Sequence record: MK524177.1
Length of the DNA: 57,228 bases
Direction: 5' to 3' (one strand)
From: Escherichia phage PHB10
In this document: positions 1 through 57,228 of the stretch, piece by piece
How positions within the stretch are numbered: the first letter of the stretch is position 1
Layout of the letters: each line of letters starts with the position of its first letter
Notes under the pieces: model-generated
Databases searched by the model: none
The model's input: the letters and a program-made list of their open reading frames with translations, nothing else
What the model was told of the DNA's origin: nothing
Program-made: the position numbers and the translations under genes

Positions 1-165
1 CATCGGCCATGACTGTTTTTCAGGGTTGATGCCTTCACCGGCGATCTGTTCAAATCCGTCTCCGAAGGATGCAGAGCGTGTTGCGTAAGTAAGCTCCCCT
101 TCCATTCCCGCCTGAATCTGGGTTCGCCAGGTAAATGTTTCGATCGCCACCTTTCCTCCGGGCAT
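1..165 (-). CDS. minor tail protein M, N-terminal portion (gene runs off the window start; start ATG 165 or GTG 150)
   Basis: Minus-strand translation ...ETFTWRTQIQAGMEGELTYATRSASFGDGFEQIAGEGINPEKQSW resembles the lambda gpM N-terminus as I recall it (TF.W, GM, FGDG); GGAGG 4 nt upstream of GTG 150. Confidence 0.6.
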   Translation of the reverse strand, partial: MPGGKVAIETFTWRTQIQAGMEGELTYATRSASFGDGFEQIAGEGINPEKQSWPM

Positions 166-187
166 AAAAAACCCGCCGAAGCGGGTT
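166..187 (-). terminator. intrinsic terminator after the lipoprotein moron
   Basis: GC stem 170-176/181-187 (acccgcc/ggcgggt) followed on the minus strand by a U-run (plus A-run 166-171). Confidence 0.55.
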
Positions 188-203
188 AAGTAGATACGTC
201 AGC

Positions 204-1007
204 TCAAAGGTATCTTTTCTTTAGATCTTCAAGCCTGCTGTTTTCTTGCTCTGTAAAGCCAGAAGCATCAAACATCGCTTCTTTATTTGCACCATTTACT
301 CTCGTTACTGTAACTGTGAAGACCGCATCAGCTGGAGCATCAACCTGCCCCCATTCAGAAAACTTATTCGGAGCCAATGCCCAAGTAGCTTCTTCACCCG
401 GTTCAAGCCCGCCAGCAATTTCGTAGTTAAAATCTTTTTCCAGCCATGGAACTGAACGTCCATCGCTGGCTATCACACCATTGAAGTACACACGGGAAAT
501 AGCTTTATCAGTATTGTTTTTCACAACAAGGCGAATAATAGGTTGTGGCTTCCCATACTCTTCAGGTTCCAGGCTAAATCGAGATGATAGAACCTGTACT
601 TTTTTGAGTTCTTCTTTGGCCTTCTCAGAGTCAGCTTTTTTCTGTTCAAGCTCTTTGATTTCCTGAATAGCCTGCTCTTTCTGCTTAAGTTCCCTCTCGG
701 CAGTTACTTGCTGAGCATAAGAGATGATTTCCTCTCCAGTTTTGCCAGACAGGGGCTCGCGCATCTTCTTGCTTAGATCTTCTTTGTCACTTTCTGACGA
801 TGCTCGCATTAGGTCAGCCATATTAATGTTACTGAACGCTACGACCTTTAAAGCGCTATCAAATTCTTCCCGTTTATTTTCCGGAAGAGATTCTCTGACC
901 TTGGCTATAGATGATTTCATTGCGTCATCAGTTGATGAGTCAATTTTAGGTTTATCGCACCCGGCTAATAAGAAGGAAAGAAATAACACACCTACAATTT
1001 TTTTCAT
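204..1007 (-). CDS. lipoprotein of unknown function (moron between tape measure gene and M)
   Basis: Signal peptide with lipobox MKKIVGVLFLSFLLAGC; Lys/Glu-rich coiled-coil middle; lower GC by eye; lambda has no gene between H and M. Confidence 0.65.
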   Translation of the reverse strand: MKKIVGVLFLSFLLAGCDKPKIDSSTDDAMKSSIAKVRESLPENKREEFDSALKVVAFSNINMADLMRASSESDKEDLSKKMREPLSGKTGEEIISYAQQVTAERELKQKEQAIQEIKELEQKKADSEKAKEELKKVQVLSSRFSLEPEEYGKPQPIIRLVVKNNTDKAISRVYFNGVIASDGRSVPWLEKDFNYEIAGGLEPGEEATWALAPNKFSEWGQVDAPADAVFTVTVTRVNGANKEAMFDASGFTEQENSRLEDLKKRYL

Positions 1008-1082
1008 GTCCCTATTCCATCAGTAAAAATTGAGATTAATCCTATCAGGAATTGGCATAACGGCAAAATCTGCGGAGGCACT

Positions 1083-3995
1083 TTATCTTGATTTCGTTGC
1101 ATTCCAGATGAGACCTCCAGGCTGGAGCTGTTTGGCTATACCTGCGCGTACTGACTGATCAATGGTCTGCTTGTAAGCCCGAGAAATGGCGTCACTGTCA
1201 TCAGAAGCCTGCTGCTGAGTGTTCTGGTTATGAACGATCACGGACGTTTGAACGGTTACGCCGCCAGTTGCCGAAGATTGCAGCCCATACATCGGGGCGT
1301 GGCCAACATAGCCGCCGTTTGCATATCCCTGAGCTCCACGCATAAGCGCATAGAGATTACCGACACCCAGCGCACTGGTCGCTTCCTTCGTAAACACAAA
1401 CTCACCACCGTGAACTACGCCTTTCGGTTGGTATTTGCCGCCATCACCGGTGTAACCGCCGCTATCGAATCCCGGCACCAGACCGCCACCAGAGAAACCA
1501 AAAAACGCCCCGATACCCGTTCCACCAAAGGCTGACTTCATTCCATTAACCAGAGCCAGTTGAGTCAGCATCTGGGTTATGCCCTTCAGGAAGGTAGTCA
1601 GGAAGTCTGAGAAGTTAGATTTACCAGTAGTAAAAAAGTCAGTGAGTGTGCTGGCCATCCCGGTGAACGCATTGTTGGTAATCGTCTGCACCTGCGAGTA
1701 AACATTAGTCGCGCTGTCCTCAAATTCAGCCCAACCCTTTTTCGCGCCGGTCAACCAGTCGCCACGCAACCTGTCCTCTGCATCATAGTAATCATTCGCC
1801 GCTTTAAGCTGCTTCTGATAGCCCTCGTCGTCAAGCGTGCCGCCAGAGTTGATCCAGCCAGAGGAAAGCTGGCTCTTTGCCAGCTCACGTTGTGCCTGAA
1901 GGTCACTCATTCCGGCACCGTTCACTAATGCAGCCTGCTTTTCTGCCATCTGCGTGACGTATTTCTGCGAGGTATCCATGCGCTTATTCAGCAGTTCTTG
2001 CGCAGAAATCTGATCACCCAACAGGGCTTTCTGCCGCGCTAACTGCAGCACCTGGTCTTTACTCGCGAGCAGGGATTGCTCCTGCTTTGTCAGAGAGCGA
2101 GATCGGGAGGCCTCCTCCAGCACCTGAAATTTCGCTTCAGTCGTCCACAGATCTTTGCGCTGCTGGCTGATAGTGTCGTTCAGCCCTTTATGCTGCTGCA
2201 GCGCGCGTAACTGTGCCTGAAGCGCCAGCAGCTCGGCCTGGGCAGCGTCCGTGCTGCGATCGCCAGCCGATAAAGAGCCCTGCTTTCCGGTTTTGGTCTT
2301 TTTGCCAAAAGAAGCGACTCCTTCCCGATCCTTCTGGGTGGTTGCGGTACTTATCTTTCTGGTCGTATCGAGGTATTTACCTGCACTGATATCAGCGGCA
2401 TCCCAGTCTTTTTTCAGCTGAGAGACGCTGTCGCCATAAGCGCCGGCCATTTGTTCGTTATAGTCCTGCCATCCCTGCAAAGTATCCGTTTTCGCCCAGT
2501 CAGGAATGAGATTAATCGCAGCCGCGATAGAGGAAGAAATGATCTGGTTCAGCTTCTGGAAAACGATCGCTACGCTGTAATAAATTGCGTTGAATTCCTT
2601 CAGTGTGTTTGATGCCAGCTCAGCAACCCACTGACCGATACTCTGCATAGCCCCAGACGCCCAGCCCTTGATATCCAGCCACAGGCGACCAAACGGTGTC
2701 AGCGAGTCGTAAGCCTGCTCTCCACGTTCTGCCATCGTATCGCCAAACAGGTCCATAGCCTGCGTAACGGCCGCTGTCTGGTCCTTTTGCTTCACCAGCT
2801 CATCAATGTGCTTAAGCTGTGAAACGGTCAGGAAATTATATTGTTCGTTGAGACTCTGCAGCGCTTTAACAGGGTCTTTTTCGATGTCCTTATAGGCTTT
2901 GGTGATGTCCTGCGCCGAGACTATACCGGTCTGAACCGCCAGCGCCGTGGAGCCCGCTGCTTTTTCAAGTTGCTGCTGTGTCAGCGATCCCATGCCAACC
3001 AGTTCAGTCATTAAACTCTGAACGGTTCCTACAGTCGCGCCAGTAGAGGCAGCAATAGACTGGGAGGAAGCCATGATCTGGAGCGCTGACGTGCCGGCAA
3101 TGTTGCCAGTCCTGATAATAGCCTTGTTGATTTCGTCGTAGGCGGTGAAGTAGTCCGAACCCGCTTTTGCAGCAATCAGAACAGCACCGGCCAGGCCACC
3201 AATGGCCACTCGGGCAGGAGTCACCATCGACAACATCGCTTTCAGAGCATTGTTTACACCGCCAAACGAATCGCGCAGCTGGCCGCCCTGCTGAATGGCC
3301 ACCATATAAACCGGCATACCGGACGCCAGTGAGGTCACAATGTCGGTCATTTGCATCGGGAGATAACGCATCGCGTTGCGGTATTGCCCCGCGCTGATCG
3401 CTCCTGACTTCCACGCTTCCTCCTGCTCTTTCAGTCGGGCGATCATCGGTGCAGCACGATCGGACACGCCAAGTTGGGCTGCTTTTAGCTCTAATAGTTC
3501 TGCGCGCGTTTTTCCGATTGCTGTGACCTGCTCTTCCAGCGAATCGATAAAGGTTTTGCCCGCCGCAGCTGCACGCTGTGCTGCCTGTGCCTGTTCAATG
3601 CGAGCCCGCCCCTCTGCGGTCTCACACTCCATGACCTGCGCCAGTTTAGCTCGGGTCGTCTCAAGCACGCTGTTGTAGCGAGTAAAGTCTTCATCCCCTA
3701 CCAGCCCTTTACCGCGAAACTTCGCCAGGCTCTCCTGGATCGTGTCCAGTTCATCCAGCGCCTTGTTTACCGGGCTAATTTTATTCAGCAGGTTCTGCAA
3801 CTCCTGGCGCTGTTGCTTCAGACTTTCGCTGTTTTTCTTTTGGTTATCGATACCGGTGCGGAACGTACTGTTCAGGTCATCAGCTTTACCTGCCGCGGCG
3901 GTCGCGGTTTCCTGAAAGCGATCCAGTGCCTGATTGCCGCGCTCCAGCTCACTGGTATTTACACGCAGGGAAATCGTGGCGATATCGTTACTCAT
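1083..3995 (-). CDS. tail tape measure protein (H-like)
   Basis: 970 aa, coiled-coil-rich, Gly-rich C-terminus; lies between the G/GT chaperone and M as in lambda; start overlaps the GT stop (ATGA). Confidence 0.85.
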
Positions 3996-4312
3996 TCCGC
4001 CCTCTCTTTATGCATAATTTTTAGCGCAGCACTTTCCATCACCCGGATGTCCGAAAGCGCGGTTGCCTCGTCGTCGACGTTGTGCAAACGCATCACCCAG
4101 GGCAAAACGTTATAGTCGAGCCCGGACGCGCCCCCCATTCCCGTTCGCCATTGCGTACTGACAGTCTGAAACACCAGGAATGAAGTCCATACATCTGGCC
4201 AGACGTCGATGTATTGATCGTCGTAATCATCCGGCGTAAGCCCGTATGGTGCCAGGTCTGCCGCTGTGGGTTCAGGCGTATAGAACGCAGAGGCAACCGC
4301 TATCAGTTTTTT
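3992..4312 (-). CDS. GT-type -1 frameshift extension of the tail assembly chaperone
   Basis: Slippery AAAAAAC (minus strand, 4312..4306) just before the G stop; the -1 frame stays open to 3992 and its stop overlaps the tape measure start. Confidence 0.65.
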
Positions 4313-4614
4313 TCGCGCTGCCCCATCAGCTCGCGGTAGTAGGTTTCCGGGATGGCCTTCATCGCCGCCGGATAGTTTTCCAGCAGCACCGACAGGTTTT
4401 CCGCGTTGAATGCATCCGGAAGTGCCCAGCCAGCAATGATTTCCATCAGAAAATCAGTGGCGGTTTTACCTTCGAGTTTTTCGAGGTCAGCCAGTTCTTT
4501 AAGTGGCTTGTGGTTGAACGTGAACGTCAACACGCCATCCTCATCGCCAGCTCGGGGGATCGAGACATTGGCCTTGAATGTAGGTTTTGGCTGAAGGGAG
4601 AATTTGGTCGCCAT
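4303..4614 (-). CDS. tail assembly chaperone (G-like)
   Basis: 103 aa ORF directly upstream of the tape measure gene; ends at a slippery heptamer. Confidence 0.75.
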   Translation of the reverse strand: MATKFSLQPKPTFKANVSIPRAGDEDGVLTFTFNHKPLKELADLEKLEGKTATDFLMEIIAGWALPDAFNAENLSVLLENYPAAMKAIPETYYRELMGQREKN

Positions 4615-4678
4615 CGATACCTCTTAACGAAAAAAGCCTCCATTATGAGAGGCATGGAATAGTGAAAGCTCTGACGGG

Positions 4679-5350
4679 TCAGGCGGCAGCGTCAGTTACC
4701 TTGTAGAACGTCATCGCCGGTGACTGCAGGTTCAGCACCACACTTACTGTCTCTACCTCGTTAACCGCAGTAGTTGGCGTATCGTCAAAGGACGCCGTGG
4801 CCGCCCAGTAACGGTTTTCCTTCGCCTTCGGCACGTACATGTAAGCCGCAACCGTCTCTTCGTCTTCGTCCAGTTGGCGCAGCAACGGATATACCGGGAG
4901 AGTTGAGTCGTGAGCGATCGAGTAGGTCTGAGAGACAGCGGATTTATAAGTATTCAGGTTGCGCTGGCGATCATCGCTCAGGAACTGAATCTGTGTGGTG
5001 TTCTGATCGCCACCAGATTTCGACACCTCAGTAATTTGCGGCAGCTCGGTCCATTCAAGCACCTTGCGGATCGAACCGGTACCGCCACCAGCGGCATATT
5101 TGTTTTTGTTGGTGGTATTGATATTGCGAAGAGTTACGGCGCTTTCGGCAATCGCATCAATTTTTGCAATGACGTTATCAACACCGGACCAGTTGCAGTT
5201 CACATGAACAATATCACCCACCTTGAGTGCGTCCGCTTCACTCACGGTGATCACCATATTTTCGGCGTTCGTCGCCCCGGTGAAAGTAATGGCTGGGCCA
5301 TAACCCGATGCCAGATAGACGTGAGCGCCGTTAGGCAATGCAAAGCCCAT
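4679..5350 (-). CDS. major tail protein (V-like)
   Basis: Position upstream of the G/GT chaperone; likely start at MGFALPNG (ATG 5350) preceded by AAGGAG. Confidence 0.65.
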   Translation of the reverse strand: MGFALPNGAHVYLASGYGPAITFTGATNAENMVITVSEADALKVGDIVHVNCNWSGVDNVIAKIDAIAESAVTLRNINTTNKNKYAAGGGTGSIRKVLEWTELPQITEVSKSGGDQNTTQIQFLSDDRQRNLNTYKSAVSQTYSIAHDSTLPVYPLLRQLDEDEETVAAYMYVPKAKENRYWAATASFDDTPTTAVNEVETVSVVLNLQSPAMTFYKVTDAAA

Positions 5351-5416
5351 ATTGGTTACTCCTTTAGAAACGGGAAAACCGGCAAAGTGCCGGTCAGTTT
5401 TAGAAGGTTGCAAGGA

Positions 5417-5827
5417 TTAGCTGGAGATATCAGCTCGATAATTGAGACTAACGGGAATGGTATAAGAGACAGATGTAGTGATCCCGCGGAAAACACCAGG
5501 CGTTTGATCTATCCAGCATGTAAAACCCCTGCCTTCAATCTCCTGCCCCTCGGGGAACAATTCAGCCACGCGATCAGCCAGGGCCACAACATCGGTACGG
5601 CCTGTGCCGGCTGGGGCCACAACGTTAATCTGGTATACACCTGAATAAATGCGGCAGCGCAATCCAAGGTCTACCGTACGCGGCGTGGCGGGCATGTCAT
5701 GGACAGCAAAATAGAGCCCATCAGATGGCGGTGTGAAAGGCACGTTTTCCCAGGCAATTGGGATCCCTTCAGCATCAGCCCACTCGCCGAGCCTGGCGGC
5801 CAGCGCCGCCGCGATATCGGGAATCAT
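5417..5827 (-). CDS. tail terminator protein (U-like), putative
   Basis: 136 aa, position between the Z-like and V-like genes. Confidence 0.5.
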   Translation of the reverse strand: MIPDIAAALAARLGEWADAEGIPIAWENVPFTPPSDGLYFAVHDMPATPRTVDLGLRCRIYSGVYQINVVAPAGTGRTDVVALADRVAELFPEGQEIEGRGFTCWIDQTPGVFRGITTSVSYTIPVSLNYRADISS

Positions 5828-6408
5828 TTAGTCACCTCCCTTACTGCATCCTCAAAAAATCGCTGAAACTCAGCAGCAGTAATGCGTACCATCCCTCCCG
5901 GAGCCTGGGAAGAGTGCCCCATCTCCAGTCGATACGCGTAAGGGACGTTGTTGCAGAAATAAATAGCCTTCATCCCGACTTTGAACAGCGACAGCGTGTA
6001 ATTTCCTGCGGCTTTTGTCAGATTTCCGGTTTTATCGACACGTCCCGTTTCATCTGTGGTCGGTGCATCAAAAGACACCTGCCAGTTGCCCCGAAACCGT
6101 CCACCGGTATATCCGGGCGGCGCTTTGATATCCATCCCATCCACCAGTCGAGCCTTCTTCTTAAGTCGCCCGGTTTTAGTCAGATTATTAGGGTTCGATT
6201 TTTGCGCTTCGTTATGGTCGTATACCGCCTGATTGTAAGAGGCTGCCGTCTGGTTGATGCCCCAGAGTTCGGGGTTGCCGACAGGTGACATAATCACCAG
6301 TTGATTAAGGATCCGAATGCCGACAGCACGTACGACCGCTTCCTGATTCGCTTTGGCTTTGTCCACGAACGCGGTGATGGCAGCCGTGAACGCCTTATTA
6401 TCGTCCAT
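5824..6408 (-). CDS. tail completion protein (Z-like / HK97 gp10-like), putative
   Basis: 194 aa, position in the head-tail joining block; overlapping stop/start with neighbours. Confidence 0.5.
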   Translation of the reverse strand: MDDNKAFTAAITAFVDKAKANQEAVVRAVGIRILNQLVIMSPVGNPELWGINQTAASYNQAVYDHNEAQKSNPNNLTKTGRLKKKARLVDGMDIKAPPGYTGGRFRGNWQVSFDAPTTDETGRVDKTGNLTKAAGNYTLSLFKVGMKAIYFCNNVPYAYRLEMGHSSQAPGGMVRITAAEFQRFFEDAVREVTK

Positions 6409-6409
6409 G

Positions 6410-6760
6410 TTATGCCCTCAACTGAGCTTTGTAGCAGAGCACCACAGCGCCCGGTTTCACGGGGTTTGGTTTAACTACGCGGTGGCTTACGCCGTCCACG
6501 TCGATCAGATCGCCGGTTTTAATGTCCTTCTCAGCACTGAAGACAATCCGTACATCACCGTTTTCAATGACGGTTCCATCAATTTCGCCTGGCGCGTAAT
6601 CCGTCTTCACTCCTGTGGCGGTGAATTGGATATCCTCGGAACGATGCTCCACACCACCGATGACGATTAACGTGCCCTTACGCGTGACGTTGTATGCAAT
6701 GCCGTTCTGCTTGAGCATACGAGTCGTTGTCGCCTGCATTCGCTGATAGTTGATGGCCAT
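6410..6760 (-). CDS. head closure / head-tail adaptor protein, putative
   Basis: 116 aa, size and position match an FII-like head-tail joining protein. Confidence 0.5.
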   Translation of the reverse strand: MAINYQRMQATTTRMLKQNGIAYNVTRKGTLIVIGGVEHRSEDIQFTATGVKTDYAPGEIDGTVIENGDVRIVFSAEKDIKTGDLIDVDGVSHRVVKPNPVKPGAVVLCYKAQLRA

Positions 6761-7275
6761 TACGCGCGCTCCGCGAAAGTATTGATTGCATATCCACGCC
6801 CACCAGCCAGGTTGCCGAGAATAGCCATTACCGCCGGGTAAGTTGGCGTAAACACCTCACCGTCGGCAACCGCATAAGTCATGGTTACGGCGCCTTCGAC
6901 ACGTTCGGTTTTAACCGCGGCCTCACGAACGCTTGAAAGCAAATCGCCATCAATCGCCTCGATAGCCAGCATGCATTGTGCGGTGATAACCTGCCGCGGC
7001 ACCTGGTCGGGTGGGAAGTCGTGTCCATCCAGAATGACATTTGCGCGTGGCCAGGCCAGCGGCTGTCGAGGGTCTGCTTTGGAACCTACCCAATCAAGAC
7101 CTTCTAGGTAGTCCATCGCCTTAATCAGTAATGGTGTGAGCTTTTCAGGCACCTCAACTCCTCTCAGCGTGGCAAATGACGCCAGTTCATCTTCGCTGGC
7201 GTAACTGTTAACGTCAGCGGCGGTGATATCAGTATTAATCATCTGAGCATCCGTTGAATGGGGCTTACGCCCCAT
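6760..7275 (-). CDS. head-tail connector protein (gp6-like), putative
   Basis: 171 aa, immediately downstream of the capsid gene. Confidence 0.45.
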   Translation of the reverse strand: MGRKPHSTDAQMINTDITAADVNSYASEDELASFATLRGVEVPEKLTPLLIKAMDYLEGLDWVGSKADPRQPLAWPRANVILDGHDFPPDQVPRQVITAQCMLAIEAIDGDLLSSVREAAVKTERVEGAVTMTYAVADGEVFTPTYPAVMAILGNLAGGRGYAINTFAERA

Positions 7276-7278
7276 CGG

Positions 7279-7566
7279 TTAGCCTGCAGCAGGTGCGGTG
7301 AAGGTGATTTCCTCACTCGATTTAGCAATACCATCAACAGTACCAGTGACCGTGAAAGTACCAGCCGTATCGGAGGTAAGCTTGACCGTCGCCCCACCAG
7401 CAGAGCCGGTTTGAGAACTGGCAGTGCTGAGCGTGCCGCCGCTTGAATTCCAGGCAACGGTTTTGCCGGAAACACCTGCGCCGTTTAGCATGTACTTCAG
7501 GGAAATGGTGACCGCATCGGTGCTGTCAGCGGTTGCGGAGGTTTTATCCGCTGACAGCGTTACTCC
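7279..7566 (-). CDS. Ig-like (Big_2-type) domain, probable C-terminal extension of the major capsid protein by -1 frameshift
   Basis: ORF GKTVAWNSSGGTLSTASSQTGSAGGATVKLTSDTAGTFTVTGTVDG is Ig-like; no SD before its ATG 7491; its frame is the -1 frame of the capsid gene and is open from 7584 across a G-run (7565-7569) beside the capsid stop. Confidence 0.45.
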   Translation of the reverse strand, partial: GVTLSADKTSATADSTDAVTISLKYMLNGAGVSGKTVAWNSSGGTLSTASSQTGSAGGATVKLTSDTAGTFTVTGTVDGIAKSSEEITFTAPAAG

Positions 7567-8513
7567 CCCGCTGCGGATCCCAGCTTAATCAGCACGCCAG
7601 CCGTAGATTTGTTACTGGTGAAGTGCTTCTTCCAGTTACCTGCAGTGCCGATTTTGGTCAGGTCCGGGTTGTCACCTTTGGAGGTATCCCAGCTGTAACC
7701 CAGCAGGTCGACATTCACCACGCCTTCAGCACGGTACCCGATCGCCAGGTTTTCCTGATCGTTGATGTCGTAGGAACGGAACCCCGGAGCCTGAGACTCA
7801 GTAACAGTCACCGCCCCGGTCACCAGCCCGAGAATCGCATCCGCGTCCATGGTGTCGGTCACCAGCACAGGCTTACCCAGCGTGCCCGGCTGCCCGCCGT
7901 AAACCACCACACCCGCTTCTTCATAGATTTTGTTGGCAATCGCCTCATCCACGATGTCGAAGTAAGTGGCGGAGTGCATAACGAAGAGCACGACACGGTT
8001 GAACTTATCGCCGTACTTACGCAGGCCGCGCGTCAGGGTCTTCTTGCCGTCTGTTTCGATATCGGCGGTGACCACCATATCCGCGTTGGCGCCAATAGCA
8101 GCCGTCAGCGCCTTCAGGCCGTATTTCACGTAGCCTTCCAGCGTCGCGTCAGCCACATCAGTGCCGATCACTTCGGAGAACTCGTCAACCGAGCGGCCGC
8201 GGCGTTTGAACGCTTCTTCAGTAGTTTCGTATGGACCGTATTTCCACGGCGCTTTGACGGATACGGCTTCACCGGCGCCAATCTTCTTACCCGTCACCTT
8301 TTCGGTGGAGTTAACGTCACGCGATTCTATTGAGCCGCCCACCTTGTAGAAGGCACGCTTGCGGAAGTCGCCTTCAATCAGTTCGTTATCCAGCAGGATC
8401 GCGCCGTTGGAGGACGCGTTGAAAATTGCCAGGTTGTCCTGGCGACGCTCGAGGAAAGCGGTCTGCGCCAGATCGTCATAAATGATCAGGTCACTATTAA
8501 CAGTGGTAGACAT
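7560..8513 (-). CDS. major capsid protein, putative
   Basis: 317 aa ORF between the scaffold and connector genes. Confidence 0.6.
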   Translation of the reverse strand: MSTTVNSDLIIYDDLAQTAFLERRQDNLAIFNASSNGAILLDNELIEGDFRKRAFYKVGGSIESRDVNSTEKVTGKKIGAGEAVSVKAPWKYGPYETTEEAFKRRGRSVDEFSEVIGTDVADATLEGYVKYGLKALTAAIGANADMVVTADIETDGKKTLTRGLRKYGDKFNRVVLFVMHSATYFDIVDEAIANKIYEEAGVVVYGGQPGTLGKPVLVTDTMDADAILGLVTGAVTVTESQAPGFRSYDINDQENLAIGYRAEGVVNVDLLGYSWDTSKGDNPDLTKIGTAGNWKKHFTSNKSTAGVLIKLGSAAGE

Positions 8514-8524
8514 GGGTTAATCCC

Positions 8525-9295
8525 TTATTTCGGAAGTTTGAGGAAGGCCTGCTGGCCATGCTTGCGGATGTAGTCCGCTTTGTCGCTGGCGCTCATTTCG
8601 GAACGTTTCAGGCTGCCAACGCCGTTTGGTTTGTGTCCGCCCGCGCCGGTGCCTTCTGCGCGTGGGAACAGATGCGGAGCCGTCTCCTTAAGAGACTCCG
8701 CCCACTCAAGCGGGCTTAGTGGGGTTTTGCCGTCTTTACCGAACAGAACATCGCCATTTGCATCAACTGCTACGGCCTCGCCTTCGTCGTTGAGCTGGAA
8801 TGTGCCTTTGGCACGCAGAATCAGATCGTCGGATGCTTCCGGCAGCGCGCCAGCTTTTGAGGCTGCTGCACGGATTGCATCGCCCAGAACTCGATCCCGG
8901 AATTTGTTGGAGAACGCTTCGGCTTTGTCCGCGCGTTCATTTGCGGCTTTAATCTGCTTATCAACGTCAGCACGCAGACGCTCGGTGCGCTTATCGAGCA
9001 CCTCATCGATTTTTCCGGCGGCAATCAGCTTTGCCTCTTCGTCGTCGGAAAAACGCTGGAGAATGCCGCGCACAGCATCAGGATCGATACCATCGAAGCG
9101 TGACAAGGTTTCTTTTTGCTGCTTGATGGTACCCAGCAGCTCAGAGTTTTTCGATTTCAGGCCCGTGACTTCGCTGGTCACACGCTCATCAATCAGCTTC
9201 TGGATTTCTGGGGTGATTTCGATACCACCGCCACCGCTGCCCTCGCCGCCGCTTTCAGGTGCGTAATATTTCAGAAGCATGTTTCGAATTAACAT
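8525..9295 (-). CDS. scaffolding protein, putative
   Basis: Acidic coiled-coil protein upstream of the capsid gene; likely start MLIRNM at 9295 with GAGGGG SD (longer ORF to 9424 overlaps the upstream gene). Confidence 0.5.
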   Translation of the reverse strand: MLIRNMLLKYYAPESGGEGSGGGGIEITPEIQKLIDERVTSEVTGLKSKNSELLGTIKQQKETLSRFDGIDPDAVRGILQRFSDDEEAKLIAAGKIDEVLDKRTERLRADVDKQIKAANERADKAEAFSNKFRDRVLGDAIRAAASKAGALPEASDDLILRAKGTFQLNDEGEAVAVDANGDVLFGKDGKTPLSPLEWAESLKETAPHLFPRAEGTGAGGHKPNGVGSLKRSEMSASDKADYIRKHGQQAFLKLPK

Positions 9296-9330
9296 AATTT
9301 CCCCTCGGGATTTTGCCGGGCCTCGCCCAT

Positions 9331-9356
9331 AAAAAAGCCCCGGCGGATGCCAGGGC
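9331..9356 (-). terminator. intrinsic terminator-like hairpin between minor head protein and scaffold genes
   Basis: 8-bp GC stem (one G-U pair) followed on the minus strand by a U6 run. Confidence 0.4.
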
Positions 9357-9375
9357 GTGGAGTAAGATGTGATTG

Positions 9376-18746: not shown

Positions 18747-19580
18747 CTATTTTGTTATCTGCTTCAGCTGCGCATCAGCCCAAGCTTCTTCGATATCAAA
18801 CTTGGTGATTAACTGATCGTAAAATGGCTTAACAGACTTCTTCCAGCTATCGAGGCTGATTGTATCTGTTATCTGACACACCGCGGCGTAAGCCTCAGTG
18901 GAAGGGATTCGTTCATACCCCCGCCCGCTGCAGCGCTTGCAATGAGCCAGAACCGGAACGCCCTGCTTTTCTGTAAGAGCTCGGTTAATGGCTTTCCCGC
19001 GTCCATGGCAATCTCTACAGGCACAACTAACGACCTTCTTGCCCTTACACTGAGGGCAGAGAACGCGCGCTATCTCCCTGACCCGTCTGCGCACCTCGTA
19101 CTCAGAAGGTCGAATATCTTCGACGCCCATGTGCAAAGACATCTTCACGAATTTCTTCTCTTTAGCCGGAGTGTGAGACTTCATGCTGAATACATCAGCG
19201 TCAATAAACCCTTCCCCATTGCAGCCATCGCACTGCTTCACGCTGGCGGCGCTGCGGGAATAGTCCTCGAACGCGAAGGTGGCCAACTGATGCATCACCA
19301 GTGGCTTAACCCCGGCATCCAGTTTGCGCAGCGCAGCCACCCGATCGCACTTGAACAGCGCATACTGGGCCAGCAATTCGATCGCCCTCTCCCGGTCATT
19401 GTTGCTGATACCCATCTTCCCGAGAAAAGCGCTGTAACCCAAAGCTGCCCGTTCCTGCGTCATGCCCATAGCGGCCATGATATCCGTCCCGGTTAAAGAG
19501 TCTGACGCCGTTGCACGCGGAGAGTCGCTAATCATCGTCGATTTGGCGAAGTGATATTTAAGGGTGTTTTCAAGATTCAT
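18747..19580 (-). CDS. late-gene antiterminator Q-like protein with four CxxCxGxG zinc-finger repeats, putative
   Basis: Position between rusA and the lysis leader; repeats [32 protein letters not shown]. Confidence 0.55.
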
Positions 19581-19951
19581 GCAGTCTCCAGCTCGGTGAT
19601 GGTGAGTTCTAATTTCCCGCCCTTAACGACAGGCATTTTCACAACGCGATAATCCACAACCTGGCAGTCATCAAGCCAGAATCCCGCCTTGGTTAAAGCG
19701 TCGAATGCAGCTTTCTGCAGGTTATCCAGATCGCGGCGCCGGCGATCAGGCATGTGACATTCAATACGAATTTTGAGTAGTGCAGTCGTCCGGATATTTA
19801 ACCGGGCGCTTCGAATGACACTGGCCACGGCATAGCGGTACGCGACGCCCTCAGCGCTAATGTGAGTTCGCCCGCGGTTGTGCCGGTAATACCGGTTGTT
19901 GCTCGGCGGCCAGGGCAAAGTGATTTGATATGTATTCACTTTCACCCCCAC
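19577..19951 (-). CDS. rusA: Holliday junction resolvase RusA
   Basis: Near-identical motifs to E. coli RusA ([56 protein letters not shown]). Confidence 0.9.
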
Positions 19952-20151
19952 ATCCGGTTTCGCCAGCGGCTATCCGCGCGCGCTGGCGTATTTGAGGTTG
20001 GCAGGAATGCACTTACAGTCCAGGTCACGTAATCCGGATTAAGGCTGCGCTCTACTCGCACGCCGCGCGCTTTGTAACGCTTAACCAGTTCTTCGGCCTG
20101 TTCGGTGCTGCAGTCGGTATGGTGAAACCAAGAATATTTCATGCCCTTCAC
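19942..20151 (-). CDS. hypothetical nin-region protein
   Basis: 69 aa ORF overlapping the rusA start. Confidence 0.35.
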
Positions 20152-20750
20152 CCCGCAAAGCCAAGCAGCTGCGCAGCGACATTTTCGGCCTCATCACGAC
20201 TGCGGAATGAACGGGACAGGACCCAGCGCCAGAGGACATCGAGCGCAGCTTTATAGAGTTGCTGGAACTCGAGCTCGTCCATGTTGGCGAATGAGATGCT
20301 ACGAGGGTGCTTTTTGAGGGTGCCGTCAGGTAGCTGAATAGCATCAAAGTGCCCTGCCTCGACGATCACCCAGGAGCGGTAAGCATCGAAGGATTTGCAC
20401 AGGCTAATGCCATTCGTGACGCGCCGGTAAGCAACCTGCTCAAGATACTGCTCAGCAGCATCGATCAGCGCGCCCTCATTCCCGCCATACGAAGCCAGGA
20501 ACCTGGCGTAGCCGGTGATCAGCTTCCGCTCGTTGCTAGATATAGCCCCGCCGGTTGGTTCCCAGTATTCAAAACCGAGATTGAGAAGCGCGAAAAAGCG
20601 CCGATGAAACGCCGGGTTACGTACCCGCCTGAACTCGGCAACAAGAACATCGCCGAACCGGGTTTTGGATTGCAGAATATCGCTGGTCTCGGGCGTAGCC
20701 GGGATCAGTATTCCTGAGTGGTGTTTGATAAGTTGTAATTCTAGCGCCAT
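20148..20750 (-). CDS. nin-region phage protein (DUF1367-like), function unknown
   Basis: 200 aa ORF; family assignment from memory only. Confidence 0.45.
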   Translation of the reverse strand: MALELQLIKHHSGILIPATPETSDILQSKTRFGDVLVAEFRRVRNPAFHRRFFALLNLGFEYWEPTGGAISSNERKLITGYARFLASYGGNEGALIDAAEQYLEQVAYRRVTNGISLCKSFDAYRSWVIVEAGHFDAIQLPDGTLKKHPRSISFANMDELEFQQLYKAALDVLWRWVLSRSFRSRDEAENVAAQLLGFAG

Positions 20751-20789
20751 GGTTCTCTCCGTGGCGCATCAGGTATAGGGTGTTCAGGC

Positions 20790-21032
20790 CTATGAAAGAA
20801 TAATATCAGACGGTGGTGTAACTCGGTACCCCAGCCGTTTTGCAAATTGCATAAACCCGTTGAGAGTGAAGATTTCTTCCTCTTCGAGTAACGGTCGTAA
20901 TGAAACTATTCCATTTACTCGATAAACCAGATATCTCCCTTCCGCCGGGAAGCTATAGATAACTGCTTTATCGGCCCTTCTGACCACGTCGTACCATTGA
21001 TCATCTGCATTAAAGGCATCTGTACTACACAC
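20790..21032 (-). CDS. hypothetical small protein downstream of the dinI-like gene (candidate antirepressor)
   Basis: 80 aa, GTG start with GGGGG SD; in the same transcription unit as the LexA-controlled dinI-like gene. Confidence 0.4.
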   Translation of the reverse strand: MCSTDAFNADDQWYDVVRRADKAVIYSFPAEGRYLVYRVNGIVSLRPLLEEEEIFTLNGFMQFAKRLGYRVTPPSDIILS

Positions 21033-21138
21033 TATTTCCCCCAGAGCGACTTATCGACGCGATAAACAGTAATCGGGAACAGCCAGGGGAACGCAAACAG
21101 CGATACTCTTTGAAACTGCTCCAGTGAAATTCACGCGA

Positions 21139-21363
21139 TTAATAAAACCACTCGTCCGCGCTTTCCCAGGTCTCCTGCAGGATATGTTCGACCTCTTTCT
21201 TGTCACCTCCGAAAACAGTCAAACCATCATTACTGGCACGTTTAATCGTTAGCTGGCAATCATCGAATTGCTTGCTAAGTCTTTTGAGCAGTTCTGACTC
21301 GAGAGCAGGTAAAGCTCCATCAGGAAGTTTCTTCATACGATCAATGGTTAACTCAATTTTCAT
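21139..21363 (-). CDS. DinI-like protein
   Basis: MKIELTIDRMKKLPDGALPALESELLKRL...ILQETWESADEWFY resembles E. coli DinI; start at 21363 with GGAGGG SD. Confidence 0.8.
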   Translation of the reverse strand: MKIELTIDRMKKLPDGALPALESELLKRLSKQFDDCQLTIKRASNDGLTVFGGDKKEVEHILQETWESADEWFY

Positions 21364-21382
21364 TATTCCCTCCGCAACGAAC

Positions 21383-21402
21383 AACTGTATGTATATACAG
21401 TA
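21383..21402 (-). promoter_or_regulatory. LexA (SOS) box overlapping the dinI-like promoter
   Basis: AACTGTATGTATATACAGTA fits CTGT-N8-ACAG; TTGCAA-N17-TATAAA promoter immediately upstream on the minus strand. Confidence 0.75.
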
Positions 21403-21789
21403 TATTTATAAACTTATGTTACGGATTTTGCAACGTTTTAAGAGCATACGATGGATATCATTGAGGTTGTGTGGCCCACACACGAACCAAAGGCCGCATC
21501 TATTTTAATGGCATATAGGGGGTTAGGTTTGAGGGCGAAGGCAATAATATGTTTGTTTTTTTGCATGACACACAAGCACCACATCCTGACCAGAGAGCCA
21601 TTAGTTCACCTTAAGGCAGAGGATGAGATGTCAGTTTTGTTCCAACAGCAGATATTGGCTGAATAGAATCAGTCGTGACAGCCGTCTAAAAGGCAACCGG
21701 AGGTTATCTGCCATTGGAAACGCGCTTGTAGGTATATTTTTCATTGGATTCGCAGCACGACTCGCAAACACATCTTCCTTAGCGGGCAA

Positions 21790-21812
21790 CAAAACCGCCG
21801 TGAGGCGGTTTT
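21790..21812. terminator. bidirectional terminator-like hairpin at the boundary of the cargo island
   Basis: accgcc-gtga-ggcggt with T-run on plus and A-run before. Confidence 0.4.
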
Positions 21813-21944
21813 TTTCGTTCTTTCGATGAATGGCGCGTCGGCTTTTGCTCATAGCAGACCTTCATCCTAGCCATCATGACCGCTTCGTGCCATATGTGCA
21901 CGTAGCTAACAACAATCTGAGTTACTAATCGGCGGACAAGGTCA

Positions 21945-22901
21945 TCATGTATTTTCAGGACAAAGATGCCGGCAGAACCAGTCAACAACCACATTGATGA
22001 CCTCGGGTTGATACCAGTGATAATCACCATGTTCGGCGCCTTCGATAAGTACGTAGTCCGCTTTATTTCCTTCGTCCAAAAGGCCTTCGTAAAGCGTTGC
22101 GCTCTGCTTTGGTGATACTAATGTATCTTTAGTGCCATGCATTATCAGGAATGGAGGTTTGCGCCCTCTAATATGTCCTATGGGGCTTGCATTTATCGCT
22201 TTCTCAGGTGTAGAAGCGATGGATGCGCCTGGAAAGTTCCTGAAAGCAACACCATTAATTAGCAGTGATTCCGTGACCGCAGGAGACTGATGCACTTTTT
22301 GACGGTGATCAGGAAAACCATCACCTATGTTACGCAGGTCTGATATTCCGTAAAGCGTGGCCACAGCCTGCACATCAGCGGACTGGCTGAGAAAATCGCC
22401 GTGTTCGAATGATTTATCGCCATTTGTGGTACCCAGCATCTGAGCCAGCCATCCTCCAGCAGAATCGCCAAATACACCAATTCGTGAGGGGTCAATACCA
22501 TAATCGGGGGCATGTTGACGAAGGTATCTTACTGCTGCTTTAGCATCTACTATTGGTGCAGGGAAGGTATCCGGGATTGTCCTATATTCTGCCGCAGCAA
22601 CAACAAAGCCAGCCTCCGCCAGGGCCATACGCATTTCCATAAATTTGTTGTGCTCAGCCGTCATAAATCCTCCTCCAGGAAAATAGATGATGGCTGGTTT
22701 CAAAAAACTGGTACGAGGCACCAGAAAAGACATGTGTAAATGCCTGACCGAGCGAGTGCTTTTAACTGTCTCATAAACAACATCGCTGATGTTATCTATC
22801 GGGTTACGCGTCATAGCGACCTGAATAATTTCTGCTCCATGAACATAACCGGGAAGATTGTAATGATCAGAAGATACTGCGCCAGTTTGTTTAGAAATCA
22901 T
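21945..22901 (-). CDS. alpha/beta hydrolase (esterase/lipase-type)
   Basis: GDSAGG nucleophile elbow, HGTKD, oxyanion region FPGGGF. Confidence 0.8.
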   Translation of the reverse strand: MISKQTGAVSSDHYNLPGYVHGAEIIQVAMTRNPIDNISDVVYETVKSTRSVRHLHMSFLVPRTSFLKPAIIYFPGGGFMTAEHNKFMEMRMALAEAGFVVAAAEYRTIPDTFPAPIVDAKAAVRYLRQHAPDYGIDPSRIGVFGDSAGGWLAQMLGTTNGDKSFEHGDFLSQSADVQAVATLYGISDLRNIGDGFPDHRQKVHQSPAVTESLLINGVAFRNFPGASIASTPEKAINASPIGHIRGRKPPFLIMHGTKDTLVSPKQSATLYEGLLDEGNKADYVLIEGAEHGDYHWYQPEVINVVVDWFCRHLCPENT

Positions 22902-23090
22902 AAAAAGCTTCCATTGAAAACAGATCTCCGAAGAATCGAATCCTCTATAACTATATCATCCCGTACGAGTCTAGTGAGATCGGTTCTTTCCCTGTATAAC
23001 TAATATAAATATTCATTCTCAAGACTTATCCATGCAAGTACAGTATTTGTGACAAATCCTGGGAAGTGATGTTTTTTCATTCAGAAACAG

Positions 23091-23525
23091 TTACGTCATT
23101 GGATTGCTGTTATTTTTGTTATATTTCAACCTGTCTTCACGAAATCGATCCGCATTTTCGACGATCCAGGTCCATAGCGGAATCATACGAACAAGCAGTT
23201 CCATACCAGTATCAGACAGCTCGTATTCGACTCGTGGTGGAACTTCATTGAAATCATGGCGGATAACAAGGCCGTCCCGCTCAAGTTGTCGTAATGTGCG
23301 CGTCAGCATGCGCTGAGTCACTCCGTGCATACGCCTACCAATCTCAGCATGGCGTAGTCTTCCATACACGCCAAGAGTGTTGATAACACCCAATGACCAG
23401 CGACTTCCTGCATGGGTCAGCACTTCCCGCCGTAAGCCATCATCATCGTCTCTCAGCCCCTTACAAACATCCTGCGAATACTGAAGAATCTCGTCCCGAT
23501 CCATTTCACTGACTCCCGGTATCAT
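23091..23525 (-). CDS. HxlR-family winged-helix transcriptional regulator
   Basis: Motif WSLGVINTLGVYGRLRHAEIGRRMHGVTQRMLTRTLRQLERDGLV; divergent from the NmrA-like gene; start probably 23525. Confidence 0.75.
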   Translation of the reverse strand: MIPGVSEMDRDEILQYSQDVCKGLRDDDDGLRREVLTHAGSRWSLGVINTLGVYGRLRHAEIGRRMHGVTQRMLTRTLRQLERDGLVIRHDFNEVPPRVEYELSDTGMELLVRMIPLWTWIVENADRFREDRLKYNKNNSNPMT

Positions 23526-23594
23526 ACATGTACCTTCTTTTTTAGCCTGTTGTGAATTGCTAGAGTGGCGCAACAATTCATGTAAGGCCAGATT

Positions 23595-24545
23595 ATGAAC
23601 AAAATTGATCTTAACACTACGTCTGAAAATATCCTCGTGCTCGGTGCCGGTGAGCTGGGCCTCCCCGTTCTGCGAAATCTTGCCCTTCGGGCAAAAGATT
23701 TGAAGGGAACAAAAATCAGCGTGCTGTTGCGCGAAAGTACCTTAACTTCAGATGAACCTGGAAAAAAATTAGTTCTCAAGGAAATCAGAAACCTCGGTAT
23801 TAATATTGTCACAGGTGATCTCGTCATGAGTTCTGTCGACGATTTGGCCAGCCTCTTTGCGCAATTTGACACAGTCGTTGGCTGCACGGGGTACGCGGCT
23901 GGAATAAATACACCGATGAAACTGGCGCAGGCGGCTCTGCAGGCGCGGATTCCACGATATTTTCCATGGCAGTTTGGTGCCGATTTTGATGCCATCGGAC
24001 GCGGCAGTCCACAAGACATCTTCGACGCGCAGATTGACGTGCGTGATTTACTACGCAGCCAGCATGAAACCGAGTGGGTCATCATTTCGACCGGCATCTT
24101 CATGAGCTATTTGTTCGAACCAGACTTCGGTGTGGTCGATCTACAGAACGATACTGTTCACGCACTCGGCAGTATTGACAACACCATGACGCTGACAACA
24201 CCGGATGATATCGGGATGCTAACGGCAGCGATTGTATTTAACACTCCTCGCATTCGGAACGAAATTGTATATATCGCCGGTGATACACTGACCTACGCAG
24301 ATGTGGCAGATAAGCTGCAATCAGCGCTTGGCCGTCCTTTCAGCTGCACGGAATGGAGCGAACAACATCTGATGGATAAACTGGCGCTCAACCCGCAAGA
24401 CATGATGTCTAAGTATCGTGCCGTTTTTGCACAGGGGCGGGGAGTTGCTTGGGATAAAAAGCAGACATTCAATGAACGCCATAACATTCCGGTTACCGAT
24501 GTGGCAGCCTGGATTAATGCAAACCTGATCCCAGGCAGCTCATGA
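23595..24545 (+). CDS. NmrA-family NAD(P)-binding oxidoreductase
   Basis: N-terminal Rossmann motif VLGAGELG; typical HxlR/NmrA divergent pair. Confidence 0.75.
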   Translation: MNKIDLNTTSENILVLGAGELGLPVLRNLALRAKDLKGTKISVLLRESTLTSDEPGKKLVLKEIRNLGINIVTGDLVMSSVDDLASLFAQFDTVVGCTGYAAGINTPMKLAQAALQARIPRYFPWQFGADFDAIGRGSPQDIFDAQIDVRDLLRSQHETEWVIISTGIFMSYLFEPDFGVVDLQNDTVHALGSIDNTMTLTTPDDIGMLTAAIVFNTPRIRNEIVYIAGDTLTYADVADKLQSALGRPFSCTEWSEQHLMDKLALNPQDMMSKYRAVFAQGRGVAWDKKQTFNERHNIPVTDVAAWINANLIPGSS

Positions 24546-24652
24546 TAGACGTATTTAGGCTGCTGTAATAAATACCAGAGTCTTTCTCCTGCCTACCCGA
24601 ATAGGTGATGAGAAAGACTCTGTTCCCCCTGTTGGCACTGATAGTAAAGCGG

Positions 24653-25513
24653 TTAAGCTGTGTGAGCTGAAAACCGGCTCTCCGGTAAACCGGGGAATAC
24701 GGCTGATTTCGCTCTTAGCAGCGCTCCATCATGCCTTGACGGCACAGAAAGACCCACGCTGGCACTAGTACAATACAGCGTTGTGAATGCTTCTCCCGCG
24801 AGTGTCGGGCAAGTGCTCTGAATTCCTGGGGAGGGCAGGATACGATCCGTCGTTCCGTCCGGACGATAACGTACAACACGGCTTCCTCCCCATTCGGCAT
24901 TCCAGATATAGCCCATTGCGTCCACGCAGGAGCCGTCAGGCGCCCCCTTTCCCTCTGTTGCAGTGAACACACGCTGGTTATTCATAGTGGGATAATCACA
25001 GCACAATATACGGCCCTGCATCGAGTCACAGTAATACATCGTGCTGCCGTCCGGACTGAAGCAGATGCTGTTCGGGATGGACACCTCAGGCAGGGGTAGC
25101 GTTTCAATGCTGAGTGTCGCTGCATTTAGCCTGTGAAATTTTCCGATGACTTTCGCGGGGTACCCGTCATCCATGGTCCCGAAGACGAAATTACCCTCAC
25201 GGTCGCACCGACCATCCCCTGTCCGTGTTCCCGGCCCTCCCGGTGACCCCACTACCGGTGTAAAGATACCCGTATTCAGATCGCAGAAGGCGAATCTGGA
25301 CGCCAGCCCCATCAGTAAAACGTCAGAATTTTCAGTAAGTGCAAACGATCCGAGGCGCTCAGGCAGCGACCAGCGCATCACAACACCGGTATCTTCTTCA
25401 AGGGCAAGCAGCTCGCTGCCTTCAATGTCAGTCCAATAAATCCTGCGAGTCCTCTCGCACCAGATTGGGCACTCTCCAAGCAAATTTCTGGTATCAGCAG
25501 CCACTGAAAACAT
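24653..25513 (-). CDS. SMP-30/gluconolactonase/LRE-family protein
   Basis: Beta-propeller-like repeats (GECPIW, DxxG motifs); start MFSVAADT at 25513 with GGGAGA SD. Confidence 0.75.
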   Translation of the reverse strand: MFSVAADTRNLLGECPIWCERTRRIYWTDIEGSELLALEEDTGVVMRWSLPERLGSFALTENSDVLLMGLASRFAFCDLNTGIFTPVVGSPGGPGTRTGDGRCDREGNFVFGTMDDGYPAKVIGKFHRLNAATLSIETLPLPEVSIPNSICFSPDGSTMYYCDSMQGRILCCDYPTMNNQRVFTATEGKGAPDGSCVDAMGYIWNAEWGGSRVVRYRPDGTTDRILPSPGIQSTCPTLAGEAFTTLYCTSASVGLSVPSRHDGALLRAKSAVFPGLPESRFSAHTA

Positions 25514-25611
25514 GTTATTTCTCCCGCATATAAAAGTTTCGCATCGCCTGAACAATAGCTTACGGCCATCTGCACTATGGCAGAGCGCCGTAAGGAGCAT
25601 TCCCCACCCTG

Positions 25612-26085
25612 TCAGGGCAAAAAACGCGCTGAAAGTTTGTCACCAAAAAGCATGATGGCGAGTCCTGCCAGCATGACCAGCATGCCCCCCAGTTTGAGCA
25701 GCGAAACCGGTCGCCTAACAGCACCCAGCAGACCGAAATGGTCAATCATTTGCGACGAGAGTAACTGCCCAACGATTGCCAGCCCTAGCAGAGCTGAAAA
25801 ACCGATTTTCGGTGCCAGCACTACGTAGCTGAATAACGCACAGGCACCGATCAGACCGCCCGCCAGACTCCACGCAGGCTGCGAAGGAATAGCAGCGAGA
25901 GAGGTAAATAACCCTCCACGAAGCAGCGAGTAAATCCCGAGACTCAACGCCCCGGCCGTAAATGAGAAGAATGCGGCGGTAACCGGGTCCCCCCCGAGTC
26001 CTTTTGCAAGCTGACTGTTCAGGGTCGTCTGCAGAGTAATACCAAGACCCGCTGCAAAAGCTATTACGTAATAAATCGCGCTCAT
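25612..26085 (-). CDS. small DMT-superfamily membrane transporter, putative
   Basis: 157 aa, four to five hydrophobic helices. Confidence 0.65.
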   Translation of the reverse strand: MSAIYYVIAFAAGLGITLQTTLNSQLAKGLGGDPVTAAFFSFTAGALSLGIYSLLRGGLFTSLAAIPSQPAWSLAGGLIGACALFSYVVLAPKIGFSALLGLAIVGQLLSSQMIDHFGLLGAVRRPVSLLKLGGMLVMLAGLAIMLFGDKLSARFLP

Positions 26086-26099
26086 GCTGTTTTTCCCTG

Positions 26100-27497
26100 T
26101 CAGTTTGCCTGTACCAGCGGCAGAAATTTCTCCGCAAAGATGTCCGGCTCATACCCGGCGGCAGCAAAAAGGTGTTCGCGTGATTCATCGATGGCAGCAC
26201 GAAGACGCTCGCTGTCCACGCCCAGAACTTTACCGTTCTTCTTGACGATGCGCCCGCCAATCATAACGGTATCGATGTTGCTGCGTTCAGTTGCATGCAC
26301 CACCGTCCCGAAGGCATTCCCGTTCGGGTAGAGATTGAGATCAGCAGCATTAATCAGGATCAGGTCGGCCTGTTTTCCTGGCGTCAGGCTACCCACTTTA
26401 TCCTGTAGCCCGGCACAGGTCGCACCATCGACGGTCGCCGACTTCAGCAGTTGCGCTGCCGGGAGCGTTGTTATTGAATGCCCTGAATCACAGCAGTGCT
26501 GCTTATGCATACCCATTACTCGCTGCAGATAGAACGCCACGCGCATTTCCATAAACATATCTGTGCTGTAAGACGTTTCGTTATCCACGCTCAGGCCAGG
26601 ATTGATGCCATGGCGCTGTGCGGCCTCAATGGCAAACATCCCGCTTTCAATGCCATAGTGCGAATCTGAGCGCGGACAGACGTTCACCCGTACGCCGGCT
26701 TCACGCAGGATTTCCCAGCCCTCATCAGGTAGTGCGGTACAGTGGTTGAAGATATTGTCCGGGCCAAGCAGACCCTGCCGATGCAGAGATTCAAGCTCGG
26801 AGGCCATCTCAGCACCAAAGAATTCGGTCACGATCGGCAACCCCAGCCTGCGCGCTTCAGCCCATAATTCTGGCTCCAGCTGAGCCATAACCCCCAAAGT
26901 CACAAGACCCTCTGGGTTATCCCTGAAATACTTTTCCTGCAGACGCTGCCAGTTACCTGGCCAATGTGCACGATCCCATTCACCCGCAACCGGTGCGCCG
27001 GAAGCATGAATGGCGCGAATGCCGCTATCAAGCAGAGCCTCGACTGCAGCGTCGGAATGCGCTGCGGTACGGCTGTTATGCGAGTTATCGATCATCGTAG
27101 TGATACCCGCGTCAATCGCGCCCAGCGCCGTCAGCAGGTTGCCGACATAGATATCTTCAGGACGGTAATATTTAGCGAACGAAAAGTGCGTGGCGTTGCT
27201 GTAGTCGTCCAGACAGGTGGCGTTGGGGTTGATGCGGCGTAGCTGACCTTCCCAGGCGTGACGATGAGAATCAACCATCCCAGGCATGGCAATCATATTT
27301 TTGGCATCAATAACACGAGCACCTGGCGCGTCAAGGTTCTGACCAACGGCGGTAATGATTGAGCCGTTGATGAGAATGTCACCGCGCTCAATATTACCGA
27401 CGCTATCGTCCATACTCAGTATGGTTGCGCCGCGAATCAGCGTTACCGGCGGGTTTTCCGTCTGTTTCTTAACAATATTTCTGTTGTAATTGGTCAT
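26100..27497 (-). CDS. amidohydrolase-family metal-dependent hydrolase (deaminase-like)
   Basis: 465 aa with metal-binding motif MPGMVDSHRHAWEGQ and conserved downstream His/Asp residues. Confidence 0.8.
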   Translation of the reverse strand: MTNYNRNIVKKQTENPPVTLIRGATILSMDDSVGNIERGDILINGSIITAVGQNLDAPGARVIDAKNMIAMPGMVDSHRHAWEGQLRRINPNATCLDDYSNATHFSFAKYYRPEDIYVGNLLTALGAIDAGITTMIDNSHNSRTAAHSDAAVEALLDSGIRAIHASGAPVAGEWDRAHWPGNWQRLQEKYFRDNPEGLVTLGVMAQLEPELWAEARRLGLPIVTEFFGAEMASELESLHRQGLLGPDNIFNHCTALPDEGWEILREAGVRVNVCPRSDSHYGIESGMFAIEAAQRHGINPGLSVDNETSYSTDMFMEMRVAFYLQRVMGMHKQHCCDSGHSITTLPAAQLLKSATVDGATCAGLQDKVGSLTPGKQADLILINAADLNLYPNGNAFGTVVHATERSNIDTVMIGGRIVKKNGKVLGVDSERLRAAIDESREHLFAAAGYEPDIFAEKFLPLVQAN

Positions 27498-27639
27498 TGT
27501 AATCGTCTCTTTCAGATTAAGAAGGAAAACGATACGCCTCCCGATTAAGATGAAAAAGATGACTAACGTGTTTTCATAATTCAGAATTAACGAATAATAA
27601 TGGTTAACAACTTTACACGATATTCAGGAGAGCAGTCAG

Positions 27640-28527
27640 GTGGATCGCATTCAGGCTATGCAGGTTTTTTTAAGGGTGGCTGAAGCCGGAAGCTTTGTCA
27701 GGGCAGCGGAAACACTGTCCCTGCCTTCCTCTACTGTTACCAGCACCATCAAAAACTTGGAGAAATATCTGCAGGTGCGTCTGCTCAACCGGACCACAAG
27801 GAGGGTCAGCCTTACGTCTGAAGGTCTGCAATACCTGGCGCAATGCAGGGAAATCCTTGCCTTAATTGAACATACTGAAGCCAGTCTGGCTGATTCGAAC
27901 AAGCGCCCCCGGGGCCGCTTACGCGTTGATATGCCCGGCGGTATAGCCCATTTCATCGTTATGCCAAATCTGAAAGAATTCTACAGCCGGTATCCTGATA
28001 TTTACCTGATGATCGGTGTCAGTGACCGGCAAGTTGATCTGGTTCAGGAGGGTGTGGATTGCGTGATCAGAACCGGAGATTTGCTTAGCTCAACACTTGT
28101 TGCCCGTCCGCTTGGGCAGTTCCGCTGGATCACCTGCGCCTCTCCCGAATATCTCAGAAAGTATGGTATTCCACAGTCACCTCAGGATTTATCTCATCAC
28201 AGGGCTATTCATTATTTTTCAGGGCAAAACCGACGTACAGACGAATTGCGTTTTGTACATGGAACAGAAACGCTGTCTGTATCCGTCAGCGGGCAGGCAG
28301 CCGTCAATGAGACGGGACTCTATATAAAAATGTGCCTCGAAGGGTTCGGACTGGCGCAGCTTGCTGAAAACGTTGTAGCAGAACACCTGCAAAAAGGAAC
28401 ACTGGTTGAAGTCCTGGCCGACTGGCAGCCGTCGTCTGTTCCTGTCACTTTGCTTTATCCCCATCAGCGTTTTCTTTCACCCGCCGTACGCGCATTTGCA
28501 GACTGGGTAGATGAAATCTTTAGTTGA
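27640..28527 (+). CDS. LysR-family transcriptional regulator
   Basis: N-terminal HTH (MQVFLRVAEAGSFVRAAETLSLPSSTVTSTIKNLEKYL) and LysR substrate-binding domain. Confidence 0.85.
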   Translation: MDRIQAMQVFLRVAEAGSFVRAAETLSLPSSTVTSTIKNLEKYLQVRLLNRTTRRVSLTSEGLQYLAQCREILALIEHTEASLADSNKRPRGRLRVDMPGGIAHFIVMPNLKEFYSRYPDIYLMIGVSDRQVDLVQEGVDCVIRTGDLLSSTLVARPLGQFRWITCASPEYLRKYGIPQSPQDLSHHRAIHYFSGQNRRTDELRFVHGTETLSVSVSGQAAVNETGLYIKMCLEGFGLAQLAENVVAEHLQKGTLVEVLADWQPSSVPVTLLYPHQRFLSPAVRAFADWVDEIFS

Positions 28528-28725
28528 TATGTCTGTTACAGCCACCCGAGCACATTAAAAGTCAGCAGTATTCAGGATACCTGGCAGGACGGCAGGCTTT
28601 GCTTCGCGGATGCGTCCATTCCGGAACGGCGGCTTCACAGGTAAAGAGCTGTACCCAAAAATTCAATTCTCCGTTTTAAAAGTAACGCCTCCGGCTAAGA
28701 ACCCCAGCCGCATCCGGGGCCTCTT

Positions 28726-29619
28726 TTAACTGAAATGTCTGAGTAAAATATCTTCAAGGATGTGAAAAACGGTCCTGATGCGTTGCGGTACAAGGGTCTG
28801 ATAGGGCCGGTAAAGATAAAGCTGCCAGGTTTCCAGTTTTAGTTCCGGTAAAACATTCACCAGCCTGCCGTCTTCGAGATATTCCCTGCAGGCCAGATTA
28901 CTCGACTGGATCACTACTTTACCGGCTAATGCAGCCTGAATCTCAGACTGGGAGTCGGTAGTAATAAATTCAAGATGTCGTGGTACAAAAGTATCGACGC
29001 CATCGAGCATATATTCGAATACTTTGCCGGTATCAGGATTCAACAGGCCACTGAAAGGATAGCGCTGGCGCAGATCGTCGAAATTTTCCGGCGCACCCAG
29101 CCGCTCAATGAGCCCGGGAGATGCCATCAGCGCGTGATGAACAAGCGTAATGGGCCTGATAATAAAGTTCGGATTTGGCTCCCGCTCAATACGGATCCCC
29201 ATGTCAATGCGGTTCTGAACAGTATCCAGCTTCATCATGTCCAGCCGCCAGTCTATAAACAGCTCAGGATAAGGACGAAGCGCATTCAGAAGCTCATAGA
29301 GTACCTGTTCGTGCCCGGGAAAGCGAAACAGGGTGATCCTCACAATCCCCTTCATCTCATTGTCATCTCTGGCCGTTTGAAACAGGGCCTCTGAATCCTC
29401 AAGCAAACGAAGGGCCCCCGGCAGGAAGAGCTCACCAAAGCTGGTCAGCACAATAGATCGGGTATTCCGCTTAAAAAGTGGCTCGCCGAGCTGATTTTCC
29501 AGTTCAGCAATAGTGCGCGTCACCACTGAAGGAGAAATGGCCAGTCTGACCGCTGCTTCACGAAAATTCATCGTTTCTGCAGCGGCAACAAAAAATTTCA
29601 GCGCATCTAGTTTATTCAT
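28726..29619 (-). CDS. LysR-family transcriptional regulator
   Basis: HTH LDALKFFVAAAETMNFREAAVRLAISPSVVTRTIAELE; divergent from the AKR operon; start probably 29619. Confidence 0.85.
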   Translation of the reverse strand: MNKLDALKFFVAAAETMNFREAAVRLAISPSVVTRTIAELENQLGEPLFKRNTRSIVLTSFGELFLPGALRLLEDSEALFQTARDDNEMKGIVRITLFRFPGHEQVLYELLNALRPYPELFIDWRLDMMKLDTVQNRIDMGIRIEREPNPNFIIRPITLVHHALMASPGLIERLGAPENFDDLRQRYPFSGLLNPDTGKVFEYMLDGVDTFVPRHLEFITTDSQSEIQAALAGKVVIQSSNLACREYLEDGRLVNVLPELKLETWQLYLYRPYQTLVPQRIRTVFHILEDILLRHFS

Positions 29620-29736
29620 GATTGTTGTTTTTTTAGCAATTCTGACTTTCAAAATTAACAATTTTTATGCAACAAATCCAGCCATATACTTAACCGCTCT
29701 AAAACATCACTGAGTTAAGAAAAGTCAGGATTCACT

Positions 29737-30702
<966 letters not shown>

Positions 30703-30717
30703 AAATAAGAGATCGAA

Positions 30718-31233
30718 ATGAAAACAACTGTATTTGTTACCCATCCCAATATTCATCTGTCCCGTGTTAACTCGGCGCTGGCAAATAGTGCAGCTTCACT
30801 GCCCGATATTAATGTACGTTATCTGTATGACATGTATCCGGATGGTAAAATCGACGTGGCCGCTGAACAGGCTGCGCTGGAAAATACCGATCGTATTGTG
30901 CTGCAGTTCCCGATGCAGTGGTACAGCACGCCGCCACTTCTCAAGCAGTGGCTTGATGATGTACTGACCTACGGCTGGTCACATGGTGGCGAAACTCAGG
31001 CGCTGCATGGCAAGCAACTCATGCTGGCAGTTTCGCTCGGTGGTGCTGAGTCTGCGTATCAGCCTGATGGAGCAGCCGGTCATACGGTTAGCGAATATCT
31101 GCTGTCCTTTGAAACAATCTCCGGGTATCTGGGTATGCATTATCTCAAGCCTTTCATTACCGGCGGAAGTGCGACGATCACCGACGGGGAAATTGCGGCA
31201 CAGGCTGAACGCTACAAAACGGTATTAGTCTGA
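30718..31233 (+). CDS. flavodoxin-like NAD(P)H-dependent oxidoreductase
   Basis: 171 aa, flavodoxin-fold-like; 15 nt downstream of the AKR gene (operon). Confidence 0.65.
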   Translation: MKTTVFVTHPNIHLSRVNSALANSAASLPDINVRYLYDMYPDGKIDVAAEQAALENTDRIVLQFPMQWYSTPPLLKQWLDDVLTYGWSHGGETQALHGKQLMLAVSLGGAESAYQPDGAAGHTVSEYLLSFETISGYLGMHYLKPFITGGSATITDGEIAAQAERYKTVLV

Positions 31234-31481
31234 TTAGCATCATGCATTCTTTCGATTATTAAAACGCTCTGATGTGCTGGTTGTCGCTGAGGATTATAAT
31301 TGTGGCAACCTGCACAACTATGGCTGCTGATGGCTGTTGTTACTGCCCTCAGCAAACACAAGATACCTGCCCCTACGCTTTGCCTTTCCGAGATAACGGG
31401 TGAAGATATCTGCTCCCCGTTGATTGACACAGAACGCTATTTGCAATGTTCGCTCCTCGCTCAAAGCGGACCAGTTCATCT

Positions 31482-32168
31482 CTATGCCCTCCCATCAGCC
31501 TTCATTCGCTCATATTTGGCTTTCAAAAGCTCCGCTGGAGTTGGCCCTTTCGATGCCACTGGCGCTGCCAGCGCCCTACGAACAGGCGGAATTGGCTTCC
31601 CGGACAGCACTCGCTTCTCCCACATACCCAGAATCTCGCCAGCCTCGCGCTCGAGCTCTTTCTGACACAACTGGCCATCGGTTCCGCGGCGACGCAGTTC
31701 GAGGCAGATGTGGTAAAAAACCGGCTTTGGCCAGGGATACTGCTCGCTGCTCGGGTACCGGAACACCAGCTTGCGCCACTTCCAGTATTCAGCCATCACG
31801 TCAGCGGTGGTGATCCCCAGCACACAGCGCCCTTCCCTGCACCACTTGATGAACTGGCCTGGCGAAGGCAGGAATGGACGCTCCTGACGACGCACCATGC
31901 GCATTCCCGCTTCAACCTGCTCCAGAGTGGTGATCCCGTTTTCTTTGAACGCCAGCACCCACTGACGGCGAATCTCGTTCACGTCTTCCTGGCTGCGGTT
32001 TACCAGGCTTGCCGGAAACGCAGCCGCCAGCTGTACGAATAGCCCGTTGATAATCTGGGCCACCTGCTGCGTTTGCTCGCGCTCGGTGTACTGCTCAGGC
32101 AGGTTATGCGCCACACGGCGAGCCTGTTCCCGGTCAAAATTGCGAATGCTCTCGGCAAGATTTTTCAT
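31482..32168 (-). CDS. replication protein P (helicase loader)
   Basis: Strong similarity to lambda P as I recall it (NFDREQ.RR.A.N.PEQY, QVAQIINGxF, RRQWVLAF.ENGITT, RPFLPSPGQF). Confidence 0.85.
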   Translation of the reverse strand: MKNLAESIRNFDREQARRVAHNLPEQYTEREQTQQVAQIINGLFVQLAAAFPASLVNRSQEDVNEIRRQWVLAFKENGITTLEQVEAGMRMVRRQERPFLPSPGQFIKWCREGRCVLGITTADVMAEYWKWRKLVFRYPSSEQYPWPKPVFYHICLELRRRGTDGQLCQKELEREAGEILGMWEKRVLSGKPIPPVRRALAAPVASKGPTPAELLKAKYERMKADGRA

Positions 32169-33115
32169 TCCAGCACCCCGTCAATCCAGTCGGTGTTATG
32201 CAGGTCAATACCGCCCCGTGATGGCTTTACCGTTCCGGTAGCGCGTAGCCGTTTGGTAGTGAGCTGATCCCACTGCTTGCGCAGACTCGAGGGGCTCAGG
32301 ATGTTGTCTTTCCAAAACTCGTCCCGGTTGGCCCACTGGAACAGGTCACAGATTTCGTAGTGAGTACGCTTGTCCTGGACGCGCATCAGCCTGATGGTGT
32401 TTGCCCATTCAGCCCAGTTGGGCTCGGATAGCGATGCGTTGACGGTGAGAAGCCTGTCGTAAATCCAGCGGGCGGCCTTGAGGTCGTCAGCGGATCCCCA
32501 TGATTTACCTGCCGGGGTGTATATCCCGTCGGCAGCTTCAGGATGGCGAGAGAGAAACTTTTGAGTTTTCTGGTTTCGGGATTCGTCAGAATTCCGAGAC
32601 GAGGATCTTTTAATATTGTTCTTGTTATAGTCTTGGGTGTCTACCGTTTCCGGGAAGGTTTTTCCCGTTTTCGGCAACACTTTTCCCGATTTCGGGAAGA
32701 CTTTTCCCGTTTTCGGTTTGTCTAAAATCCAGGCGGAAAGGTCAGTATTTATACCGACCGTTTTCATCACCCCCTGCTTCTGACTGAAGATAATTTTGCG
32801 TTCAGCGAGTGATTTGAGCGCATCCGAAACGTGGGAATCACTCAGCCCTGTAAGCTCGGCGATCACCGTGTTCGTAACGCGGTCCTGCTTCTTGTTCCAG
32901 CCGTAGGTAAGCCAGATCACCGCCTCAAAACACTGCCACTCCCGGCCTGACATTCTCAGACGAGGCTTAAGCTGTTGGATCTCGTTAGCGACCTTGGTAT
33001 ACCCGTTCGACAGGTCGGCCATACGACCTCCCGGTTGTTCGGTTCTTTGGGGGAAATTGATAATTTCAGCTGTGTTTGACATACTTAGCTCCGCAATTAC
33101 ACTCCGTTTTTGCAC
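32165..33115 (-). CDS. replication initiator O-like protein
   Basis: Upstream of P with overlapping stop/start; contains the ori iterons, which encode the repeated PKTGK peptide. Confidence 0.8.
   Translation of the reverse strand: MQKRSVIAELSMSNTAEIINFPQRTEQPGGRMADLSNGYTKVANEIQQLKPRLRMSGREWQCFEAVIWLTYGWNKKQDRVTNTVIAELTGLSDSHVSDALKSLAERKIIFSQKQGVMKTVGINTDLSAWILDKPKTGKVFPKSGKVLPKTGKTFPETVDTQDYNKNNIKRSSSRNSDESRNQKTQKFLSRHPEAADGIYTPAGKSWGSADDLKAARWIYDRLLTVNASLSEPNWAEWANTIRLMRVQDKRTHYEICDLFQWANRDEFWKDNILSPSSLRKQWDQLTTKRLRATGTVKPSRGGIDLHNTDWIDGVLE
32628..32711. repeat. replication origin iterons inside the O gene
   Basis: Three 21-bp repeats TTTTCCCG(T/A)TTTCGG at 32649, 32670, 32691 plus a partial inverted copy at 32634; AT-rich stretch at 32590-32627. 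Confidence 0.7.
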
Positions 33116-33166
33116 CTGAAAGCCGTTGGTGTTCGAGCACCGCGGCTTTCGCCTTTTCTGAAGTCT

Positions 33167-33718
33167 TCACATTGCCCCCAACATGGTTGTGACCATCGCC
33201 AGCAGCGGCGCCGTAAGGTCCGGATCGATCCTGAACATTTCGAAAATCCCCTCGCCTAACTCCTTCAGTTTTTCCTTCTTCGGTGCATCGAGCATCAGAG
33301 CTTGCTTCGCCTCACTTACCTCTTTTTCCAGCCGGGCCATTCGGTAAGCAAACGAGTCGTTCTTTACGACACGGTCGCGGTATCGAAGCGGCAATACAGA
33401 CATGATCGCGGGCACCAGCTGTTCGACGTTCTTTCGGTACGATACGGAGTCTTCTTTGTTGTCGAGCCAGCGGAACAGCTTCACGTTCCAGACATCGGCC
33501 TGGCCTGAGAAATCCACGCCATCAAGTTGAAGTTCTTCCGCCGCTTCTTGGATTTGAAGCGCAACAGCTACGCGCCCTTCTGCCGCTGCCCACGCCCGGA
33601 CTGCAGAACAAATATCGCGATGATCAATATCCTGCTCTGCCGATTTGCTTTGATGACACGGGAATATCATTGGATTAGAGCAAGCTCTGCTACTCTGTTG
33701 AAATGAAACAGTTTGCAT
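33167..33718 (-). CDS. hypothetical regulatory protein in the cII position (YdaT-like?)
   Basis: 183 aa ORF between the cro-like gene and O. Confidence 0.35.
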   Translation of the reverse strand: MQTVSFQQSSRACSNPMIFPCHQSKSAEQDIDHRDICSAVRAWAAAEGRVAVALQIQEAAEELQLDGVDFSGQADVWNVKLFRWLDNKEDSVSYRKNVEQLVPAIMSVLPLRYRDRVVKNDSFAYRMARLEKEVSEAKQALMLDAPKKEKLKELGEGIFEMFRIDPDLTAPLLAMVTTMLGAM

Positions 33719-33720
33719 AG

Positions 33721-33948
33721 TTAAGGTTCCTGTTTAGGTAAACCGTCGGTGGGGTTTGGATAGAGATCGGGTCGTAACTCGTGGGGAGTTACTCCGGTCA
33801 TTTTAAAAATGGGAAAGATGTAGTTTGGAGGGACGATCCCATGGTCACGATTCTTCCAATGACTTACGGACATACTCGTAACACCTAGCGCGATGCTGAG
33901 CTTTCTGGCTGAGCCAGCAGCTTTAATTGCTTTATCGAGTGCGGACAT
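33721..33948 (-). CDS. Cro/YdaS-like HTH regulator
   Basis: 75 aa, HTH KLSIALGVTSMSVSHWK, ELRPD motif; divergent from the repressor; AGGAGAAG SD. Confidence 0.7.
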   Translation of the reverse strand: MSALDKAIKAAGSARKLSIALGVTSMSVSHWKNRDHGIVPPNYIFPIFKMTGVTPHELRPDLYPNPTDGLPKQEP

Positions 33949-33976
33949 GTGCTTCTCCTGATTATAGACAGCGCAA

Positions 33977-34042
33977 GTAAACCATAGATTTACATTATAT
34001 GCAAACCATAACTTTATTGCGTGTATAAACCAAGTATTTACA
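33977..34042. promoter_or_regulatory. operator region: three AAACCA-N4-TTTA repeats and divergent promoters
   Basis: Repeats at 33978, 34003, 34027 (24-25 bp spacing); TACAAT -10 hexamer at 34039-34044 placed for a leaderless repressor transcript. Confidence 0.45.
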
Positions 34043-34050
34043 ATGGCATT

Positions 34051-34425
34051 ATGAGAAAAGAAGAACCCAACCTCCTATTGGTGGACCGCCTAACTGAGAT
34101 CACAGATCGTGGCGTTACCAAAGCAGACATGGCACGAATAGCTGGAGTCACCCCTCAGGCCGTAAACGGCTGGTTCAAAAAAGGCGTGATCAGTAAGAAA
34201 TCGGCACTGGCTATAGCCGATGCTGTAGGCATTTCAGTCGCCTGGCTACTTGGTGAGGATGTTGGAGAGAAGGACGGCCTTAAGCCGGACGAGCAGCGCT
34301 TACTAGAACTCTACCGCCAATTGCCAGAAGAAGAGCAGCAGAACATGCTTCGTATCTTTGCGCTTCGCTTGAAGGAGTTGGATGAGCTGTATGAGAAGTA
34401 CATGAAAGGGCGCATAAAAAATTAA
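34051..34425 (+). CDS. prophage repressor (XRE-type HTH, no peptidase domain), probably leaderless
   Basis: HTH TKADMARIAGVTPQAVNGWFKKG plus coiled-coil C-terminus; no SD before ATG 34051 and a -10 hexamer 7 nt upstream. Confidence 0.65.
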   Translation: MRKEEPNLLLVDRLTEITDRGVTKADMARIAGVTPQAVNGWFKKGVISKKSALAIADAVGISVAWLLGEDVGEKDGLKPDEQRLLELYRQLPEEEQQNMLRIFALRLKELDELYEKYMKGRIKN

Positions 34426-34512
34426 TTAAGTGAATTGATGCTACGATTGTTGATGTGACGTTAATGACCCGTTTTCACTTAAGTTATCTAACCATACGTA
34501 CGTGGAAAAAAG

Positions 34513-34833
34513 ATGGACGAAGAAAATAAAGATAATGCTGAAAACCTAGGCGAAAGCGGTATCACAAGAGCGCTTTCAATTCTTGGAGAAGAATTTGGTA
34601 ATTATTTTCTAGAATTGGAATCTAAGCACGGGGAGATGGTTTGTCCTTTATGCAGAGGTACCATGTGGGGTATCCCTCCAAGATTCGACTCTGCCGAACA
34701 CCCTGCTATCGTGACTCTCCCTTTACCTAACTCTGCCGGGCGTGGTATCTGGGCTTATCCTCTCATCTGCTCTGGATGCGGTTTCATTGCAACGTTTTCT
34801 GCATTTGAAGTTTCAAAGAAGATTCGGGGATAA
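34513..34833 (+). CDS. small zinc-ribbon protein (CPLC...CSGC), first gene of repressor-linked module
   Basis: 106 aa, four Cys in two CxxC pairs, acidic N-terminus; AT-rich; 87 nt downstream of the repressor. Confidence 0.5.
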   Translation: MDEENKDNAENLGESGITRALSILGEEFGNYFLELESKHGEMVCPLCRGTMWGIPPRFDSAEHPAIVTLPLPNSAGRGIWAYPLICSGCGFIATFSAFEVSKKIRG

Positions 34834-34839
34834 ATTCTC

Positions 34840-35217
34840 ATGGCAGCCGTGTGCTTAGACTCCAACTCGATAATGAGGCTAACGGTTAGCACTTCAGAGA
34901 TTTTTGAGGCATTGCCGACAATCGAAAATCGCATCGGGGACACGCCTTACACACCCGACGAAGCTACCGTTATGATCATTACAACTAATGTGTCTCGTTC
35001 AGAAAATTGTACTGGTTTGCTGATACTATCTGTAATATTAGTATGTTTAATTGGTGTTATAGTAAATGTATTAGGAGGTAAAGTAATGCACTACATCCCC
35101 TTGTACATCGCACTTGCACCTGTATTTTATTGGGTGCTTAAAATCGCTTACGCATTTTTTGTTGTTAAGTTTCATAAACTTCAAACTAGTTCTTCATTTT
35201 TCAAGCAGGAAGACTAA
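34840..35217 (+). CDS. small membrane protein (soluble N-terminal domain plus two TM helices), second gene of module
   Basis: 125 aa; 6-nt gap after the previous gene; hydrophobic segments LLILSVILVCLIGVIVNVLGG and IPLYIALAPVFYWVLKIAYAFFVV. Confidence 0.5.
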   Translation: MAAVCLDSNSIMRLTVSTSEIFEALPTIENRIGDTPYTPDEATVMIITTNVSRSENCTGLLILSVILVCLIGVIVNVLGGKVMHYIPLYIALAPVFYWVLKIAYAFFVVKFHKLQTSSSFFKQED

Positions 35218-35639
35218 TGCCTAACGATAATCTTAAAAACACAGCTAAAAATGGTCTTCCACTAGTCATAGCAAGCGTGTTGTGTGGATACGCAACGAAC
35301 GCAATTCCTGTTCTCTTCCCTGCAGGTGAAACAAGAGAATGGGCTTATCGCTCGATTCCTTTCTTGTCTATCATTATTTTATTCATTATCAAGACCTTGA
35401 AAGATTTTGGCGGTATGTCTTTTAGTAATCTTGTGTTCACAATCTGCGCGAGTTCAGAAAAAAAACGACTTCTAGCGATGATAAATGACAGCAATCTGAG
35501 CCAAGCGACAAGAGATGATGCTAAAAAGCGGTATGACGAAATTGGCCGCCAAGAACTTGAGCTTGGATCTCGGTTTCTGAAGTATGTTTCACAATGGTCG
35601 GTTATAAATAAATCCCCAACCCCCCCACCTACTGATTAA
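35217..35639 (+). CDS. small membrane protein (two TM helices plus charged C-terminal domain), third gene of module
   Basis: 140 aa; start overlaps the previous stop (TAATG); followed by a terminator. Confidence 0.5.
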   Translation: MPNDNLKNTAKNGLPLVIASVLCGYATNAIPVLFPAGETREWAYRSIPFLSIIILFIIKTLKDFGGMSFSNLVFTICASSEKKRLLAMINDSNLSQATRDDAKKRYDEIGRQELELGSRFLKYVSQWSVINKSPTPPPTD

Positions 35640-35651
35640 CTATTGTCTACA

Positions 35652-35677
35652 ACCCGGCCATCGCGTCGGGTTTTTTA
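35652..35677 (+). terminator. intrinsic terminator ending the repressor-module operon
   Basis: 7-bp stem (35652-58/35665-71) with 6-nt loop followed by T6. Confidence 0.6.
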
Positions 35678-36112
35678 TATCCCAATCAACTCGACACTCC
35701 TCTAAACTCCAGCCCCGTACTCATTATGCCCGAGCTTAGCATCATTTTTTTGCCTGTTATACCTCACCCTTCTTATAAAAATCCCCACATAAACCCCTGC
35801 TTTACAATTTTTGTAATCCTTTGATTGACACAGTTATAAACCAGTGATTTAATCGAGCTTACCAAGACGCACTACGAACCACCAAGGCAGGACGCCCACG
35901 AAGTAGCCGCCGACGGCATACGAATAGTCGGATGAGGTGGAGAGATTAACGCGCATCAGGTGTAAATGTTCCGCTGGCCGGCGATAAGGCAAACGAGGGT
36001 GAGAATGATTGATTTCGCACGCAAACCAGGACGGCAGCAGGCTGTAAAGCTGAACTTCCTCGAAGTGATTCTTCGCCGCTTATGCTATCTGCTGGCGCAA
36101 AAGGGGAATCCA

Positions 36113-36277
36113 GATGTGTAGCTCAACGAAATGCGGGTACTGCGGCAAGCCGGTTGAACCGAAGGAAGTAGTTAAATGTACCCTTCTCTATCGCAACGGC
36201 GCCCAGCTGGCGCGCAAAGAAAAAGAATACTGCTCTGAACGTTGTGCTTCGTACGACCAGATGGCCCACGAGGCATA
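36113..36277 (+). CDS. small zinc-ribbon protein upstream of the recE-like gene (YdaE-like position), putative
   Basis: 54 aa MCSSTKCGYCGKPVEP...YCSERCASYDQMAHEA with CxxC and CxxxC; SD AGGGG; shorter than the ORF-track cutoff. Confidence 0.4.
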
Positions 36278-36418
36278 ACGTAAAAGCCGCGCAAGGCGGC
36301 CCGTACGTCCGGTGCTCCCGACCAAAGTTACACCGGAAAACTACTTAAAAAACCAAAGTTCACCCAATGGGCGCTATCTCTGGCCCGGGGATCTTACATC
36401 CAAAAAAGAGGATCTCAC

Positions 36419-39400
36419 ATGGAATTTTTCTATGTAGTGAAGGCTACGCAGAAATCTGGCAAAGAAGACGCAGTGATTTGGTTCACTGCTAAATCAGAAG
36501 CCCGTGCCAACCTGCAGCTCGATGTCGAGCTGGAAGATGCAGGTATTGAAACCGGCCGCGGTAAGGATTACTCAAAACCGGTTCGCACCGATTTCCCTGT
36601 TTACAACGATCTGCCTGAAGAAAGCACCGTGGATTACATCTGGTGCAAACGCTACGAACTGCAGGACGATGGACGCACCTGGCTGCCAAAGGCTGGTGCT
36701 GAGTCGACTGGTGACATGGACAGCTCTGCCGCACCGGAGACGACCGTTAATGTCGAAACTACCGTCGAAAGTGTCCCGCTTGAAAACCGCACTCCAGCGG
36801 TCCGTTTTGCCGTCCATCTGACCAGCGACAAATACCAGTCACACATCACTAAAGAGCAGCAGCTGGCTGCCAGCGAAATGTCACTGGATGAAGGCAACAC
36901 CTATCTCCAGAATCTGCTACTGGCGAAGAACGACACCCCTGAAGTTGCCGAACTCAGCCTGAACGCTGAGTGGAAACTGGTACAGGTGATTAAACAGGTA
37001 TTCGCGCTAGATGAAGAGCACGAAGTAAAGCTACTTGCTGCTTTCATGGCCGACTGGTTGAGAGTTGATGCCGGCGCCCGTAATGAGGTAGTGAGAGAGT
37101 GGAAGAACGGAAAGCTTACTCTGCTCAAATCAGAAAGAACCAGCGACGCCGGGGTTGAAACTGATCAGCATATCGCTATTGATGACGGTATCCAGATCGG
37201 CGAGCACGACGATGAAAACACCCGTTATCCAGTGTGCAGAATGCCCTTCCGCAAGCAACTTCTTTCACAGTTCACCGCCGACGAACTGCGCCACCACTTA
37301 ACCCGCGAAGAATACGAAGGTATCAGCGCGCTGGAAATGGACACAGACAACAGCTATGTCCAGAACCTGCTTCTGGCGGCAGAAAACTGCGAAGAGGTTA
37401 AGGGTTACGATACCAAAGACCTGTGGCGCTACACCGACGCCATTCGCAAGGTGTTCAGCCAGGAGAAGCGTCACGAACTCGCTTTGGTTCTCCGATTCAC
37501 CAGAATCTGGGCTGCGACTGATTACATTGACCGCGGCACCCTGGTGCGCGAATGGGTTGAGGGTAATCGCATTTCTGAAGTAGGTTCTCCTGCACCTTTA
37601 GAACCAGAAAAACCAGAAACAACCGAATCCTATAAACGCGCTGTTGCCCAGAACATGGCGAACTTGAGCATTGAGATCGCGATTGCTCAGCTTTACCCAG
37701 ATGCAGTACCGGGGCAAATCAACCGTACGCAACTCCTGGCCGCCAAAGAACTCGCTGACAAAAAAGATGAGTCGCACGCCAAGGCGCTCAAGGTTCTTAG
37801 TAAAACCACCGACATCCTCGACTACGACGCCAACAGTATTTTTGGAGTTACCCGCGCTATTTCATGGTCTGGAGAAGAAAGCACAACCAAACTGCGTAGC
37901 CAGGTGCGTGAGTGGTTCACGGCGAACGGCATCTATGAAAGCGGTGAGCGCTCTAAAGGATATCCAGAATGGAACGAAGACTCCCGCGAGGTTCGTCATT
38001 CCACAGTGGAAGAACCAAGTACTCCAAGCCAGACAAAGGTCGCAAGCCTTGGAAGCGGCGTGTTCTCCATCGATGGCCTGATGGATGGAAATACCGAACC
38101 GGTCATCAATACCAACTCAAATGAAGTCGAAAAAACGGAAAAAACAGCGGAGACCACCAGCGATGTGCAGATGGAAACGGCTAAGCCAGAAAAAGACGAA
38201 GATGTTGGTTCGGTACCACCGAGCGAAAGCACTGATGCAGCTAATTCGCAGACAGATTCCGTAACGTTGGAAGAACAGCAAGCAGAACCGGTAATTGAGT
38301 ACCCAGCTTATTTCGAGCCTGGCCGCTACGAAGGCCTACCGAATGACGTTTATCACGCAGCAAACGGTATTAGCTCAACCCAGGTGAAAGATGCCCGGGT
38401 CAGCCTGATGTATTTCAACGCACGCCATGTGGCTAAAACTATCCCGCGCACAGCATCCAAAGTTCTGGACATGGGGAACCTGGTGCACGCCCTTGCACTG
38501 CAACCGGAAAACCTCGATGCAGAGTTCAGCGTGGAGCCTGAGATCCCGGACGGTGCTTTCACCACAACCGCAACTCTGCGCGAGTTCATCGACGAGTACA
38601 ACGCTAGCCTGCCGGCGCTGCTAAGCGCTGACGAGATTAAAGCGTTGCTTGAAGAACATAACGCATCCCTTACAGCTCCAGTGCCGCTTGGCGCGAGCCT
38701 GGAAGAAACGGCTCAAAGCTATATGGCTCTCCCTGCTGAGTACCAGCGTATTGAAGAAGGCCAGAAGCAAACGGCAACGGCAATGAAGGCGTGCATCAAA
38801 GAGTACAACGCTACCCTGCCCGTGCCGGTTAAAACCAGCGGCAGCCGTGATGCGTTATTTGAGCAATTAGCAATCATCAATCCAGACCTGGTGGCGCAAG
38901 AAGCGCAGAAACCGACACCGCTGAAAGTGTCAGGCAGCAAAGCAGACATGATCCAGGCTGTTAAGTCGGTTAAGCCCGATGCCATATTCGCCGACGAACT
39001 GCTGGATGCCTGGCGCGACAACCCTGGCGAAAAGATTCTGGTTACCCGCCAGCAGCTGGCCACAGCGCGGGCAATTCAGTCTGCACTCCTGGCGCACCCT
39101 ACAGCTGGCATGCTGCTGACACATCCAAGCCGCGCTGTTGAAGTGAGTTACTTCGGCTTTGACGACGAAACAGGTTTAGAAGTGCGTGTACGCCCTGATC
39201 TCGAGATTGAACTGGACGGCGTGCGAATTGGCGCCGACCTGAAAACCATCAGTATGTGGAATGTGAAGCAAGAAAGCCTTCGCGCCAGGCTGCACAGGGA
39301 AATCATAGACCGTGACTATCACCTCAGCGCGGCTATGTATTGCGAGACCGCGGCGCTGGACCAGTTCTTCTGGATTTTCGTCAACAAAGACGAGAACTAC

Positions 39401-39592
39401 CACTGGATCGCTATCATCGAGGCGTCAACCGAACTGCTGGAGCTGGGCATGCTCGAGTATCGCAAAACGATGCGCGCCATCGCCACAGGCTTCGATACTG
39501 GCGAATGGCCAGCGCCGATCACTACCGATTACACCGATGAACTGAACGACTTCGACCTGCGCCGCCTCGAAGCGCTGCGCGCTCAGGCTTAA
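36419..39592 (+). CDS. RecE-like exonuclease VIII (PD-(D/E)XK nuclease C-terminal domain with long acidic N-terminal region)
   Basis: 1057 aa; C-terminal VRPDLEI...ADLKT nuclease-like motifs; immediately followed by the annealing-protein gene. Confidence 0.7.
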   Translation: MEFFYVVKATQKSGKEDAVIWFTAKSEARANLQLDVELEDAGIETGRGKDYSKPVRTDFPVYNDLPEESTVDYIWCKRYELQDDGRTWLPKAGAESTGDMDSSAAPETTVNVETTVESVPLENRTPAVRFAVHLTSDKYQSHITKEQQLAASEMSLDEGNTYLQNLLLAKNDTPEVAELSLNAEWKLVQVIKQVFALDEEHEVKLLAAFMADWLRVDAGARNEVVREWKNGKLTLLKSERTSDAGVETDQHIAIDDGIQIGEHDDENTRYPVCRMPFRKQLLSQFTADELRHHLTREEYEGISALEMDTDNSYVQNLLLAAENCEEVKGYDTKDLWRYTDAIRKVFSQEKRHELALVLRFTRIWAATDYIDRGTLVREWVEGNRISEVGSPAPLEPEKPETTESYKRAVAQNMANLSIEIAIAQLYPDAVPGQINRTQLLAAKELADKKDESHAKALKVLSKTTDILDYDANSIFGVTRAISWSGEESTTKLRSQVREWFTANGIYESGERSKGYPEWNEDSREVRHSTVEEPSTPSQTKVASLGSGVFSIDGLMDGNTEPVINTNSNEVEKTEKTAETTSDVQMETAKPEKDEDVGSVPPSESTDAANSQTDSVTLEEQQAEPVIEYPAYFEPGRYEGLPNDVYHAANGISSTQVKDARVSLMYFNARHVAKTIPRTASKVLDMGNLVHALALQPENLDAEFSVEPEIPDGAFTTTATLREFIDEYNASLPALLSADEIKALLEEHNASLTAPVPLGASLEETAQSYMALPAEYQRIEEGQKQTATAMKACIKEYNATLPVPVKTSGSRDALFEQLAIINPDLVAQEAQKPTPLKVSGSKADMIQAVKSVKPDAIFADELLDAWRDNPGEKILVTRQQLATARAIQSALLAHPTAGMLLTHPSRAVEVSYFGFDDETGLEVRVRPDLEIELDGVRIGADLKTISMWNVKQESLRARLHREIIDRDYHLSAAMYCETAALDQFFWIFVNKDENYHWIAIIEASTELLELGMLEYRKTMRAIATGFDTGEWPAPITTDYTDELNDFDLRRLEALRAQA

Positions 39593-39601
39593 GGGGGATT
39601 T

Positions 39602-40687
39602 ATGCATAACACTAACGTTACCGTTGCTGACCAGAACACCGTTATTAACTCCAACGTGGCTTTGTTCGATTCCCAGTATCTGAACGCCATCAGCACGTTC
39701 GCGCAGATTATGGCCCAGGGCACCGCTACTGTTCCTAAGCACCTGCAGGGCAATCAGGCCGACTGCATGGCTGTAGCGATGCAAGCGGCACAGTGGCAGA
39801 TGAATCCCTTTGCCGTGGCGCAGAAGACGCACCTGATTAACGGTGTGCTCGGGTATGAAGCGCAGCTGGTTAATGCCGTCATTTCTCGAAGCGGCGTGCT
39901 GGCAAGTCGCTTTGAATATGAATGGTACGGGCCATGGGAAAAGGTTGTTGGAAAATTCCACATCCGTAAAGGCGACAAAGGCGAGTACCGCGTCCCGGGT
40001 TGGAACCTGGCTGACGAAGCCGGGATCGGCATCATTATCCGCGCAACGTTGAAAGGTGAAGATCAGCCGAGAGAACTTGATTTACTGCTGGCTCAGGCCC
40101 GTACTCGAAACTCTACCCTCTGGGCTGACGACCCTCGCCAGCAGCTGGCGTACCTGGCCGTCAAACGCTGGGCGAGACTGTTCTGCCCGGATGTGATTCT
40201 GGGCGTGTACACTCCTGATGAGCTCGATGATCGTCATGAAGAACGAGAGGTAAATCCCGCACCGGCGCAGCACGTTAGCCTTGCTGATATTTCAGGTGAC
40301 GATGTCACTACTACTCAACCGGCTCAGGAATCAGCTCAAAATATCGATGCACTTGCTGATGATTTCCGTGATCGCATCGAGGCGGCTCAGGATGTGGATA
40401 GTGCTAAAGCTCTGCGCGCAGATATTGAAACAGTCAAAGTAACGCTGGGTTCTGCCCTGTTCACTGAACTGAAGAACAAAGCTGTGAAGCGTTATTACCT
40501 GGTGGACGCACGCAACAAGGTTGAGGCCGCTATTAACTCCCTGCCACAGCCCGACGAGCCGAATGCCGCCGAACGGTTCGCGGAAGCCGAGCGCGTGCTG
40601 GCATCTTCAAAGCGTCACCTGGGCGACGAGCTGCACGATCAGTTCAGCATCACCCTAGCGGATATGAAACCGGAATACGTGGACTAA
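39602..40687 (+). CDS. ssDNA annealing protein (RecT/Bet-type partner of the exonuclease)
   Basis: 361 aa ORF 10 nt downstream of the RecE-like gene; family call from context. Confidence 0.6.
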   Translation: MHNTNVTVADQNTVINSNVALFDSQYLNAISTFAQIMAQGTATVPKHLQGNQADCMAVAMQAAQWQMNPFAVAQKTHLINGVLGYEAQLVNAVISRSGVLASRFEYEWYGPWEKVVGKFHIRKGDKGEYRVPGWNLADEAGIGIIIRATLKGEDQPRELDLLLAQARTRNSTLWADDPRQQLAYLAVKRWARLFCPDVILGVYTPDELDDRHEEREVNPAPAQHVSLADISGDDVTTTQPAQESAQNIDALADDFRDRIEAAQDVDSAKALRADIETVKVTLGSALFTELKNKAVKRYYLVDARNKVEAAINSLPQPDEPNAAERFAEAERVLASSKRHLGDELHDQFSITLADMKPEYVD

Positions 40688-40725
40688 CGAGATCGGGAGG
40701 GGAAACCCTCCCACAAGGAGAAGAA

Positions 40726-40968
40726 ATGCGACTGATTAATCGAGGCAGTAAGCAATCCCCTTTGGCTCGCCAGGCATGTGAAATCGCACTCGCAGCCCAC
40801 CAGCAAAGATACGGCGACTATGGGCGCAGCAAGATGAAAGAGACCTATACGGTGAGAGTGGATGGCGTGAAGGTCTGGGTTGAAGTGGTCAACTGCAAGG
40901 CAAGCTACGTGGCCACAGCAATGACCGGCATGCGCCGACTGCGTTCCCTGCCCGGCCTGGCAAACTGA
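40726..40968 (+). CDS. hypothetical small protein
   Basis: 80 aa ORF between the recombination genes and xis. Confidence 0.35.
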   Translation: MRLINRGSKQSPLARQACEIALAAHQQRYGDYGRSKMKETYTVRVDGVKVWVEVVNCKASYVATAMTGMRRLRSLPGLAN

Positions 40969-41032
40969 AACTGAAATATCAACGACTACAGACCGGCATA
41001 TTTATACTCATGCCGGTTACCTGAGGTGAACC

Positions 41033-41245
41033 ATGTCGCAGGTAATATTTAACGAAGAATGGGTTGTTGGCGCAAGGCTCACAGAAAAAACAGGCCTGAC
41101 CGAACGACAGATTGAGAAGTATCGCCAGGGCTGTTGGGTGGAAGGTGTCCATTTTAAACGGGTTTCTCCTTCCGGAGAAAAAACCTTGCGTGGCACAACC
41201 TGGTACAACTATCCGAGAATTAATCAGTTAATAAGGGATGCGTAA
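41033..41245 (+). CDS. xis: excisionase
   Basis: 70 aa basic protein immediately upstream of and overlapping int. Confidence 0.7.
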
Positions 41246-42485
41246 GATGGCAGCTATGCCTACAGGTGTCGAAATCAGAAACAATAAGATTTGTATCTGG
41301 TTTATGTACCGGGGAAAGCGTTGCCGCGAAATTCTCAAAGGTTGGATTAACACTCCGGCGAACATCAAAAAAGCCGGAAATCTTCGGGCTGTGATCGTTA
41401 GTGAGATCAACCTTGGAGAGTTTGATTACCACCAGCGCTTTCCTTCATCGTCCAGAGCAAAAAAAACCGTAACCACTGTTTCAGTTCAAACCTTTTCAGA
41501 GCTGTGTGAACTGTGGACGAGCATTAAAGAAACCGAAATTAGCGCGAATACCATGCGTAAGACGCGCTCACAACTCGGTACGTTAATGCACATCATTAAC
41601 GGAGATACGCCTGTTTCAACTATACGCCACAGCGACATTCTGAAATACAGGAAGGAGCTGTTGAACGGTGAGACACTTTACCTGGCAAATCCCAGAAGTA
41701 ACAAACAGGGACGCACTGTGCGTACCGTGAACAACTATATATCGCTTCTGTGCTCCCTTCTTCGGTTTGCACACAAATCTGGCTTTATCAGTGGCAAACC
41801 ATTTGAAGGGATCAAGAAACTACACAAAGGGAAAGTAAAACCGGATCCTTTAACGAAGCAGGAGTTTAGTTTGCTTGCGGCATCCGAGCGTGGCCAAAGC
41901 CTCAATATGTGGACGTTCGCAGTTTATACTGGTGTCCGTCATGGAGAGCTTGCAGCTCTTGCCTGGGAAGATATCGACTGGGAAAAAGGTACGGCTCATA
42001 TACAGCGCAACCTTAATGCGCTAGGAATGTTCGTCCCACCAAAAACCGATGCAGGTGATCGAGTTATCACGCTATTAGAGCCGGCACTTGAAGCCTTGAA
42101 AGCACAGCGCAAGCTAACAGCGCTGCAGCCTAAAACCGAAATTGTCTTTAATCATCGCGAGTATGGCGCAGTGGAACATCAAAGCCTGCGATTCGTTTTC
42201 ATACCCCGGATGCGCAAAGGAGAACAGAAAGCCTACTACTCTTTATCGAGCATCGGTGCGAGATTCAACGCAGCTGTAAATCGTGCTGGTATTCGCCGCC
42301 GGAATCCGTACCATACGCGGCATACTTTTGCCTGCTGGCTTTTATCTGCCGGCGCTAACCCGTCTTTCATAGCCAGCCAGATGGGGCATGAAAACGCGCA
42401 AATGGTTTATGAAGTCTACGGTGCGTGGATTGAAGAAATGAATGGCGAACAGGTGCTGATGCTTAACGATAAGCTGGCACGCTGA
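41238..42485 (+). CDS. int: tyrosine integrase (lambda-type with N-terminal arm-binding domain)
   Basis: C-terminal catalytic motifs (R...[28 protein letters not shown]...Y); 415 aa; adjacent to the repeat-flanked att region. Confidence 0.9.
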
Positions 42486-42493
42486 AAAATTTT

Positions 42494-42740
42494 TGCCCCT
42501 ATTATGCCCCTATTGGCTCCGAAGGTAGTAATAAATGCAAGAAAATCAACAAAATACAAAGAAAGAGCAATACAACCTGAATAAGCTACGCTGATTTTGC
42601 CAACTCATTGATATCATTTGTTTTTCATTTAAATCAATTAGTTATAGCATAATAGTTTCTCCCTAAAGCTACCCAGAACTACAATTTTAGTGCCCTTTTT
42701 TTGCCCCTATTTCGCATTTTTGCCCCTAAATTTGCCCCTA
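42494..42740. repeat. attP-like attachment region: five direct TTTGCCCCTATT arm-type repeats flanking an AT-rich core
   Basis: Perfect TGCCCCTA at 42494, 42505, 42702, 42721, 42733 (degenerate copies at 42691, 42772); AT-rich 42513-42690 between clusters; starts 6 nt after the int stop. Confidence 0.5.
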
Positions 42741-42811
42741 TCTTTAGCCAGTGCGCCACCCTTATTCTCCCTGCCCTATACTTTAAGTCTGACATCTGGT
42801 TCGAGGTTTCT

Positions 42812-43486
42812 ATGTGTGGACGCTTTGCACAAGCTCAAACGCGTGAAGAATATCTGGCTTACCTGGCCGATGAAGCCGATCGCGACATCGCATACGACCC
42901 TGAACCTATTGGACGTTACAACGTGGCGCCAGGTACCAAAGTTCTGTTGCTGAGCGAACGTGACGAGCAGTTGCATCTCGATCCGGTCCTGTGGTCTTAC
43001 GCGCCCGGGTGGTGGGATAAAGCACCATTGATAAACGCGCGTGTCGAGACAGCGGCCACCAGCAGGATGTTCAAACCTCTCTGGCAGCATGGCCGGGCAA
43101 TCTGCTTTGCTGATGGATGGTTCGAGTGGAAGAAGGAAGGCGACAAGAAGCAGCCATATTTTATTCACCGGGCAGACGGTCAGCCGATATTTATGGCCGC
43201 GATCGGCAGCATACCGTTTGAGCGAGGCGATGAAGCAGAAGGTTTTCTGATAGTAACGTCTGCCGCTGACAAAGGCCTAGTGGATATTCACGACCGCCGG
43301 CCCCTGGTCCTATCACCAGAAGCGGCCCGGGAATGGATGCGCCAGCATGTTGGAGGAAAAGAAGCGGAAGAGATTGTATCTGACGGCTCTGTACCAGCTG
43401 AGATGTTTGTCTGGCATGCTGTGTCCCGTGAAGTAGGAAATGTAAAAAATCAGGGGAGAAAATTGATAGAACAAATAGATATATAA
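42812..43486 (+). CDS. SOS response-associated peptidase (SRAP / YedK-like abasic-site processing protein)
   Basis: Starts MCGRF (catalytic Cys2 hallmark); about 225 aa. Confidence 0.85.
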   Translation: MCGRFAQAQTREEYLAYLADEADRDIAYDPEPIGRYNVAPGTKVLLLSERDEQLHLDPVLWSYAPGWWDKAPLINARVETAATSRMFKPLWQHGRAICFADGWFEWKKEGDKKQPYFIHRADGQPIFMAAIGSIPFERGDEAEGFLIVTSAADKGLVDIHDRRPLVLSPEAAREWMRQHVGGKEAEEIVSDGSVPAEMFVWHAVSREVGNVKNQGRKLIEQIDI

Positions 43487-43537
43487 TCTGATGTACTTTT
43501 GATGTGTACTTTATATTTGGTTTAATATTATCTCCCT

Positions 43538-43738
43538 TTAAGAAAGAAATATATTTGCAGCCATCGGACCACTAACCCCATTTATACGATAAAATTCAAC
43601 ACGAACGCCAGGTTTTAACGTTTGGCTTTCATTATTACTAAATGCGGAAATATGTAAAAAAACATCTTTCCTGCCATCTGATGGGATAATCAATCCCTTT
43701 CCGCTCTTGAAGTCAAAACTTTTGACAATTCCTGTCAT
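43538..43738 (-). CDS. cold-shock-domain protein (CspA family)
   Basis: [33 protein letters not shown]... RNP-like motifs. Confidence 0.8.
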
Positions 43739-44037
43739 TTTACGAGACAAATATTTTCCTAATGGCAATCCAGATTTGACTATACAGGATTGGTTAATAA
43801 TAGCCAAACCTATTTTATTGGCCTTCCGGAAGGCTAAAATAAAATTTGCTTAATCTTTCAGCACGTGCCTTAATGGTTTGGCTGATTCATTGCGATGATG
43901 AATCTAACTTTTCCAAAAGCCGTTCTCATAACTAGGTGTTATCTCTGATATCCCTCCTTTTGAGTCCATACATATACCAGCATACGTTTCTTATCATGAG
44001 CTTGCTTGTCAGTTTGAAATGTTCAAACGGAGTTTGT

Positions 44038-44256
44038 ATGTCATCTAAAATCATAGGTCTTGTTAAGTGGTTTAACGAAGATAAGGGGTTTGGCTTTATC
44101 TCCCCACTTGATGGAAGTAAAGATGTTCTTGTTCACACTTCTTCCCTGCGGGGAGAAACATTTAATACTCTTTTTGAAGGACAAAAAGTCAAATTCGCTA
44201 TCATAGCTGGAACTAAAGGTCCAATCGCTGCCAATGTAACACTTTGCGATAGATAA
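44038..44256 (+). CDS. cold-shock-domain protein (CspA family)
   Basis: [35 protein letters not shown]; start 44038 with GGAG SD. Confidence 0.85.
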
Positions 44257-44497
44257 TTTTAGATGGTTTACTTAAGCCAGCATGACTTTATCAGTGAAAG
44301 GTGATGTTCGGTTACTCACATCATTACAACAGGCCAGCATATTTACTTACCATCAAGTTTGCTGACCGATGTGATGAAATGCAGGACTGCTGCATGAACA
44401 GTCTCAAAGCAGAAGCTAACTGCTTATAAAATACTAAAGTGCGTAAGAGGTTAGGCAGCCTCCAAAAGCATCACTTCTTATTTTTTAATAATTTTTT

Positions 44498-44662
44498 TTA
44501 GAAGCGCTGGGAAGATTTGAACAAAGCACAGCAGTATGGGCACACCAACTGAGCCCCCTTTTGTACACGATTGTAACTATGTTCGGAATCTTTTGAGCAG
44601 TTTGGACAAGGACATTTTACCAAATAATTTCGGCGGAATTGAGTATTTTTACGTGCAGACAT
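44498..44662 (-). CDS. small Cys-rich zinc-ribbon protein
   Basis: 54 aa from MSARKN with CPCPNC...CPYCC; GGAGAAG SD. Confidence 0.4.
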   Translation of the reverse strand: MSARKNTQFRRNYLVKCPCPNCSKDSEHSYNRVQKGAQLVCPYCCALFKSSQRF

Positions 44663-44810
44663 AGACTTCTCCAGTTCAAATGGACCGTTACAGTACACGT
44701 TAAGACTGTATAATGCTTGTTTTAATTTCGAAAGAGGCAAAAAAAATGAACAAACAGAACTCTTTCGACCACCTGCAGGGGCTAGAAACCCTCAAAATAC
44801 ATGGTGATAT

Positions 44811-45038
44811 ATGAAAAAAGTAATCATTTTTTTTAATGGTAAGCCAAGTAAAGTTATCACTGTGCTTAAAGGTGTGACATCAATACTCGAAGAATATCCT
44901 AATGGAGAAGTGATAAACCTTCAGATAATGTCAGCAGGTTTTCCCTCTTTAACAGGTGACCATGAAGTGGTTTATGTGGCATCAGATCGAGAGCTTACCT
45001 CTCAGGAAATATTAGATGCGGCGCAGAAGTATCTTTGA
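44811..45038 (+). CDS. hypothetical protein (self-contained AT-rich moron)
   Basis: 75 aa ORF with its own terminator. Confidence 0.4.
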   Translation: MKKVIIFFNGKPSKVITVLKGVTSILEEYPNGEVINLQIMSAGFPSLTGDHEVVYVASDRELTSQEILDAAQKYL

Positions 45039-45099
45039 CGCCTGAGATTCAACGCCAACATTCATAAAATCATTATTATAACTACGTTTAATTATTATG

Positions 45100-45124
45100 G
45101 CCTGCTTAATGCAGGCTTTTTTTT
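45100..45124 (+). terminator. intrinsic terminator
   Basis: gcctgc-ttaat-gcaggc followed by T8. Confidence 0.65.
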
Positions 45125-45211
45125 ACCCCCACACAAACAATTATAATTAAGACAAGTGCATCCAACATCATGGCAATATGACTTTATTGCTGAAGCAACC
45201 ATAAGGCTTCC

Positions 45212-45550
45212 ATGAAAATCCTACAATACACAGTATTAATAGTTATTGAAGCACGATCCTCAGATAATAATATCAACCCTCTTCTCTTGGGTCTCTTGCA
45301 TGACAGAAACTATTCAAGTAAGTCAAACCGAGGCGTTAAACTTCCATCCCATGCATTCATTGGTTCAGAGGGGCAGGCAGTTTTAGAGTGGCAGTCTGAA
45401 AAAGATGGAGCAGAAATACTAAAAAAAAGACTCTACCAGATGCTGCATGGAATTACACGTTTAGAAGAGTTTCCCACAGCAATTTTTCTAATGATTTGCC
45501 CAGAAGAAAAAACCTTAACCTTTGTTTCAAGACTTAAAGAAAAAAAATGA
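45212..45550 (+). CDS. hypothetical protein (AT-rich moron)
   Basis: 112 aa ORF. Confidence 0.4.
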   Translation: MKILQYTVLIVIEARSSDNNINPLLLGLLHDRNYSSKSNRGVKLPSHAFIGSEGQAVLEWQSEKDGAEILKKRLYQMLHGITRLEEFPTAIFLMICPEEKTLTFVSRLKEKK

Positions 45551-45926
45551 ACATCGTTATTTCAGCCTTCACCATCTCAAAATGCTGCGATCGTGAAAAC
45601 TGCGAAAGAAAATCATGAGGCACATCAGTAAATATTGTATCATTTGCTAAGCATTGCTGTTACATTCGGTTTAATGATGAATCCTCCTAAGCGGCAGGGC
45701 TAATTAACCTGATGATTTGTATATCAAGCGGCTCATCGTGAATTTCTGAAGCAGCGAGTCACGAGTGGTTAGGTCAATGACTCACCGGGAGGCACCCGGC
45801 ATCATATCCGTAAGCCCCTGTATAATTGCAGGGGCTTATTTACATTACAAAAGCATAGTCTTAGACATATTACTGTTAATACTCATAGCCGATAATTAGG
45901 CTCGAATGAATAGACCGTTTAAAGAA

Positions 45927-47195
45927 TCATCTAACTTTTATTAGGTCTGAATACCTCGTAGTATATCGTGGAGATAACATATCCCGTTTCATCTGCCACT
46001 GCTGCTGTATGCCCTGCCCGGCAAAGTAAAGCGTTCCTTTTCCATCTTTCGCGTTCAAGTGATCGAGCACCTCCATCAACTTATCGCTTCCTGCGCGTGG
46101 AGCGTTCTCATCGAAAAGGTTCAACTGCGCCACCCCTTGGCTGAAAAAATCTCCCAGCATGATTCCAGCCTTTTGATAGCGATAGCCATCCTTCCAGATT
46201 TTGTCCAGGCACTTTACCGCGGCGTTGATTATGTCGCGGGAATCCTGTGTAGGGGTGAGAAGCTTCATGGACGCGCTGTTACCGTAATATGGCTCGTTAA
46301 GCGCAAAGGGAGAGGTTTTCACGAACGCAGAAATAAAGCGGCAGTACTGATGCTCTCCCCGCAACTTTTCTGCGCCTCGGGCCGCATAACTGCAAATGGC
46401 CTGCCTCATTTGTTCGTAATCAGTGACGCGTTCACCGAATGACCTGCTACAGACGATCTCCTGCTTTGCCGGCGCAAATTCCTCCAGCTCGAGACAGGGC
46501 TCGCCGCGCAGCTCCCGGACAGTTCGCTCCAGGACGACATTAAAGTGTTTGCGGATAATCCACGTGCTTTGTTCAGAAAGGTCCAGAGCTGTTTTGATGC
46601 CCATGGCATTCAGCTTCTTACTGATGCGCCTGCCTACGCCCCATACATCTTCTACTGGCACGATGTCGAGCAATCGGCGCTGGCGGTCGATATTGGATAA
46701 ATCAACTACCCCTCCCGTTTGCCGCTGCCATTTCTTCGCGGCGTGGTTGGCCAGCTTGGCCAGTGTCTTTGTCTGGGCAATTCCAATCCCGACAGTCAGG
46801 TGCGTCCGCTTCAGAACGGTAGCGCGGATTTCTTTGCCGAACTCAGTAAGATCCCGGCAATTGCGAACACCTGTTAGGTCACAAAATGCTTCATCGATAC
46901 TGTAAATTTCTACGCGAGGGCTCAACTCCTCCAGTGTGGTCATTACTCGATTCGACATGTCTGCGTACAGCTCGTAGTTACTGCTGAAGCAAACAACCCC
47001 AGCGCGCCGAAATAAGTCCTTTTGCTTGAAGAAAGGCTCTCCCATTGTAATTCCAGCCGCCTTGGCCTCGGCGCTGCGCGCGATTACGCAGCCGTCATTG
47101 TTCGAAAGAACAACCACTGGCCGCCCTTTCAAATCGGGACGAAACACCGTCTCGCATGATGCGTAGAACGAATTCACGTCGCAGAGCGCAAACAT
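45927..47195 (-). CDS. umuC: translesion DNA polymerase V catalytic subunit UmuC
   Basis: Y-family polymerase N-terminus [15 protein letters not shown]; 422 aa; directly downstream of umuD. Confidence 0.9.
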
Positions 47196-47197
47196 AC

Positions 47198-47617
47198 TCA
47201 GCTCGCCGATTTGACGATGAAAGTAACAACGCCGAAAACGTCCAGCGTATCTTCGCTGCCTACAACAATCGGACTGTAGGCGCTATTCATTGGGATGAGT
47301 TGGACATTTGGACGCAACTGCAAACGCTTAACAGTGAATTCCCCTTCAACCGCGGCGATGACAATGTCACCGTGCTCAGCCGTGCGCGAACTATCCACCA
47401 CCAGCAGATCACCGTCGCTTATCCCGGCTTCGATCATTGAATCCCCCGCGGCTTTGACGAAATATGTAGAGCTCGGGTGAGCGACAAGTAACTCATTGAG
47501 ATCGATACGCTGTTCAACGTAATCAGCTGCGGGGCTTGGGAAACCACACTGTACTAAGTCACTGAAAAGCGGAAGAGCGATAATATCTCGCAGTTCTGTT
47601 GGCCTGATGAATTCCAT
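47198..47617 (-). CDS. umuD: UmuD (LexA-like S24 peptidase, polymerase V accessory subunit)
   Basis: 139 aa from MEFIRP; Ser-Lys dyad context (AAGDSM ... VKRL). Confidence 0.9.
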
Positions 47618-47632
47618 TGCACACACCTCAAA

Positions 47633-47652
47633 TACTGTTTTTATATACAGTA
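47633..47652 (-). promoter_or_regulatory. LexA (SOS) box upstream of umuDC
   Basis: TACTGTTTTTATATACAGTA fits CTGT-N8-ACAG, 16 nt upstream of the umuD start. Confidence 0.8.
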
Positions 47653-47858
47653 GTTTTATTTGTAAGTGTCCGCAAGATACAGGCCCTATCGTCACTGCTT
47701 AAAGCTTCGCCGTTTCGTTTCTAAGTTTATCTCTCGTTTCGAATTATCTCTTTTGTAAATTTTTCAATAATGGCGCAGATGTAAGCAGATTTGAGGGAGA
47801 CAAAGCCCGTTAAATGCCAGAACGGGCTGCGACTGAAAGCTAAGTCTTCATGATTCCG

Positions 47859-49406
47859 CTATTTTTGCTTAAGCTCCTGGAGCTCTTTCTGTGTTGCCTC
47901 CAGCTGTTTAATGACGTAGTTCAGTGCCAACACGGTATCAAGCATGATGACGTTGCTATCCAGCGCTAACGTATCGTCAGCATCAACCCTGTTGCCTTCA
48001 CCATCAAATTTCGGTGCTGCAGGGACCAACGTTACGTACTCACTGTCGATCTTCATGACATCCTGAGCGATAACACCTCGGCGAACTCTCTCCAAAGGGT
48101 CATCGTTGTATACGTAAGTTGCTGGCAGGAATTTCTTGATATTCTCGTATGACTGATAACCATCATCGTATTTCACACTATGTTTCAGTTCGATATCACA
48201 GTTTGGTTGTTTAGAGAAAATATAATTGCCCCCAAAACCACCACTGCCTGAAACTGAAATATCCGCGGTAACGGTATTAAACGAGAAAATACGCGTTCCT
48301 GCAGATCCGCTATCACCAATGGTTACAAGTTCAATAGATGGCCAGTTGCTTTTCCCCTGGGAAATAGATCCAAGAGCGGTAACGGCGTGATACCCCCCTG
48401 AGCAATAGGTATGCCACCTGCCAAATGGTACAAATCCACTATCGTTTGGAGTTGATAGGTTTGGGCGTGCAAACGATGTGTTCGTGCTGTAGCCGTTAAC
48501 AATATCTTGGTAACCGCCACCGTACCCCTCACCGGGGCCGATATGACTTTTAGACTGAAACGCACCATAAGGGTACCAGCGGAAATCAGCACCGGAGCTT
48601 ACACCGTCAAAGATGTTCATTTGTACCCGAGCTAAATCAGTTCCCGCGCCGCGTACTGCACCGAGCCGCCAGGTGCCCGAATAATAGTTACCAGAAAGCC
48701 AGTTAACATAATTCTCGGCCGGACCATCGGAGCCAACATTACCTAAAGTAATGGCTTTATTACCCCCACTACCAGTAGCGATACCGACCTCATTACCTGC
48801 GGTTGAGATTATGCTTCCTGTAACAGTACCGCCTAACTTTCCTTCAATGGTGTTAAGACGCGAATCATTCCCGGCCGCCACGGTTCCGGCAGCCGTTCCA
48901 ACGTTTTTGGTGGCGCTGTCTCCCAAATCGAGGTTTTTGCGAGCGTCTGCGGCATTCGTTGCGCCGGTTCCGCCGTCTGCGACAGCAAGCGCACCGTTGC
49001 TCCCTTTCTGTGCCAGTTTACCGATGCCAGGGATGGTTACGGAGGTGCCGTTGATGGTTACGGTGATGCTCTGATTGGCTGAGGTTGTGGCGAACGTATC
49101 CCACGCGCCAATATTCTCGTCATACTCTTTGATGAGCTGCGACATGGCCTGTGCCAGTCCGTCGACAGAGATATTGTCGGACACCAGGATTCCATACTTC
49201 TGGCCGCTCAACGCCGGGGAAGCAGCTGGCGTAACCGTCATTGACGTGGCGCTGTTCACGGATGAAATCTGGAACATCTGAACCGGGTTAGACATGACGA
49301 TAATCGTCTGGCCAGCGCGAACCTGGCTGGCCGGTGCCGTCCAGTTCGTGCCCGTGCCGGTGGCGGTGTTTCCGTTAATGGCGATGGTGCCAGTGTTATA
49401 AAGCAT
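47859..49406 (-). CDS. tail fibre protein with C-terminal intramolecular chaperone-like domain
   Basis: Gly/Thr/Ser-rich repeats; C-terminal region ending in coiled coil LEATQKELQELKQK; start MLYNTG at 49406 with GGAGAA SD. Confidence 0.65.
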   Translation of the reverse strand: MLYNTGTIAINGNTATGTGTNWTAPASQVRAGQTIIVMSNPVQMFQISSVNSATSMTVTPAASPALSGQKYGILVSDNISVDGLAQAMSQLIKEYDENIGAWDTFATTSANQSITVTINGTSVTIPGIGKLAQKGSNGALAVADGGTGATNAADARKNLDLGDSATKNVGTAAGTVAAGNDSRLNTIEGKLGGTVTGSIISTAGNEVGIATGSGGNKAITLGNVGSDGPAENYVNWLSGNYYSGTWRLGAVRGAGTDLARVQMNIFDGVSSGADFRWYPYGAFQSKSHIGPGEGYGGGYQDIVNGYSTNTSFARPNLSTPNDSGFVPFGRWHTYCSGGYHAVTALGSISQGKSNWPSIELVTIGDSGSAGTRIFSFNTVTADISVSGSGGFGGNYIFSKQPNCDIELKHSVKYDDGYQSYENIKKFLPATYVYNDDPLERVRRGVIAQDVMKIDSEYVTLVPAAPKFDGEGNRVDADDTLALDSNVIMLDTVLALNYVIKQLEATQKELQELKQK

Positions 49407-49420
49407 ATTTTCTCCAGGCA

Positions 49421-49447
49421 ATAAAAAACCCCGCCGAGGCGAGGTTT
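49421..49447 (-). terminator. terminator-like GC hairpin after the small lipoprotein gene
   Basis: GC hairpin followed on the minus strand by a U-run, just upstream of the fibre RBS. Confidence 0.4.
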
Positions 49448-49464
49448 GCATTCAAAGTCGTGAG

Positions 49465-49698
49465 TTATTTACATGTCGTGCTTGTGAATGTGTTCGCACT
49501 TACCCAACGCCAGTTGAAGGGATATCCGGCCCGGTATTGAGTCTGGTTGTTTTGTTTTCTAACGCCGTAAATCATAACGGTATTCTCATGGTCACCCATA
49601 TATGCCGTGCCGCTGCAAATAGGTTCCTGTTTCTCAAGTACACCAGCACAACCAGACAGCATTAAAGCGATCGCCATGCTGATAATTAGCCTTTTCAT
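49465..49698 (-). CDS. small lipoprotein (Cor/Llp-like superinfection-exclusion candidate)
   Basis: 77 aa, signal peptide with lipobox MKRLIISMAIALMLSGC, between tail tip genes and fibre. Confidence 0.5.
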   Translation of the reverse strand: MKRLIISMAIALMLSGCAGVLEKQEPICSGTAYMGDHENTVMIYGVRKQNNQTQYRAGYPFNWRWVSANTFTSTTCK

Positions 49699-49809
49699 TT
49701 TGAAAGTATCCAGAGGAATTCAGTAGGTTCGAAGATATCAATACAAAATCGATGGGTATAATTGATTATGTAGATCAATTATTTGTTATTGATCGCTCAA
49801 AACGATCAA

Positions 49810-50490
49810 TCAGTCATAGGCTGCGGTGTTGATGGCCGTCAATGCTATTCCTGTGGTTGTCCCTCCCGCTGCAGAACCAGTAGCTGTTGTCGAAGGCGCG
49901 GCATTTATCCTGGTCGACGAACCGTTAAAGCGGCAGCCTGCATAGGCTGTTATATTCACGATTGTTGGAGGCTTGGTATTGTTGTTCTGTACGATTTGTG
50001 AGCCCAGAATTGCAGGTGCTACCGCATAACTACCCTGCAACGTAACATCAATGTTAATCCCTCCCGTTGAGGCTCCTGGTGTTCCGACAGTAACGAGGTC
50101 AGTAAGCACGCGGCTTTCGTTTGTCAGTACCAGCTTTCCGGCTTCATCCCAGACAGCAAATCCCCAGTCGGGCAACGTTTGTGGAAAGATGGCAAAGATG
50201 TACGCCGTCAGAGTGTGTGACTGACCATAAGCGTTGCTTGAACCAACAAGAATGTTTCCTCCTGACCGGGTTGCCCCGACTGTAGTGGGCTGGGCTGTAT
50301 CACTCGTTTTGCAAAAAACCATCGCCGGATAAGAAGCATCCAGAGCTACCGTCGCAGAAGCACCGTGGTATGCCCCATTTGCCACTGAGTTAACCACTAC
50401 CTTTCTGTACAGACAAAACGGCGTTGACTGAGGAGTAATAAACGGATTTCCGCTTTCCAGCGCAATCAGTGCACCATAATCTGCCATCAT
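49810..50490 (-). CDS. tail-associated protein of unknown function
   Basis: 226 aa, Gly/Thr/Ser-rich, downstream of J. Confidence 0.4.
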   Translation of the reverse strand: MMADYGALIALESGNPFITPQSTPFCLYRKVVVNSVANGAYHGASATVALDASYPAMVFCKTSDTAQPTTVGATRSGGNILVGSSNAYGQSHTLTAYIFAIFPQTLPDWGFAVWDEAGKLVLTNESRVLTDLVTVGTPGASTGGINIDVTLQGSYAVAPAILGSQIVQNNNTKPPTIVNITAYAGCRFNGSSTRINAAPSTTATGSAAGGTTTGIALTAINTAAYD

Positions 50491-50789
50491 GCATTCTCCA
50501 CGAAGACCACCAGTTCACATTCCGAGGCCGGATAATTACCAATACCAACTTCGCTGGCAGTGCTGAGAGTGATGGTGTTCCCGTTAGCGATAATGCGTCG
50601 ACCCACCGAGACCGCGCCCTTATCAAGGGACACCGCAAATCCGACCTTCATCCCCGCCGGAATGGTAAAGGACCAGTTGCCCGAGGTTTGCCCCTCGGAA
50701 AGCTGAATACGCCCTACCACTGATACGGGTTTGATACCGTAGTTGTTCGGGATGCCGTTGGCGTCCCAGGTCTGAATACCCCAGGCCAT
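50487..50789 (-). CDS. tail-associated protein of unknown function
   Basis: 100 aa; start overlaps the J stop. Confidence 0.4.
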   Translation of the reverse strand: MAWGIQTWDANGIPNNYGIKPVSVVGRIQLSEGQTSGNWSFTIPAGMKVGFAVSLDKGAVSVGRRIIANGNTITLSTASEVGIGNYPASECELVVFVENA

Positions 50790-53700
50790 TAAAACACTCC
50801 TGTAAGTTTGCCTATCTGAACACGGAGCCTGTTAGCATCCCGAATGCTGATGGTGACGTTAGTCTGCTTCATGCCTCCGGAACTGTCGCTCCCGTAGTTC
50901 TGCATCGTTCCGTCTTTACCCCAGCGCCAGCCAGCGCTTCCGGCAACATAATTATTAGACTGCAGAGAATCCGTAATTTTACCGAACTGGATACTCGCAT
51001 CACGGAAGAACGCATCATTGATGAATGTCTGCCCGTTCTGGATAACAAATGGCAAAGAAACAGTGCTGCCAGCTTGGGAGGTAACGGCAAAACGGTCGGC
51101 CAGGAAGATAACCTGTGACTGCATCCCTGATGGCGTATTCTCCACCCCGATCCCCATTCCTGCAGCGTAATACTGGCCATTACTCGTTACCCCAACTTTG
51201 ATGTTGTACATCGCGCTGAGCTGGCCGTTTACGTTCGCAATGGCCTGGGCGTTCGTGGTGATAGAGGCAGTATGTCCATTGACTGTCGCCGTAATAGCAT
51301 TTATCTGCGTGGCTGTAGACTGCTGATAATTCGAAACCGTATCGCTCAGGCTGTTGATGGATGCCGTATTACCGTTGACGTTCGTTTGCAGACTCAGCAA
51401 TGCGCGTGCCGTTGCCTCCCTGTCATTGACGATCACCTCATCAATGCGGTCTAGCTGCGCGCTGTTACCGGCAACCGAAGCCGACAGGGTTTTACGTGTG
51501 GCCACCTGAGCGAGGTTGGCCTGGATTATCGCAATTGCCGAGTTCTTCACGCCTCCTGTCATGCCGTCCATCGAAACAGAAATCTCGTCTATCTTCACTT
51601 CGGCCTGCGCCAGCCCGTCAGCGTTCTCCTGGATGTCTTTCGCCTGCTGCTCGAGCTCGTCGGCATGCTTTTTAATGTCATCCGCCATGCCTGCAACTTT
51701 TTCGTTGCTGTCCACTGCGTTCTCGATCAGGTCTTTGAAGGTATCAGAGTCTTTCATTCCCTCCAGAATCACATCGGTGATGTCAGAAACATCGATACTT
51801 GCCTGTCCTCGCACCCATTCTGTGTACCCTGATTCGTTGCCGCTGCGGTCCACCAGCTGCGCGCGGTACCAGAAAATCTGCTCAGCCTTAAGGCCCATCT
51901 GCTGATATTTGCGCTGCGGGTAAGGCACATCGGCCAGCAGCATCGCATCTTCTTCGGTACCAGTCAGGCTGTACTGAATTTCCGTCTTCAGCGTGTCGTC
52001 GGTATTCGCCGGGAATCCCCAGTTGAGCTCGATACCGAATACCACGCTTTCAGAAGCGATGAAGCCAACCGGCTTCGGTGGATTGCCCACTTTACCCGTC
52101 AGCGTTTTCTCTTCTGAATAGCCCCAGCCTGACGAAATTTCGGCAGCATTGATGGCGCGCACGCGCACCAGGTAGCGCCCGGCATAAATCCCCGGGACGT
52201 CGAATGATGTGGTGGAGCTGCGCGGCACGTTAACCCAGTTCCCGTCGTTGCGGCGCCATTGCGCTTCATAGGCGATAGCGTTCTGCGCCTGGTCCCAGCT
52301 CACGCGCATCGTTTCGACACTGATATTTTGCTGCACCACAGAAAACGAGCTGATGACGATGTTCGCAGGCGGCGACTGGTTGCCCGGCGGGATCACGCTC
52401 ACCGGCCGCTGGTCAATGATGGCTCCGGTATCAATGCGATCGAATTTATCCGGATCGTGATTTGCACCGACGATTGTGAACGTGCCGTCATTATTATCAG
52501 TTACTGTAATAACGCGATACTGCTGTGCGTAGAGCTCATCAGACTCAATGACCCATACGGCCTCGGCCTGTGGAAGCTCGCTAAAGGCGGTTGTCACGGT
52601 AACCATTCCACCTGACAGGGACTGAATCGTCCGGGATTGGGTAATACCCGACGGCAGGTTTACCATTATCCTGTCACCGGCCTTAGCACTTGGCACCCGG
52701 TCAAGTTTGAGTACACGACCATTAACCGCGGATAATCGACCGCCTAAATCTCGGCCAGAGAGATTTCGGTCAGCGACAGCAATTATGTAGCCAGGCTGAG
52801 GAATATTGCCGTCCAGACCAACGTCAAACGTTACAATCCTATCTTTATTGTTGGTCAGGATCCCCCAGCGCCCTTTCCTGTTAGCCTCAGATTGCCGGGT
52901 GCATCCGATAGCGGTGATCTCAAGCTGGTTGAAACCATAGCGCGCCACCAGAGCCTGCTCGAAGACGGGCTCCATTGCGTCAGCATAGCCATTTGCCGGA
53001 TCCGACCAGGAAACAAGAGCGTTTGTGTAGCGACTTTTAGTTGTGCTACTGGAATACACAAATTTGCCGTCAACTACGTTAGCGTGCGTGTAGGTAAAAT
53101 CGACATCTCTGGGCATGTCTGCAAGGGCAACAATCTGGTCGTCTCCCCAGTAGGTCATACCTCGAAAAATGGCGGCAAAGTCTCGCAGCACAGTGTAAGC
53201 GTCATTTCGATCTTGAATGTATACGTTGCAGGTGTAACGCGGTTCAGTTCCGCTCCCCCCCTTACCATCCGGTACCAGTTGATCACAATACTGAGCGACC
53301 TGATAAAGGGTCCATTTATCAATATTGGCTGCTGTTAGCCGATTACCAAGGCCGAAGCGGTCAGTGACTACCAGATCGTAAAATATCCACGCAGGGTTAT
53401 CCGTCCATGCCCACTTAAATGCTCCCGTCCAGGTGCCGCTGTACGTTCGTGTTTCTGGGTCATAGGTATCGGGCACACGAATAACACGCCCGCGGGGCTC
53501 GCAAGAAATTTGCGGAATTGAGCCATTGAACTGGCTCGAATCAAATTCGATGTACAGTAGCGCGGTGTTCGGATAGCGCAATTTGGCGTCGATTACTTCT
53601 GTGAAGCTTTGCAGCGTCATCGTGTCGCCAATCTTAGCGCTATTTGCGTCTGCGGTAATCTTGCGCAGCCTGATGGTCCAGGTGCTGCCCGCCTGAGGTA

Positions 53701-54238
53701 AATCAATACGGTGGCTGCGTTCATAACCAGAGGTGGTTTTCCCGGTCACGCTGGTATTTAGCACCGTCTGCCAGGTACCGCCATCTGTCTGCAGGTCAAA
53801 TGCGTAGTTGACCGAATAGCCAACCAGATCGCCATCGTCCTCCTGTTTGAAGAGAGAAGGCCATTTTAGACGCAGGCGAACAGCTGAAAGCTGCGTATTG
53901 GTGAACGTGCGCGTCCACGCTGTAGAGCTGGAAACTTCGGAACCTACATTGATTTCATTTTCGGTACCTGGGATCCCTTGAATGTATTTTTGCGCCTGAG
54001 TTCCAGAACGAAACTCCCACGCCACGCCGCTGAAGTTCTGTGAACCATCTGCGTTCTCAAGTGCGGTGCCATCGAGATAAATATCGCGCGCAGTAAGTCC
54101 ACCAGCAAACTCCCCCTCTCCCAGCGCGAGAAGGATTTTTGCCTTGGCAACTGACTGCAGGTCGTCTGGCTGTTCTGTAGGAGTTCTTGAGCTTGAACTG
54201 CCGCCCTTGCGGCCTTTAATAGCGGTTGCTATAGCCAT
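50789..54238 (-). CDS. host specificity / central tail fibre protein J
   Basis: 1149 aa; lambda J-like length, composition and position after I. Confidence 0.9.
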   Translation of the reverse strand: MAIATAIKGRKGGSSSSRTPTEQPDDLQSVAKAKILLALGEGEFAGGLTARDIYLDGTALENADGSQNFSGVAWEFRSGTQAQKYIQGIPGTENEINVGSEVSSSTAWTRTFTNTQLSAVRLRLKWPSLFKQEDDGDLVGYSVNYAFDLQTDGGTWQTVLNTSVTGKTTSGYERSHRIDLPQAGSTWTIRLRKITADANSAKIGDTMTLQSFTEVIDAKLRYPNTALLYIEFDSSQFNGSIPQISCEPRGRVIRVPDTYDPETRTYSGTWTGAFKWAWTDNPAWIFYDLVVTDRFGLGNRLTAANIDKWTLYQVAQYCDQLVPDGKGGSGTEPRYTCNVYIQDRNDAYTVLRDFAAIFRGMTYWGDDQIVALADMPRDVDFTYTHANVVDGKFVYSSSTTKSRYTNALVSWSDPANGYADAMEPVFEQALVARYGFNQLEITAIGCTRQSEANRKGRWGILTNNKDRIVTFDVGLDGNIPQPGYIIAVADRNLSGRDLGGRLSAVNGRVLKLDRVPSAKAGDRIMVNLPSGITQSRTIQSLSGGMVTVTTAFSELPQAEAVWVIESDELYAQQYRVITVTDNNDGTFTIVGANHDPDKFDRIDTGAIIDQRPVSVIPPGNQSPPANIVISSFSVVQQNISVETMRVSWDQAQNAIAYEAQWRRNDGNWVNVPRSSTTSFDVPGIYAGRYLVRVRAINAAEISSGWGYSEEKTLTGKVGNPPKPVGFIASESVVFGIELNWGFPANTDDTLKTEIQYSLTGTEEDAMLLADVPYPQRKYQQMGLKAEQIFWYRAQLVDRSGNESGYTEWVRGQASIDVSDITDVILEGMKDSDTFKDLIENAVDSNEKVAGMADDIKKHADELEQQAKDIQENADGLAQAEVKIDEISVSMDGMTGGVKNSAIAIIQANLAQVATRKTLSASVAGNSAQLDRIDEVIVNDREATARALLSLQTNVNGNTASINSLSDTVSNYQQSTATQINAITATVNGHTASITTNAQAIANVNGQLSAMYNIKVGVTSNGQYYAAGMGIGVENTPSGMQSQVIFLADRFAVTSQAGSTVSLPFVIQNGQTFINDAFFRDASIQFGKITDSLQSNNYVAGSAGWRWGKDGTMQNYGSDSSGGMKQTNVTISIRDANRLRVQIGKLTGVF

Positions 54239-54245
54239 ATTGCGC

Positions 54246-54270
54246 CCATAAAAAAAGCCACCGGGAGGTG
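54246..54270 (-). terminator. intrinsic terminator-like hairpin between I and J
   Basis: gccacc-tccc-ggtggc followed on the minus strand by U7, 10 nt upstream of the J start. Confidence 0.45.
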
Positions 54271-54288
54271 GCTTGTTGATAAATCTAT

Positions 54289-54891
54289 TTACTGTTGGTC
54301 TTCTACATAGATACCGGCGGAGATGATCGCGCCACCTATACGGCGCCGTCCGTACAAGAGTGGTACCGGATTGCCCTGAGCTGTCGTATTTGTTACTCCA
54401 CCAAAGGCATAACTGGCCTTGTTGTCTGCCGATTGCTTGCTGGCAAGTCCGGTTGTCTGTGGAGAAAGCATTTGAACGACACCGCCAAGGGCCATCGCAG
54501 CGCCAAATTGCATTAGAGGAACGCCGACAGCACCACCGCCAAAGTATGACGCCACAGCACCAACTGCGACCAAAGCCACACCTAAGATGGTCTGGAATAC
54601 TCCACCACGTTTACTCCCGAGGATAACCGGCGCGATACGGATATCAGCGGTACTCTGATCCATAGAGAGTTCATCATCGTTCAGGTTACGCTTACCGCTG
54701 AATACAGCGTAAGTAAGCCCACGCTGCTTGCTGGTATTCAAAAACCGCTCGAAGCCTGGCACTATAACGCACAATGCACGGATGGCTTCTTTAGGCGAAG
54801 CAACAGAAAGTTTGAATTCACGACCAAATGTTGAGCCAAGTATTCCATAGAGGCGTATGGTTCTCATCGGCTGACCAGTTAAAAATGTCAT
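54289..54891 (-). CDS. tail assembly protein I
   Basis: Lambda gpI-like; likely start MTFLTGQ at 54891 with GGAGG SD. Confidence 0.8.
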   Translation of the reverse strand: MTFLTGQPMRTIRLYGILGSTFGREFKLSVASPKEAIRALCVIVPGFERFLNTSKQRGLTYAVFSGKRNLNDDELSMDQSTADIRIAPVILGSKRGGVFQTILGVALVAVGAVASYFGGGAVGVPLMQFGAAMALGGVVQMLSPQTTGLASKQSADNKASYAFGGVTNTTAQGNPVPLLYGRRRIGGAIISAGIYVEDQQ

Positions 54892-54985
54892 ACATGCCTC
54901 CAAAGTCTCTCTTGACTAAGAGAGACTATTAATGTTGATAGACTTTTTGATGTTTTTAACACGCAATCCAAGAATTCAAATCAAC

Positions 54986-55597
54986 TTACTTATTTTTGGC
55001 TGACGGATTAGCAACTTCTGGGTGTTTTTTATTGAATTCTATAAAGCTACTTGGGCATTCCTTTGAAAGTAAATAATAATTTACTAAACATGCATCCGCC
55101 TTAGCTTCATCGCTCGAATGATACACACCATCTGCCAAAGATAATGTCGGAGCTAAATACCTGGCTTTAATCAACTCTTGCCCCAACGCCAAAGCATCCT
55201 TAGAAGTAGCTGCTGAACAAGACGTAACAGCACCGTCAAATAACGTCTTATTACCTTTGCAATTTAAGGACGCATCTAAGAAGGACTCGTGTAAATCGGT
55301 GCGCACTTGAATAAATGCAGGATCAGTAATATTTGAACCAGCCAAGATCCCTATCAGACCTAACCCACCTCCGATTGTAGCAATGGCTGAACCATTGGCG
55401 AGGTTCAAATCTCCCCATACCAACCATCGCAACAGGAAAAAACTCACTGCTACGGACGTTATCAAATATCCAAACCCAGTCCATAGATTGTGACTGTGCC
55501 CGAAGAAACTCAAGCATGCAAGCCCGACCCCAACGACAAATGGAACGCAGACAACGACCATTTTAATATAAAAATTATTCAAGTTGACAAATGCCAC
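54986..55597 (-). CDS. membrane protein of unknown function (moron inserted between K and I)
   Basis: About 3 N-terminal TM helices plus soluble C-terminal domain; AT-rich by eye; lambda K and I are adjacent; start uncertain (GTG 55597 or ATG 55561). Confidence 0.5.
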   Translation of the reverse strand: MAFVNLNNFYIKMVVVCVPFVVGVGLACLSFFGHSHNLWTGFGYLITSVAVSFFLLRWLVWGDLNLANGSAIATIGGGLGLIGILAGSNITDPAFIQVRTDLHESFLDASLNCKGNKTLFDGAVTSCSAATSKDALALGQELIKARYLAPTLSLADGVYHSSDEAKADACLVNYYLLSKECPSSFIEFNKKHPEVANPSAKNK

Positions 55598-55633
55598 ATT
55601 AATATCCGTTAATGAAGTAAGTTGGGCTCATTA

Positions 55634-56347
55634 TTATATAAACTTCGATTGATGGCGAAGGATTTTGTTTGTCCTCTCACGCCAATATCCACCATATGGC
55701 ACACGCTGGCTTAAATGACCGTAAAGATGATGAAGTAAGATATCACCTTCAAGCAATATGCCGGCATGGTTCCACTTGTTAGACTGAACTTGCATGATCA
55801 CCATATCCCCCGGTTGCAGCGGCCCGTCGAATTCACGGAAACCACACTCATACCAGCAATCCTGATAGAAATTGTCCAGATAGCAGTCCTCCCACCACGG
55901 ATAATCAACACGGTAATCTTTCAATTCGATACCATGTTCCTGCCTGTAATAGCTCATCACCAGTCCCCAACAGTCATAGTGTCCAAGCACAAACGGCCGC
56001 CCGATCAGTGGCAAATCACCGCGGGGAGTGATGGTGCGAAAGTCGCCTTCCGGCCAACTGACAATATGCCAGGGCAGCAACGTTGCATCGCATTGAGCCT
56101 TGTCCAGTTCGCTTGGTTGGGTTGTCGCGTCAGGGTGACTATGTACGATTCCCGTTATCGTCCCCCAGTCTTCAGCAGCGGCGTAATCCTCTGGTGAAAG
56201 GTGAAACTGTTCCGTTGGTTCAGCAGCCAGATTACGGCATGGAAAATAGCGTTCCACCCGGCTTTTCTGCGCTATCACGCCGCAGCATTCGTGGGGATAG
56301 TCTTTCGCAGCATGTGACAGGATGTCCTGAATTGTTTTCTGACGCAT
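55634..56347 (-). CDS. tail assembly protein K (JAB/MPN plus NlpC/P60 domains)
   Basis: JAMM motif HSHPDATTQPSELD and NlpC/P60-like Cys in YDCWGLV. Confidence 0.85.
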   Translation of the reverse strand: MRQKTIQDILSHAAKDYPHECCGVIAQKSRVERYFPCRNLAAEPTEQFHLSPEDYAAAEDWGTITGIVHSHPDATTQPSELDKAQCDATLLPWHIVSWPEGDFRTITPRGDLPLIGRPFVLGHYDCWGLVMSYYRQEHGIELKDYRVDYPWWEDCYLDNFYQDCWYECGFREFDGPLQPGDMVIMQVQSNKWNHAGILLEGDILLHHLYGHLSQRVPYGGYWRERTNKILRHQSKFI

Positions 56348-56348
56348 G

Positions 56349-57104
56349 TTAACTCCTGATCAAAGATGTTCCCGGAAAACCACCGAAAGGAAGTTCATTG
56401 TGTTCACCAAACCGAAGCTTGCAGGCGGTGAGCGTGCCGTTGCATTCATCCAATGAGGGATCGCTTACCGGATTGTTGTTTCTGTCGAAGTAAAGCGTGC
56501 CGGCATAATCGCACCCATCGCCGGTGCGGTACCTATTCCGGATGCACCATGTGCAAAGGGAATGCAACTGTCTGGTCGGAATCATCAATCCCTGCAGATC
56601 CATCGGGCTGGTAAGAACAAACTCGATACTTTCACCGGGAAGCTCACTATTTTTACCGTCGATATAGAAAACCCGCTTCCTCACCTGCAAGGGATCTGCT
56701 GTTGGATTTCCATCCGAGAAATTGCGCGCATCCAGGTAATGCGCAAAAGTGTCATGAATCGTAACTTTGGCCTGCAGCATATCGTCATAGGCCAGACAGA
56801 GCGCAGTGATAGAGCTGTCAATGTTGGCGACGGTGAGCGTCGGCTGGGCGCTACTGCCATCGGTTGACGCTTCCAGTCCCTCGAGCTTATATGGCCAGGC
56901 ACCATACTCTTCGCCCTGCCACCAGATACTCTTCGCCTTTAACTTTGATTCGTCGCCGCCAGCAGCCGCAATCTCTTCTTCAGTATGCGGGAGGTTATAA
57001 GCGTGAAAGCGCAGAACGTCGTCCAGACCAAACGCAGAACCGTCTACCTCAAGAAGACGTATTTTTTCACCCGGTTCGAGGTGTTGATAATCTTCAGTAA
57101 TCAT
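56349..57104 (-). CDS. minor tail protein L
   Basis: 251 aa with C-terminal Cys cluster CTWC...C...C as in lambda gpL; start overlaps the M stop (ATGA). Confidence 0.85.
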   Translation of the reverse strand: MITEDYQHLEPGEKIRLLEVDGSAFGLDDVLRFHAYNLPHTEEEIAAAGGDESKLKAKSIWWQGEEYGAWPYKLEGLEASTDGSSAQPTLTVANIDSSITALCLAYDDMLQAKVTIHDTFAHYLDARNFSDGNPTADPLQVRKRVFYIDGKNSELPGESIEFVLTSPMDLQGLMIPTRQLHSLCTWCIRNRYRTGDGCDYAGTLYFDRNNNPVSDPSLDECNGTLTACKLRFGEHNELPFGGFPGTSLIRS

Positions 57105-57228
57105 GGTGCGTATGCCTGTTTGAAGGTTGCTTTTATAGTCATCACTTTGCTGGATAGCGGCTGGACTTTAATGGAATCAGCTTCAATCCGGTATAAACCG
57201 GTTTCGCCGACAGGAGACGTCCAGATAA
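57105..57228 (-). CDS. minor tail protein M, C-terminal portion (gene start lies beyond window end)
   Basis: Open frame ...IWTSPVGETGLYRIEADSIKVQPLSSKVMTIKATFKQAYAP* ending at TGA overlapping the L start; resembles the lambda gpM C-terminus as I recall it. Confidence 0.6.

What the first reader, a model, noticed from the sequence alone, without database searches (positions are those of the whole stretch)
34426..35677. Uncharacterised three-gene operon in the rexAB position directly downstream of the repressor: zinc-ribbon protein plus two small 2-TM membrane proteins
Three tightly packed ORFs (34513..34833 with CPLC/CSGC zinc ribbon; 34840..35217 soluble head plus 2 TM; 35217..35639 2 TM plus charged tail) follow the repressor on the same strand, with a 6-nt gap and a TAATG overlap, and end at a clean intrinsic terminator (35652..35677). 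The block is visibly more AT-rich than neighbouring phage genes. In lambda this slot holds rexA-rexB (soluble sensor plus membrane effector); in Rac-like phages sieB sits nearby. I recognise none of the three proteins as a described family, so this may be a lysogen-expressed superinfection-exclusion or abortive-infection module. A perfect 9-bp inverted repeat (TTAAGTGAA at 34426-34434 / TTCACTTAA at 34475-34483) lies in the leader between repressor and ORF1.
Basis: partly seen in the sequence, partly recalled or inferred. Interest (0 to 1): 0.8.

Follow-up and report, generated by a model that had tools for sequence, protein, structure and literature searches.

The report
Unknown repressor-linked prophage membrane cassette
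Three small genes, one zinc-binding protein and two membrane proteins, sit behind the repressor of this temperate phage as a conserved, swappable unit that matches no described family; they most likely protect the lysogen against other phages, but nobody has tested this.

Summary
Window 34513..35639 (Escherichia phage PHB10) carries three tightly packed genes under purifying selection. ORF1 is a 106-aa protein with four invariant cysteines (zinc ribbon). ORF2 and ORF3 are two-TM hairpin proteins. The block is AT-rich and ends in a strong terminator.

It lies inside the immunity region, between a RacR/DicA-type repressor and a PL/OL-like promoter-operator. That is the lambda rexAB slot.

All 26 loci with an ORF3 homologue carry all three genes in the same order, directly after a repressor. 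At least five repressor types occur, including lambda-type CI next to Cro and N.

ORF1 belongs to a wider family (54 clusters, phrog_4293, function unknown). In every informative context, in Enterobacteriaceae, Yersinia and Pseudomonas phages, it follows a prophage repressor. Its partners vary: two 2-TM proteins, one TM plus coiled-coil protein, or two soluble proteins.

Nothing matches Pfam, NCBIfam, PADLOC or PDB. The confident ORF1 model (pLDDT 90.6) has no structural neighbour.

The 9-bp inverted repeat is real but at chance level and not conserved.

Best reading: a lysogen-expressed anti-phage module, probably Rex-like. Function is inferred from context only.

The parts
33721..33948 (-). 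cro-like gene (YdaS family), divergent from the repressor. Context that defines the immunity region.
   Evidence: Pfam YdaS_toxin E 2.1e-13. The YdaT gene lies downstream at 33167..33718.
33949..34050 (.). Divergent promoter/operator region with two operator-like repeats (33979-33992 AAACCATAGATTTA; 34003-34016 AAACCATAACTTTA).
   Evidence: Direct repeat family D1. The motif AAACCANNRMTTTA occurs 3 times in the window against 0.05 expected. The pattern was written after seeing the sites.
34051..34425 (+). Repressor (RacR/DicA-type HTH, 124 aa, no S24 domain). Probable first gene of the operon.
   Evidence: Pfam HTH_3 E 1.5e-6 and phrog_8/phrog_4 transcriptional regulator/repressor. Deposited as 'regulator' QBJ00774.1.
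34426..34512 (+). 87-nt leader between repressor and ORF1. It contains the 9-bp inverted repeat, judged to be chance.
   Evidence: No terminator-like or promoter-like site detected here. The repeat is present. Fold z = -0.32. Not conserved in relatives, whose leaders are 49-125 nt (gene coordinates).
34513..34833 (+). ORF1: 106-aa acidic cytoplasmic zinc-ribbon protein (Cys44, 47, 86, 89). Conserved core of the wider family (phrog_4293).
   Evidence: 54 representative clusters. Four Cys invariant in 43 sequences. AF2 pLDDT 90.6. No fold neighbour. pI 4.9.
34840..35217 (+). ORF2: 125-aa inner-membrane protein. It has a 59-aa acidic N-terminal head, a TM hairpin (60-78, 88-106) and a short tail.
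   Evidence: Invariant P-x-(I/V)-E-N-x-x-G-(D/E) head motif and YIPLY..L.P..YW..KI in TM2. dN/dS 0.24.
35217..35639 (+). ORF3: 140-aa inner-membrane protein. It has a TM hairpin (16-34, 43-61) and a 79-aa charged helical tail, probably cytoplasmic.
   Evidence: Invariant CGYAT..P..P.G...WAY in the hairpin. dN/dS 0.05. pI 9.2.
35651..35680 (+). Intrinsic terminator that ends the repressor-cassette transcription unit.
   Evidence: 8-bp stem with 5 GC pairs plus a T-run. An equivalent hairpin plus T-run follows the last gene in all 17 cassette variants examined.
35825..35853 (+). PL/OL-like site: TTGACA-17 nt-TTTAAT, overlapped by the third operator-like motif (35838-35851). It marks the outer edge of the immunity region.
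   Evidence: Read from the sequence and motif count. It lies in a non-coding block about 92% identical to L001. The promoter scan missed it because the scan requires A at position 2 of the -10 hexamer.

Best explanation
The three ORFs form an accessory ('moron') cassette inside the immunity region of a Rac-like temperate phage.

Proposed expression: the cassette is transcribed together with the repressor from the maintenance promoter, so it is made in lysogens. Transcription stops at the cassette's own terminator just before the PL/OL-like site.

Proposed roles:
- ORF1 is a small cytoplasmic zinc-ribbon protein. It is the sensing or regulating subunit.
- ORF2 and ORF3 are inner-membrane hairpin proteins. 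Their soluble parts (ORF2 head, ORF3 tail) face the cytoplasm. Together they form the effector.

Proposed action: when another phage infects, ORF1 acts on the ORF2/ORF3 complex. The complex then compromises the membrane or otherwise stops the infection. This is the logic of lambda RexA/RexB, carried out by unrelated proteins.

Shown here: the genes are real, the unit is conserved, it lies in the immunity region, it ends at a terminator, and it has no relationship to described families.

Inferred: expression in the lysogen (likely), an anti-phage role (more likely than not), and the sensor-to-membrane-effector mechanism (a guess from architecture).
For: 1. Real genes kept as one unit.
- dN/dS is 0.24, 0.24 and 0.05.
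- All 26 loci with an ORF3 homologue carry ORF1-ORF2-ORF3 in the same order; one of them, L006, is degraded.

2. Always behind a repressor, of many types.
- RacR/DicA-like HTH repressors with different N-terminal specificities, and at least three S24 CI types.
- In L008/L009 the order is Cro <- -> CI - cassette - N.

3. Regulatory layout matches lambda cI-rexA-rexB-terminator-OL/PL.
- No terminator-like or promoter-like site was detected between the repressor and ORF1, and there is a strong terminator after ORF3.
- Operator-like motifs flank the unit.

4. Signs of horizontal cargo and rapid turnover.
- Cassette GC is about 3-11 points (median about 8) below the adjacent phage DNA in every locus tested.
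- Two phages whose CI proteins are 92% identical carry a 3-gene and a 2-gene version in the same slot, with ORF1 only 40% identical.
- Sister E. coli prophages carry unrelated cargo in the slot.

5. ORF1 is the constant part of a wider family with changing partners.
- 54 clusters, corresponding to phrog_4293.
- All 7 informative contexts place it one or two genes after a repressor. These include Yersinia phage vB_YenM_30.14 and Pseudomonas phage Aurca01.
- Partners are two 2-TM proteins, one head-TM-coiled-coil protein, or two soluble proteins.

6. The slot is known to hold abortive-infection and exclusion genes.
- sieB in K-12 Rac.

7. Topology fits a cytoplasm-facing membrane complex.
- Loops between the TM segments are only 8-9 residues.
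- The ORF3 tail carries 12 K/R.
Against: - No expression or phenotype data exist for any member. No paper in the searchable library mentions the accessions.
- No PADLOC model matches any component or any variant partner. PADLOC dates from 2023, and newer catalogues were not available.
- The alternative cargo in the same slot of sister prophages is also of unknown function, so it adds no direct association with defence.
- The cassette was seen only in prophages, never in a defence island. It was found in none of 100,044 species-representative genomes, in no plasmid, and in 5 of 5,426 E. coli genomes. Co-localisation statistics cannot be applied.
- ORF1 is acidic (pI 4.9) and shows no recognisable nucleic-acid-binding or enzymatic feature.
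- Nothing indicates that ORF2 or ORF3 forms a pore.
- Topology comes from a hydropathy script and charge counts, not from a dedicated predictor.
Confidence: 0.5

Rival explanations
1. Superinfection exclusion at the entry step. ORF2/ORF3 sit in the inner membrane and block DNA injection by incoming phages, as T4 Imm and P22 SieA do. ORF1 is a cytoplasmic accessory or stabiliser. The cell survives and there is no abortive death.
For: - Two small inner-membrane proteins are encoded next to the repressor.
- The most conserved residues lie in the TM hairpins and the short loops.
- The common 1-TM partner of ORF1 relatives probably exposes a coiled coil of roughly 65-80 aa to the periplasm, because K/R residues lie on the N-terminal side of the TM segment. 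That would suit interference with an ejection apparatus.
- P22 SieA is an inner-membrane exclusion protein (PMC10461980 abstract).
Against: - In the window's own version the loops between TM segments are only 8-9 residues and all larger domains are predicted to be cytoplasmic.
- The Yersinia phage variant pairs the ORF1 relative with two proteins that have no TM segment. The shared component therefore does not need a membrane partner.
- A dedicated, highly conserved cytoplasmic zinc protein is not a feature of known single-protein injection blockers (own knowledge).
Confidence: 0.2
2. Toxin-antitoxin or addiction module. ORF2 and/or ORF3 are membrane toxins, and ORF1 is a zinc-ribbon antitoxin or autoregulator. 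The main role is stabilising the prophage, and any anti-phage effect is secondary.
For: - The first gene is conserved and the downstream genes are interchangeable. This resembles the mix-and-match pattern of antitoxin and toxin pairs.
- The genes are small and translationally coupled.
- The weak Foldseek list for ORF1 includes the zinc-binding N-domain of the antitoxin MqsA, but at TM about 0.24 and E about 1, which is not significant.
Against: - No Pfam, NCBIfam or PADLOC toxin or antitoxin model matches any component.
- ORF1 has no recognisable DNA-binding domain.
- No promoter-like site was detected immediately upstream of ORF1, as would be expected for an autoregulated TA operon.
- ORF2 and ORF3 are larger and more elaborate than typical small membrane toxins (own knowledge).
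Confidence: 0.12
3. Lysogenic conversion unrelated to phages. The membrane complex changes host physiology to the benefit of the lysogen, for example envelope stress, transport, or tolerance to colicins or antibiotics.
For: - Morons expressed from prophages often carry host-fitness functions (PMC7067206 abstract).
- This phage also carries a 9.3-kb block of metabolic genes, so it does transport non-phage cargo.
- Nothing in the sequences points to phage recognition.
Against: - The strict link to the repressor slot holds across at least five repressor types and several host genera (Escherichia, Enterobacter, Klebsiella, Yersinia, Pseudomonas).
- Closely related phages carry alternative versions in the same slot. 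That pattern fits an arms-race locus better than a housekeeping benefit.
- The cassette was never found outside prophages.
Confidence: 0.1
4. Part of the phage's own lysis-lysogeny control. A membrane-anchored module modulates repressor or CII-type regulator stability, or induction, for example through membrane proteases.
For: - It is probably co-transcribed with the repressor and lies inside the immunity region.
- RacR-type repressors lack an S24 self-cleavage domain, so they need another route to induction (own knowledge).
Against: - The same cassette follows S24 CI repressors as well as RacR-type ones. It occurs with YdaT, lambda-CII and CP76-type regulators. It cannot be tailored to one regulator.
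- Sister prophages with the same repressor family lack the cassette entirely. It is dispensable for the switch.
Confidence: 0.05

Closest known systems
Lambda RexA/RexB abortive-infection system
   Same: - Same slot and orientation: downstream of the repressor, inside the immunity region, ending at a terminator before OL/PL (PMC8585504).
- Same general make-up: a soluble cytoplasmic component plus small inner-membrane component(s) (PMC12894663).
- AT-rich moron character.
   Different: - No sequence relationship. No Pfam or PADLOC Rex model matches.
- Three genes rather than two.
- The soluble protein is a 106-aa zinc ribbon, whereas RexA is a DNA-binding protein (PMC12894663) of about 279 aa (size from own knowledge).
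- Two 2-TM proteins replace one 4-TM RexB (RexB topology from own knowledge).
- No evidence here for an ion channel or for triggering.
SieB (Rac, P22, lambda) superinfection exclusion / abortive infection protein
   Same: - In K-12 Rac, sieB occupies the slot between racR and kilR that the cassette occupies here.
- Like SieB (own knowledge), ORF3 has N-terminal hydrophobic segments followed by a charged helical C-terminal part.
   Different: - hhalign of the ORF3 family against K-12 SieB gives probability 2.4%. ORF2 gives 0.2%.
- There is no Pfam SieB hit.
- sieB in Rac is on the opposite strand to racR.
- SieB is a single gene.
BstA (Salmonella prophage BTP1) abortive-infection protein
   Same: [quoted passage not shown] It is highly expressed in lysogeny. 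Its homologues are conserved at repressor-adjacent positions in many prophages (PMC8585504).
   Different: - BstA is a single protein, reported to localise to sites of phage DNA replication (PMC8585504 abstract), and it has a DNA-based self-immunity element (aba).
- There is no PADLOC hit from any component here, although I did not confirm that PADLOC contains a BstA model.
- No aba-like element was sought.
phrog_4293 (PHROGs family of unknown function)
   Same: - The window's ORF1 matches it with E 2.4e-5, through its C-terminal 25 residues.
- Five tested ORF1 relatives from four profile-search subfamilies plus the Yersinia phage copy match it with E 7e-5 to 7e-8.
- It is therefore the existing catalogue entry for the ORF1 superfamily.
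   Different: - PHROGs gives no function.
- PHROGs does not record the repressor-adjacent position or the variable partners.
- ORF2 and ORF3 have no PHROG at all.
Generic C4 zinc ribbons (TFIIB/TFIIS/Pol I A12.2, NrdR, MqsA N-domain)
   Same: Two CxxC knuckles bridge beta hairpins. These proteins fill the weak end of the Foldseek list. Pfam Zn_Ribbon_TF scores 21.3 bits.
   Different: - The Pfam score is below the cut-off of 29 bits.
- The 38-residue insert between the knuckles and the two N-terminal helices have no counterpart.

Membership tests
Lambda RexAB | Sequence homology of the soluble component to RexA and of the membrane component to RexB | tested here: not met
   No Rex family among the Pfam hits at E up to 1. 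No PADLOC model hit for any of the three proteins.
Lambda RexAB | Located downstream of the repressor on the same strand, inside the immunity region, and terminated before OL/PL | tested here: met
   Gene order and strands. No terminator-like site detected between the repressor and ORF1, and a terminator after ORF3. Operator-like motif and promoter-like site at 35825-35853. In L008/L009 the cassette lies between CI and N.
Lambda RexAB | Sensor-triggered loss of membrane potential and abortive infection | not testable with these tools
   Needs infection assays and membrane-potential dyes. The mechanism is as summarised in PMC12894663.
SieB | Homology to the SieB family | tested here: not met
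   hhalign against K-12 SieB: A3 probability 2.4%, A2 probability 0.2%. No Pfam SieB hit.
Known anti-phage defence systems (PADLOC-DB 2.0.0) | Any component matches a model of a known or candidate defence protein | tested here: not met
   No families for ORF1-3. Nothing below E 0.005 for the variant cassettes and partners. Catalogues newer than 2023 were not available.
phrog_4293 / ORF1 zinc-ribbon superfamily | Profile match of ORF1 and its relatives to one family, with four conserved Cys | tested here: met
   ORF1 E 2.4e-5, partial match. Relatives E 7e-5 to 7e-8. The A1 profile finds 54 clusters, all but two of about 80-120 aa. C44, C47, C86 and C89 are invariant in 43 sequences.
phrog_4293 / ORF1 zinc-ribbon superfamily | Position one or two genes downstream of a prophage repressor (a feature proposed here, not in PHROGs) | tested here: met
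   7 of 7 informative subfamily contexts: the window type, L027/28, L031, L032, L033-35, L036-37 and L043. L029 and L030 are too short to judge.
TFIIB-type zinc ribbon (Pfam PF08271) | Score at or above the Pfam gathering threshold | tested here: not met
   21.3 bits against a cut-off of 29, and only residues 30-53 match.
Type II toxin-antitoxin modules | Recognisable toxin or antitoxin domain; a toxic component neutralised by its neighbour | tested here: inconclusive
   No toxin or antitoxin family in Pfam, NCBIfam or PADLOC. Toxicity and neutralisation cannot be tested here.

The most novel reading that the evidence does not exclude
The ORF1 zinc-ribbon family (phrog_4293) is the conserved sensor or adaptor of a previously undescribed class of repressor-linked prophage immune systems. 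The class is spread across Enterobacteriaceae, Yersinia and Pseudomonas temperate phages. In it, one small protein with a new fold is coupled to interchangeable effectors: two 2-TM proteins as here, one TM plus coiled-coil protein, or soluble proteins. The window's three-gene form would be a new membrane-acting abortive-infection system, functionally parallel to RexAB but evolutionarily unrelated.
Probability: 0.4. Interest if true: 0.75.

Novelty: new variant of a known kind. Interest (0 to 1): 0.62.

Why it matters
The region between the repressor and the early-left promoter of lambdoid phages is a classic home of lysogen-expressed exclusion genes such as rexAB, bstA and sieB. Few of its many occupants have been characterised.

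This cassette offers three things:
- A compact test case of three genes in 1.2 kb with a native terminator.
- A conserved small zinc protein with a confidently predicted fold that resembles nothing solved.
- Natural swap experiments, because related phages pair the same core protein with different partners.

If it is anti-phage, it adds a new protein family to membrane-acting abortive infection. It would also give a second, unrelated system for asking how a cytoplasmic sensor switches on a membrane effector, a question still open for RexAB after 60 years (PMC8585504).

If it is not anti-phage, it shows that position next to the repressor is a weaker predictor of defence than is commonly assumed.

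Tried and rejected
1. The inverted repeat as a regulatory hairpin or operator. Rejected: fold z = -0.32, an equally good repeat lies nearby, and the left arm is not conserved in L001.

2. ORF3 or ORF2 as a diverged SieB. Rejected: hhalign probability 2.4% and 0.2%.

3. Conserved Cys5 of ORF2 (MAAVC) as a lipidation or metal site. Rejected: in L021, L023 and L026 it is Ser or Phe.

4. Homology between the ORF2 head and the heads of the 1-TM partners of distant ORF1 relatives. Not established. Only a short motif ENxxGDIxY aligns in L031 (E 0.16 among 3,001 ORFs), and the hhalign alignments are not meaningful.

5. The 47-aa minus-strand ORF 35849..35992 as a small convergent gene, like the DUF2767/FumD-like gene after the cassette in L002 and L041. 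Rejected: substitutions against L001 and L012 are spread 2/2/3 and 2/2/2 over codon positions, so it is a conserved non-coding block.

6. The first AF2 run with 6 sequences gave pLDDT 59 and was not used. The run with 43 sequences gave 90.6.

8. PDB sequence searches with all three profiles found nothing significant.

9. Pattern-based locus searches with the broad ORF1 alignments failed for lack of conserved stretches.

10. Other negative searches:
- The species-representative genome scan found no copy.
- The plasmid search found none.
- DNA searches of the phage collection, and megablast of E. coli genomes, found none.
- The literature searches found no description of the system.
Full report
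**What the window is.** The four proteins from 34051 to 35639 are exact matches to QBJ00774-QBJ00777 of 'Escherichia phage PHB10', a 57,228-bp record. They are deposited as 'regulator' and three 'hypothetical protein' entries. The neighbourhood is a Rac-type immunity and early region.
- On the minus strand lie a YdaS-type cro-like gene (33721..33948), a YdaT-type gene (33167..33718), and candidate O- and P-like replication genes (32165..33115 and 31482..32168). The O/P assignment rests on synteny and size match with L001, whose equivalents hit Pfam Phage_rep_O and Phage_lambda_P.
- On the plus strand lie an HTH repressor without a peptidase domain (34051..34425) and the three ORFs.
- After a non-coding stretch come a YdaE-like ORF (36114..36278), a 1057-aa RecE-like gene and a RecT-like gene. 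These are named from the equivalent genes in L001.

**Checking the observation.**
- ORF1 is 34513..34833, ORF2 is 34840..35217 and ORF3 is 35217..35639. There is a 6-nt gap and a TAATG overlap.
- ORF1 has CPLC and CSGC.
- A hydropathy scan finds two hydrophobic segments in ORF2 (60-78, 88-106) after a 59-residue acidic head. It finds two in ORF3 (16-34, 43-61) before a 79-residue tail with 12 K/R and 10 D/E.
- A terminator (8-bp stem, 5 GC pairs, T-run) lies at 35651-35672.
- The cassette is 41.3% GC against 52.5% and 53.5% for the phage genes on either side.
- The 9-bp inverted repeat in the leader is present, but it is not a feature. An equally perfect 9-bp repeat lies 100 nt away. The leader RNA folds no better than shuffled sequence (z = -0.32). 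The left arm is already different in the closest relative.

**Are these genes?** Yes. Against the Enterobacter ludwigii copy, dN/dS is 0.235 for ORF1, 0.238 for ORF2 and 0.046 for ORF3. Alignments of diverged copies, down to 46%, 29% and 46% identity, keep sharp motifs:
- four Cys and GRG.W..P in ORF1;
- P.(I/V)EN..G(D/E) in the ORF2 head and YIPLY..L.P..YW..KI in its second TM segment;
- CGYAT..P..P.G...WAY across the ORF3 hairpin.

**A unit that travels together.** Word-based searches of 5.8 billion clusters found only 3, 1 and 11 related clusters for ORF1, ORF2 and ORF3. Fetching contigs and scanning IMG/VR gave 25 further loci with an ORF3 homologue. HMM searches show that all 26, including the window, carry ORF1, ORF2 and ORF3 in the same order. 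One locus (L006) is broken by frameshifts.

Named hosts include Enterobacter bugandensis, E. ludwigii, Klebsiella aerogenes and E. coli. The cassette is rare:
- 5 of 5,426 complete E. coli genomes, at about 65% DNA identity, all annotated hypothetical;
- none of 72,556 plasmids;
- none found in one genome per species for 100,044 species.

**Always behind a repressor, whatever the repressor.**
- In every locus with enough upstream sequence, the plus-strand gene before ORF1 is the prophage repressor, divergent from a cro-like gene. The one exception is L023, where a small unidentified 132-aa ORF lies immediately upstream. The sister phage L025, with a near-identical cassette, has an S24 repressor there.
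- The repressors fall into at least five types. They include RacR/DicA-like HTH proteins with different N-terminal halves and several unrelated HTH plus S24 CI proteins.
- L008 and L009 are lambda-type in the strict sense: Cro (PF09048) <- -> CI (S24) - cassette - N peptide.
- In the window, the motif AAACCANNRMTTTA occurs exactly three times in 57 kb (0.05 expected). Two copies lie in the cro/repressor intergenic region. One lies at 35838-35851, overlapping TTGACA-17-TTTAAT (35825-35853), about 175-210 nt past the terminator stem. I wrote the degenerate pattern after seeing the sites, so the statistic is indicative only. Even so, the third site matches the first in 12 of 14 positions.
- The layout is therefore OR - repressor - cassette - terminator - OL/PL, as in lambda cI-rexA-rexB. 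No terminator-like or promoter-like site was detected in the 87-nt leader, which makes co-transcription with the repressor the simplest reading.
- A GC-rich hairpin plus T-run follows the last cassette gene in all 17 distinct variants examined.

**The slot is a turnover site.**
- Sister E. coli prophages with the same repressor family and the same KilR/YdaE/RecE flank carry something else there. Two carry a 467-aa protein. One carries a 117-aa protein plus a convergent FumD/DUF2767-like gene. None has a Pfam or PADLOC match.
- K-12 Rac has ydaG, ydaF and sieB in the slot.
- Two metagenomic lambda-like phages have CI proteins that are 92% identical. One carries the three-gene cassette and the other a two-gene version whose ORF1 is only 40% identical. 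The DNA similarity ends at the CI stop codon.
- In every locus tested the cassette is about 3-11 GC points below the adjacent phage DNA.

**ORF1 defines a wider family with interchangeable partners.** A profile of ORF1 searched against 1.84 billion representative proteins found 54 clusters at E up to 1e-3. All but two are about 80-120 aa. In an alignment of 43 of them, the four Cys are the only invariant columns. These proteins correspond to phrog_4293, function unknown.

All seven subfamily contexts with enough flank place the gene one or two genes after a repressor on the same strand. The partners differ:
- The commonest is a single 155-170-aa protein with an acidic head, one TM segment and a C-terminal coiled coil (L027, L031, L033, L036 and Pseudomonas phage Aurca01). 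In Aurca01 the ORF1-like gene is not even annotated.
- L029 and L033 add a lipoprotein-like gene in front.
- Yersinia phage vB_YenM_30.14 has cI - ORF1-like - 103 aa - 124 aa - terminator - N. Neither partner has a TM segment.
- I could not show homology between any of these partners and ORF2 or ORF3.

**No known family and no known fold.**
- Pfam gives only a sub-threshold TFIIB zinc-ribbon hit for ORF1 (21.3 bits against 29) and nothing for ORF2 or ORF3.
- NCBIfam gives nothing meaningful.
- PADLOC gives nothing for ORF1-3 or for the variants.
- PDB sequence searches give nothing.
- With the 43-sequence alignment, AlphaFold2 gives a confident ORF1 model (pLDDT 90.6, pTM 0.77). It has two N-terminal helices followed by a small beta sheet closed by the two CxxC knuckles.
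- ORF3 is not SieB (hhalign probability 2.4%).

**How it most likely works.**

Shown: this is a conserved three-gene accessory cassette in the immunity region. It is bounded by the repressor and a terminator, and it is horizontally exchanged.

Inferred with fair confidence: it is made in lysogens from the repressor's promoter, as reported for rexAB and bstA in the same slot. The cI promoter is among the most active prophage promoters in lysogeny (PMC8585504).

Inferred from architecture:
- ORF1 (acidic, cytoplasmic) is the constant sensing or regulating part. Its constancy alongside changing partners is the pattern of a sensor or adaptor with swappable effectors.
- ORF2 and ORF3 are membrane hairpins whose larger domains and charge distribution point to the cytoplasm.
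- The most economical model is a membrane-anchored, cytoplasm-facing complex that ORF1 switches on when a foreign phage is detected. This follows the RexA/RexB scheme (PMC12894663).

I put about 0.5 on 'lysogen-expressed anti-phage module'. Within that, I put perhaps 0.3 overall on the specific Rex-like mechanism.

The main rival is an entry block (0.2). The probably periplasmic coiled coil of the common 1-TM partner favours it. The tiny loops of the window's own proteins and the TM-free Yersinia variant argue against it. A toxin-antitoxin/addiction reading (0.12), a phage-unrelated conversion function (0.1) and a role in the phage's own switch (0.05) remain open.

**Novelty and limits.** I found no description of the cassette or of the ORF1 family in the searchable literature, by topic or by accession. 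That library lacks most subscription-journal papers, and the defence catalogue used dates from 2023. By kind, this is another repressor-linked prophage moron with a soluble plus membrane architecture. By sequence and fold, it is unrelated to any described member of that kind. No experiment bears on its function.

Noticed in passing
window 21945-31233: A block of about 9.3 kb of ordinary bacterial genes lies inside the phage early region, between a DUF1367 gene (20148..20750) and the candidate P-like replication gene. It encodes a BD-FAE esterase, NmrA, an SMP-30 gluconolactonase, a YdcZ exporter, an amidohydrolase, two LysR regulators, an aldo-keto reductase and a flavodoxin-like protein. It is either unusually large metabolic cargo or an assembly or excision chimera in the deposited 'phage' genome.
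   Followed up: partly
L001 1058-2822 (E. ludwigii prophage), the site equivalent to window ~31.3 kb: At the same post-P site, the E. ludwigii relative carries an AAA_15/AAA_21 ATPase plus an RloB-like protein, and a Polbeta nucleotidyltransferase pair. E. coli TUM9803 has only small genes and DinI there. This looks like a second cargo hotspot in these phages.
   Followed up: no
window 34051-34425 compared with L001, L013, L014, L021: The repressors are mosaic. The C-terminal half (EKDGLKPDEQRLLELYRQLPEEEQQNMLRIFA.RLKELDELYEKYMKGRIK) is nearly identical between phages whose N-terminal HTH halves differ. dS over the whole gene is saturated against L001. This suggests a recombination joint inside the repressor gene that keeps the C-terminal half linked to the cassette.
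   Followed up: partly
L040 3927-5330; L042 3864-5264; L041 4107-4460: Sister E. coli prophages carry other uncharacterised cargo in the same repressor-adjacent slot: a 467-aa protein, or a 117-aa protein. None has a Pfam or PADLOC match. These are further candidates for lysogen-expressed functions.
   Followed up: partly
L043 ~3995-4305 (Pseudomonas phage Aurca01, PP179334.1): An ORF1-family gene directly after the CI gene is not annotated in the deposited record. Its stop overlaps the start of the annotated 170-aa TM plus coiled-coil partner.
   Followed up: yes
window 35825-35992: A non-coding block about 92% identical to L001 holds the PL/OL-like site. It also holds a 47-aa minus-strand ORF that is not coding, because substitutions are spread evenly over codon positions. 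The rest of the 35680-36110 gap has no ORF and was not analysed for nut-like or sRNA elements. K-12 Rac has the kilS sRNA near this position.
   Followed up: partly
window 43911-44310; 17258-17463; 45642-45843; 17807-17880: Rfam matches above the gathering score: a cspA thermoregulator leader, two STnc100 sRNA copies and one tRNA.
   Followed up: no
L002 7164-7373; L041 4658-4867; L003 6473-6685; L007 2719-2925; L027 3753-3959: A small gene of about 68-70 aa, convergent with the cassette, follows its terminator in several relatives. In L002 it is DUF2767, and the L041 gene is annotated FumD. The others have no Pfam hit. The window has no such gene.
   Followed up: partly

What the first reader, a model, noticed from the sequence alone, without database searches (positions are those of the whole stretch)
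36005..36277. Two coupled micro-ORFs upstream of the RecE-like gene, including a 54-aa zinc-ribbon protein
A 54-aa Cys-rich protein (36113..36277, SD AGGGG) is preceded by a possible 38-aa ORF (36005..36120, SD GAGGGTGAGA) whose stop overlaps its start. Their position in the early-left operon, between the immunity region and the recombination genes, is where kil, anti-restriction and host-takeover genes occur in lambdoid phages. Both are below the size cutoff of the ORF track.
Basis: partly seen in the sequence, partly recalled or inferred. Interest (0 to 1): 0.3.

Follow-up and report, generated by a model that had tools for sequence, protein, structure and literature searches.

The report
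Coupled small-peptide and YdaE zinc-finger genes
The two tiny overlapping genes are real, conserved prophage genes (a 38-residue peptide and a 54-residue YdaE-family zinc-finger protein) that are fused into one protein in other phages, but both families are already catalogued and their function is still unknown.

Summary
Both micro-ORFs exist and are genuine genes. ORF1 is 36005..36121 (38 aa). ORF2 is 36114..36278 (54 aa). They share an 8-nt overlap (ATGTGTAG) and each has its own Shine-Dalgarno sequence.

ORF2 is a clear YdaE-family zinc-finger protein (NCBIfam NF041288, 91 bits against a cutoff of 35). ORF1 matches PHROG 22279. The same overlapping pair is already annotated in Gifsy-2 (STM1010.2n/1n) and recurs in at least 72 viral contigs. 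Both reading frames are under frame-specific purifying selection (pN/pS 0.14 and 0.27).

In other phages the two halves form one polypeptide (phrog_6751 and several independent fusions). In Rac and mEp237, YdaE is instead coupled to the FtsZ inhibitor Kil, and a few proteins fuse the two. The pair is therefore best read as a split two-part small protein. It is translated 1:1 from the repressor-controlled early-left transcript, just upstream of recE/recT.

The function is untested. A host-directed early function is inferred from position and partners only.

Two neighbouring non-coding elements are at least as interesting as the ORFs:
- a strongly covarying, uncatalogued RNA motif in the pL leader (35879..35941);
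- an IsrB-like antisense sRNA in the ultra-conserved ydaE-recE spacer.

The parts
35790..35851 (+). Two operator-like sites TAAACCnnnGnTTTA (35790-35804 and 35837-35851) bracketing and overlapping the pL promoter
   Evidence: The pattern TAAACCANNGATTTA with up to 2 mismatches gives 6 matches against 1.27 expected (0 of 100 shuffles reach 6). All fall at pL or in the cro-cI region, at 33978 and 34026.
35825..35853 (+). Putative early-left promoter pL: -35 TTGACA (35825-35830), 17-nt spacer, TG-extended -10 TTTAAT (35848-35853)
   Evidence: Read from the sequence. The hexamer positions are conserved in related phages. The consensus scanner did not call it because position 2 of the -10 is T. The transcription start is inferred, not shown.
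35879..35941 (+). Structured RNA motif in the pL leader: outer stem P1, hairpin P2 (GGC/GCC), invariant junction CACGAAGUAGC, hairpin P3 with the near-invariant loop GGCAUAYGAAU
   Evidence: The exact 22-nt core occurs in at least 120 viral contigs. 94.4% of cells pair against at most 44% when the partners are slid. 10 of 14 pairs show changes on both sides. Covariation is 0.61 against 0.17 shuffled, with 0 of 500 shuffles reaching it. The covariance model finds a single 92-bit copy in the window. There is no Rfam match.
35995..36004 (+). Shine-Dalgarno region of ORF1 (GAGGGTGAGA)
   Evidence: Sequence. Conserved with the 5' UTR in Gifsy-2 and in the E. coli relative.
36005..36121 (+). ORF1, 38 aa: conserved N-terminal motif D-x-A-R-x-P-x-R-x-Q-A, a predicted amphipathic helix, and the C-terminal tail LLAQKGNP
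   Evidence: phrog_22279 at 1e-24 over its full length. 71 protein clusters, mostly called at 38 aa. pN/pS 0.136. Annotated as STM1010.2n in Gifsy-2. Helix 18-32 in the AF2 model.
36102..36106 (+). Shine-Dalgarno of ORF2 (AGGGG), inside ORF1 codons K33-G34
   Evidence: Sequence. 99-100% conserved over 65 loci.
36114..36278 (+). ORF2 = ydaE homologue, 54 aa, a four-Cys zinc finger with the invariant C-terminal motif DQMAHE
   Evidence: NF041288 at 91.3 bits against a cutoff of 35. phrog_1520 at 1.8e-26. PF27493 on all homologues. PGAP names the E. coli copies 'YdaE family protein'. pN/pS 0.274.
36281..36365 (-). IsrB-like antisense small RNA gene with its own terminator hairpin, inside the 95-100% conserved ydaE-recE spacer (36279-36418)
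   Evidence: Rfam RF01386 at 26.7 bits, below the gathering score of 35. True IsrB (99 bits) sits at the same place and on the same strand in Gifsy-2 and SPN3UB. The core hairpin and terminator are shared. IsrB-1 and IsrB-2 were mapped experimentally between sbcA (recE) and STM1010/STM2631 (PMC2330248).
36419..40687 (+). recE-like exonuclease (36419-39592) and recT-like annealing protein (39602-40687), the downstream genes of the same operon
   Evidence: ORF list. Annotation of the 95.5%-identical E. coli prophage.

Best explanation
ORF1 and ORF2 are the first two genes of the repressor-controlled early-left (pL) transcript of an N-less lambdoid prophage. They sit directly upstream of recE and recT. 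Together they encode the two halves of a bipartite small protein.

The two halves:
- ORF1 supplies a short basic N-terminal motif, an amphipathic helix and a ...QKG(D/N)P tail.
- ORF2 (YdaE family) supplies a four-Cys TRASH/eL24-like zinc finger that ends in the invariant C-terminal DQMAHE helix.

How they are expressed: ORF2 is translated by coupling. Its SD lies inside ORF1 and its ATG overlaps the ORF1 stop. The two products are therefore made in about equal amounts on the same mRNA.

How they probably act: they most likely associate into the same unit that related phages make as one fused polypeptide.

What is shown: gene reality, family membership, coupling geometry, operon position, and the fusion/fission pattern.

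What is inferred:
- The two products bind each other.
- The YdaE finger is a reusable C-terminal module that works with interchangeable small N-terminal partners. These are ORF1-like peptides here, Kil/KilR in Rac and mEp237, and a roughly 140-aa domain elsewhere.
- The complex acts on a host target early after induction. My best guess is a cell-cycle or cell-shape target, as for Kil (about 0.25). The target could also be a nucleic acid or another protein.
For: Gene reality:
- Frame-specific purifying selection and unbroken frames in 63 distinct versions.
- The same 8-nt overlap in 72 loci and in Gifsy-2.
- 549 related stretches in IMG/VR.

Family membership: NF041288 at 91 bits against 35, PF27493, phrog_1520 and phrog_22279.

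The two halves form one unit:
- phrog_6751 (94 aa) matches both halves.
- Old, diverse natural fusions exist: P0110, P0115, P0117, P0126, P0129 and P0134, all with the ...QKGDPT(L/I) linker.
- Recent single-base re-fusions exist: P0003, P0104 and P0106.
- A distant lineage is split at the same linker: a 46-aa ORF ending ...LNQKGDPTI overlaps ydaE by 4 nt.

YdaE as a module:
- Kil is coupled to ydaE in Rac by a 1-nt overlap and is adjacent in mEp237.
- Kil-YdaE fusions exist: P0111 matches phrog_294 at 7e-31 and phrog_1520 at 1e-21. P0359 is another.
- About 80 representative proteins of roughly 190 aa carry the domain at the extreme C-terminus.

Operon:
- Promoter and operators.
- No + strand terminator between ORF2 and recE.
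- The same position, after the repressor and before the recombination genes, in distant relatives.

Hint of a costly activity in E. coli K-12:
- ydaE insertions were enriched under several chemical stresses (PMC5064937).
- A ydaE knockout was less susceptible to T6SS killing (PMC7012810).
Against: - No experiment on either protein exists in the searched literature.
- No translation data were available for either ORF.
- The AF2 model of the virtual fusion gives pTM 0.46 and a low-confidence linker, so it does not show that the ORF1 helix packs on the finger.
- The partnership is not obligatory. Citrobacter phage Chris1 has an ORF1 homologue but no ydaE. In Klebsiella phages a DUF1482 gene separates the two.
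- ORF1 shows no detectable homology to Kil, so the Kil analogy rests on position only.
- The conserved K-G codons of ORF1 double as the ORF2 Shine-Dalgarno, so part of the tail conservation could be at the RNA level.
Confidence: 0.75

Rival explanations
1. ORF1 is only a regulatory upstream ORF. Its translation opens or delivers ribosomes to the ydaE start, and its peptide has no function of its own.
For: The ORF2 SD and ATG lie inside ORF1, and the stop/start overlap is the classical geometry of coupling. The most conserved ORF1 codons, AAG GGG, are the SD of ORF2.
Against: - pN/pS is 0.136 over the whole peptide, lower than for ydaE itself.
- Nine residues, spread over both ends of the peptide, are invariant across very divergent homologues.
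- The peptide is kept as the N-terminal domain of fused proteins, where no coupling is needed.
- It occurs without ydaE in Chris1.
Confidence: 0.07
2. The pair is a single gene broken by a frameshift. This would be either a pseudogene or a sequencing error. Alternatively, the fused protein is still made by programmed +1 frameshifting.
For: - Fused single-ORF versions exist and differ from the split form by one base in the GGGGAA run (P0003, P0104, P0106).
- PGAP marks the ORF1 homologue of E. coli 210205630 as an incomplete pseudogene.
- The ORF2 frame is open from 36069, 15 codons before its ATG.
Against: - The identical split recurs in 72 loci and in Gifsy-1, Gifsy-2 and SPN3UB, with both halves under purifying selection.
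- ORF2 has its own well-spaced SD and ATG.
- A distant lineage is also split, at the same linker but with a different overlap.
- No known +1 shift site (for example CUU UGA or CCC UGA) precedes the UAG. The only slippery run, CAA AAG, would give a -1 shift into the wrong frame (reading).
- The PGAP flag comes from alignment to over-extended 73-90-aa calls whose N-terminal parts are not conserved.
Confidence: 0.05
3. ORF1 is a functional analogue of Kil, a small inhibitor of cell division or elongation. YdaE would be its co-factor or modulator.
For: - ORF1 occupies exactly the place of kil/kilR relative to ydaE and recE.
- Kil and ORF1-like peptides are both found fused to YdaE.
- The C-terminal tail of KilR is essential for toxicity (PMC12482147). 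In the fusions this is the segment joined to YdaE.
- Both tails share an L-x-x-(K/G)-G-(D/N)-P flavour.
Against: - No homology: the hhalign probability is 0.5% and there is no Kil family hit.
- KilR is predicted to be a beta-rich domain, whereas ORF1 is a single helix.
- SEN34 carries Kil without YdaE.
- No toxicity data exist for ORF1.
Confidence: 0.2
4. YdaE is an accessory of the RecE/RecT recombination module, for example an anti-RecBCD (Gam-like) or DNA-end-binding factor. Alternatively it is a YacG-like inhibitor of DNA gyrase.
For: - ydaE lies directly upstream of recE, or within one gene of it, in every annotated example examined.
- It lies upstream of RecE-like/RecT or RecT/YqaJ genes in two distant loci.
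- It sits where gam sits in SEN34.
Against: - Gifsy-1-type RecE/RecT modules are classed as lacking anti-RecBCD. They are enriched in Chi sites, as expected if RecBCD stays active (PMC12315714).
- Many of the DNA-based examples were found with a query that included the recE start, which biases the association.
- L216 has the fused form without RecE or RecT nearby.
Confidence: 0.12

Closest known systems
YdaE of the E. coli K-12 Rac prophage (b4526, 56 aa; NCBIfam NF041288, Pfam PF27493, phrog_1520)
   Same: Same family by HMM. Same four Cys and the same C-terminal YCSxxCAxxDQMAHE. Same place in the early-left operon just upstream of recE. Both are translationally coupled to a small upstream ORF.
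   Different: Only 41% identical. The Rac knuckle is C-x4-C (CAYHLC) rather than C-x2-C. The upstream partner in Rac is KilR, not an ORF1-type peptide. Rac also has racC between ydaE and recE.
STM1010.2n / STM1010.1n of Salmonella prophage Gifsy-2 (and the Gifsy-1 and SPN3UB copies)
   Same: The same two genes (76% identity for ORF1, 67% for ORF2) with the same 8-nt overlap, the same 5' UTR next to ORF1, and a downstream recE.
   Different: Gifsy-2 has an extra 78-aa gene (STM1010) before recE. It carries canonical IsrB rather than the divergent version, and it lacks the structured leader motif. SPN3UB has the motif.
phrog_6751-type fused proteins (about 90-100 aa; e.g. P0110, P0115, P0129)
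   Same: They contain both halves in the same order, joined by the ...QKGDPT(L/I)... linker, and sit at the same operon position (L216).
   Different: They are a single polypeptide. The N-terminal half is only 32-53% identical to ORF1.
Kil/KilR cell-division inhibitors (Pfam PF27398, phrog_294)
   Same: They occupy the same slot directly upstream of ydaE, are also coupled or fused to YdaE, and are small early-left host-directed proteins.
   Different: No sequence relationship to ORF1 (hhalign probability 0.5%). They have a different predicted fold. The FtsZ/MreB activity is shown only for KilR.
TRASH / FCS / eL24 / MYND / YacG treble-clef zinc fingers
   Same: The predicted fold of the YdaE part is a zinc knuckle, a beta hairpin, then CSxxC and a helix. 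The FCS-like motif YCSxRC is shared.

Membership tests
YdaE family (NCBIfam NF041288 / Pfam PF27493 / phrog_1520) | Whole-protein HMM score above the curated cutoff | tested here: met
   91.3 bits against a cutoff of 35, E 2.9e-26, covering profile positions 2-50 of 50. phrog_1520 at 1.8e-26.
YdaE family (NCBIfam NF041288 / Pfam PF27493 / phrog_1520) | Four conserved Cys (C-x2/4-C ... C-x3-C) and the C-terminal DQMAHE at the very end of the protein | tested here: met
   C7, C10, C40, C44, D48, Q49, M50, A51, H52 and E53 are invariant in 13 family members including Rac YdaE. The motif is kept in distant members.
YdaE family (NCBIfam NF041288 / Pfam PF27493 / phrog_1520) | Binds zinc | not testable with these tools
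   There is only the EcoCyc label 'zinc-binding protein' for the K-12 member, as quoted in PMC7012810, and the predicted finger fold.
ORF1-type peptide (phrog_22279) | Full-length HMM match and the conserved residues D3, P8, Q12, A13, L30, Q32, K33, G34, P36 | tested here: met
   1e-24 over profile positions 1-38 of 38. All nine invariant positions are present.
phrog_6751 two-domain protein | Both halves in one polypeptide | tested here: not met
   Both halves match the profile: ORF1 at 0.026 on positions 8-43, ORF2 at 2.6e-13 on positions 46-93. Here, however, they are two ORFs in different frames.
Kil / KilR (PF27398, phrog_294) | Sequence homology of ORF1 to the Kil domain | tested here: not met
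   No Kil hit in Pfam, PHROGs or NCBIfam. hhalign of the ORF1 profile against the Kil profile gives probability 0.5% with 7 aligned columns.
Kil / KilR (PF27398, phrog_294) | Inhibits FtsZ / cell division on expression | not testable with these tools
   Requires expression and microscopy.
YacG DNA gyrase inhibitor (PF03884) | Pfam score above the gathering threshold | tested here: not met
TRASH/eL24-like treble-clef zinc finger (fold level) | Significant structural superposition | tested here: inconclusive
Anti-phage defence / PADLOC families | Any HMM match | tested here: not met
   No families at E up to 1 for either protein.
IsrB sRNA (Rfam RF01386), for the neighbouring minus-strand element | Covariance-model score at or above the gathering score | tested here: not met
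   26.7 bits against 35. Position, strand, core hairpin and terminator do agree with true IsrB.
HK022 put antiterminator RNA, for the leader motif | Sequence or structure similarity to putL, and a second copy downstream of pR | tested here: not met
   No similarity to the HK022 pL region. The window holds only one copy of the motif. Promoter-proximal placement in N-less phages is shared.

The most novel reading that the evidence does not exclude
The YdaE zinc finger, with its invariant C-terminal DQMAHE tail, is a general docking or activating module for small phage effectors. In this reading it is combined, by fusion or by translational coupling, with interchangeable N-terminal heads: Kil, ORF1-type peptides, and an uncharacterised domain of about 140 aa. 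ORF1 would then be a new, non-homologous inhibitor of a host cell-cycle or morphogenesis protein that needs YdaE to act. It would follow that the well-studied KilR toxin of Rac has an overlooked partner.
Probability: 0.2. Interest if true: 0.55.

Novelty: new member of a known kind. Interest (0 to 1): 0.3.

Why it matters
For annotation: both ORFs fall below usual size cutoffs, and PGAP flags the ORF1 homologue as a pseudogene. The evidence here says it is a real 38-aa gene.

For biology: ydaE is a widespread prophage gene with no assigned function. It sits next to kilR, whose toxicity underlies Rho- and NusG-dependent silencing phenotypes in E. coli. The fusion/fission pattern predicts that YdaE works physically with Kil or with ORF1-type peptides. 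A few expression and pull-down experiments could test this.

The neighbouring leader RNA motif may be the more valuable lead. It could be how these N-less lambdoid phages control early-left transcription.

Tried and rejected
1. Kil homology of ORF1: rejected. There are no family hits, and hhalign probability is 0.5%.

2. The 51-aa start of ORF1 and the 73-90-aa Salmonella calls: rejected. The upstream extensions are not conserved as protein.

3. Programmed frameshift: no plausible +1 site (reading).

4. YdaE as a YacG-like protein or a solved-structure relative: only sub-threshold matches.

5. YdaE as a Gam analogue: weakened by the classification of Gifsy-1-type modules as lacking anti-RecBCD and being Chi-rich.

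6. Defence or anti-defence libraries: nothing.

7. Function from the roughly 190-aa relatives:
   - The model is excellent (pLDDT 96.8).
   - Pfam finds nothing.
   - Their contigs are short strings of unknown small genes.

8. BFVD fold search: only uncharacterised proteins, none at E of 0.001 or better. afdb50 was not available.

9. Leader motif as an HK022 put homologue: no similarity and no second copy.

10. Literature searches for YdaE function, Gifsy small proteins, STM1010 and KilS gave only screen phenotypes or nothing.
Full report
**Observation**

The sequence at 35700-36600 and the mechanical ORF list confirm two overlapping small ORFs on the + strand.
- ORF1 runs from the ATG at 36005 to the TAG at 36119-36121 and encodes 38 aa: MIDFARKPGRQQAVKLNFLEVILRRLCYLLAQKGNPDV.
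- ORF2 runs from the ATG at 36114 to the TAA at 36276-36278 and encodes 54 aa: MCSSTKCGYCGKPVEPKEVVKCTLLYRNGAQLARKEKEYCSERCASYDQMAHEA.

The overlap is 8 nt (ATGTGTAG), and ORF2 is in the +1 frame.

The two quoted Shine-Dalgarno sequences are present. GAGGGTGAGA abuts the ORF1 ATG. AGGGG lies 7 nt before the ORF2 ATG, inside ORF1 codons K33-G34.

**Are they genes?**

ORF2 scores 91.3 bits against NCBIfam NF041288 'YdaE family protein' (cutoff 35) and 1.8e-26 against phrog_1520. All 35 database homologues carry Pfam PF27493. PGAP names the E. coli copies 'YdaE family protein'.

ORF1 matches the 38-residue phrog_22279 over its full length at 1e-24. It has 71 homologous protein clusters, most of them called at exactly 38 aa. 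Longer calls (51-90 aa) extend into upstream sequence that differs between lineages, so conservation starts at M-x-D-F/Y-A-R.

Gifsy-2 (NC_010393) already annotates both genes, STM1010.2n (38 aa) and STM1010.1n (52 aa), with the same 8-nt overlap.

A scan of IMG/VR found 549 related stretches. Of the 80 fetched, 72 (together with the window and the reference phages) show the identical overlap.

On 63 distinct 274-nt versions:
- Both frames are unbroken in all versions.
- The alternative + frames carry stops in 61-63 of 63.
- Third-codon positions vary most.
- pN/pS is 0.136 for ORF1 and 0.274 for ORF2, against 0.69-3.9 for the other + frames.
- The minus-strand frames are either closed in every version or unconstrained.

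The loci were chosen by protein similarity, which lowers pN somewhat. The frame specificity is not affected by that bias.

**Operon context**

- The immunity region lies upstream: a cro-like gene at 33721-33948 (-) and a cI-like HTH gene at 34021-34425 (+).
- Three unassigned ORFs follow (34513-35639), then a + strand terminator at 35651-35672.
- Next comes a promoter-like TTGACA (35825) - 17 nt - TG-n-TTTAAT (35848-53). The strict scanner missed it because the -10 has T at position 2.
- Operator-like sites TAAACCAnnGATTTA occur at 35790 and 35837 and again at 33978 and 34026, in the cro-cI region. That is 6 matches against 1.27 expected, and none of 100 shuffles reach 6. This is therefore a repressor-controlled pL.
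- No N-like gene lies between pL and recE.
- No + strand terminator separates ORF2 from recE (36419-39592) and recT (39602-40687).

**What the pair is**

The most informative result is the fusion/fission pattern.
- phrog_6751, a 94-aa family, matches ORF1 on its positions 8-43 and ORF2 on positions 46-93.
- An exhaustive profile search with a YdaE alignment (177 representative clusters at E up to 0.001) returned many fused proteins of about 90-100 aa. Their N-terminal part is ORF1-like (D..P.R.QA ... L.QKGDPT) and their C-terminal part is YdaE. Examples are P0110, P0115, P0117, P0126, P0129 and P0134.
- Three further fusions (P0003, P0104, P0106) are recent single-base re-fusions of the split form, with junctions ...AQKG-IQ-MCSS and ...AQKGD-R-MLKQ.
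- A distant chromosomal prophage (L214) is also split. A 46-aa ORF ending ...LLAILNQKGDPTI overlaps a 52-aa ydaE by 4 nt, right after the repressor gene. A RecE-like DUF3799 protein and RecT follow.
- The fused form P0110 sits at the same operon position.

The two products therefore behave as two halves of one functional unit that has been split and joined repeatedly at one linker.

Nine ORF1 positions are invariant across split and fused forms: D3, P8, Q12, A13, L30, Q32, K33, G34 and P36.

**YdaE as a module**

- In Rac, kilR overlaps ydaE by one base.
- In mEp237 a 68-aa Kil is followed 12 nt later by ydaE. Several E. coli phages list 'YdaE | host-killing protein' together.
- Kil-YdaE fusion proteins exist. 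P0111 matches phrog_294 'Kil' at 7e-31 and phrog_1520 at 1e-21. P0132 and P0359 are further examples.
- About 80 representative proteins of 180-215 aa carry the YdaE domain at their extreme C-terminus, always ending DQMAHEG.

The partnership with ORF1 is frequent but not obligatory. Citrobacter phage Chris1 has an ORF1 homologue and no ydaE. Klebsiella phages insert a DUF1482 gene between the two.

**Structure**

I modelled an AF2 'virtual fusion' (ORF1 directly followed by ORF2) with a 57-row alignment of natural fusions, concatenated pairs and stand-alone YdaE proteins.
- Mean pLDDT is 75.2 and pTM is 0.46.
- Residues 1-17 are disordered, and a helix spans 18-32 (the ORF1 part).
- The YdaE part then shows a zinc knuckle, a beta hairpin and a C-terminal helix at pLDDT 78-91.

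YdaE is thus a small treble-clef (TRASH/FCS-like) finger. The low pTM means the model does not tell whether the ORF1 helix packs on it.

**Function**

Nothing experimental is known for ORF1 or for any YdaE beyond screens.
- EcoCyc labels K-12 YdaE a zinc-binding protein (quoted in PMC7012810).
- ydaE transposon insertions were enriched under six chemical stresses (PMC5064937).
- A ydaE knockout was less susceptible to T6SS killing, with partial complementation (PMC7012810).
- The Rac early-left genes, including kilR and ydaE, are co-induced 40-70 fold when RacR repression is perturbed (PMC11014345).
- KilR inhibits FtsZ and MreB and needs its C-terminal tail. Its authors note that it is unknown whether it has a partner (PMC12482147).

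Tests of specific ideas:
- ORF1 is not homologous to Kil (hhalign probability 0.5%).
- Neither protein hits PADLOC.
- A Gam-like anti-RecBCD role for YdaE is disfavoured. Gifsy-1-type RecE/RecT modules are classed as lacking anti-RecBCD and are Chi-rich (PMC12315714).

I therefore commit only to this: a translationally coupled, two-part small protein made early from pL. Most likely it acts on a host component. A Kil-like effect on division or shape is the single most likely specific outcome (about 0.2-0.25).

**Rivals**

- A purely regulatory uORF is contradicted by the strong peptide-level constraint and by the peptide's survival in fusions.
- A broken gene or sequencing error is contradicted by the recurrence of the split with both halves constrained, and by ORF2's own SD and ATG.
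- Programmed +1 frameshifting lacks any recognisable shift site. The only slippery run (CAA AAG) would shift -1 into a closed frame.

**Neighbouring elements noticed**

1. Leader RNA motif. The pL leader contains a roughly 63-nt structured RNA motif (35879-35941).
   - Its 22-nt core GGCAGGACGCCCACGAAGTAGC is exact in at least 120 viral contigs.
   - On 36 diverse versions the outer stem and the second hairpin are 94% paired. Ten of 14 pairs show compensatory changes. Covariation is 0.61 against 0.17, with 0 of 500 shuffles reaching it. Slid controls pair at 44% or less.
   - It always sits about 20 nt after the pL -10, right after the repressor gene. The downstream genes differ between ST64B, SEN34, 118970_sal3, Chris1 and mEp237.
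   - It has no Rfam match and no similarity to HK022 putL. A covariance model finds only this one copy in the window.
   - A promoter-proximal cis-acting RNA in N-less lambdoid phages invites a put-like antitermination role, but that is untested.

2. IsrB-like antisense RNA. The ydaE-recE spacer (36279-36418) is 95-100% identical over 65 distinct loci, more conserved than either ORF.
   - Its minus strand matches Rfam isrB at 26.7 bits, below the gathering score of 35.
   - Canonical IsrB (99 bits) lies at the same place and on the same strand in Gifsy-2 and SPN3UB.
   - The core hairpin UCCGGU...CUUUGGUCGG...ACCGGA and a terminator with compensatory changes are shared.
   - IsrB-1 and IsrB-2 were mapped experimentally between sbcA (recE) and STM1010/STM2631, antisense to both (PMC2330248).
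   - The terminator tail of this RNA overlaps the ydaE stop codon.

**Verdict**

This is a new member of already catalogued families (the YdaE family, phrog_22279, and the Gifsy-2 STM1010.1n/2n pair), so novelty is low and interest modest. The added value is threefold:
- evidence that the 38-aa ORF is a real gene;
- the pair is a split two-domain protein;
- YdaE is a module shared with Kil.

Two neighbouring RNA elements deserve their own follow-up.

Noticed in passing
window 35879-35941 (+): A structured RNA motif of about 63 nt lies in the pL leader: outer stem, GGC/GCC hairpin, invariant junction CACGAAGUAGC, and a second hairpin with loop GGCAUAYGAAU. Covariation is strong, with 10 of 14 pairs showing compensatory changes and 0 of 500 shuffles reaching the score. 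It occurs in at least 120 viral contigs, always promoter-proximal after the repressor gene and ahead of different genes. It is not in Rfam, is not similar to HK022 put, and occurs once in the window. It may be a put-like element of N-less lambdoid phages.
   Followed up: partly
window 36279-36418; minus strand 36281-36365: The ydaE-recE spacer is 95-100% identical over 65 distinct loci, more conserved than the flanking genes. It holds a divergent IsrB-like antisense sRNA with its own terminator: Rfam 26.7 bits against a gathering score of 35, syntenic with true IsrB of Gifsy-1, Gifsy-2 and SPN3UB. Its 3' end overlaps the ydaE stop codon, and its presumed promoter overlaps the recE ribosome-binding site.
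   Followed up: partly
window 33978-34040 and 35790-35851: Operator-like sites TAAACCAnnGATTTA cluster at the cro-cI intergenic region and around pL. There are 6 matches against 1.27 expected. They define the immunity specificity of this prophage.
   Followed up: partly
window 34513-35672 (+): Three ORFs lie between cI and pL, the position of rex/sieB in lambda. They are 106 aa (with CxxC...CxxC), 125 aa and 140 aa (both hydrophobic). None matches Pfam, NCBIfam, PHROGs or PADLOC. A strong + strand terminator closes the cluster at 35651-35672. This is a candidate lysogen-expressed moron or exclusion cluster.
   Followed up: partly
proteins P0125, P0128, P0130 and about 80 others (not in the window); loci L089, L090: A family of proteins of about 190 aa ends in a YdaE domain. 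The AF2 model is very confident (pLDDT 96.8, pTM 0.83), but the N-terminal part of about 135 residues has no PDB or Pfam counterpart. The contigs are strings of small unknown genes.
   Followed up: partly
proteins P0111, P0132, P0359; L005 2339-2730 (Rac): Natural Kil-YdaE fusion proteins exist, and kilR overlaps ydaE by 1 nt in Rac. This suggests the KilR toxin has an unstudied partner. None of the KilR papers found by the searches and held in the library links the two.
   Followed up: partly
L002 3143-3298 (E. coli 210205630, 95.5% identical to the window): PGAP annotates the ORF1 homologue as an 'incomplete, missing N-terminus' pseudogene. This appears to result from alignment to over-extended 73-90-aa calls of the same locus in Salmonella and Enterobacter.
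   Followed up: yes
L093 1558-1773 (Citrobacter phage Chris1); L217 646-1275 (Klebsiella phage ST846-OXA48phi9.2): ORF1 homologues occur without ydaE in Chris1, followed there by an Rrf2/IscR-like gene. In Klebsiella phages a DUF1482 gene separates ORF1 from ydaE, and all genes are joined by 4-nt overlaps.
   Followed up: partly
L005 2906-3003 (Rac, K-12): RefSeq lists a small RNA KilS in the leader upstream of kilR. It shows no obvious similarity to the leader motif of the window, and no paper on it was found in the library.
   Followed up: partly

Follow-up and report, generated by a model that had tools for sequence, protein, structure and literature searches.

The attP site of phage lambda (POP′), in the layout established by Landy and co-workers, has a short P′ arm that adjoins the 3′ end of int, whereas the P arm, on the opposite side, is long. 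The tyrosine integrase is heterobivalent and recognizes arm-type sites that differ from the core; IHF consensus sites fall in the DNA separating core and arm sites, and the excisionase gene is a neighbor. At icd, e14 and phage 21 carry a duplicate of the terminus of the gene into which they insert, in their case the 3′ end. Rac, a much-used model cryptic prophage of E. coli (IntR/XisR), integrates at the 5′ end of ttcA and swaps the N-terminus of TtcA (PMC4632033). Gene-end replacement through a phage-borne duplicate of the terminus has been described both for e14 at icd and for Rac at ttcA (PMC6379469). The searchable literature gives only the 26-bp core of Rac, and we found no paper describing the arm-type sites of IntR/Rac integrases or the motif analyzed here.

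How does the DNA beyond the integrase gene in our window—the whole 57,228-bp stretch of phage DNA that was analyzed—compare with these systems? We consider it very likely that positions 42486-42745 form an intact attP, belonging to a lambdoid Enterobacter phage of the Rac family and built on the lambda plan, with a set of directly repeated TGCCCC words serving as arm sites for the integrase. The site belongs to the Rac/IntR att family, all of whose testable defining features were found here.

Judged only by its gene order, the window represents the genome of a lambdoid phage in circularly permuted form, opened within the tail genes: the structural genes on the − strand leave the window at its left end and resume at its right end, and no terminal overlap was found between the two ends. 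On the + strand, genes in the order recE-recT-xis-int lead into the att region. A 1057-aa gene (36419-39592, + strand) occupies the position of Rac recE, and a RecT-family gene and then a DUF4060 gene, both on the + strand, lie between it and a 70-aa excisionase-like gene (41033..41245, + strand), the counterpart of XisR/YdaQ, which matches the Pfam family PF06806 "putative excisionase" (DUF1233; E=1e-24). This gene is placed as xisR is in Rac, upstream of intR, and here overlaps the start of int. The integrase (Int; 41238..42485, + strand) is a 415-aa tyrosine integrase with a PF12167 Arm-DNA-bind_2 domain at residues 8-72 (E=8e-26) and a PF00589 catalytic domain; aligned over its full length, it shares 69% identity with the Rac IntR of E. 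coli, and its matches in the PDB cover the catalytic part only, with none over the arm domain. The att site lies directly 3′ of this gene, with its arm-DNA-binding N-terminal domain, which agrees with the placement of an attP next to int in an earlier, sequence-only reading of this DNA. Past the far repeats come a SRAP peptidase gene (42812-43486), cold-shock-domain genes, and umuDC-like genes. Because the genes succeed one another as in lambda (structural genes, then the accessory region and att, then int in the opposite orientation, xis, and the recombination genes), the position of the site is right for an attP, and the site is unsplit. Among deposited phages, no close relative covering the att region was found, the matches being to the SRAP gene (Gifsy-2) and to int fragments only. 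The phage itself appears complete, with structural genes and recET, and not cryptic.

The sequence-only reading rested on a cluster of repeats, and its five perfect copies were all recovered where it had placed them: a scan of 42486-42811 found TGCCCCTA exactly, always on the + strand, at 42494, 42505, 42702, 42721, and 42733. This word occurs seven times in the window against 1.36 expected from dinucleotide shuffles (seven or more in 0/100 shuffles), and the Poisson probability of five same-strand copies within 326 bp at the background rate of the window is ~7e-15. No second TGCCCC cluster was found elsewhere in the 57,228 bp, and the repeat search returned no other word common to both arms. 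All five TGCCCC copies continue with TA; the 12-mer TTTGCCCCTATT is present exactly only twice, at 42492 and 42700, while the remaining copies have TTTGCCCCTA or TATGCCCCTA in common. On the int side, the interval between copies is 11 bp; in the far cluster, the intervals are 11, 19, and 12 bp—about one to two helical turns. The last three intervals count a degenerate copy, since the repeat search matched the int-side pair TGCCCCTATTATGCCCCTATT to a pair TGCCCTTTTTTTGCCCCTATT at 42691-42711 with 86% identity, making four positions on the far side, where three had been counted before. This makes three pairs out of the six sites, with roughly one helical turn between the members of each.

The arrangement of these putative arm-type sites, all on the + strand, can be given as the offset of each TGCCC start from the T of TACAACCT, the likely exchange block described below. 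On the int side, P′ site 1 (TTTGCCCCTA, 42492..42501) is at −77, as it is in Rac and other lineages, and P′ site 2 (TATGCCCCTA, 42503..42512) is at −66, 11 bp past site 1. Site 2 follows the int stop in Rac and in all ttcA-followed Int relatives that retain DNA beyond int (L034, L039, L049, L062, L064, L072, L075, and L079). On the far side, P site a (42691..42696, +121) is TGCCCT and thus degenerate here, with TGCCC at +121/+122 in most of the relatives collected by their cores; sites b (42700..42709, +132), c (42719..42728, +151), and d (42731..42740, +163) all read TTTGCCCCTA, the last being degenerate in Rac (TTGCCACC, TTGCTACC). Two degenerate copies had been proposed earlier with no positions given; of the two found here, the one at 42691 is a conserved far-arm position. 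The other, TGCCCTA at 42773 in the upstream region of the SRAP gene, was rejected as an arm site and is probably not one: it is confined to relatives that carry SRAP and varies among them (TACCC, TGCCA). The DNA between the clusters (42513-42701) has a GC content of 31.7%, against 50.3% for the window, so that its description as AT rich stands; it is more than an AT-rich core, however, since the 5′ fragment of ttcA, the core itself, the IHF-like sites, and a stretch that the excisionase probably binds all lie in it.

Which host gene does the site target? A 26-bp core common to attP and attB (AAGAAAGAGCAATACAACCTGAATAA, 42559..42584, + strand) shares 24 of its 26 bases with the att core of Rac-SA53 (AAGAAAGAACAATACAACCTGAACAA), which was matched in a search of phages and is annotated as attP in its record. 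Around it lies a phage-borne 5′ fragment of ttcA (42535..42594, + strand), which reads MQENQQNTKKEQYNLNKLR*, i.e., the first 17 ttcA codons and then a stop, and which was also compared with the E. coli K-12-type attL sequence. In a sensitive search of E. coli genomes, 42492-42584 matched the intR-ttcA junction of Rac prophages at ~80% DNA identity, the matches being annotated as ttcA. Read from the core, as had been anticipated, the target is the 5′ coding end of ttcA, the known target of Rac, and after integration 42535-42594 would replace the first 17 ttcA codons of the host. The core is off-center: the int-side pair is only ~50 bp away from it and the far cluster 105-160 bp, and the segment of identity with the host is 14-26 bp long, depending on the host ttcA allele.

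Searching host genomes for the core, a step that the sequence-only reading had proposed, returned the exact 26-mer in three species representatives only: Enterobacter sichuanensis, E. chuandaensis, and Rouxiella badensis. In Enterobacter sichuanensis (L128), it is the attL of the phage family of the window; in E. chuandaensis, it stands between an int remnant and a far arm that is followed by SRAP; and in Rouxiella badensis, it follows an int remnant and precedes ttcA. Since the exact core was found in these three species alone, the match places the host of the phage in Enterobacter, within the cloacae complex.

Where do integrated copies switch from phage to host? Scanning IMG/VR with Int yielded 80 loci; in most of the proviruses, the sequence had been trimmed back to the int stop. 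Four of the loci (L034, L039, L062, and L064) are attL junctions that run from the end of int through two repeats, the ttcA′ start, and the core into the body of ttcA. They track the window to ...CAACCTGAATAA and then enter ttcA, where the window instead goes on with GCTACGCTGA; their similarity to the window stops after 42584, and Enterobacter sichuanensis L128 is likewise an attL. The opposite junctions (attR), recovered with a scan for the far-arm pattern (L085, L088, L094, L103, L112, and others), consist of the host ttcA 5′ end, the core, and a window-like far arm that leads into SRAP. In five cases, the same provirus contig bears the attR and, at its other end, the integrase (L085/L040, L100/L019, L114/L020, L119/L024, and L112/L060). 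In both attL and attR copies from Enterobacter genomes and IMG/VR proviruses, the switch falls at 42571-42584—at the core and not elsewhere, and inside the interval 42513-42690 to which the crossover had been assigned from the letters of the window.

Polymorphisms in these copies narrow the switch further. The attR copies retain host bases at 42567 and 42570 (GAACAG), and the attL copies retain host bases at 42579 and 42582 (CCTCAAC or CCTGAAC). With host bases to the left in attR and to the right in attL, what is left as the exchange block is TACAACCT (42571..42578, + strand), which is most likely the site of crossover. This assignment uses a small number of polymorphic lysogens and assumes that the integrating phages had the attP sequence of the window; some Rac-type phages, such as L099, themselves have CCTCAAC, which counts against it. 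TACAACCT is invariant in the P-arm alignment save for TACAATCT in two Rac-type loci. Neither inspection nor the repeat search found convincing inverted core-type sites around it.

Are the repeats maintained among relatives? A first survey of the far arm was queried with the repeats themselves and was thereby biased for sites b and c, so it was redone with a core-only pattern, CARTACAACCTGAAYAAG, and our statements about conservation rest on the redone survey. Among the core-collected ttcA-type attP and attR sites (unique sequences), TGCCC stands on one strand at about +122, +133, +152, and +164, with three or four of these positions kept in most sequences, and the −77/−66 pair is usual where a phage-type left arm is retained. 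TGCCC was absent from the arm windows of nine unrelated chance matches to the core. Across diverged lineages, the positions are fixed to within 1-2 bp of their distance from the crossover, and they hold where the spacers are largely dissimilar (L132, L136, L138, L141, and Rac). Column conservation is 0.88 in the hexamers versus 0.74 in the rest of the arm (permutation P=0.005; 33 unique arms, four hexamers). Degraded elements lose sites: L140 has one far-arm copy, L127 is without d, and L137 has a mutated b. The earlier proposal had made its case depend on the repeats being present in relatives with the same integrase, and they do occur at constant positions in relatives, whether the integrase is the same or has diverged.

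The repeats also persist whatever gene adjoins the P arm, be it SRAP (here), a tail fiber gene (Rac), or others (L086, L119, L136, and L138), and it is only to the right of the cluster, from ~42741-42766 on, that the window starts to resemble the SRAP loci of E. coli and Gifsy-2. Because their distance is kept regardless of the neighbor and the SRAP similarity starts beyond them, the repeats travel with the integrase and the core rather than with the adjoining gene. The native E. coli DNA upstream of ttcA, read on the host flank of the Rac junction at the far end, is without the TGCCCC word. In two further loci, L066 (96% Int identity) and L077 (69%), an inserted AT-rich gene cassette follows int and no P′ pair occurs within the 1-3 kb available, the att sites being out of view; these related integrases thus speak neither for nor against the reading. 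Separately, at an attP for tRNA-Met (L110), an unrelated integrase makes use of the arm word seen here.

Between the core and the arms lie predicted sites for accessory proteins. The perfect IHF consensus WATCAANNNNTTR occurs four times in the 57-kb window, and two of these predicted sites are between the core and the far repeats: TATCAATGAGTTG (42601..42613, − strand) and AATCAATTAGTTA (42632..42644, + strand). The latter coincides with a TCAA....TTA block that is a peak of conservation and is kept in most lineages, including Rac. On the other side of the core, between it and the P′ pair, AATCAACAAAATA (42544..42556, + strand) has one mismatch to the consensus and is a possible H′-like IHF site, hinted at by its counterparts in Rac (AATCAACAAATTA) and in host ttcA alleles (AATCAAGAGATTA), which are exact. 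Past this IHF site, conservation peaks again just core-proximal to site a, at a direct pair AAGCTAC / GAACTAC, 10 bp apart (42666..42682, + strand). A 294-bp attR fragment of Rac that includes the far arm is shifted by XisR (PMC4632033), and on this ground we propose the pair as a candidate excisionase-binding stretch.

The agreement with Rac (e.g., Rac-SA53 KU052037, CP-933R, and Sp10) extends from the gene order recE-recT-...-xis-int-att to the level of single sites. Both target the ttcA 5′ end and supply its N-terminus, with integrases that are 69% identical and cores that agree at 24/26 bases; in both, the interval from the int stop to the ATG of ttcA includes two TTTGCCCC words, and both have a far-arm cluster at the same offsets with spacings of 11/19/12 bp. 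In E. coli Rac, the 51 bp from the intR stop to the ttcA ATG contain TTTGCCCCCAATTTGCCCCATTT, and the far arm of Rac-SA53 has TTGCCCCATTTTTGCCCCTTTTGCAGCACTTTGCCCCATTTTTGCTACC ~120-165 bp past the core in the same orientation. The two differ in host (Enterobacter for the phage of the window, E. coli for Rac), in the bases that follow the arm word (always TA in the five copies of the window, but A, C, or T in Rac), and in which far-arm position is degenerate (a here, d in Rac). To the right of the core, the window has AAGCTACGCTGA, whereas Rac has AAGTAAGGGCAAAAA with an inverted GGGCA at +19; the neighbor of the P arm is SRAP here and a tail fiber gene in Rac; and the phage of the window looks complete, whereas Rac is cryptic.

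With lambda, the site shares the short P′ arm at the 3′ end of int with a long P arm opposite, a tyrosine integrase of heterobivalent type with arm-type sites apart from the core, IHF consensus sites between core and arms, and an adjacent excisionase gene. The details differ. The arm word is TTTGCCCC here and (C/A)AGTCACTAT in lambda; the sites are arranged 2 + 4, all in one orientation, whereas lambda has 3 + 2 with P2 inverted; the arm domain is PF12167 rather than the lambda-type PF09003; and the segment of identity is 14-26 bp compared with 15 bp. The target also differs, lying inside a coding sequence with a replacement gene start, where lambda uses the intergenic region between gal and bio. 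In this respect, the site resembles those used at icd by e14 and phage 21, where a second copy of the gene terminus, brought in by the phage, leaves the target gene intact after insertion. Whereas e14 and 21 replace a 3′ end, however, the phage of the window replaces the 5′ end together with the start codon and the DNA upstream of it, and the host gene consequently gains phage-derived upstream DNA with putative Int arm sites.

These features fit a recombination scheme of the lambda kind, in which Int would be heterobivalent, with its catalytic and core-binding domains on the core (42559-42584) and strand exchange within TACAACCT. Its N-terminal domain would hold TTTGCCCC(T/A) at two positions on P′ (−77 and −66) and four on P (+121, +132, +151, and +163), such that Int bridges arm and core sites. 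IHF is expected to bend the DNA at 42601-42613 and 42632-42644, and perhaps at 42544-42556, folding the arms back onto the core. For excision, the product of the excisionase gene (41033-41245) probably binds AAGCTAC / GAACTAC beside the P-arm sites and drives the reaction. Integration would split ttcA after about codon 13-16: the phage-borne ttcA start (42535-42594), together with the upstream DNA that contains the P′ pair, would become the new start of the host gene and drive it, and the old ttcA start would stay at attR, fused to Leu-Arg-stop.

How firmly can the TGCCCC repeats be assigned to Int? Very probably, they are its arm binding sites; this is the best reading of the repeats because Int has an arm-binding domain, one word recurs on both arms, and its phasing is fixed. 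As lambda Xis exemplifies, excisionases typically bind direct repeats whose spacing is about one helical turn, and the TGCCCC repeats (at least the far cluster) could on that pattern be bound by the XisR homologue or another accessory protein, with the Int arm sites elsewhere in what would still be an attP. The shift of the 294-bp far-arm attR fragment by Rac XisR (PMC4632033) is in keeping with such a role. Yet the same word is also paired, in the same orientation and at a fixed offset, on the int-proximal arm, which lambda-type excisionases do not bind; the arm domain of Int needs cognate sites on both arms, and no other word is common to the two; and the conserved AAGCTAC / GAACTAC pair offers Xis a separate place to bind. 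We therefore regard an assignment of the repeats to the excisionase as unlikely.

Proximity to genes on both sides raises the thought that the repeats are transcription signals, with the int-side pair belonging to a transplanted promoter or leader of ttcA and the far cluster to an operator or promoter of SRAP (42812): the P′ pair is 23-41 bp upstream of the ttcA′ ATG, where it remains in lysogens, and the far cluster is 72-120 bp upstream of the SRAP start codon. This is very improbable. A consensus scan of 42300-42900 found no sigma-70-like promoter and no intrinsic terminator, and so lends no support to a promoter or to a sib-like terminator. Moreover, the far cluster keeps its distance from the crossover beside the tail fiber gene of Rac and the other genes next to L086, L119, L136, and L138, and the resemblance to the SRAP loci of E. 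coli and Gifsy-2 sets in only to its right. Int bound at the P′ pair may nonetheless have some secondary effect on regulation. That the cluster is a product of chance or low complexity, or a functionless scar of earlier tandem integrations, we find scarcely credible. The ttcA locus does gather scars, and the host-side flanks of attR copies in Enterobacter and Rouxiella contain fossil int C-terminal fragments and degenerate TGCCCC pairs. But the shuffles and the Poisson estimate exclude chance, the positions relative to the crossover stay constant to within 1-2 bp across lineages whose spacers have diverged, and degraded elements such as L140 and L127 lose sites.

What does an attP with Int arm sites of this form mean for the Rac family? 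As an attachment site it is ordinary, and it does not overturn current understanding; its modest novelty lies in a base-level map of the arm and accessory sites for the IntR family. From an apparently complete phage, the map gives a Rac-type attP with its core, probable overlap, six arm positions, IHF sites, and a candidate Xis site, and makes recombination by IntR-family integrases directly testable. The attP could also serve as an integration tool at ttcA in Enterobacter and E. coli, and it shows how successive phage visits rewrite the start of a host gene and the region upstream. More tentatively, TTTGCCCC in a rigid, all-direct 2 + 4 geometry might represent an uncharacterized intasome architecture of all ttcA-targeting Rac-family phages, a generalization that we ourselves think doubtful. 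Were it true, the arm word at the tRNA-Met site would hint at an arm-recognition code that is widely shared. The P′ pair would then stand permanently upstream of ttcA after every cycle of integration and excision, and Int, or the Int of a resident prophage, could regulate this tRNA-thiolation gene.

Immediately right of the core, the sequence common to attP and attB in the 5' end of ttcA, Rac-type attP and attR sites carry an inverted copy of the arm-word core (GGGCAAAAA, the reverse of TTTTTGCCC) at +19 from the crossover block. It was seen in eight related loci (L004, L091, L097, L098, L113, L120, L121, and L124; L-numbers denote related loci, mostly IMG/VR proviruses), whereas in the window family this inverted copy is absent and 42596-42602 reads a direct-oriented TTTTGCC instead. 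The window also contains a perfect 9-bp inverted repeat, CTATTATGC at 42499-42507 and GCATAATAG at 42647-42655, which links the junction of P' sites 1 and 2 with the P arm just past the second IHF consensus site and may be due to chance.

The arm word, the TGCCCC repeat, also occurs at an unrelated attP-like site in L110 (IMGVR_UViG_3300043120_000159, 4427-4775). Four TTTGCCCC(C) repeats lie there directly upstream of an integrase gene whose product shows only 22% identity and has no match to PF12167, the arm domain of the window Int. A tRNA-Met (CAT) comes next, at 4550-4630, and beyond it lie two further pairs of TTTGCCCCC.

The accessory region adjoining attP in the window (42812-47695) is a cluster of phage-borne DNA-damage-tolerance genes. 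It includes a gene for an SRAP (YedK-like) peptidase, umuC-like (45927-47195) and umuD-like (47198-47695) genes, both on the minus strand, and two cold-shock-domain ORFs, one a Pfam match (43538-43807, minus strand) and the other recognized by eye (43936-44256, plus strand). Elsewhere, the phage encodes a tRNA-Arg (anticodon TCT; 17805-17881, minus strand), and the 20-bp sequence aagagacTGCCCCtcgtcgg is present in two identical direct copies 115 bp apart, at 14927-14946 and 15042-15061, which fall within or close to the ORF at 14588-15082.

SRAP-sized and umuDC-sized ORFs are also found in the 14,122-bp contig L105/L072 (IMGVR_UViG_3300009944_000122), together with a Rac-family int and an intact attP whose arms are arranged as in the window. 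Since its first 59 bp recur as its last 59 bp, the element is circular, with a length of about 14.06 kb. No ORF in it exceeds 422 aa, so it apparently lacks large structural genes. It may represent the circle of a defective prophage or a satellite-like element.

An AT-rich, opposite-strand cassette follows the integrase, in place of the P' arm, in L077 (4297-7223; Int identity 69%) and L066 (4250-5327; 96%), and may be an accessory module inserted between int and att. In L077 the cassette has ORFs of 744 and 228 aa that look, by eye, peptidase-like and ATPase-like. Four other loci (L090, L100, L101, and L137) retain an int remnant left of the core, with internal int sequence (...CCGTACCATACGCGGCATAC) immediately abutting the second P' site. 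The arrangement suggests a deletion between two stretches that resemble each other, CTTTTGCCTGCTGGCT within int (about 42325-42343 in the window) and TATGCCCCTATTGGCT at P' site 2.

On the "host" side of attR, the far-side junction of integrated copies, there is almost always a fossil piece of a Rac-family integrase, from its C-terminal part (residues about 311/347-408), and a TGCCCC pair in degenerate form that lies shortly before the ttcA ATG. The observation comes from the left flank of the core in L085, L087, L089, L094, L103, L107, L108, L114, L117, L119, L131, L144, L150, L126, and L127. The ttcA start and upstream region in Enterobacter and Rouxiella is therefore itself an old attL scar (int-side junction), beside which new phages insert.

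Follow-up and report, generated by a model that had tools for sequence, protein, structure and literature searches.

Between a tail fibre gene and the phage attachment site, the window (the whole stretch of DNA analysed, 57,228 nt) carries a umuDC operon, a gene for a YedK-like SRAP protein and, between these two, a low-GC insert. Both ends of the window fall within tail gene M, and about 60 nt are missing between them, making it an imperfect circle; its nin region holds a 9.3-kb block of metabolic genes. Both points leave the viability of the 57-kb element as a phage in doubt. The tail fibre gene (47859-49451, reverse strand) borders the region on the side away from attP (42486-42750, forward strand), which comprises arm-type direct repeats and a phage copy of the 5′ end of ttcA. 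By direct reading, the arm-type repeat (T)TTGCCCCTA has two copies at 42490-42513 and another three at 42698-42742; the ttcA copy starts with an ATG at 42536 and reads MQENQQNTKKEQYNLNKLR to a stop. The block in common with the host site spans about 42530-42584: homology with prophage relatives begins at about 42530, and similarity to the intR-ttcA junction of E. coli Rac stops at window position 42584. A Rac-IntR-like integrase gene (41238-42485) adjoins attP. On its sequence anatomy, the segment from 42.5 to 47.7 kb is judged to be the accessory (b) region that a lambdoid temperate phage carries next to att, and its contents phage cargo rather than host DNA. An earlier, sequence-only reading had placed umuDC between tail fibre and att, as is indeed the case, and had seen the region as accessory cargo for DNA-damage tolerance, a view which the anatomy upholds.

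The umuDC operon and its LexA operator

The operon lies where the sequence-only reading had put it (47617..45927), and both genes exceed their family thresholds. The product of umuD (47198-47617, reverse strand, 139 amino acids) scored 162.2 bits against NF007621 (cutoff 110) and 106.5 bits against PF00717. That of umuC (45927-47195, reverse strand, 422 amino acids), the catalytic subunit of Pol V, scored 868.5 bits against NF002955 (cutoff 431), the match in this curated-threshold profile search spanning residues 1-422 of 422. Assignment of UmuC to DinB/Pol IV was rejected, every Pol IV model scoring under its own cutoff. Only 2 nt separate the two genes on their common strand, the umuD stop occupying 47198-47200 and the umuC ATG running from 47195. 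A check for disruption of umuDC and of the SRAP gene found all of them intact, with catalytic and processing residues kept; umuD and umuC contain neither frameshifts nor internal stops. Residues 1-137 of UmuD aligned with E. coli UmuD (8gmt, E 5e-70), and alignment to 8gmt and 1umu together with residue counting revealed that UmuD keeps both its cleavage site, Cys24-Gly25, and its catalytic dyad, Ser60/Lys97. Counting from the translation, UmuC retains the catalytic acidic residues D6, D101 and E102 and the steric-gate Y11; the beta-clamp binding motif QLNLF is also found, and the palm domain aligns to Dpo4.

Upstream of umuD lies a LexA box, TACTGTTTTTATATACAGTA (47633-47652, reverse strand), with two mismatches to the 20-nt consensus and a CTGT-N8-ACAG palindrome. 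The operon had been credited with an SOS box of its own, and this is not only present but, read on the gene strand, identical over 20 nt to the K-12 umuDC operator TACTGTATATAAAAACAGTA. The end of the box is 15 nt from the umuD ATG. Of 81 related loci, 75 show this same distance, and the remaining 6 have 14-20 nt. The CTG/CAG operator cores are unbroken in all 81, whilst the flanking bases drift. A putative promoter was assigned to umuDC by inference at 47647..47675 (reverse strand), with a -35 of TTGCGG (47675-47670), a 17-nt spacer and a -10 of TACTGT (47652-47647) that falls within the operator. This geometry agrees with that of K-12 (TTGATC, 17 nt, TACTGT), and the TTGCG of the -35 is kept among relatives. 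A generic promoter scan did not detect the umuDC promoter, the hexamers of which are weak matches.

A consensus scan of the 57-kb window returned two sites at three or fewer mismatches, the umuDC box and a second one at 21383-21402 (reverse strand), and 100 shuffles of the window gave none. The second box, with two mismatches, overlaps a TTGCAA-17-TATAAA promoter ahead of a dinI-like gene (21145-21363, reverse strand, 73 amino acids; PF06183 79.5 bits, cutoff 24.2; phrog_189). The acidic C-terminal helix motif of its product, ETWESADEWF, aligns to E. coli DinI. Judged from their sequences, gene and box are the second predicted LexA-controlled unit of the window.

The SRAP gene and the insert that separates it from umuC

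A YedK-like SRAP gene with an MCGRF start had been noted beside att, and was confirmed as a YedK orthologue (42812-43486, forward strand, 224 amino acids; PF02586 174.1 bits, cutoff 27.1; NF007413 462.8 bits, cutoff 349) starting 70 nt past the last arm-type repeat of attP. It is 84% identical at the amino acid level to K-12 YedK over the full length, and solved YedK structures align with it from one end to the other (E about 1e-132). Alignment to 6kcq and 2icu, with residue counting, showed that Cys2 directly after Met1, Asn75, Glu105 and His160 are all kept.

The gene is preceded by a conserved leader (42744..42811, forward strand) with a -10-like element, CCCTATACTTTAA, in which TATACT (42777-42782) and a C at -13 are of sigma-S type; the Shine-Dalgarno sequence of the leader, GAGG, lies at 42803-42806. 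Of 37 relatives, 34 keep the -10-like element (CCCTATACTTT), although the sequences ahead of it are of at least four unrelated kinds. The interval from int to SRAP (42486-42811) contains no LexA site at six or fewer mismatches and no CTG-N10-CAG. In the literature, E. coli yedK is tabulated among RpoS-controlled genes in EDL933 with a value of 43 (PMC2907692), and SRAP owes the label 'SOS-associated' solely to the name of its family and to the genes around it (PMC3765255). The motif and the data on the E. coli homologue together suggest sigma-S control of the phage gene. Of the three SOS-linked functions proposed for the element from the letters alone, umuDC and dinI stand, with LexA boxes present, but SRAP does not, having a sigma-S-like -10 instead; because it lacks a LexA box, the sequence supports SOS membership for umuDC and dinI alone.

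The insert between SRAP and umuC is 2.4 kb long, with 38% GC against 53% for umuC. It opens with a cspF/cspH-like cold-shock-domain gene (43538..43750, reverse strand; PF00313; NF012007 CspF 116.9 bits, cutoff 111) that starts at a TTG at 43750 or an ATG at 43738. This is followed by a cspA-type gene with a cspA-thermoregulator-like mRNA (43911..44310, forward strand; RF01766 79.5 bits, gathering score 78), whose coding sequence (44038-44256) specifies 72 amino acids and scored 89 bits against PF00313. The next gene (44498..44740, reverse strand) encodes a ynfU-family zinc-binding protein (PF23499 99 bits; NF038384 72.6 bits, cutoff 36), its true start probably being the ATG at 44662. Beyond it lie orf75, a phage protein gene (44811..45038, forward strand; phrog_3425, E 7.5e-32), and orf112 (45212..45550, forward strand), for which searches of Pfam, NCBIfam, PHROG and PADLOC gave no match. 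The insert closes with an STnc100-like RNA element (45642..45843, forward strand; RF02076 52.7 bits, gathering score 47), the end of which is a GC-rich hairpin, AAGCCCCTG-N7-CAGGGGCTT, at roughly 45816-45840 (position counted by hand). The distance to the umuC stop is 84 nt, and from its sequence the hairpin may serve as a terminator for both directions. A second STnc100-like copy is found at 17258-17463 on the reverse strand. The csp/ynfU insert occurs in about 13 of 80 relatives (roughly one in six), with orf75 conserved at 96-100% in the 13 insert-bearing ones; orf112 is present in 14 of the 80.

Occurrence in relatives and in known systems

UmuC at 95% identity or above is encoded on at least 600 IMG/VR viral contigs, of which 80 were fetched as a sample of relatives; the prophage boundaries in IMG/VR are predictions. 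The content of the region between tail fibre and attP varies among these 80. SRAP was found in 51, always convergent with umuC and at -4 to 2.7 kb from it. Of the 29 contigs without SRAP, 26 stop less than 1.9 kb past umuC, so that about 54 cases are informative, and 51 of these have SRAP. Because all 80 relatives are close, this linkage may reflect shared descent instead of selection for co-function. Exact matches to operator plus leader were all in Enterobacter (6/6), which points to Enterobacter as the host genus of the phage. An E. coli prophage has the same gene order at one edge, inside the prophage and beside its truncated target gene dcp.

Compared with the chromosomal operon of E. coli K-12, the phage operon has the same order and sizes (139 and 422 amino acids), UmuD being 79% and UmuC 84% identical, with the LexA operator identical and Cys24-Gly25, Ser60, Lys97, D101/E102 and QLNLF all kept. 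The K-12 copy, however, lies between hlyE and dsbB, whereas the phage copy sits in a b region in an Enterobacter host. Likewise, E. coli YedK (the counterpart of human HMCES) shares the active site and a homologous leader, in which both the -10-like element and the ribosome-binding site recur, but K-12 yedK is away from umuDC, 2 kb from the integrase remnant intG, whilst the phage SRAP gene is paired with umuDC. Plasmids and ICEs, too, carry mobile operons of umuDC type (samAB, mucAB, impAB, rumAB), which are LexA-regulated and through which mutagenic translesion synthesis is spread. These Pol V homologues are nevertheless only about 61-64% identical (samB 64%) and form a separate branch on conjugative elements.

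Closer counterparts are found in phages, with UmuC identities of 93% in CobraSix, 91% in Oslo, 84% in ST846-OXA48phi9.2 and 75% in Cronobacter phage ENT39118. Two are complete genomes from sewage: Salmonella phage vB_SosS_Oslo, with J, tail fibre, umuDC and int and a LexA box identical to that described here, and Enterobacter phage vB_EclS_CobraSix, with tail fibre, umuDC, int and xis. Both lack SRAP. Klebsiella phage ST846-OXA48phi9.2, in turn, has umuDC followed by a convergent YedK gene at the prophage end, both annotated. Unlike the present phage, all four are without the csp/ynfU insert and have other integrases and att sites. The layout resembles that of the lambda b region and of csp plus ynfU of Qin/Rac type, with non-essential genes from tail fibre to attP and a mosaic low-GC insert; it departs from the lambda b region in that its genes are for DNA-damage tolerance, where lom/bor-type genes or effectors are the usual cargo. 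SRAP genes have been reported to adjoin umuCD and to turn up in prophages (PMC3765255), and in K. pneumoniae prophages the conserved core consists of int and umuCD (PMC6908951). Carriage of umuDC and YedK by phages is real but common, and already documented.

Role of the cassette

Very probably, then, a lambdoid temperate Enterobacter phage has here its b region, made up of three independent pieces: a umuDC operon, a SRAP gene and a low-GC insert. Beyond the observed identity, intactness, operator, location and conservation of the umuDC-SRAP module, we infer that LexA represses umuDC, that Pol V is active, that sigma-S controls SRAP and that the lysogen may benefit. In a lysogen, umuDC, being of the chromosomal UmuDC type with a very tight operator across its promoter, would stay silent until damage drives the cleavage of LexA. 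UmuD would then be produced and cut by RecA* at Cys24-Gly25 to UmuD′, and UmuD′2C with RecA-ATP would form Pol V, which can copy DNA across UV lesions as well as abasic sites, but with mutations as the price. The LexA-controlled DinI homologue of the phage could temper RecA*-dependent processing of UmuD. SRAP, whose gene has a leader of its own that is independent of LexA and contains a -10 of sigma-S type, would crosslink via Cys2 to abasic sites in ssDNA and shield them from cleavage and mutagenic bypass. Given the intactness and conservation of the genes and the phage genomes of relatives, the element may reasonably be regarded, as the sequence-only reading had it, as a vehicle for error-prone repair capacity.

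It is also conceivable, at distinctly lower probability, that the cassette benefits the phage and not the lysogen. Weigle reactivation of lambda requires host umuDC, and a phage with its own Pol V and SRAP might supply this itself when damaged phage DNA is replicated, be it on induction or on infection, with the greatest gain in Enterobacter strains without other umuDC. Induction and umuDC derepression would coincide in SOS-induced cells, and the operon is retained in sequenced phage genomes. Moreover, an S24 self-cleavage domain is absent from the putative repressor and the dinI unit is under a LexA box, so that the phage programme seems to be tied to LexA. However, K-12-type umuDC operators are among the tightest LexA sites and activation of Pol V is slow, taking tens of minutes, which on background knowledge makes a poor fit to a lytic cycle. 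The att-side place, outside the early and late operons, is also typical of lysogenic-conversion genes.

The same att-side place could be taken to mean that umuDC and SRAP are neutral passengers, acquired from a chromosome by imprecise excision and not under selection, since such excision adds host DNA next to att, where these genes sit. UmuC is of chromosomal type (84% to K-12), and umuDC and yedK are both chromosomal in E. coli. Most plasmid matches are far from it: about 4,970 of 5,000 lie in the 60-80% band, with SamB/MucB-like matches listed at 61-64%, and about 33 plasmid records are nearer to the phage UmuC (e.g. an Enterobacter hormaechei plasmid, 94%). Neutral carriage is nevertheless improbable. 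All ORFs are intact, UmuC is held at 95% or above in the 600 or more contigs while tail gene J ranges from 30 to 100% identity, the operator is kept as its flanks drift, and the cassette lies beside differing att sites and integrase types. All of this speaks instead for purifying selection and for a module that has spread from one phage backbone to another.

For SRAP itself, a role bearing on prophage induction has been proposed explicitly for phage-encoded members of the family (PMC3765255), and the near-obligate linkage to umuDC does suggest a role in the damage response. We think it quite improbable that the present protein acts in that way, as it is 84% identical to YedK with every crosslinking-site residue kept, and its gene lies outside the immunity region without a LexA box; later work on YedK and HMCES, cited in PMC8357350, showed covalent shielding of abasic sites. 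Finally, that the region is host chromosome beside a prophage, for example at a tandem-prophage junction, could be argued from the imperfect circularity of the window, the predicted nature of IMG/VR boundaries and the integrase fragments past SRAP in some relatives (as expected of tandem or remnant prophages), but is hardly tenable when umuDC lies between tail fibre and int in the complete Oslo and CobraSix genomes, the E. coli block is inside its prophage beside the truncated dcp, and DNA from attP to tail fibre is phage-owned even at a tandem junction.

Intact umuDC and SRAP genes and their regulatory sequences

A umuDC operon lies on the minus strand of the b region, the accessory region between attP and the tail fibre gene (approximately 42.5-47.7 kb). 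The coordinates proposed for it by the sequence-only reading were confirmed: umuD (47617-47198, 139 aa) is followed two bases later by umuC (47195-45927, 422 aa), and both reading frames are uninterrupted. The UmuC product scored 868.5 bits with the UmuC-specific NCBIfam model (cutoff 431), and every Pol IV model in NCBIfam fell below its own threshold. For UmuD the family score was 162 bits (cutoff 110), and alignment to E. coli UmuD reveals that the Cys24-Gly25 cleavage site and the Ser60/Lys97 dyad are retained. Residues D6, Y11 and D101/E102 and the clamp-binding motif QLNLF are all present in the UmuC translation. This UmuC is 84% identical to that of K-12 and falls in the chromosomal UmuC branch. 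Plasmid homologues lie mostly in the 60-80% identity band (approximately 4,970 of the best 5,000 matches); among the matches listed, SamB/MucB-like plasmid proteins are 61-64% identical, with a few Enterobacter plasmids coming closer (80-94%).

The SOS box expected upstream of the operon was found at 47633-47652 (TACTGTTTTTATATACAGTA, or TACTGTATATAAAAACAGTA on the gene strand) and is the same as the upstream umuD operator of K-12. Only two sites with three or fewer mismatches to the LexA consensus exist in the whole window, this one and a second at 21383-21402, and none of 100 shuffled sequences yielded any. Across 81 related loci the CTG/CAG cores were kept without exception, with variable surrounding bases, and in 75 of them the box stands a fixed 15 nt from the ATG. 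In the same loci a TTGCG -35-like element is located 17 nt upstream, a geometry as in K-12. Neither the umuDC promoter nor that of SRAP was picked up by a generic promoter scan, and both are proposed here from conservation and from comparison with K-12. Given the conserved box and its K-12-like geometry, we strongly infer that umuDC is repressed by LexA.

The second site is near-consensus and overlaps a TTGCAA-17-TATAAA promoter ahead of a dinI homologue (21145-21363). The dinI-like gene is followed by an 80-aa ORF of unknown function (phrog_340; both within 20790-21402), for which no antirepressor annotation was found. Gifsy phages are induced through LexA and an antirepressor. The putative repressor in the window (34021-34425, HTH_3, 134 aa) lacks an S24 self-cleavage domain, UmuD being the sole S24 protein, so a Gifsy-like induction by LexA and an antirepressor may apply by analogy, as a lead only.

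A YedK-like SRAP gene (42812-43486, plus strand, 224 aa, MCGRF start) had been placed beside att, and indeed starts 70 nt past the last arm-type repeat of attP. Its product passed both the Pfam and the NCBIfam threshold. It shares 84% identity with K-12 YedK and preserves Cys2, Asn75, Glu105 and His160. The suggestion that the element carries three SOS-linked functions holds for umuDC and dinI, which have LexA boxes, but not for SRAP, as no LexA-box-like sequence was found between int and the SRAP start codon. There are therefore two LexA-controlled units and one gene associated with SOS by name and neighbourhood only. Conservation of the SRAP leader (50-70 nt) extends across relatives in which at least four unrelated sequences precede it, and CCCTATACTTT occurs in the leader of 34 of 37 relatives. 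This sequence is a -10 element with C at -13, the kind preferred by sigma-S. E. coli yedK has a value of 43 in a table of RpoS-controlled genes in EDL933 (PMC2907692).

The b region as phage cargo

The window carries head, tail, lysis, Q, O/P, cII-like and repressor genes. Its two termini (1-165 and 57105-57228) both belong to tail gene M, whose N-terminal half opens the window and whose C-terminal part closes it. Overall the window looks like a nearly complete lambdoid genome in circular permutation. A tandem-prophage junction would give the same picture; under either arrangement the DNA from attP to the tail fibre is phage b-region DNA. A perfect circle was rejected, approximately 60 nt (roughly 20 codons) of M being missing between the ends. 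On one side of the b region are xis (41033-41245) and a Rac-IntR-type integrase gene (41238-42485), and attP (42486-42750) comes next. The arm-type repeats, TTTGCCCCTA, occur twice just past int and three times at 42698-42742, and between them the phage carries its own copy of ttcA codons 1-18 (ATG at 42536). In this attP resembles that of Rac, a prophage integrated at the ttcA 5′ end. From this attP anatomy and a Rac-like insertion, the displaced host ttcA promoter in a ttcA-integrated lysogen would lie approximately 230 nt upstream of SRAP and co-oriented with it. The opposite side holds the tail fibre gene (47859-49451), cor, J and the other genes of the tail cluster, and umuDC thus sits between tail fibre and att as originally described. 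A tRNA-Arg gene (anticodon TCT, 17805-17881, minus strand) separates Q from the lysis genes, an arrangement known from many lambdoid and Stx phages.

A scan of IMG/VR placed UmuC relatives on at least 600 contigs, and the best 80 were retrieved (UmuC 95-100% identical). SRAP was present in 51 of these, convergent with umuC every time, at spacings from a 4-nt overlap up to 2.7 kb; in 17 of the 51 no further gene stands between it and the end of the contig. Among the 29 relatives without SRAP, 26 contigs end less than 1.9 kb past umuC. The same neighbourhood recurs in named elements. An E. coli prophage in dcp has the order dcp′, SRAP, a hypothetical gene, umuC, umuD, tail fibre and J. Two complete phages from sewage follow the same layout, namely Salmonella phage Oslo (J, tail fibre, umuD, umuC, int; its LexA box is the same) and Enterobacter phage CobraSix (tail spike, umuD, umuC, int, xis, with a UmuC 93% identical). 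Moreover, the annotation of Klebsiella phage ST846-OXA48phi9.2 lists UmuD, UmuC and a terminal 'putative SOS response-associated peptidase YedK'. This comparative evidence settles that the umuDC/SRAP region is phage cargo and not host DNA. An exact search with the operator-plus-leader DNA returned six genomes, all Enterobacter, making Enterobacter the likely host genus.

In three IMG/VR relatives (L040, L053 and L078) C-terminal integrase fragments lie immediately past the att-SRAP junction, as expected where a new phage has inserted beside an older prophage remnant at the same site. UmuD is annotated in GenBank as 79 aa in Oslo (7260-7676) and 101 aa in CobraSix (4696-5001). Oslo has a full 139-aa umuD ORF with the LexA box ahead of it, so its deposited start codon looks to be too far downstream.

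Possible roles and precedents of the umuDC/SRAP pair

The identity, intactness, operator, position and conservation of these genes are observed directly, and their products would act by the established umuDC pathway. LexA would keep umuDC off until damage yields RecA* and LexA is cleaved; UmuD would then be made and processed to UmuD′, and UmuD′2C with RecA-ATP would bypass lesions, including abasic sites. DinI would temper the RecA*-dependent cleavage of UmuD. Going by the YedK and HMCES work cited in PMC8357350, SRAP would covalently cap abasic sites in ssDNA, leading to less strand breakage and less mutagenic bypass. The near-obligate pairing of the two in the genomes compared suggests a balanced handling of abasic sites. 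Common descent could also account for the pairing, all of the compared relatives being close. The lysogen is favoured as beneficiary, through damage tolerance and inducible mutagenesis, because the cargo lies beside att and has a tight operator; the phage itself could instead be the one to benefit, by supplying its own Weigle reactivation.

The locus matches precedents throughout. Neighbouring umuC-umuD and SRAP genes, and SRAP in prophages, were described by Aravind and colleagues in 2013 (PMC3765255). According to a 2019 study, one family of K. pneumoniae prophages has int and umuCD as its conserved core (PMC6908951), and UmuCD was among the Klebsiella prophage cargo in a 2021 survey (PMC8617712). 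PHROGs families already exist for UmuD, UmuC and SRAP. Public annotation and the literature already cover the genes, the operator, the phage location and the linkage of the genes to one another; this is a common, documented and already known arrangement, of which the locus is a further example and not a discovery. Temperate phages with a complete SOS-controlled Pol V operon can nevertheless move inducible mutagenesis among strains of Enterobacter, a clinically important genus, which is relevant to how antibiotic resistance evolves under stress. The close pairing of umuDC with YedK also offers a natural system for the balance between abasic-site shielding and mutagenic bypass.

SRAP also occurs in other settings. 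In other phage backbones it precedes a gtrABC-type O-antigen glucosylation cluster before the integrase (locus L079, 11268-17961), and in a prophage of E. coli 30EVA1 it accompanies gtr genes, with umuDC absent under the match. Since it is found with gtr genes in other backbones, once without umuDC, SRAP is on this gene content a recurrent b-region gene in its own right. Gifsy-2 (NC_010393.1, ~43494-44081) has a truncated SRAP that lacks annotation (residues 1-180, 91% identical); it follows sseI, close to the att-proximal end. In K-12, yedK and the integrase remnant intG of 'cryptic prophage PR-G' point the same way, with yedK 2 kb upstream (NC_000913.3, 2009821-2012780). The intG C-terminus resembles residues 381-414 of the window integrase (44% identity, E 8e-6), and the leaders of yedK and of the phage SRAP gene are homologous. 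The gene for the model YedK may itself be the surviving edge of a lambdoid prophage. We consider it improbable that three things hold jointly, namely that Pol V in the Enterobacter cloacae complex is mainly supplied by prophages, that it travels as a mobile umuDC/YedK cassette with split SOS and sigma-S control, and that E. coli yedK is a prophage-edge relic. Such a cassette would comprise LexA-controlled umuDC convergent with a sigma-S-controlled YedK that limits Pol V at abasic sites, and would recombine among lambdoid phages with different integrases and receptors.

Inserted segments in the b and nin regions

A 2.4-kb segment separates SRAP from umuC and has a GC content of 38%, compared to 53% for umuC. 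It encodes a cspF/H-like gene, a cspA-like gene, a ynfU-family gene, two unknown ORFs and an STnc100-like RNA. The segment is present in only about 13 of the 80 relatives and SRAP directly abuts umuC in several others; it is therefore a secondary insertion into an older umuDC/SRAP pair. The STnc100-like RNA (45642-45843, plus strand; RF02076, 53 bits) terminates in a strong hairpin, at a distance of 84 nt from the stop codon of umuC. A second copy (17258-17463, minus strand; RF02076, 74 bits) lies between the antiterminator Q and the holin, at the place expected of a late-leader RNA. The two copies suggest that the segment derives from the Q-to-lysis moron region of another lambdoid phage. A cspA-thermoregulator-like mRNA (43911-44310; RF01766, 79.5 bits against a gathering score of 78) spans the cspA-like gene, which may therefore be cold-inducible phage cargo. 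An anti-phage role for the b region was dropped, as PADLOC assigned none of its proteins to a defence system and no reverse transcriptase was found near the csp genes, which have domain-level likeness only to a retron cold-shock effector model.

Approximately 9.3 kb of chromosome-type metabolic genes (21945-31233) lie between dinI and the replication gene P. They encode a BD-FAE alpha/beta hydrolase, an SMP-30/gluconolactonase, an amidohydrolase, an aldo/keto reductase, two LysR regulators and a flavodoxin-like protein. The metabolic enzymes at 21.9-31.2 kb could indicate a host/phage mixture, a reading rejected on the O, P, cII- and cI-like genes at 31.5-34.4 kb; the block is therefore an insertion in the early/nin region, and the status of the b region is unaffected. 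No match to the block was found among GenBank phages, and three IMG/VR contigs hold its LysR-amidohydrolase-SGL part only, outside the phage flanks seen here. It is unusual cargo for a nin region and raises the genome to approximately 57 kb.

Follow-up and report, generated by a model that had tools for sequence, protein, structure and literature searches.

Two small cold-shock-domain (CSD) genes lie back to back in the 57,228-nt stretch of Escherichia phage PHB10 DNA analysed here (MK524177.1; the window). On the minus strand a CspF/H-type gene encodes a protein of 70 aa (43538–43750), and on the plus strand a CspB-related gene, here called cspX, encodes a protein of 72 aa with the C-terminus ...LCDR (44038–44256), positions 43538 and 44256 being the stop-codon ends of the two opposed CSD ORFs. 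Longer ORFs of 89 and 106 aa proposed by the ORF finder were set aside in favour of these genes because of homology, the positions of the SD sequences and the presence of a promoter inside a longer ORF. The CspF-like gene starts with TTG behind an AGGA SD at 43757–43760, matching the annotated E. coli cspF/cspH, while cspX starts with ATG behind a GGAG SD at 44029–44032. Both products match the Pfam CSD family and in a neighbour-joining tree they fall into the CspF/H clade and the CspB clade respectively, in line with the original prediction that two genes of the CspA superfamily are present.

The CspF-like protein is a full-length cold-shock domain (Pfam CSD, PF00313, E 2.4e-20). It passes the cut-off of the NCBIfam CspF subfamily model (120.2 bits; cut-off 111) and, with its length of 70 aa and its ...SGKG... 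signature, belongs to the CspF/CspH family, while against the CspH equivalog model it scores 114.4 bits, below the cut-off of 141. Identity is 66% to CspF and 69% to CspH. In place of the CspA-type RNP1 K-G-F-G-F-I the protein presents a degenerate KSGKGLI, and W11, F18 and F20 are absent; it does retain F31 and H33, which E. coli CspF and CspH do not. Proteins of the CspF/H family are without the RNP1 aromatic residues, have no assigned function and are not regarded as true RNA chaperones (PMC10819108, PMC6719143), and overproduction of CspF or CspH had no effect on the two Csp target mRNAs tested (PMC11648934).

CspX (Pfam CSD, E 1.6e-25) aligns without gaps over residues 1–68 to the E. coli CspA structures 2L15 and 1MJC. 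Its best NCBIfam model is that of CspA, at 102.8 bits against a cut-off of 130, and it remains below every cut-off, the closest models being those for CspA/E/C/G. It is 66% identical to CspB, 60% to CspA, 60% to CspG and 57% to CspI, and lies in a subgroup of 72-aa proteins with an LCDK/R ending. The RNP1 motif of CspX is an intact, CspA-type KGFGFI, whereas RNP2 reads VLVHT against the canonical VFVHF, so that F31L and F34T leave only H33 of the CspA-type motif; a further change relative to CspA is Y42F. The RNP2 state [LV]31 with [TS]34 is fixed across all 27 copies known from the window and 26 related loci described below. In a survey of the top 120 representatives of the wider CspX clade, 110 of which were scorable for the motif, [VI]FVHF is kept in 40 of the 110 and RNP1 in nearly all. 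Position 31 is equivalent to F30 of CspE, reportedly (in work of Phadtare and colleagues from 2002) among three residues on which nucleic-acid melting critically depends, and critical for antitermination as well. The two substitutions F31L and F34T remove aromatic side chains from the patch responsible for binding and melting, and the chaperone function of CspX is therefore uncertain. The idea that the element supplies its host with RNA-chaperone functions thus holds in part: the genes do encode cold-shock domains and CspX has kept RNP1, but the partner is of the CspF/H type, which is not counted among true RNA chaperones, and RNP2 of CspX is altered.

The start codons of the two genes are separated by 287 bp, close to the 300-bp control region originally described, and this spacer holds two back-to-back sigma-70 promoters. 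That of the CspF-like gene, found by a promoter scan on the minus strand (43779–43807), consists of TTGGCT, a 17-nt spacer and TATAGT, and would give a leader of about 22 nt. When the DNA is aligned with E. coli cspF and cspH, blocks at the start, SD and −10 on the CspF side are conserved and CACTATAC shows no variation, and positions 43781–43790 within this promoter show low diversity across the related loci. The plus-strand promoter of cspX (43832–43874) was found by alignment with the upstream regions of E. coli cspA, cspB, cspG and cspI and is of the cspA type, with an AT-rich UP-like block (43832–43845), a −35 element TTGCTT (43846–43851), a 17-nt spacer and an extended −10 TGcCTTAAT (43866–43874). 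Its UP/−35 block is identical to that of cspG over GGCTAAAATAAAATTTGCTTAATCT and its −10 is that of cspA. Nucleotide diversity in the cspX promoter is approximately zero across the related loci, and transcription is predicted by homology to start near 43883. A search for LexA boxes found none in the csp spacer, the only boxes being located at umuD and at 21385, and LexA regulation of the pair was rejected on this ground. After neither csp gene did a terminator scan and folding reveal a convincing intrinsic terminator.

A start at this position would give cspX a leader of about 155 nt (43883–44037, plus strand). Its elements are an 8-bp hairpin at the 5′ terminus, in which 43884–43891 pairs with 43897–43904, a central block (43911–43969) shared with the cspB and cspG leaders at approximately 80% identity judged by eye, and a predicted anti-SD CCUCC (43953–43957) opposite the SD GGAG (44029–44032). 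Analogous complements occur in the aligned leaders, CCUUC:GAAGG in cspG and UUCCUU:AAGGAA in cspB. The cspA leader is 159 nt long, and cspX resembles the cspA thermoregulator in leader length, in the 5′-terminal hairpin and in the predicted sequestration of the SD. The full cspX mRNA matches Rfam RF01766 over 43911–44310 with 79.5 bits, which barely passes the gathering score of 78 and compares with approximately 159 bits for full-length cspB and cspG; many of the model pairs are non-canonical in the cspX match. The cspX leader alone gave no match to RF01766, while the control, the E. coli cspB leader alone, scored 25.4 bits, so that most of the full-mRNA match comes from the coding region. 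Alignment with the E. coli csp leaders showed neither the cold-box nor the upstream-box sequence to be conserved in that of cspX. RNAalifold found no compensatory pairs among 12 leader variants, and the single-sequence fold of the leader is no more stable than shuffles (z = −0.09). The leader-only result, the absent boxes and the lack of covariation or excess stability speak against a conserved thermosensor in this leader, and we do not claim one. Taken from promoter and leader sequence, cold induction of cspX is nonetheless plausible.

Downstream of cspX, and convergent with it, lies a minus-strand gene for a 54-aa zinc-ribbon protein of the YnfU family (44498–44662; Pfam YnfU, E 1.3e-28; NCBIfam zinc_YnfU_fam, 72.6 bits). 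Between the two genes a weak hairpin with T/A runs (44437–44499, assigned to neither strand) may, with low confidence, be a two-way terminator: its folding energies are −10.7 and −12.2 kcal/mol, its z-scores are no better than those of shuffles and the terminator scan did not call it. The three genes together form a conserved cassette, of a cspF-type, a cspB-type and a ynfU gene, that the original prediction overlooked and that is homologous to a module of E. coli. In line with the original prediction, csp paralogues reside in E. coli prophages, Qin of E. coli K-12 carrying cspB, cspF and cspI. The Qin module is arranged as ynfU(+), cspB(−), cspF(+), with 300 bp between cspB and cspF, and the window presents its mirror image, CspF-like(−), cspX(+), YnfU-family(−), with the divergent pair, the 287-bp spacer and the convergent YnfU gene at 44498–44662 all in place. 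Both are phage-borne and share the cspA-type promoter on the CspB-like side and the TTG start and TATAGT −10 on the CspF side. The same pair in the Qin arrangement is found in Escherichia phage 2H10 (NC_049950), a functional phage. Differences from Qin are also evident: the cassette proteins are 64–66% identical to their Qin counterparts, VLVHT in CspX stands against VFVHF in CspB, and the cspX leader is without cold box and upstream box. Moreover, the module of Qin and 2H10 has Q on one side and the holin gene on the other, while that of the window occupies the att-proximal arm, and the Q-lysis slot of this phage contains tRNA-Arg(UCU) and the STnc100 sRNA instead. On the E. coli K-12 chromosome cspH(−) and cspG(+) diverge across a 285-bp spacer in the cspH-cspG(-ymcF-ymcE-gnsA) locus, which likewise pairs a CspF/H-type gene with a cold-inducible CspA-type gene and has a UP/−35 block nearly that of cspX. 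This locus is, however, not on a prophage, the RNP motifs of CspG are canonical and CspX is nearer to CspB (66%) than to CspG (60%). The feature is thus a further, largely ordinary member of the known cspF/cspB(/ynfU) family of cold-shock morons in enterobacterial lambdoid prophages, with modest differences in its slot in the phage genome, its diverged leader and the de-aromatised RNP2 of its CspB-type partner.

The DNA that carries the cassette belongs to a lambdoid temperate phage whose genes stand in the order of the excised form and which is similar, in mosaic fashion, to mEp237, HK225 and Klebsiella prophages. Reading rightward are RecE, RecT and an integrase with an Arm-DNA-bind_2 domain, and reading leftward the lysis, head and tail genes, which run across the left edge of the window to its right edge. 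An M-like minor-tail gene is split between the two ends; about 50 nt are absent and the frame is offset. A seamless circle was rejected on account of these two defects. The window is not a single integrated prophage but either a circular permutation that is nearly closed or the junction of tandem copies. Under both of these structures int, attP and the cargo arm form one uninterrupted stretch.

The integrase gene (41238–42485, plus strand) is the last gene of the arm that resembles a leftward operon. It encodes a tyrosine integrase of the IntR/Rac type of 415 aa (Pfam Arm-DNA-bind_2 and Phage_integrase), and shares 77% DNA identity with integrases annotated beside ttcA in E. coli phages. It is followed by the attP region (42486–42745, no strand), where a 5′ fragment of ttcA (42535–42594) is flanked by arm-type repeats. 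The fragment translates as MQENQQNTKKEQYNLNKLR and then a stop, compared with MQENQQITKKEQYNLNKLQ at the N-terminus of E. coli TtcA, and the repeat TTTGCCCCTA occurs five times around it, at 42492, 42503, 42700, 42719 and 42731. E. coli Rac shows this layout of intR and ttcA at its left end, and the phage is predicted to integrate at ttcA, the Rac site. The sequence that takes in the ttcA fragment and the arm repeats downstream of it, as far as the SRAP gene, is shared with a prophage-end junction in E. bugandensis which adjoins a remnant of an integrase gene, and it is by this same ttcA-fragment and arm-repeat sequence that the E. bugandensis cargo arm meets the ompN/ydbK side of the chromosome. 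The csp pair lies approximately 0.8–0.95 kb from attP, beyond the SRAP gene, and its original placement in an accessory arm next to att is borne out by the integrase, the ttcA fragment and the arm repeats.

The first cargo gene after att, which lies between att and the pair, encodes a YedK-like SOS-response-associated peptidase, SRAP (42812–43486, plus strand; Pfam SRAP, E 3.7e-51; NCBIfam PRK09951, 462.8 bits). Beyond the ynfU-like gene are two further plus-strand genes, orf75 (44811–45038), which is 58% identical over 69 aa to the ynfN region of E. coli Qin by tblastn and matches PHROG 3425 (E 7.5e-32), and orf112 (45212–45550), which lies in the AT-rich block that is conserved along with the csp pair and for which profile searches of Pfam, NCBIfam and PHROG returned no family match. 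This 2.5-kb block (43500–46000) has a GC content of 35–39%, against approximately 52% in its flanks (SRAP, umuDC). On the minus strand umuC (45927–47195) and umuD (47198–47617), with a LexA box at 47635–47650, close the cargo arm before the tail-fibre gene, and in two of the related loci (L005, L033) DinI is encoded upstream. The pair is flanked by cargo of an SOS type, namely SRAP and LexA-boxed umuDC, with DinI in related elements.

Comparison by megablast with E. coli genomes, phages and plasmids returned no close DNA relatives of the csp pair, only patches of 76–82% identity to cspH/cspF. The element does not come from E. coli. Close relatives (90–100% identical) are instead known from Enterobacter genomes, among them those of E. 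bugandensis, E. cloacae and E. asburiae, and from 22 IMG/VR prophage contigs; in the E. bugandensis and E. cloacae genomes the block lies at a prophage end. In all, 26 related Enterobacter prophage loci contain the pair in the same orientation with a spacer of 282–288 bp. The recurrence of the pair in these loci, twice in E. coli K-12 and in phage 2H10 shows that the arrangement is not due to chance. In all 27 copies (the window and the 26 loci) the CspF-like gene, cspX and the ynfU-like gene are full length, neither csp gene shows a frameshift or stop, and the TTG start of the CspF-like gene is retained in 26. Wherever a contig extends far enough, the wider block of SRAP, cspF-like, cspX, ynfU and orf75 is present; one locus has a disrupted SRAP. 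SRAP adjoins the pair in 23 of the 26 related loci (in some it is cut by a contig end or frameshifted), the remaining three contigs stopping short, and orf112 is present in 25. More variation is seen in umuDC, which is complete in 16 loci, truncated in four and absent from the available sequence in six, and the tail-fibre genes vary likewise. Pooling 23 distinct sequences of the CspF-like gene gives a dN/dS of 0.12, and pooling 16 of cspX gives 0.14; diversity among the related loci is 0.12–0.15 at third codon positions compared with near zero in the promoter blocks. Both csp genes are thus intact and under purifying selection and, being full length in every copy with low dN/dS, they are not pseudogenes. 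With their closest relatives in Enterobacter prophages and not among host core genes, the origin from the host chromosome that the original prediction had envisaged for pseudogenised copies, or for copies identical to a chromosomal one, is not indicated. The CspF-like gene and cspX diverge in parallel between loci and have therefore been inherited as one unit.

More distant relatives (74–76%), which have a canonical RNP2, form a chromosomal cassette in Klebsiella and Citrobacter, where it lies next to a GH94 glucan gene and beside integrase-bearing islands. In these chromosomal copies a 75-aa gene likewise follows the pair, matched by position and length only, while no prophage genes were seen in approximately 7 kb on each side and neither SRAP nor umuDC lies alongside. 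The position of the chromosomal cassette beside integrase-bearing islands is consistent with a phage having acquired it by imprecise excision, and the cassette of the window may have been picked up in this way.

The reading that we regard as probable is that the att-proximal cargo arm of this Enterobacter lambdoid phage carries a cold-shock moron, conserved and self-contained, which is kept for a fitness benefit to the lysogen. The cassette comprises the CspF/H-type gene, the divergent cspX and the convergent ynfU-type gene, is homologous to cspF-cspB-ynfU of Qin and to the chromosomal cspH-cspG, and would be expressed in the lysogen independently of phage lytic regulation. Like cspB and cspG, cspX would probably be induced after a temperature downshift, by way of its promoter and its long leader with the 5′ hairpin and the putative anti-SD:SD helix. 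CspX may then bind RNA or single-stranded DNA through its intact RNP1, while the remodelled RNP2 (L31, T34) has probably lowered or changed its capacity for melting and antitermination. The CspF-like partner would be a non-canonical CSD protein, and the net effect would be a benefit to the lysogen in acclimation to stress.

Against this reading several others have to be weighed. Should the cassette serve the phage itself, its CSD proteins would chaperone or antiterminate phage transcripts and so affect lytic growth or the lysis–lysogeny decision at low temperature. In Qin and 2H10 the pair stands inside the late transcription unit, flanked by the Q antiterminator and the holin gene, which would suit such a role, as would the antitermination activity of CspA-family proteins (reviewed in PMC10819108). 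Here, however, the pair has moved to the att-proximal arm with promoters of its own, the RNP2 changes in CspX count against strong melting or antitermination, and the chromosomal cassettes of Klebsiella and Citrobacter, with no prophage genes within approximately 7 kb on each side, would be left unexplained; we consider a role for the phage unlikely. It is also rather unlikely that the pair belongs to an arm for DNA damage or replication stress, in which the CSD proteins would bind single-stranded DNA together with SRAP, UmuDC and, in related elements, DinI. The neighbourhood speaks for this, as the pair lies between SRAP and umuDC, has SRAP adjacent in 23 of 26 related loci and has DinI upstream in L005 and L033. 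In E. coli, furthermore, AZT induces cspH 20-fold and induces cspF, cspG, cspI and ynfQ as well (PMC11228462), which makes a role in replication stress conceivable. Yet the csp spacer is without a LexA box, umuDC is missing from the available sequence in six of the 26 related loci and truncated in four more, the chromosomal copies are flanked by neither SRAP nor umuDC, and cargo genes gather near att whatever their function.

A passive origin, in which host DNA was taken by imprecise excision near att and has since drifted without a selected role, would account for the distance of less than 1 kb from attP, for the AT-rich block of 35–39% GC, for the homologous chromosomal cassettes beside integrase-bearing islands in Klebsiella and Citrobacter, and for the unusual variability of RNP2 in the clade ([VI]FVHF in 40 of 110). 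It is made improbable by dN/dS values of 0.12–0.14, the absence of any frameshift or stop in 27 copies and the conserved promoters, and the stability of the L31/T34 state across the subclade speaks against decay. We assign just as little probability to the proposal that CspX and the CspF-like protein are a co-evolving pair with complementary remodelling, specialised in binding single-stranded DNA or RNA, possibly as a hetero-oligomer, alongside SRAP, UmuDC and DinI and not in cold acclimation. The complementarity that this proposal invokes is that CspX has kept RNP1 and lost the RNP2 aromatics, whereas the CspF-like protein has lost RNP1 and kept F31 and H33. In a broader and equally improbable form, the mobile clade of 72-aa CspB-like proteins would be diversifying at exactly the melting-critical positions 31, 33 and 34. 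Least credible of all is a function in anti-phage defence on the model of the CSD effectors found in type V or Se72 retrons. The pair does give domain-level matches to PADLOC CSD_V (27.6 and 43.5 bits) and NCBIfam retron_eff_Se72 (26 and 44 bits), but these are weak, the latter scores falling far below the cut-off of 82 and reflecting a common fold only, and the cold-shock-domain fold is all that the pair has in common with such effectors. Searches with Pfam, PHROG, Rfam and PADLOC found neither a reverse transcriptase domain nor an msr/msd RNA in the arm; with matches below threshold and no RT or ncRNA partner, the retron-effector reading was rejected.

The value of these observations for the cold-shock moron cassette lies mainly in annotation and context. 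The cspF-cspB-ynfU module of Qin and its cspH-cspG counterpart can be viewed as a mobile cassette which occurs in chromosomes, in the Q-lysis moron slot and in the att-proximal arm of enterobacterial lambdoid phages, and which by our account is kept under purifying selection in each location. The apparently invariable inheritance of CspF/H-type genes with a CspB/G-type partner suggests that the function of CspF/H depends on that partner. The stable, selected CspB-like lineage with a de-aromatised RNP2 further offers a natural experiment on which residues serve binding and which serve melting.

In the 72-aa CspB-like clade to which CspX, encoded by the plus-strand gene of the divergent csp pair, belongs, the RNP2 motif is strikingly variable, while RNP1, unlike RNP2, is kept in nearly all members. 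Among the top 120 representative relatives (P0001-P0120), 110 of which could be scored for RNP2, the motif reads VFVHF in 29, IVVHF in 13, IFVHF in 11, VLVRF in 10, IFVHL in seven, ISVHF in six, VLVHT in five and ISVHV in four, with other forms besides.

In the E. coli K-12 prophage Qin and in phage 2H10 the cspF-cspB pair occupies the slot between Q and the holin gene, whereas in the window this moron slot is filled by a tRNA-Arg(UCU) gene (17805-17881, minus strand). Two small conserved ORFs lie alongside the csp cassette here, namely orf75 (44811-45038, plus strand), which is about 58% identical to the Qin ynfN region of E. coli and falls in PHROG 3425, and orf112 (45212-45550, plus strand), for which a search for a family match returned none. 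Chromosomal copies of the pair in Klebsiella and Citrobacter are followed by a 75-aa gene which resembles orf75 by position and length only.

An Rfam search placed two copies of STnc100 (RF02076), a prophage-associated sRNA, in the window. One (17258-17463, minus strand, 74.1 bits) adjoins a tRNA in the interval that separates Q from the lysis genes, and the other (45642-45843, plus strand, 52.7 bits) is found in the att-proximal cargo arm, flanked by orf112 and umuC; this second copy is also kept in E. bugandensis. A preprint (bioRxiv 10.64898/2026.05.13.724894) describes STnc100 as a relative of PasD, a group of sRNAs from prophages of pathogenic E. coli.

The Rac-type attP (42486-42745) comprises a 5' fragment of ttcA (42535-42594) and five arm-type repeats, TTTGCCCCTA, distributed on either side of it. 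On integration, phage sequence would take the place of the promoter and the N-terminal part of the host's ttcA, which is also the effect of Rac in E. coli K-12. At the junction, integrated relatives retain a short piece left over from an older integrase gene. Upstream of int, genes for a large RecE-like exonuclease VIII (1057 aa) and RecT (361 aa) (36419-40687, plus strand) were assigned through their similarity to genes of mEp237, HK225 and Klebsiella prophages.

The ends of the window cut an M-like minor-tail gene (1-165 and 57103-57228), such that its N-terminal 55 aa stop exactly at base 1 and its C-terminal 41 aa begin at the right edge in a different frame, with about 50 nt absent from the split gene. 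The record is either a circular phage genome that is not quite closed or a collapsed tandem copy.

The phage also carries cargo of SOS type, consisting of an SRAP/YedK-like gene (42812-43486) and a umuDC operon (45927-47650) whose extent includes a LexA box, CTGTTTTTATATACAG (47635-47650). A second LexA box, CTGTATGTATATACAG (21385-21400), is perfect and lies in the early region.

Follow-up and report, generated by a model that had tools for sequence, protein, structure and literature searches.

The three small genes found at positions 44498-45550 of Escherichia phage PHB10 (record MK524177.1, whose 57,228 nucleotides are called the window below) belong, as judged from sequence comparison, to a cold-shock moron set like that of the Qin prophage of E. 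coli: the set is known in kind, and it includes one unannotated protein family, ORF112. The original prediction treated these genes as a separate cluster between the cold-shock genes and umuC. The position is correct, but the natural grouping is a cold-shock module which includes the csp genes. We consider it somewhat better than an even bet that this islet is a stress-accessory remnant retained from a lambdoid late region and corresponds, in Enterobacter, to the Qin-type cold-shock moron modules.

The core islet covers 43433-45555 (2.1 kb), is AT-rich and extends from a cspH/F-like gene to ORF112, in the order cspH/F-like (minus strand), cspB/G-like (plus), ynfU (minus), the YnfN-family gene ORF75 (plus) and ORF112 (plus). 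The predicted ORFs of 54, 75 and 112 aa are indeed present, each with an SD-like motif of its own, and their AT-rich composition is confirmed: their GC content is 0.418, 0.373 and 0.369, respectively, compared to 0.503 for the whole window and 0.52 for the neighboring SRAP and umuC genes. The AT-rich tract is broader than the predicted cluster, as it runs from about 43450 to 45900 with both csp genes inside. When 43500-46000 was searched for near-identical sequences among E. coli genomes, phages and plasmids, only short csp matches were returned.

The left end of the islet is a 66-aa cold-shock-domain gene (43538..43738, minus strand; Pfam CSD, E 2e-20) which matches E. coli cspH and cspF by megablast. 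The cspB/cspG-like gene comes with a cspA-type thermoregulator 5' UTR (43911..44310, plus strand, with a 72-aa CDS at 44038..44256; Pfam CSD, E 1.6e-25); the match to the thermoregulator family RF01766 is marginal here (79.5 bits for a gathering score of 78), and relatives score 87-159 bits. Downstream of this gene lies a conserved, putatively structured non-coding element of about 160 nt with T-runs on both strands (44330..44490, plus strand). It hardly varies among the Enterobacter loci, and copies of it follow cspB in K-12 Qin as well as the csp gene of Klebsiella, whether ynfU is present or not. The element has no match in Rfam. RNAalifold predicts three small hairpins within a closing stem, and the E. 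coli-type sequences show two-sided changes, but this covariation comes from essentially one lineage, so that the RNA structure is to be taken as a lead. The terminal hairpin is energetically not exceptional. The element may be a 3' end which the convergent csp and ynfU genes have in common. Two ORFs of 42 codons (44301..44429 and 44536..44664) match no Pfam or NCBIfam family, and the first of them lies in a stretch which seems to be constrained at the RNA level.

The 54-aa ORF is ynfU (44498..44662, minus strand). It matches the Pfam family PF23499 (E 4.5e-29, 100.5 bits for a cut-off of 27) and the NCBIfam family NF038384 (E 5.6e-21, 73.9 bits for a cut-off of 36), and its translation contains the two CPxC knuckles of a zinc ribbon, CPNC at residues 19-22 and CPYC at residues 41-44. 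The E. coli YnfU, encoded by the Qin prophage, is a small protein of high abundance with two CPxC zinc knuckles (bioRxiv 10.1101/511675). The gene has an SD-like GGAG 8 nt before its start; it converges with the csp gene upstream and diverges from ORF75, and its position and orientation relative to the csp pair are the same as in Qin.

The region between ynfU and ORF75 is conserved across loci. It contains a predicted sigma-70 promoter, GTTACA-16-TATAAT (44687..44714, plus strand), which agrees with the consensus at 10 of 12 positions and would serve ORF75; promoter-like matches are not enriched in the region as a whole (9 found, compared to 8.1 expected from shuffled sequence). It may be that ynfU and ORF75 are transcribed divergently from this conserved 148-bp control region. 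Further downstream, a 22-codon uORF (44746..44814, plus strand) has a strong SD and overlaps the start of ORF75 (ATGA). It was considered as a YnfR-like leader peptide and rejected: it is not conserved (a stop or an indel occurs in the close relatives), and it has no relationship to YnfR of E. coli.

ORF75 (44811..45038, plus strand) encodes a full-length YnfN-family protein of 75 aa, preceded by an SD-like GGTGA; the same-strand csp gene ends 554 nt upstream. The assignment comes from the match of residues 1-74 to phrog_3425 (E 7.5e-32; the match to phrog_4911 has an E of 2.3e-21) and from the alignment to K-12 YnfN, to which ORF75 is 64% identical, with P30, G32, L37, M40, A42, P45, T48, G49, D50 and D59 invariant. 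The 156 clusters of homologues come from Enterobacter, Klebsiella, Citrobacter, Kluyvera, Pectobacterium and others, and nearly all of them are 75-76 aa long. Pfam, NCBIfam and PADLOC contain no match to ORF75. Its AF2 model (pLDDT 86) shows five strands and a C-terminal helix and has no fold match in the PDB; the small fold is apparently without a counterpart. Sequence searches of the PDB with the family profiles of ORF75 and ORF112 gave nothing credible. The three ORFs described by the original prediction as being of unknown function include two, YnfU and YnfN, which belong to named families, and only ORF112 has no family match. Genes of 75 aa found beside a second ynfU-like gene (locus L009) and further downstream in Klebsiella (L005) were examined as possible YnfN paralogues and proved to be unrelated.

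The strong terminator that had been placed at 45100..45124 is real. This intrinsic terminator of ORF75 (45099..45124, plus strand) consists of a 7-bp stem followed by eight T and has a folding energy of -12.8 kcal/mol (z -3.4); none of 200 shuffled sequences folds equally well. In diverged relatives the CTGC/GCAG stem becomes CTAC/GTAG, a compensatory change which keeps the pairing. The claim that the genes are individually terminated is nevertheless correct for ORF75 only: the hairpin that separates ynfU from the csp gene is unremarkable (z -0.8), the ynfU terminator is weak, and ORF112 has no terminator ahead of the STnc100-like element which follows it.

The comparison with K-12 also bears on the annotation of YnfN itself. 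The annotated K-12 protein of 51 aa corresponds to the C-terminal part of a 76-aa family gene (NC_000913.3 1637954..1638185, minus strand; L014), which is interrupted after codon 7, where a T-run is one base short (T7 and not T8). The reference K-12 ynfN is a frameshift remnant; therefore, functional work on the YnfN family should use the 75-76-aa form.

ORF112 (45212..45550, plus strand) represents an unannotated family of about 111 aa from Enterobacterales and their prophages. No match was found in Pfam, NCBIfam, PHROG or PADLOC. The family has 13 close clusters, which come from Enterobacter; with a profile search it grows to 45 clusters from across Enterobacterales, and all of them are annotated as hypothetical. 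An SD-like TAAGG precedes the start, and a TATAAT hexamer resembling a -10 box (45142..45147, plus strand), conserved in close relatives but with a poor -35, may be part of its promoter. ORF112 could form a separate transcription unit, running into the STnc100-like element.

The predicted fold of ORF112 is a generic ferredoxin-like one, and one could imagine on this basis that the protein is a ribonuclease of the Cas2/VapD type, acting as a solitary toxin or as an RNA-processing factor, and that the cluster modulates RNA decay. This appears very improbable. ORF112 has no match to the Cas2/VapD family (PF09827), the score of one remote member (E 0.11, 13.1 bits) is below the cut-off of 23.8, and the alignment of ORF112 with E. 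coli Cas2 by hhalign has a probability of 0.13%. Neither Pfam nor hhalign supports a Cas2/VapD identity.

The region of ORF112 exists as two deeply diverged alleles, that of the window (45039..45550) and that of loci L021, L051 and L054, whose proteins are 53-62% identical, whereas the adjacent ORF75 remains 92-96% identical. The similarity ends where the ORF75 terminator lies, and ORF112 has a dS of 2.8 vs 0.40 for ORF75. Because ORF75 stays so similar, the comparison indicates that ORF112 behaves as an exchangeable cassette. Remote homologues of ORF112 have the lysis genes on one side and the terminase on the other.

All three small genes appear to be maintained. The dN/dS ratios calculated with orthologues from other Enterobacter genomes are 0-0.13 for ynfU, 0.04-0.09 for ORF75 and 0.13-0.46 for ORF112. 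Disruption in most related elements was looked for, and nearly all copies in the fetched relatives are intact: 59 out of 59 loci for ynfU, 96 out of 99 for ORF75 (the start is lost in the other three) and 37 out of 37 for ORF112. Since the substitution patterns have shown the three ORFs to encode proteins under purifying selection, ynfU, ORF75 and ORF112 can be considered as real genes. They might instead be decaying relics of a defunct prophage and have no function today. Signs of decay do exist: the frameshift in K-12 ynfN, the starts lost in three of the ORF75 loci, the truncated or frameshifted ORF112 of clusters P0130, P0132 and P0133, the degenerate copy of ORF112 in E. soli and the loss of the lysis genes. 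However, the dN/dS values of the three genes are all clearly below 1 across species, almost every copy is intact, and both the non-coding control region and the ORF75 terminator are conserved, which leaves this possibility with a very slim chance.

The islet is flanked on the left by a YedK-like SRAP gene (42812..43486, plus strand; Pfam SRAP, E 3.7e-51) and on the right by umuC (45927..47195, minus strand; Pfam IMS) and umuD (47198..47620, minus strand; Pfam Peptidase_S24). An exact LexA box, CTGT-N8-ACAG, lies where one would expect it, 15 nt upstream of umuD (47635..47650); a second exact match occurs at 21385..21400, near the nin region of the left prophage. Beyond these flanks, the left side continues with an integrase and the right side with tail fibres. 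The left prophage is lambdoid and proceeds from tail genes, terminase, lysis genes and the Q antiterminator (18747..19580) to RecE/RecT and the integrase (41238..42485). To the right of umuDC are a tail fibre gene (47859..49451) and then lambda-type J, K and L genes.

Between ORF112 and umuC lies the STnc100-like prophage sRNA element (45642..45843, plus strand; Rfam RF02076, 52.7 bits for a gathering score of 47), which has a strong 3' hairpin (45810..45839, -22.4 kcal/mol, z -6.6). STnc100 is a family of prophage sRNAs related to PasD (bioRxiv 10.64898/2026.05.13.724894). The window contains a second, diverged copy (17258..17463, minus strand, 74.1 bits) just upstream of the left-prophage holin and adjoining a tRNA-Arg(tct) (17805..17881).

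Three other observations concern the left prophage. A homologue of Ivy, the inhibitor of vertebrate lysozyme, is encoded at 14588..15082 (minus strand) directly after the Rz-like gene; since this is the moron slot between lysis genes and terminase, it is plausibly a lysogenic-conversion gene. Genes that look metabolic (BD-FAE esterase, SMP-30/gluconolactonase-like, amidohydrolase and others) fill about 10 kb, from 21945 to about 31000, between the nin/Q region and the YdaT/HTH immunity region; this stretch is either cargo or the junction of two prophage remnants. Lastly, the 3' part of the integrase gene (42235..42340) is about 85% similar to an intergenic sequence upstream of SRAP (L001, 5194..5304) in genomes which lack the left prophage, a similarity that is probably tied to the attachment site.

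The same genes occur in several genomic contexts. The region 42502-47658 of the window is colinear with a locus of E. roggenkampii (91.7% identity) from which the left prophage is missing. The core, 43433-45555, is shared with a locus of E. asburiae (L020, 87-88%), and the homology ends exactly at 43433 and 45555; this locus is devoid of prophage, SRAP, umuDC and STnc100, and its core has an EAL gene and an ndvB-like gene as neighbors on the two sides. In Klebsiella, cspH, cspG and ORF75 adjoin ndvB. In Enterobacter genomosp. O, the SRAP-to-umuD block is found beside purB and a prophage with a tail of the baseplate-J/gpD type. A scan of genome contigs returned a single locus. Among about 30 IMG/VR proviruses, the order SRAP (+), CspH (-), CspG (+), YnfU (-), ORF75 (+), ORF112 (+), UmuC (-) recurs.

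The original prediction saw the genes as independently expressed morons of the phage accessory arm, where defence or conversion genes are common. In this window the arm would be that of the right-hand, lambda-like prophage, and the genes, as active morons, would be expressed by the lysogen and serve in anti-phage defence, superinfection exclusion or lysogenic conversion. Several data agree with this: here and in loci L001, L003, L016, L021 and L113, the block is directly adjacent to the tail-fibre end of a prophage, the IMG/VR provirus calls take it in, and in L021 a csp-ORF75-ORF115 block lies between DinI/resolvase genes and a tail-fibre gene. ORF75 has its own terminator, the ORF112 region is swapped as a cassette, and the predicted fold of ORF112 is weakly similar, in a generic way, to those of Cas2, an anti-CRISPR and a phage SAM lyase. 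The moron character of the genes holds to the extent that their families are typical of lambdoid-prophage morons, that ORF75 has a terminator and a conserved promoter-like site, and that the block borders on the tail-fibre end. That these genes belong to the arm of the right-hand prophage is another matter. The core islet is free of prophage in E. asburiae and Klebsiella, the 5-kb SRAP-to-umuD block is joined to unrelated tails (lambda J type in the window, baseplate-J/gpD type in L113), and the left flanks, which are chromosomal, differ between loci; for these reasons such membership does not follow from the position of the block, even if provirus calls include it. The tail-fibre genes always adjoin, and this constancy, together with the varied left flanks, would fit carriage by a prophage arm equally well as a chromosomal hotspot. 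As for defence, no PADLOC family matches any of the three proteins at E <= 1 and none of them has a defence-type domain, while cspI, ynfQ and ynfN behave as csp-linked, stress-induced genes (PMC6001520, PMC11228462). Overall, active morons of the right-hand prophage with a role in defence or conversion seem unlikely.

The closest counterparts of the islet are the two csp-centred modules of Qin, cspF-cspB-ynfU and cspI-ynfQ-ynfR-ynfN-gnsB, which contain the same families in the same order and orientation: a csp pair with a cspA-type thermoregulator is followed by a convergent ynfU, and a csp gene precedes the member of the YnfN family. Qin and the islet also share the conserved non-coding element that follows cspB. 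In contrast to Qin, the islet has the two modules joined, without an intervening lysis cassette; it lacks cspI, ynfQ, ynfR and gnsB, ORF112 is found at the position of gnsB, and ORF75 is full-length whereas the YnfN of K-12 Qin is truncated. No Q gene, holin or terminase is present at the flanks of the islet.

Intact E. coli-type lambdoid prophages have the order CspH (-), CspG (+), YnfU (-), lysis genes, CspI (+), YnfQ (+), YnfN (+), GnsB (+), terminase. The slot of cspF-cspB-ynfU is between Q and the lysis genes, and the relatives of ORF75 lie between the lysis cassette and the terminase. Two loci, L063 and L074, are intermediates, with CspG (+), YnfU (-), YnfQ (+) and ORF75 (+). More generally, the genes of the YnfN family have a same-strand csp gene within 1 kb upstream at 62 of 67 loci and a zinc-ribbon gene (ynfU or ynfQ) within 400 bp upstream at 59 of 67; the downstream neighbor is gnsB at 30 of 74 loci and ORF112 at 28 of 74.

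Because both modules flank the lysis cassette in intact lambdoid prophages, we favor the idea that the islet derives from a collapsed late region. The loss of the lysis cassette would have brought the two csp-centred modules together, and the remnant would have been kept, lacking the lysis cassette, cspI and ynfQ and with ORF112 in place of gnsB. It would now be fixed in Enterobacter at a hotspot of prophage integration, with an integrase-bearing prophage on its left and a lambda-like tail on its right.

Other known systems resemble the islet in part. The chromosomal cluster cspH-cspG-ymcF-ymcE-gnsA of E. coli, in which divergent cspH and cspG genes are followed by small genes, is not part of a prophage, like the copies in E. 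asburiae and Klebsiella; it differs in that YmcE is unrelated in sequence to ORF75 and in that it lacks ynfU and ORF112. The bor gene of lambda, which follows Rz, and lom are classical lambdoid morons: they are small, AT-rich genes of the late region with their own promoter and terminator. The relatives of ORF75 and ORF112 share with them the slot after Rz, but the genes of the islet are no longer embedded among phage genes and have no known host-conversion phenotype. Finally, ynaE of Rac and ydfK of Qin are induced by cold shock and located at a prophage end, beside pin and tail-fibre genes. They have in common with the islet that small genes linked to cold or stress stand beside a lambdoid tail-fibre end; they are not known to be related in sequence to ORF75 or ORF112. 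The co-expression of ynaE/ydfK with cspB, cspI and ynfN has been reported (PMC7406224).

The expression of the E. coli homologues gives an indication of function. YnfR, which is encoded between cspI and ynfN, is strongly cold-induced (PMC6001520). The expression of cspI, ynfQ and ynfN rises jointly after AZT treatment, in a manner that is partly LexA-dependent and strongly SspA-dependent, with no LexA boxes (PMC11228462), and that of cspI, cspB and ynfN rises jointly in long-term stationary phase (PMC7406224). These data cover the homologues cspI, ynfQ and ynfN, but not ynfU or ORF112. Because the E. coli homologues are stress-expressed and no evidence of defence was found, a stress accessory role, in cold or replication stress, is considered the most likely by analogy. 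YnfU, ORF75 and ORF112 would be conditionally expressed accessory factors, induced by cold shock, stationary phase or replication stress. YnfU may be a basic zinc-ribbon protein which binds nucleic acid or a larger protein, and YnfN and ORF112 may be small protein- or RNA-binding modules which help the host and are not anti-phage. The position of the islet between SRAP and umuDC, which are SOS genes, fits a link with replication stress, even if it may reflect accumulation at a prophage hotspot. The two-allele pattern of ORF112 counts against the retained stress-accessory remnant that we favor, as it is also seen for conflict-related cassettes.

This analysis removes one candidate from the list of defence islands and ties three hypothetical genes of Enterobacter to ynfU and ynfN of E. 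coli, which are named but functionally blank. It outlines a compact csp-centred set, composed of a zinc-ribbon protein, YnfN and either GnsB or ORF112, which moves between the late regions of prophages and chromosomes, and which is testable as a unit for phenotypes under cold or replication stress.
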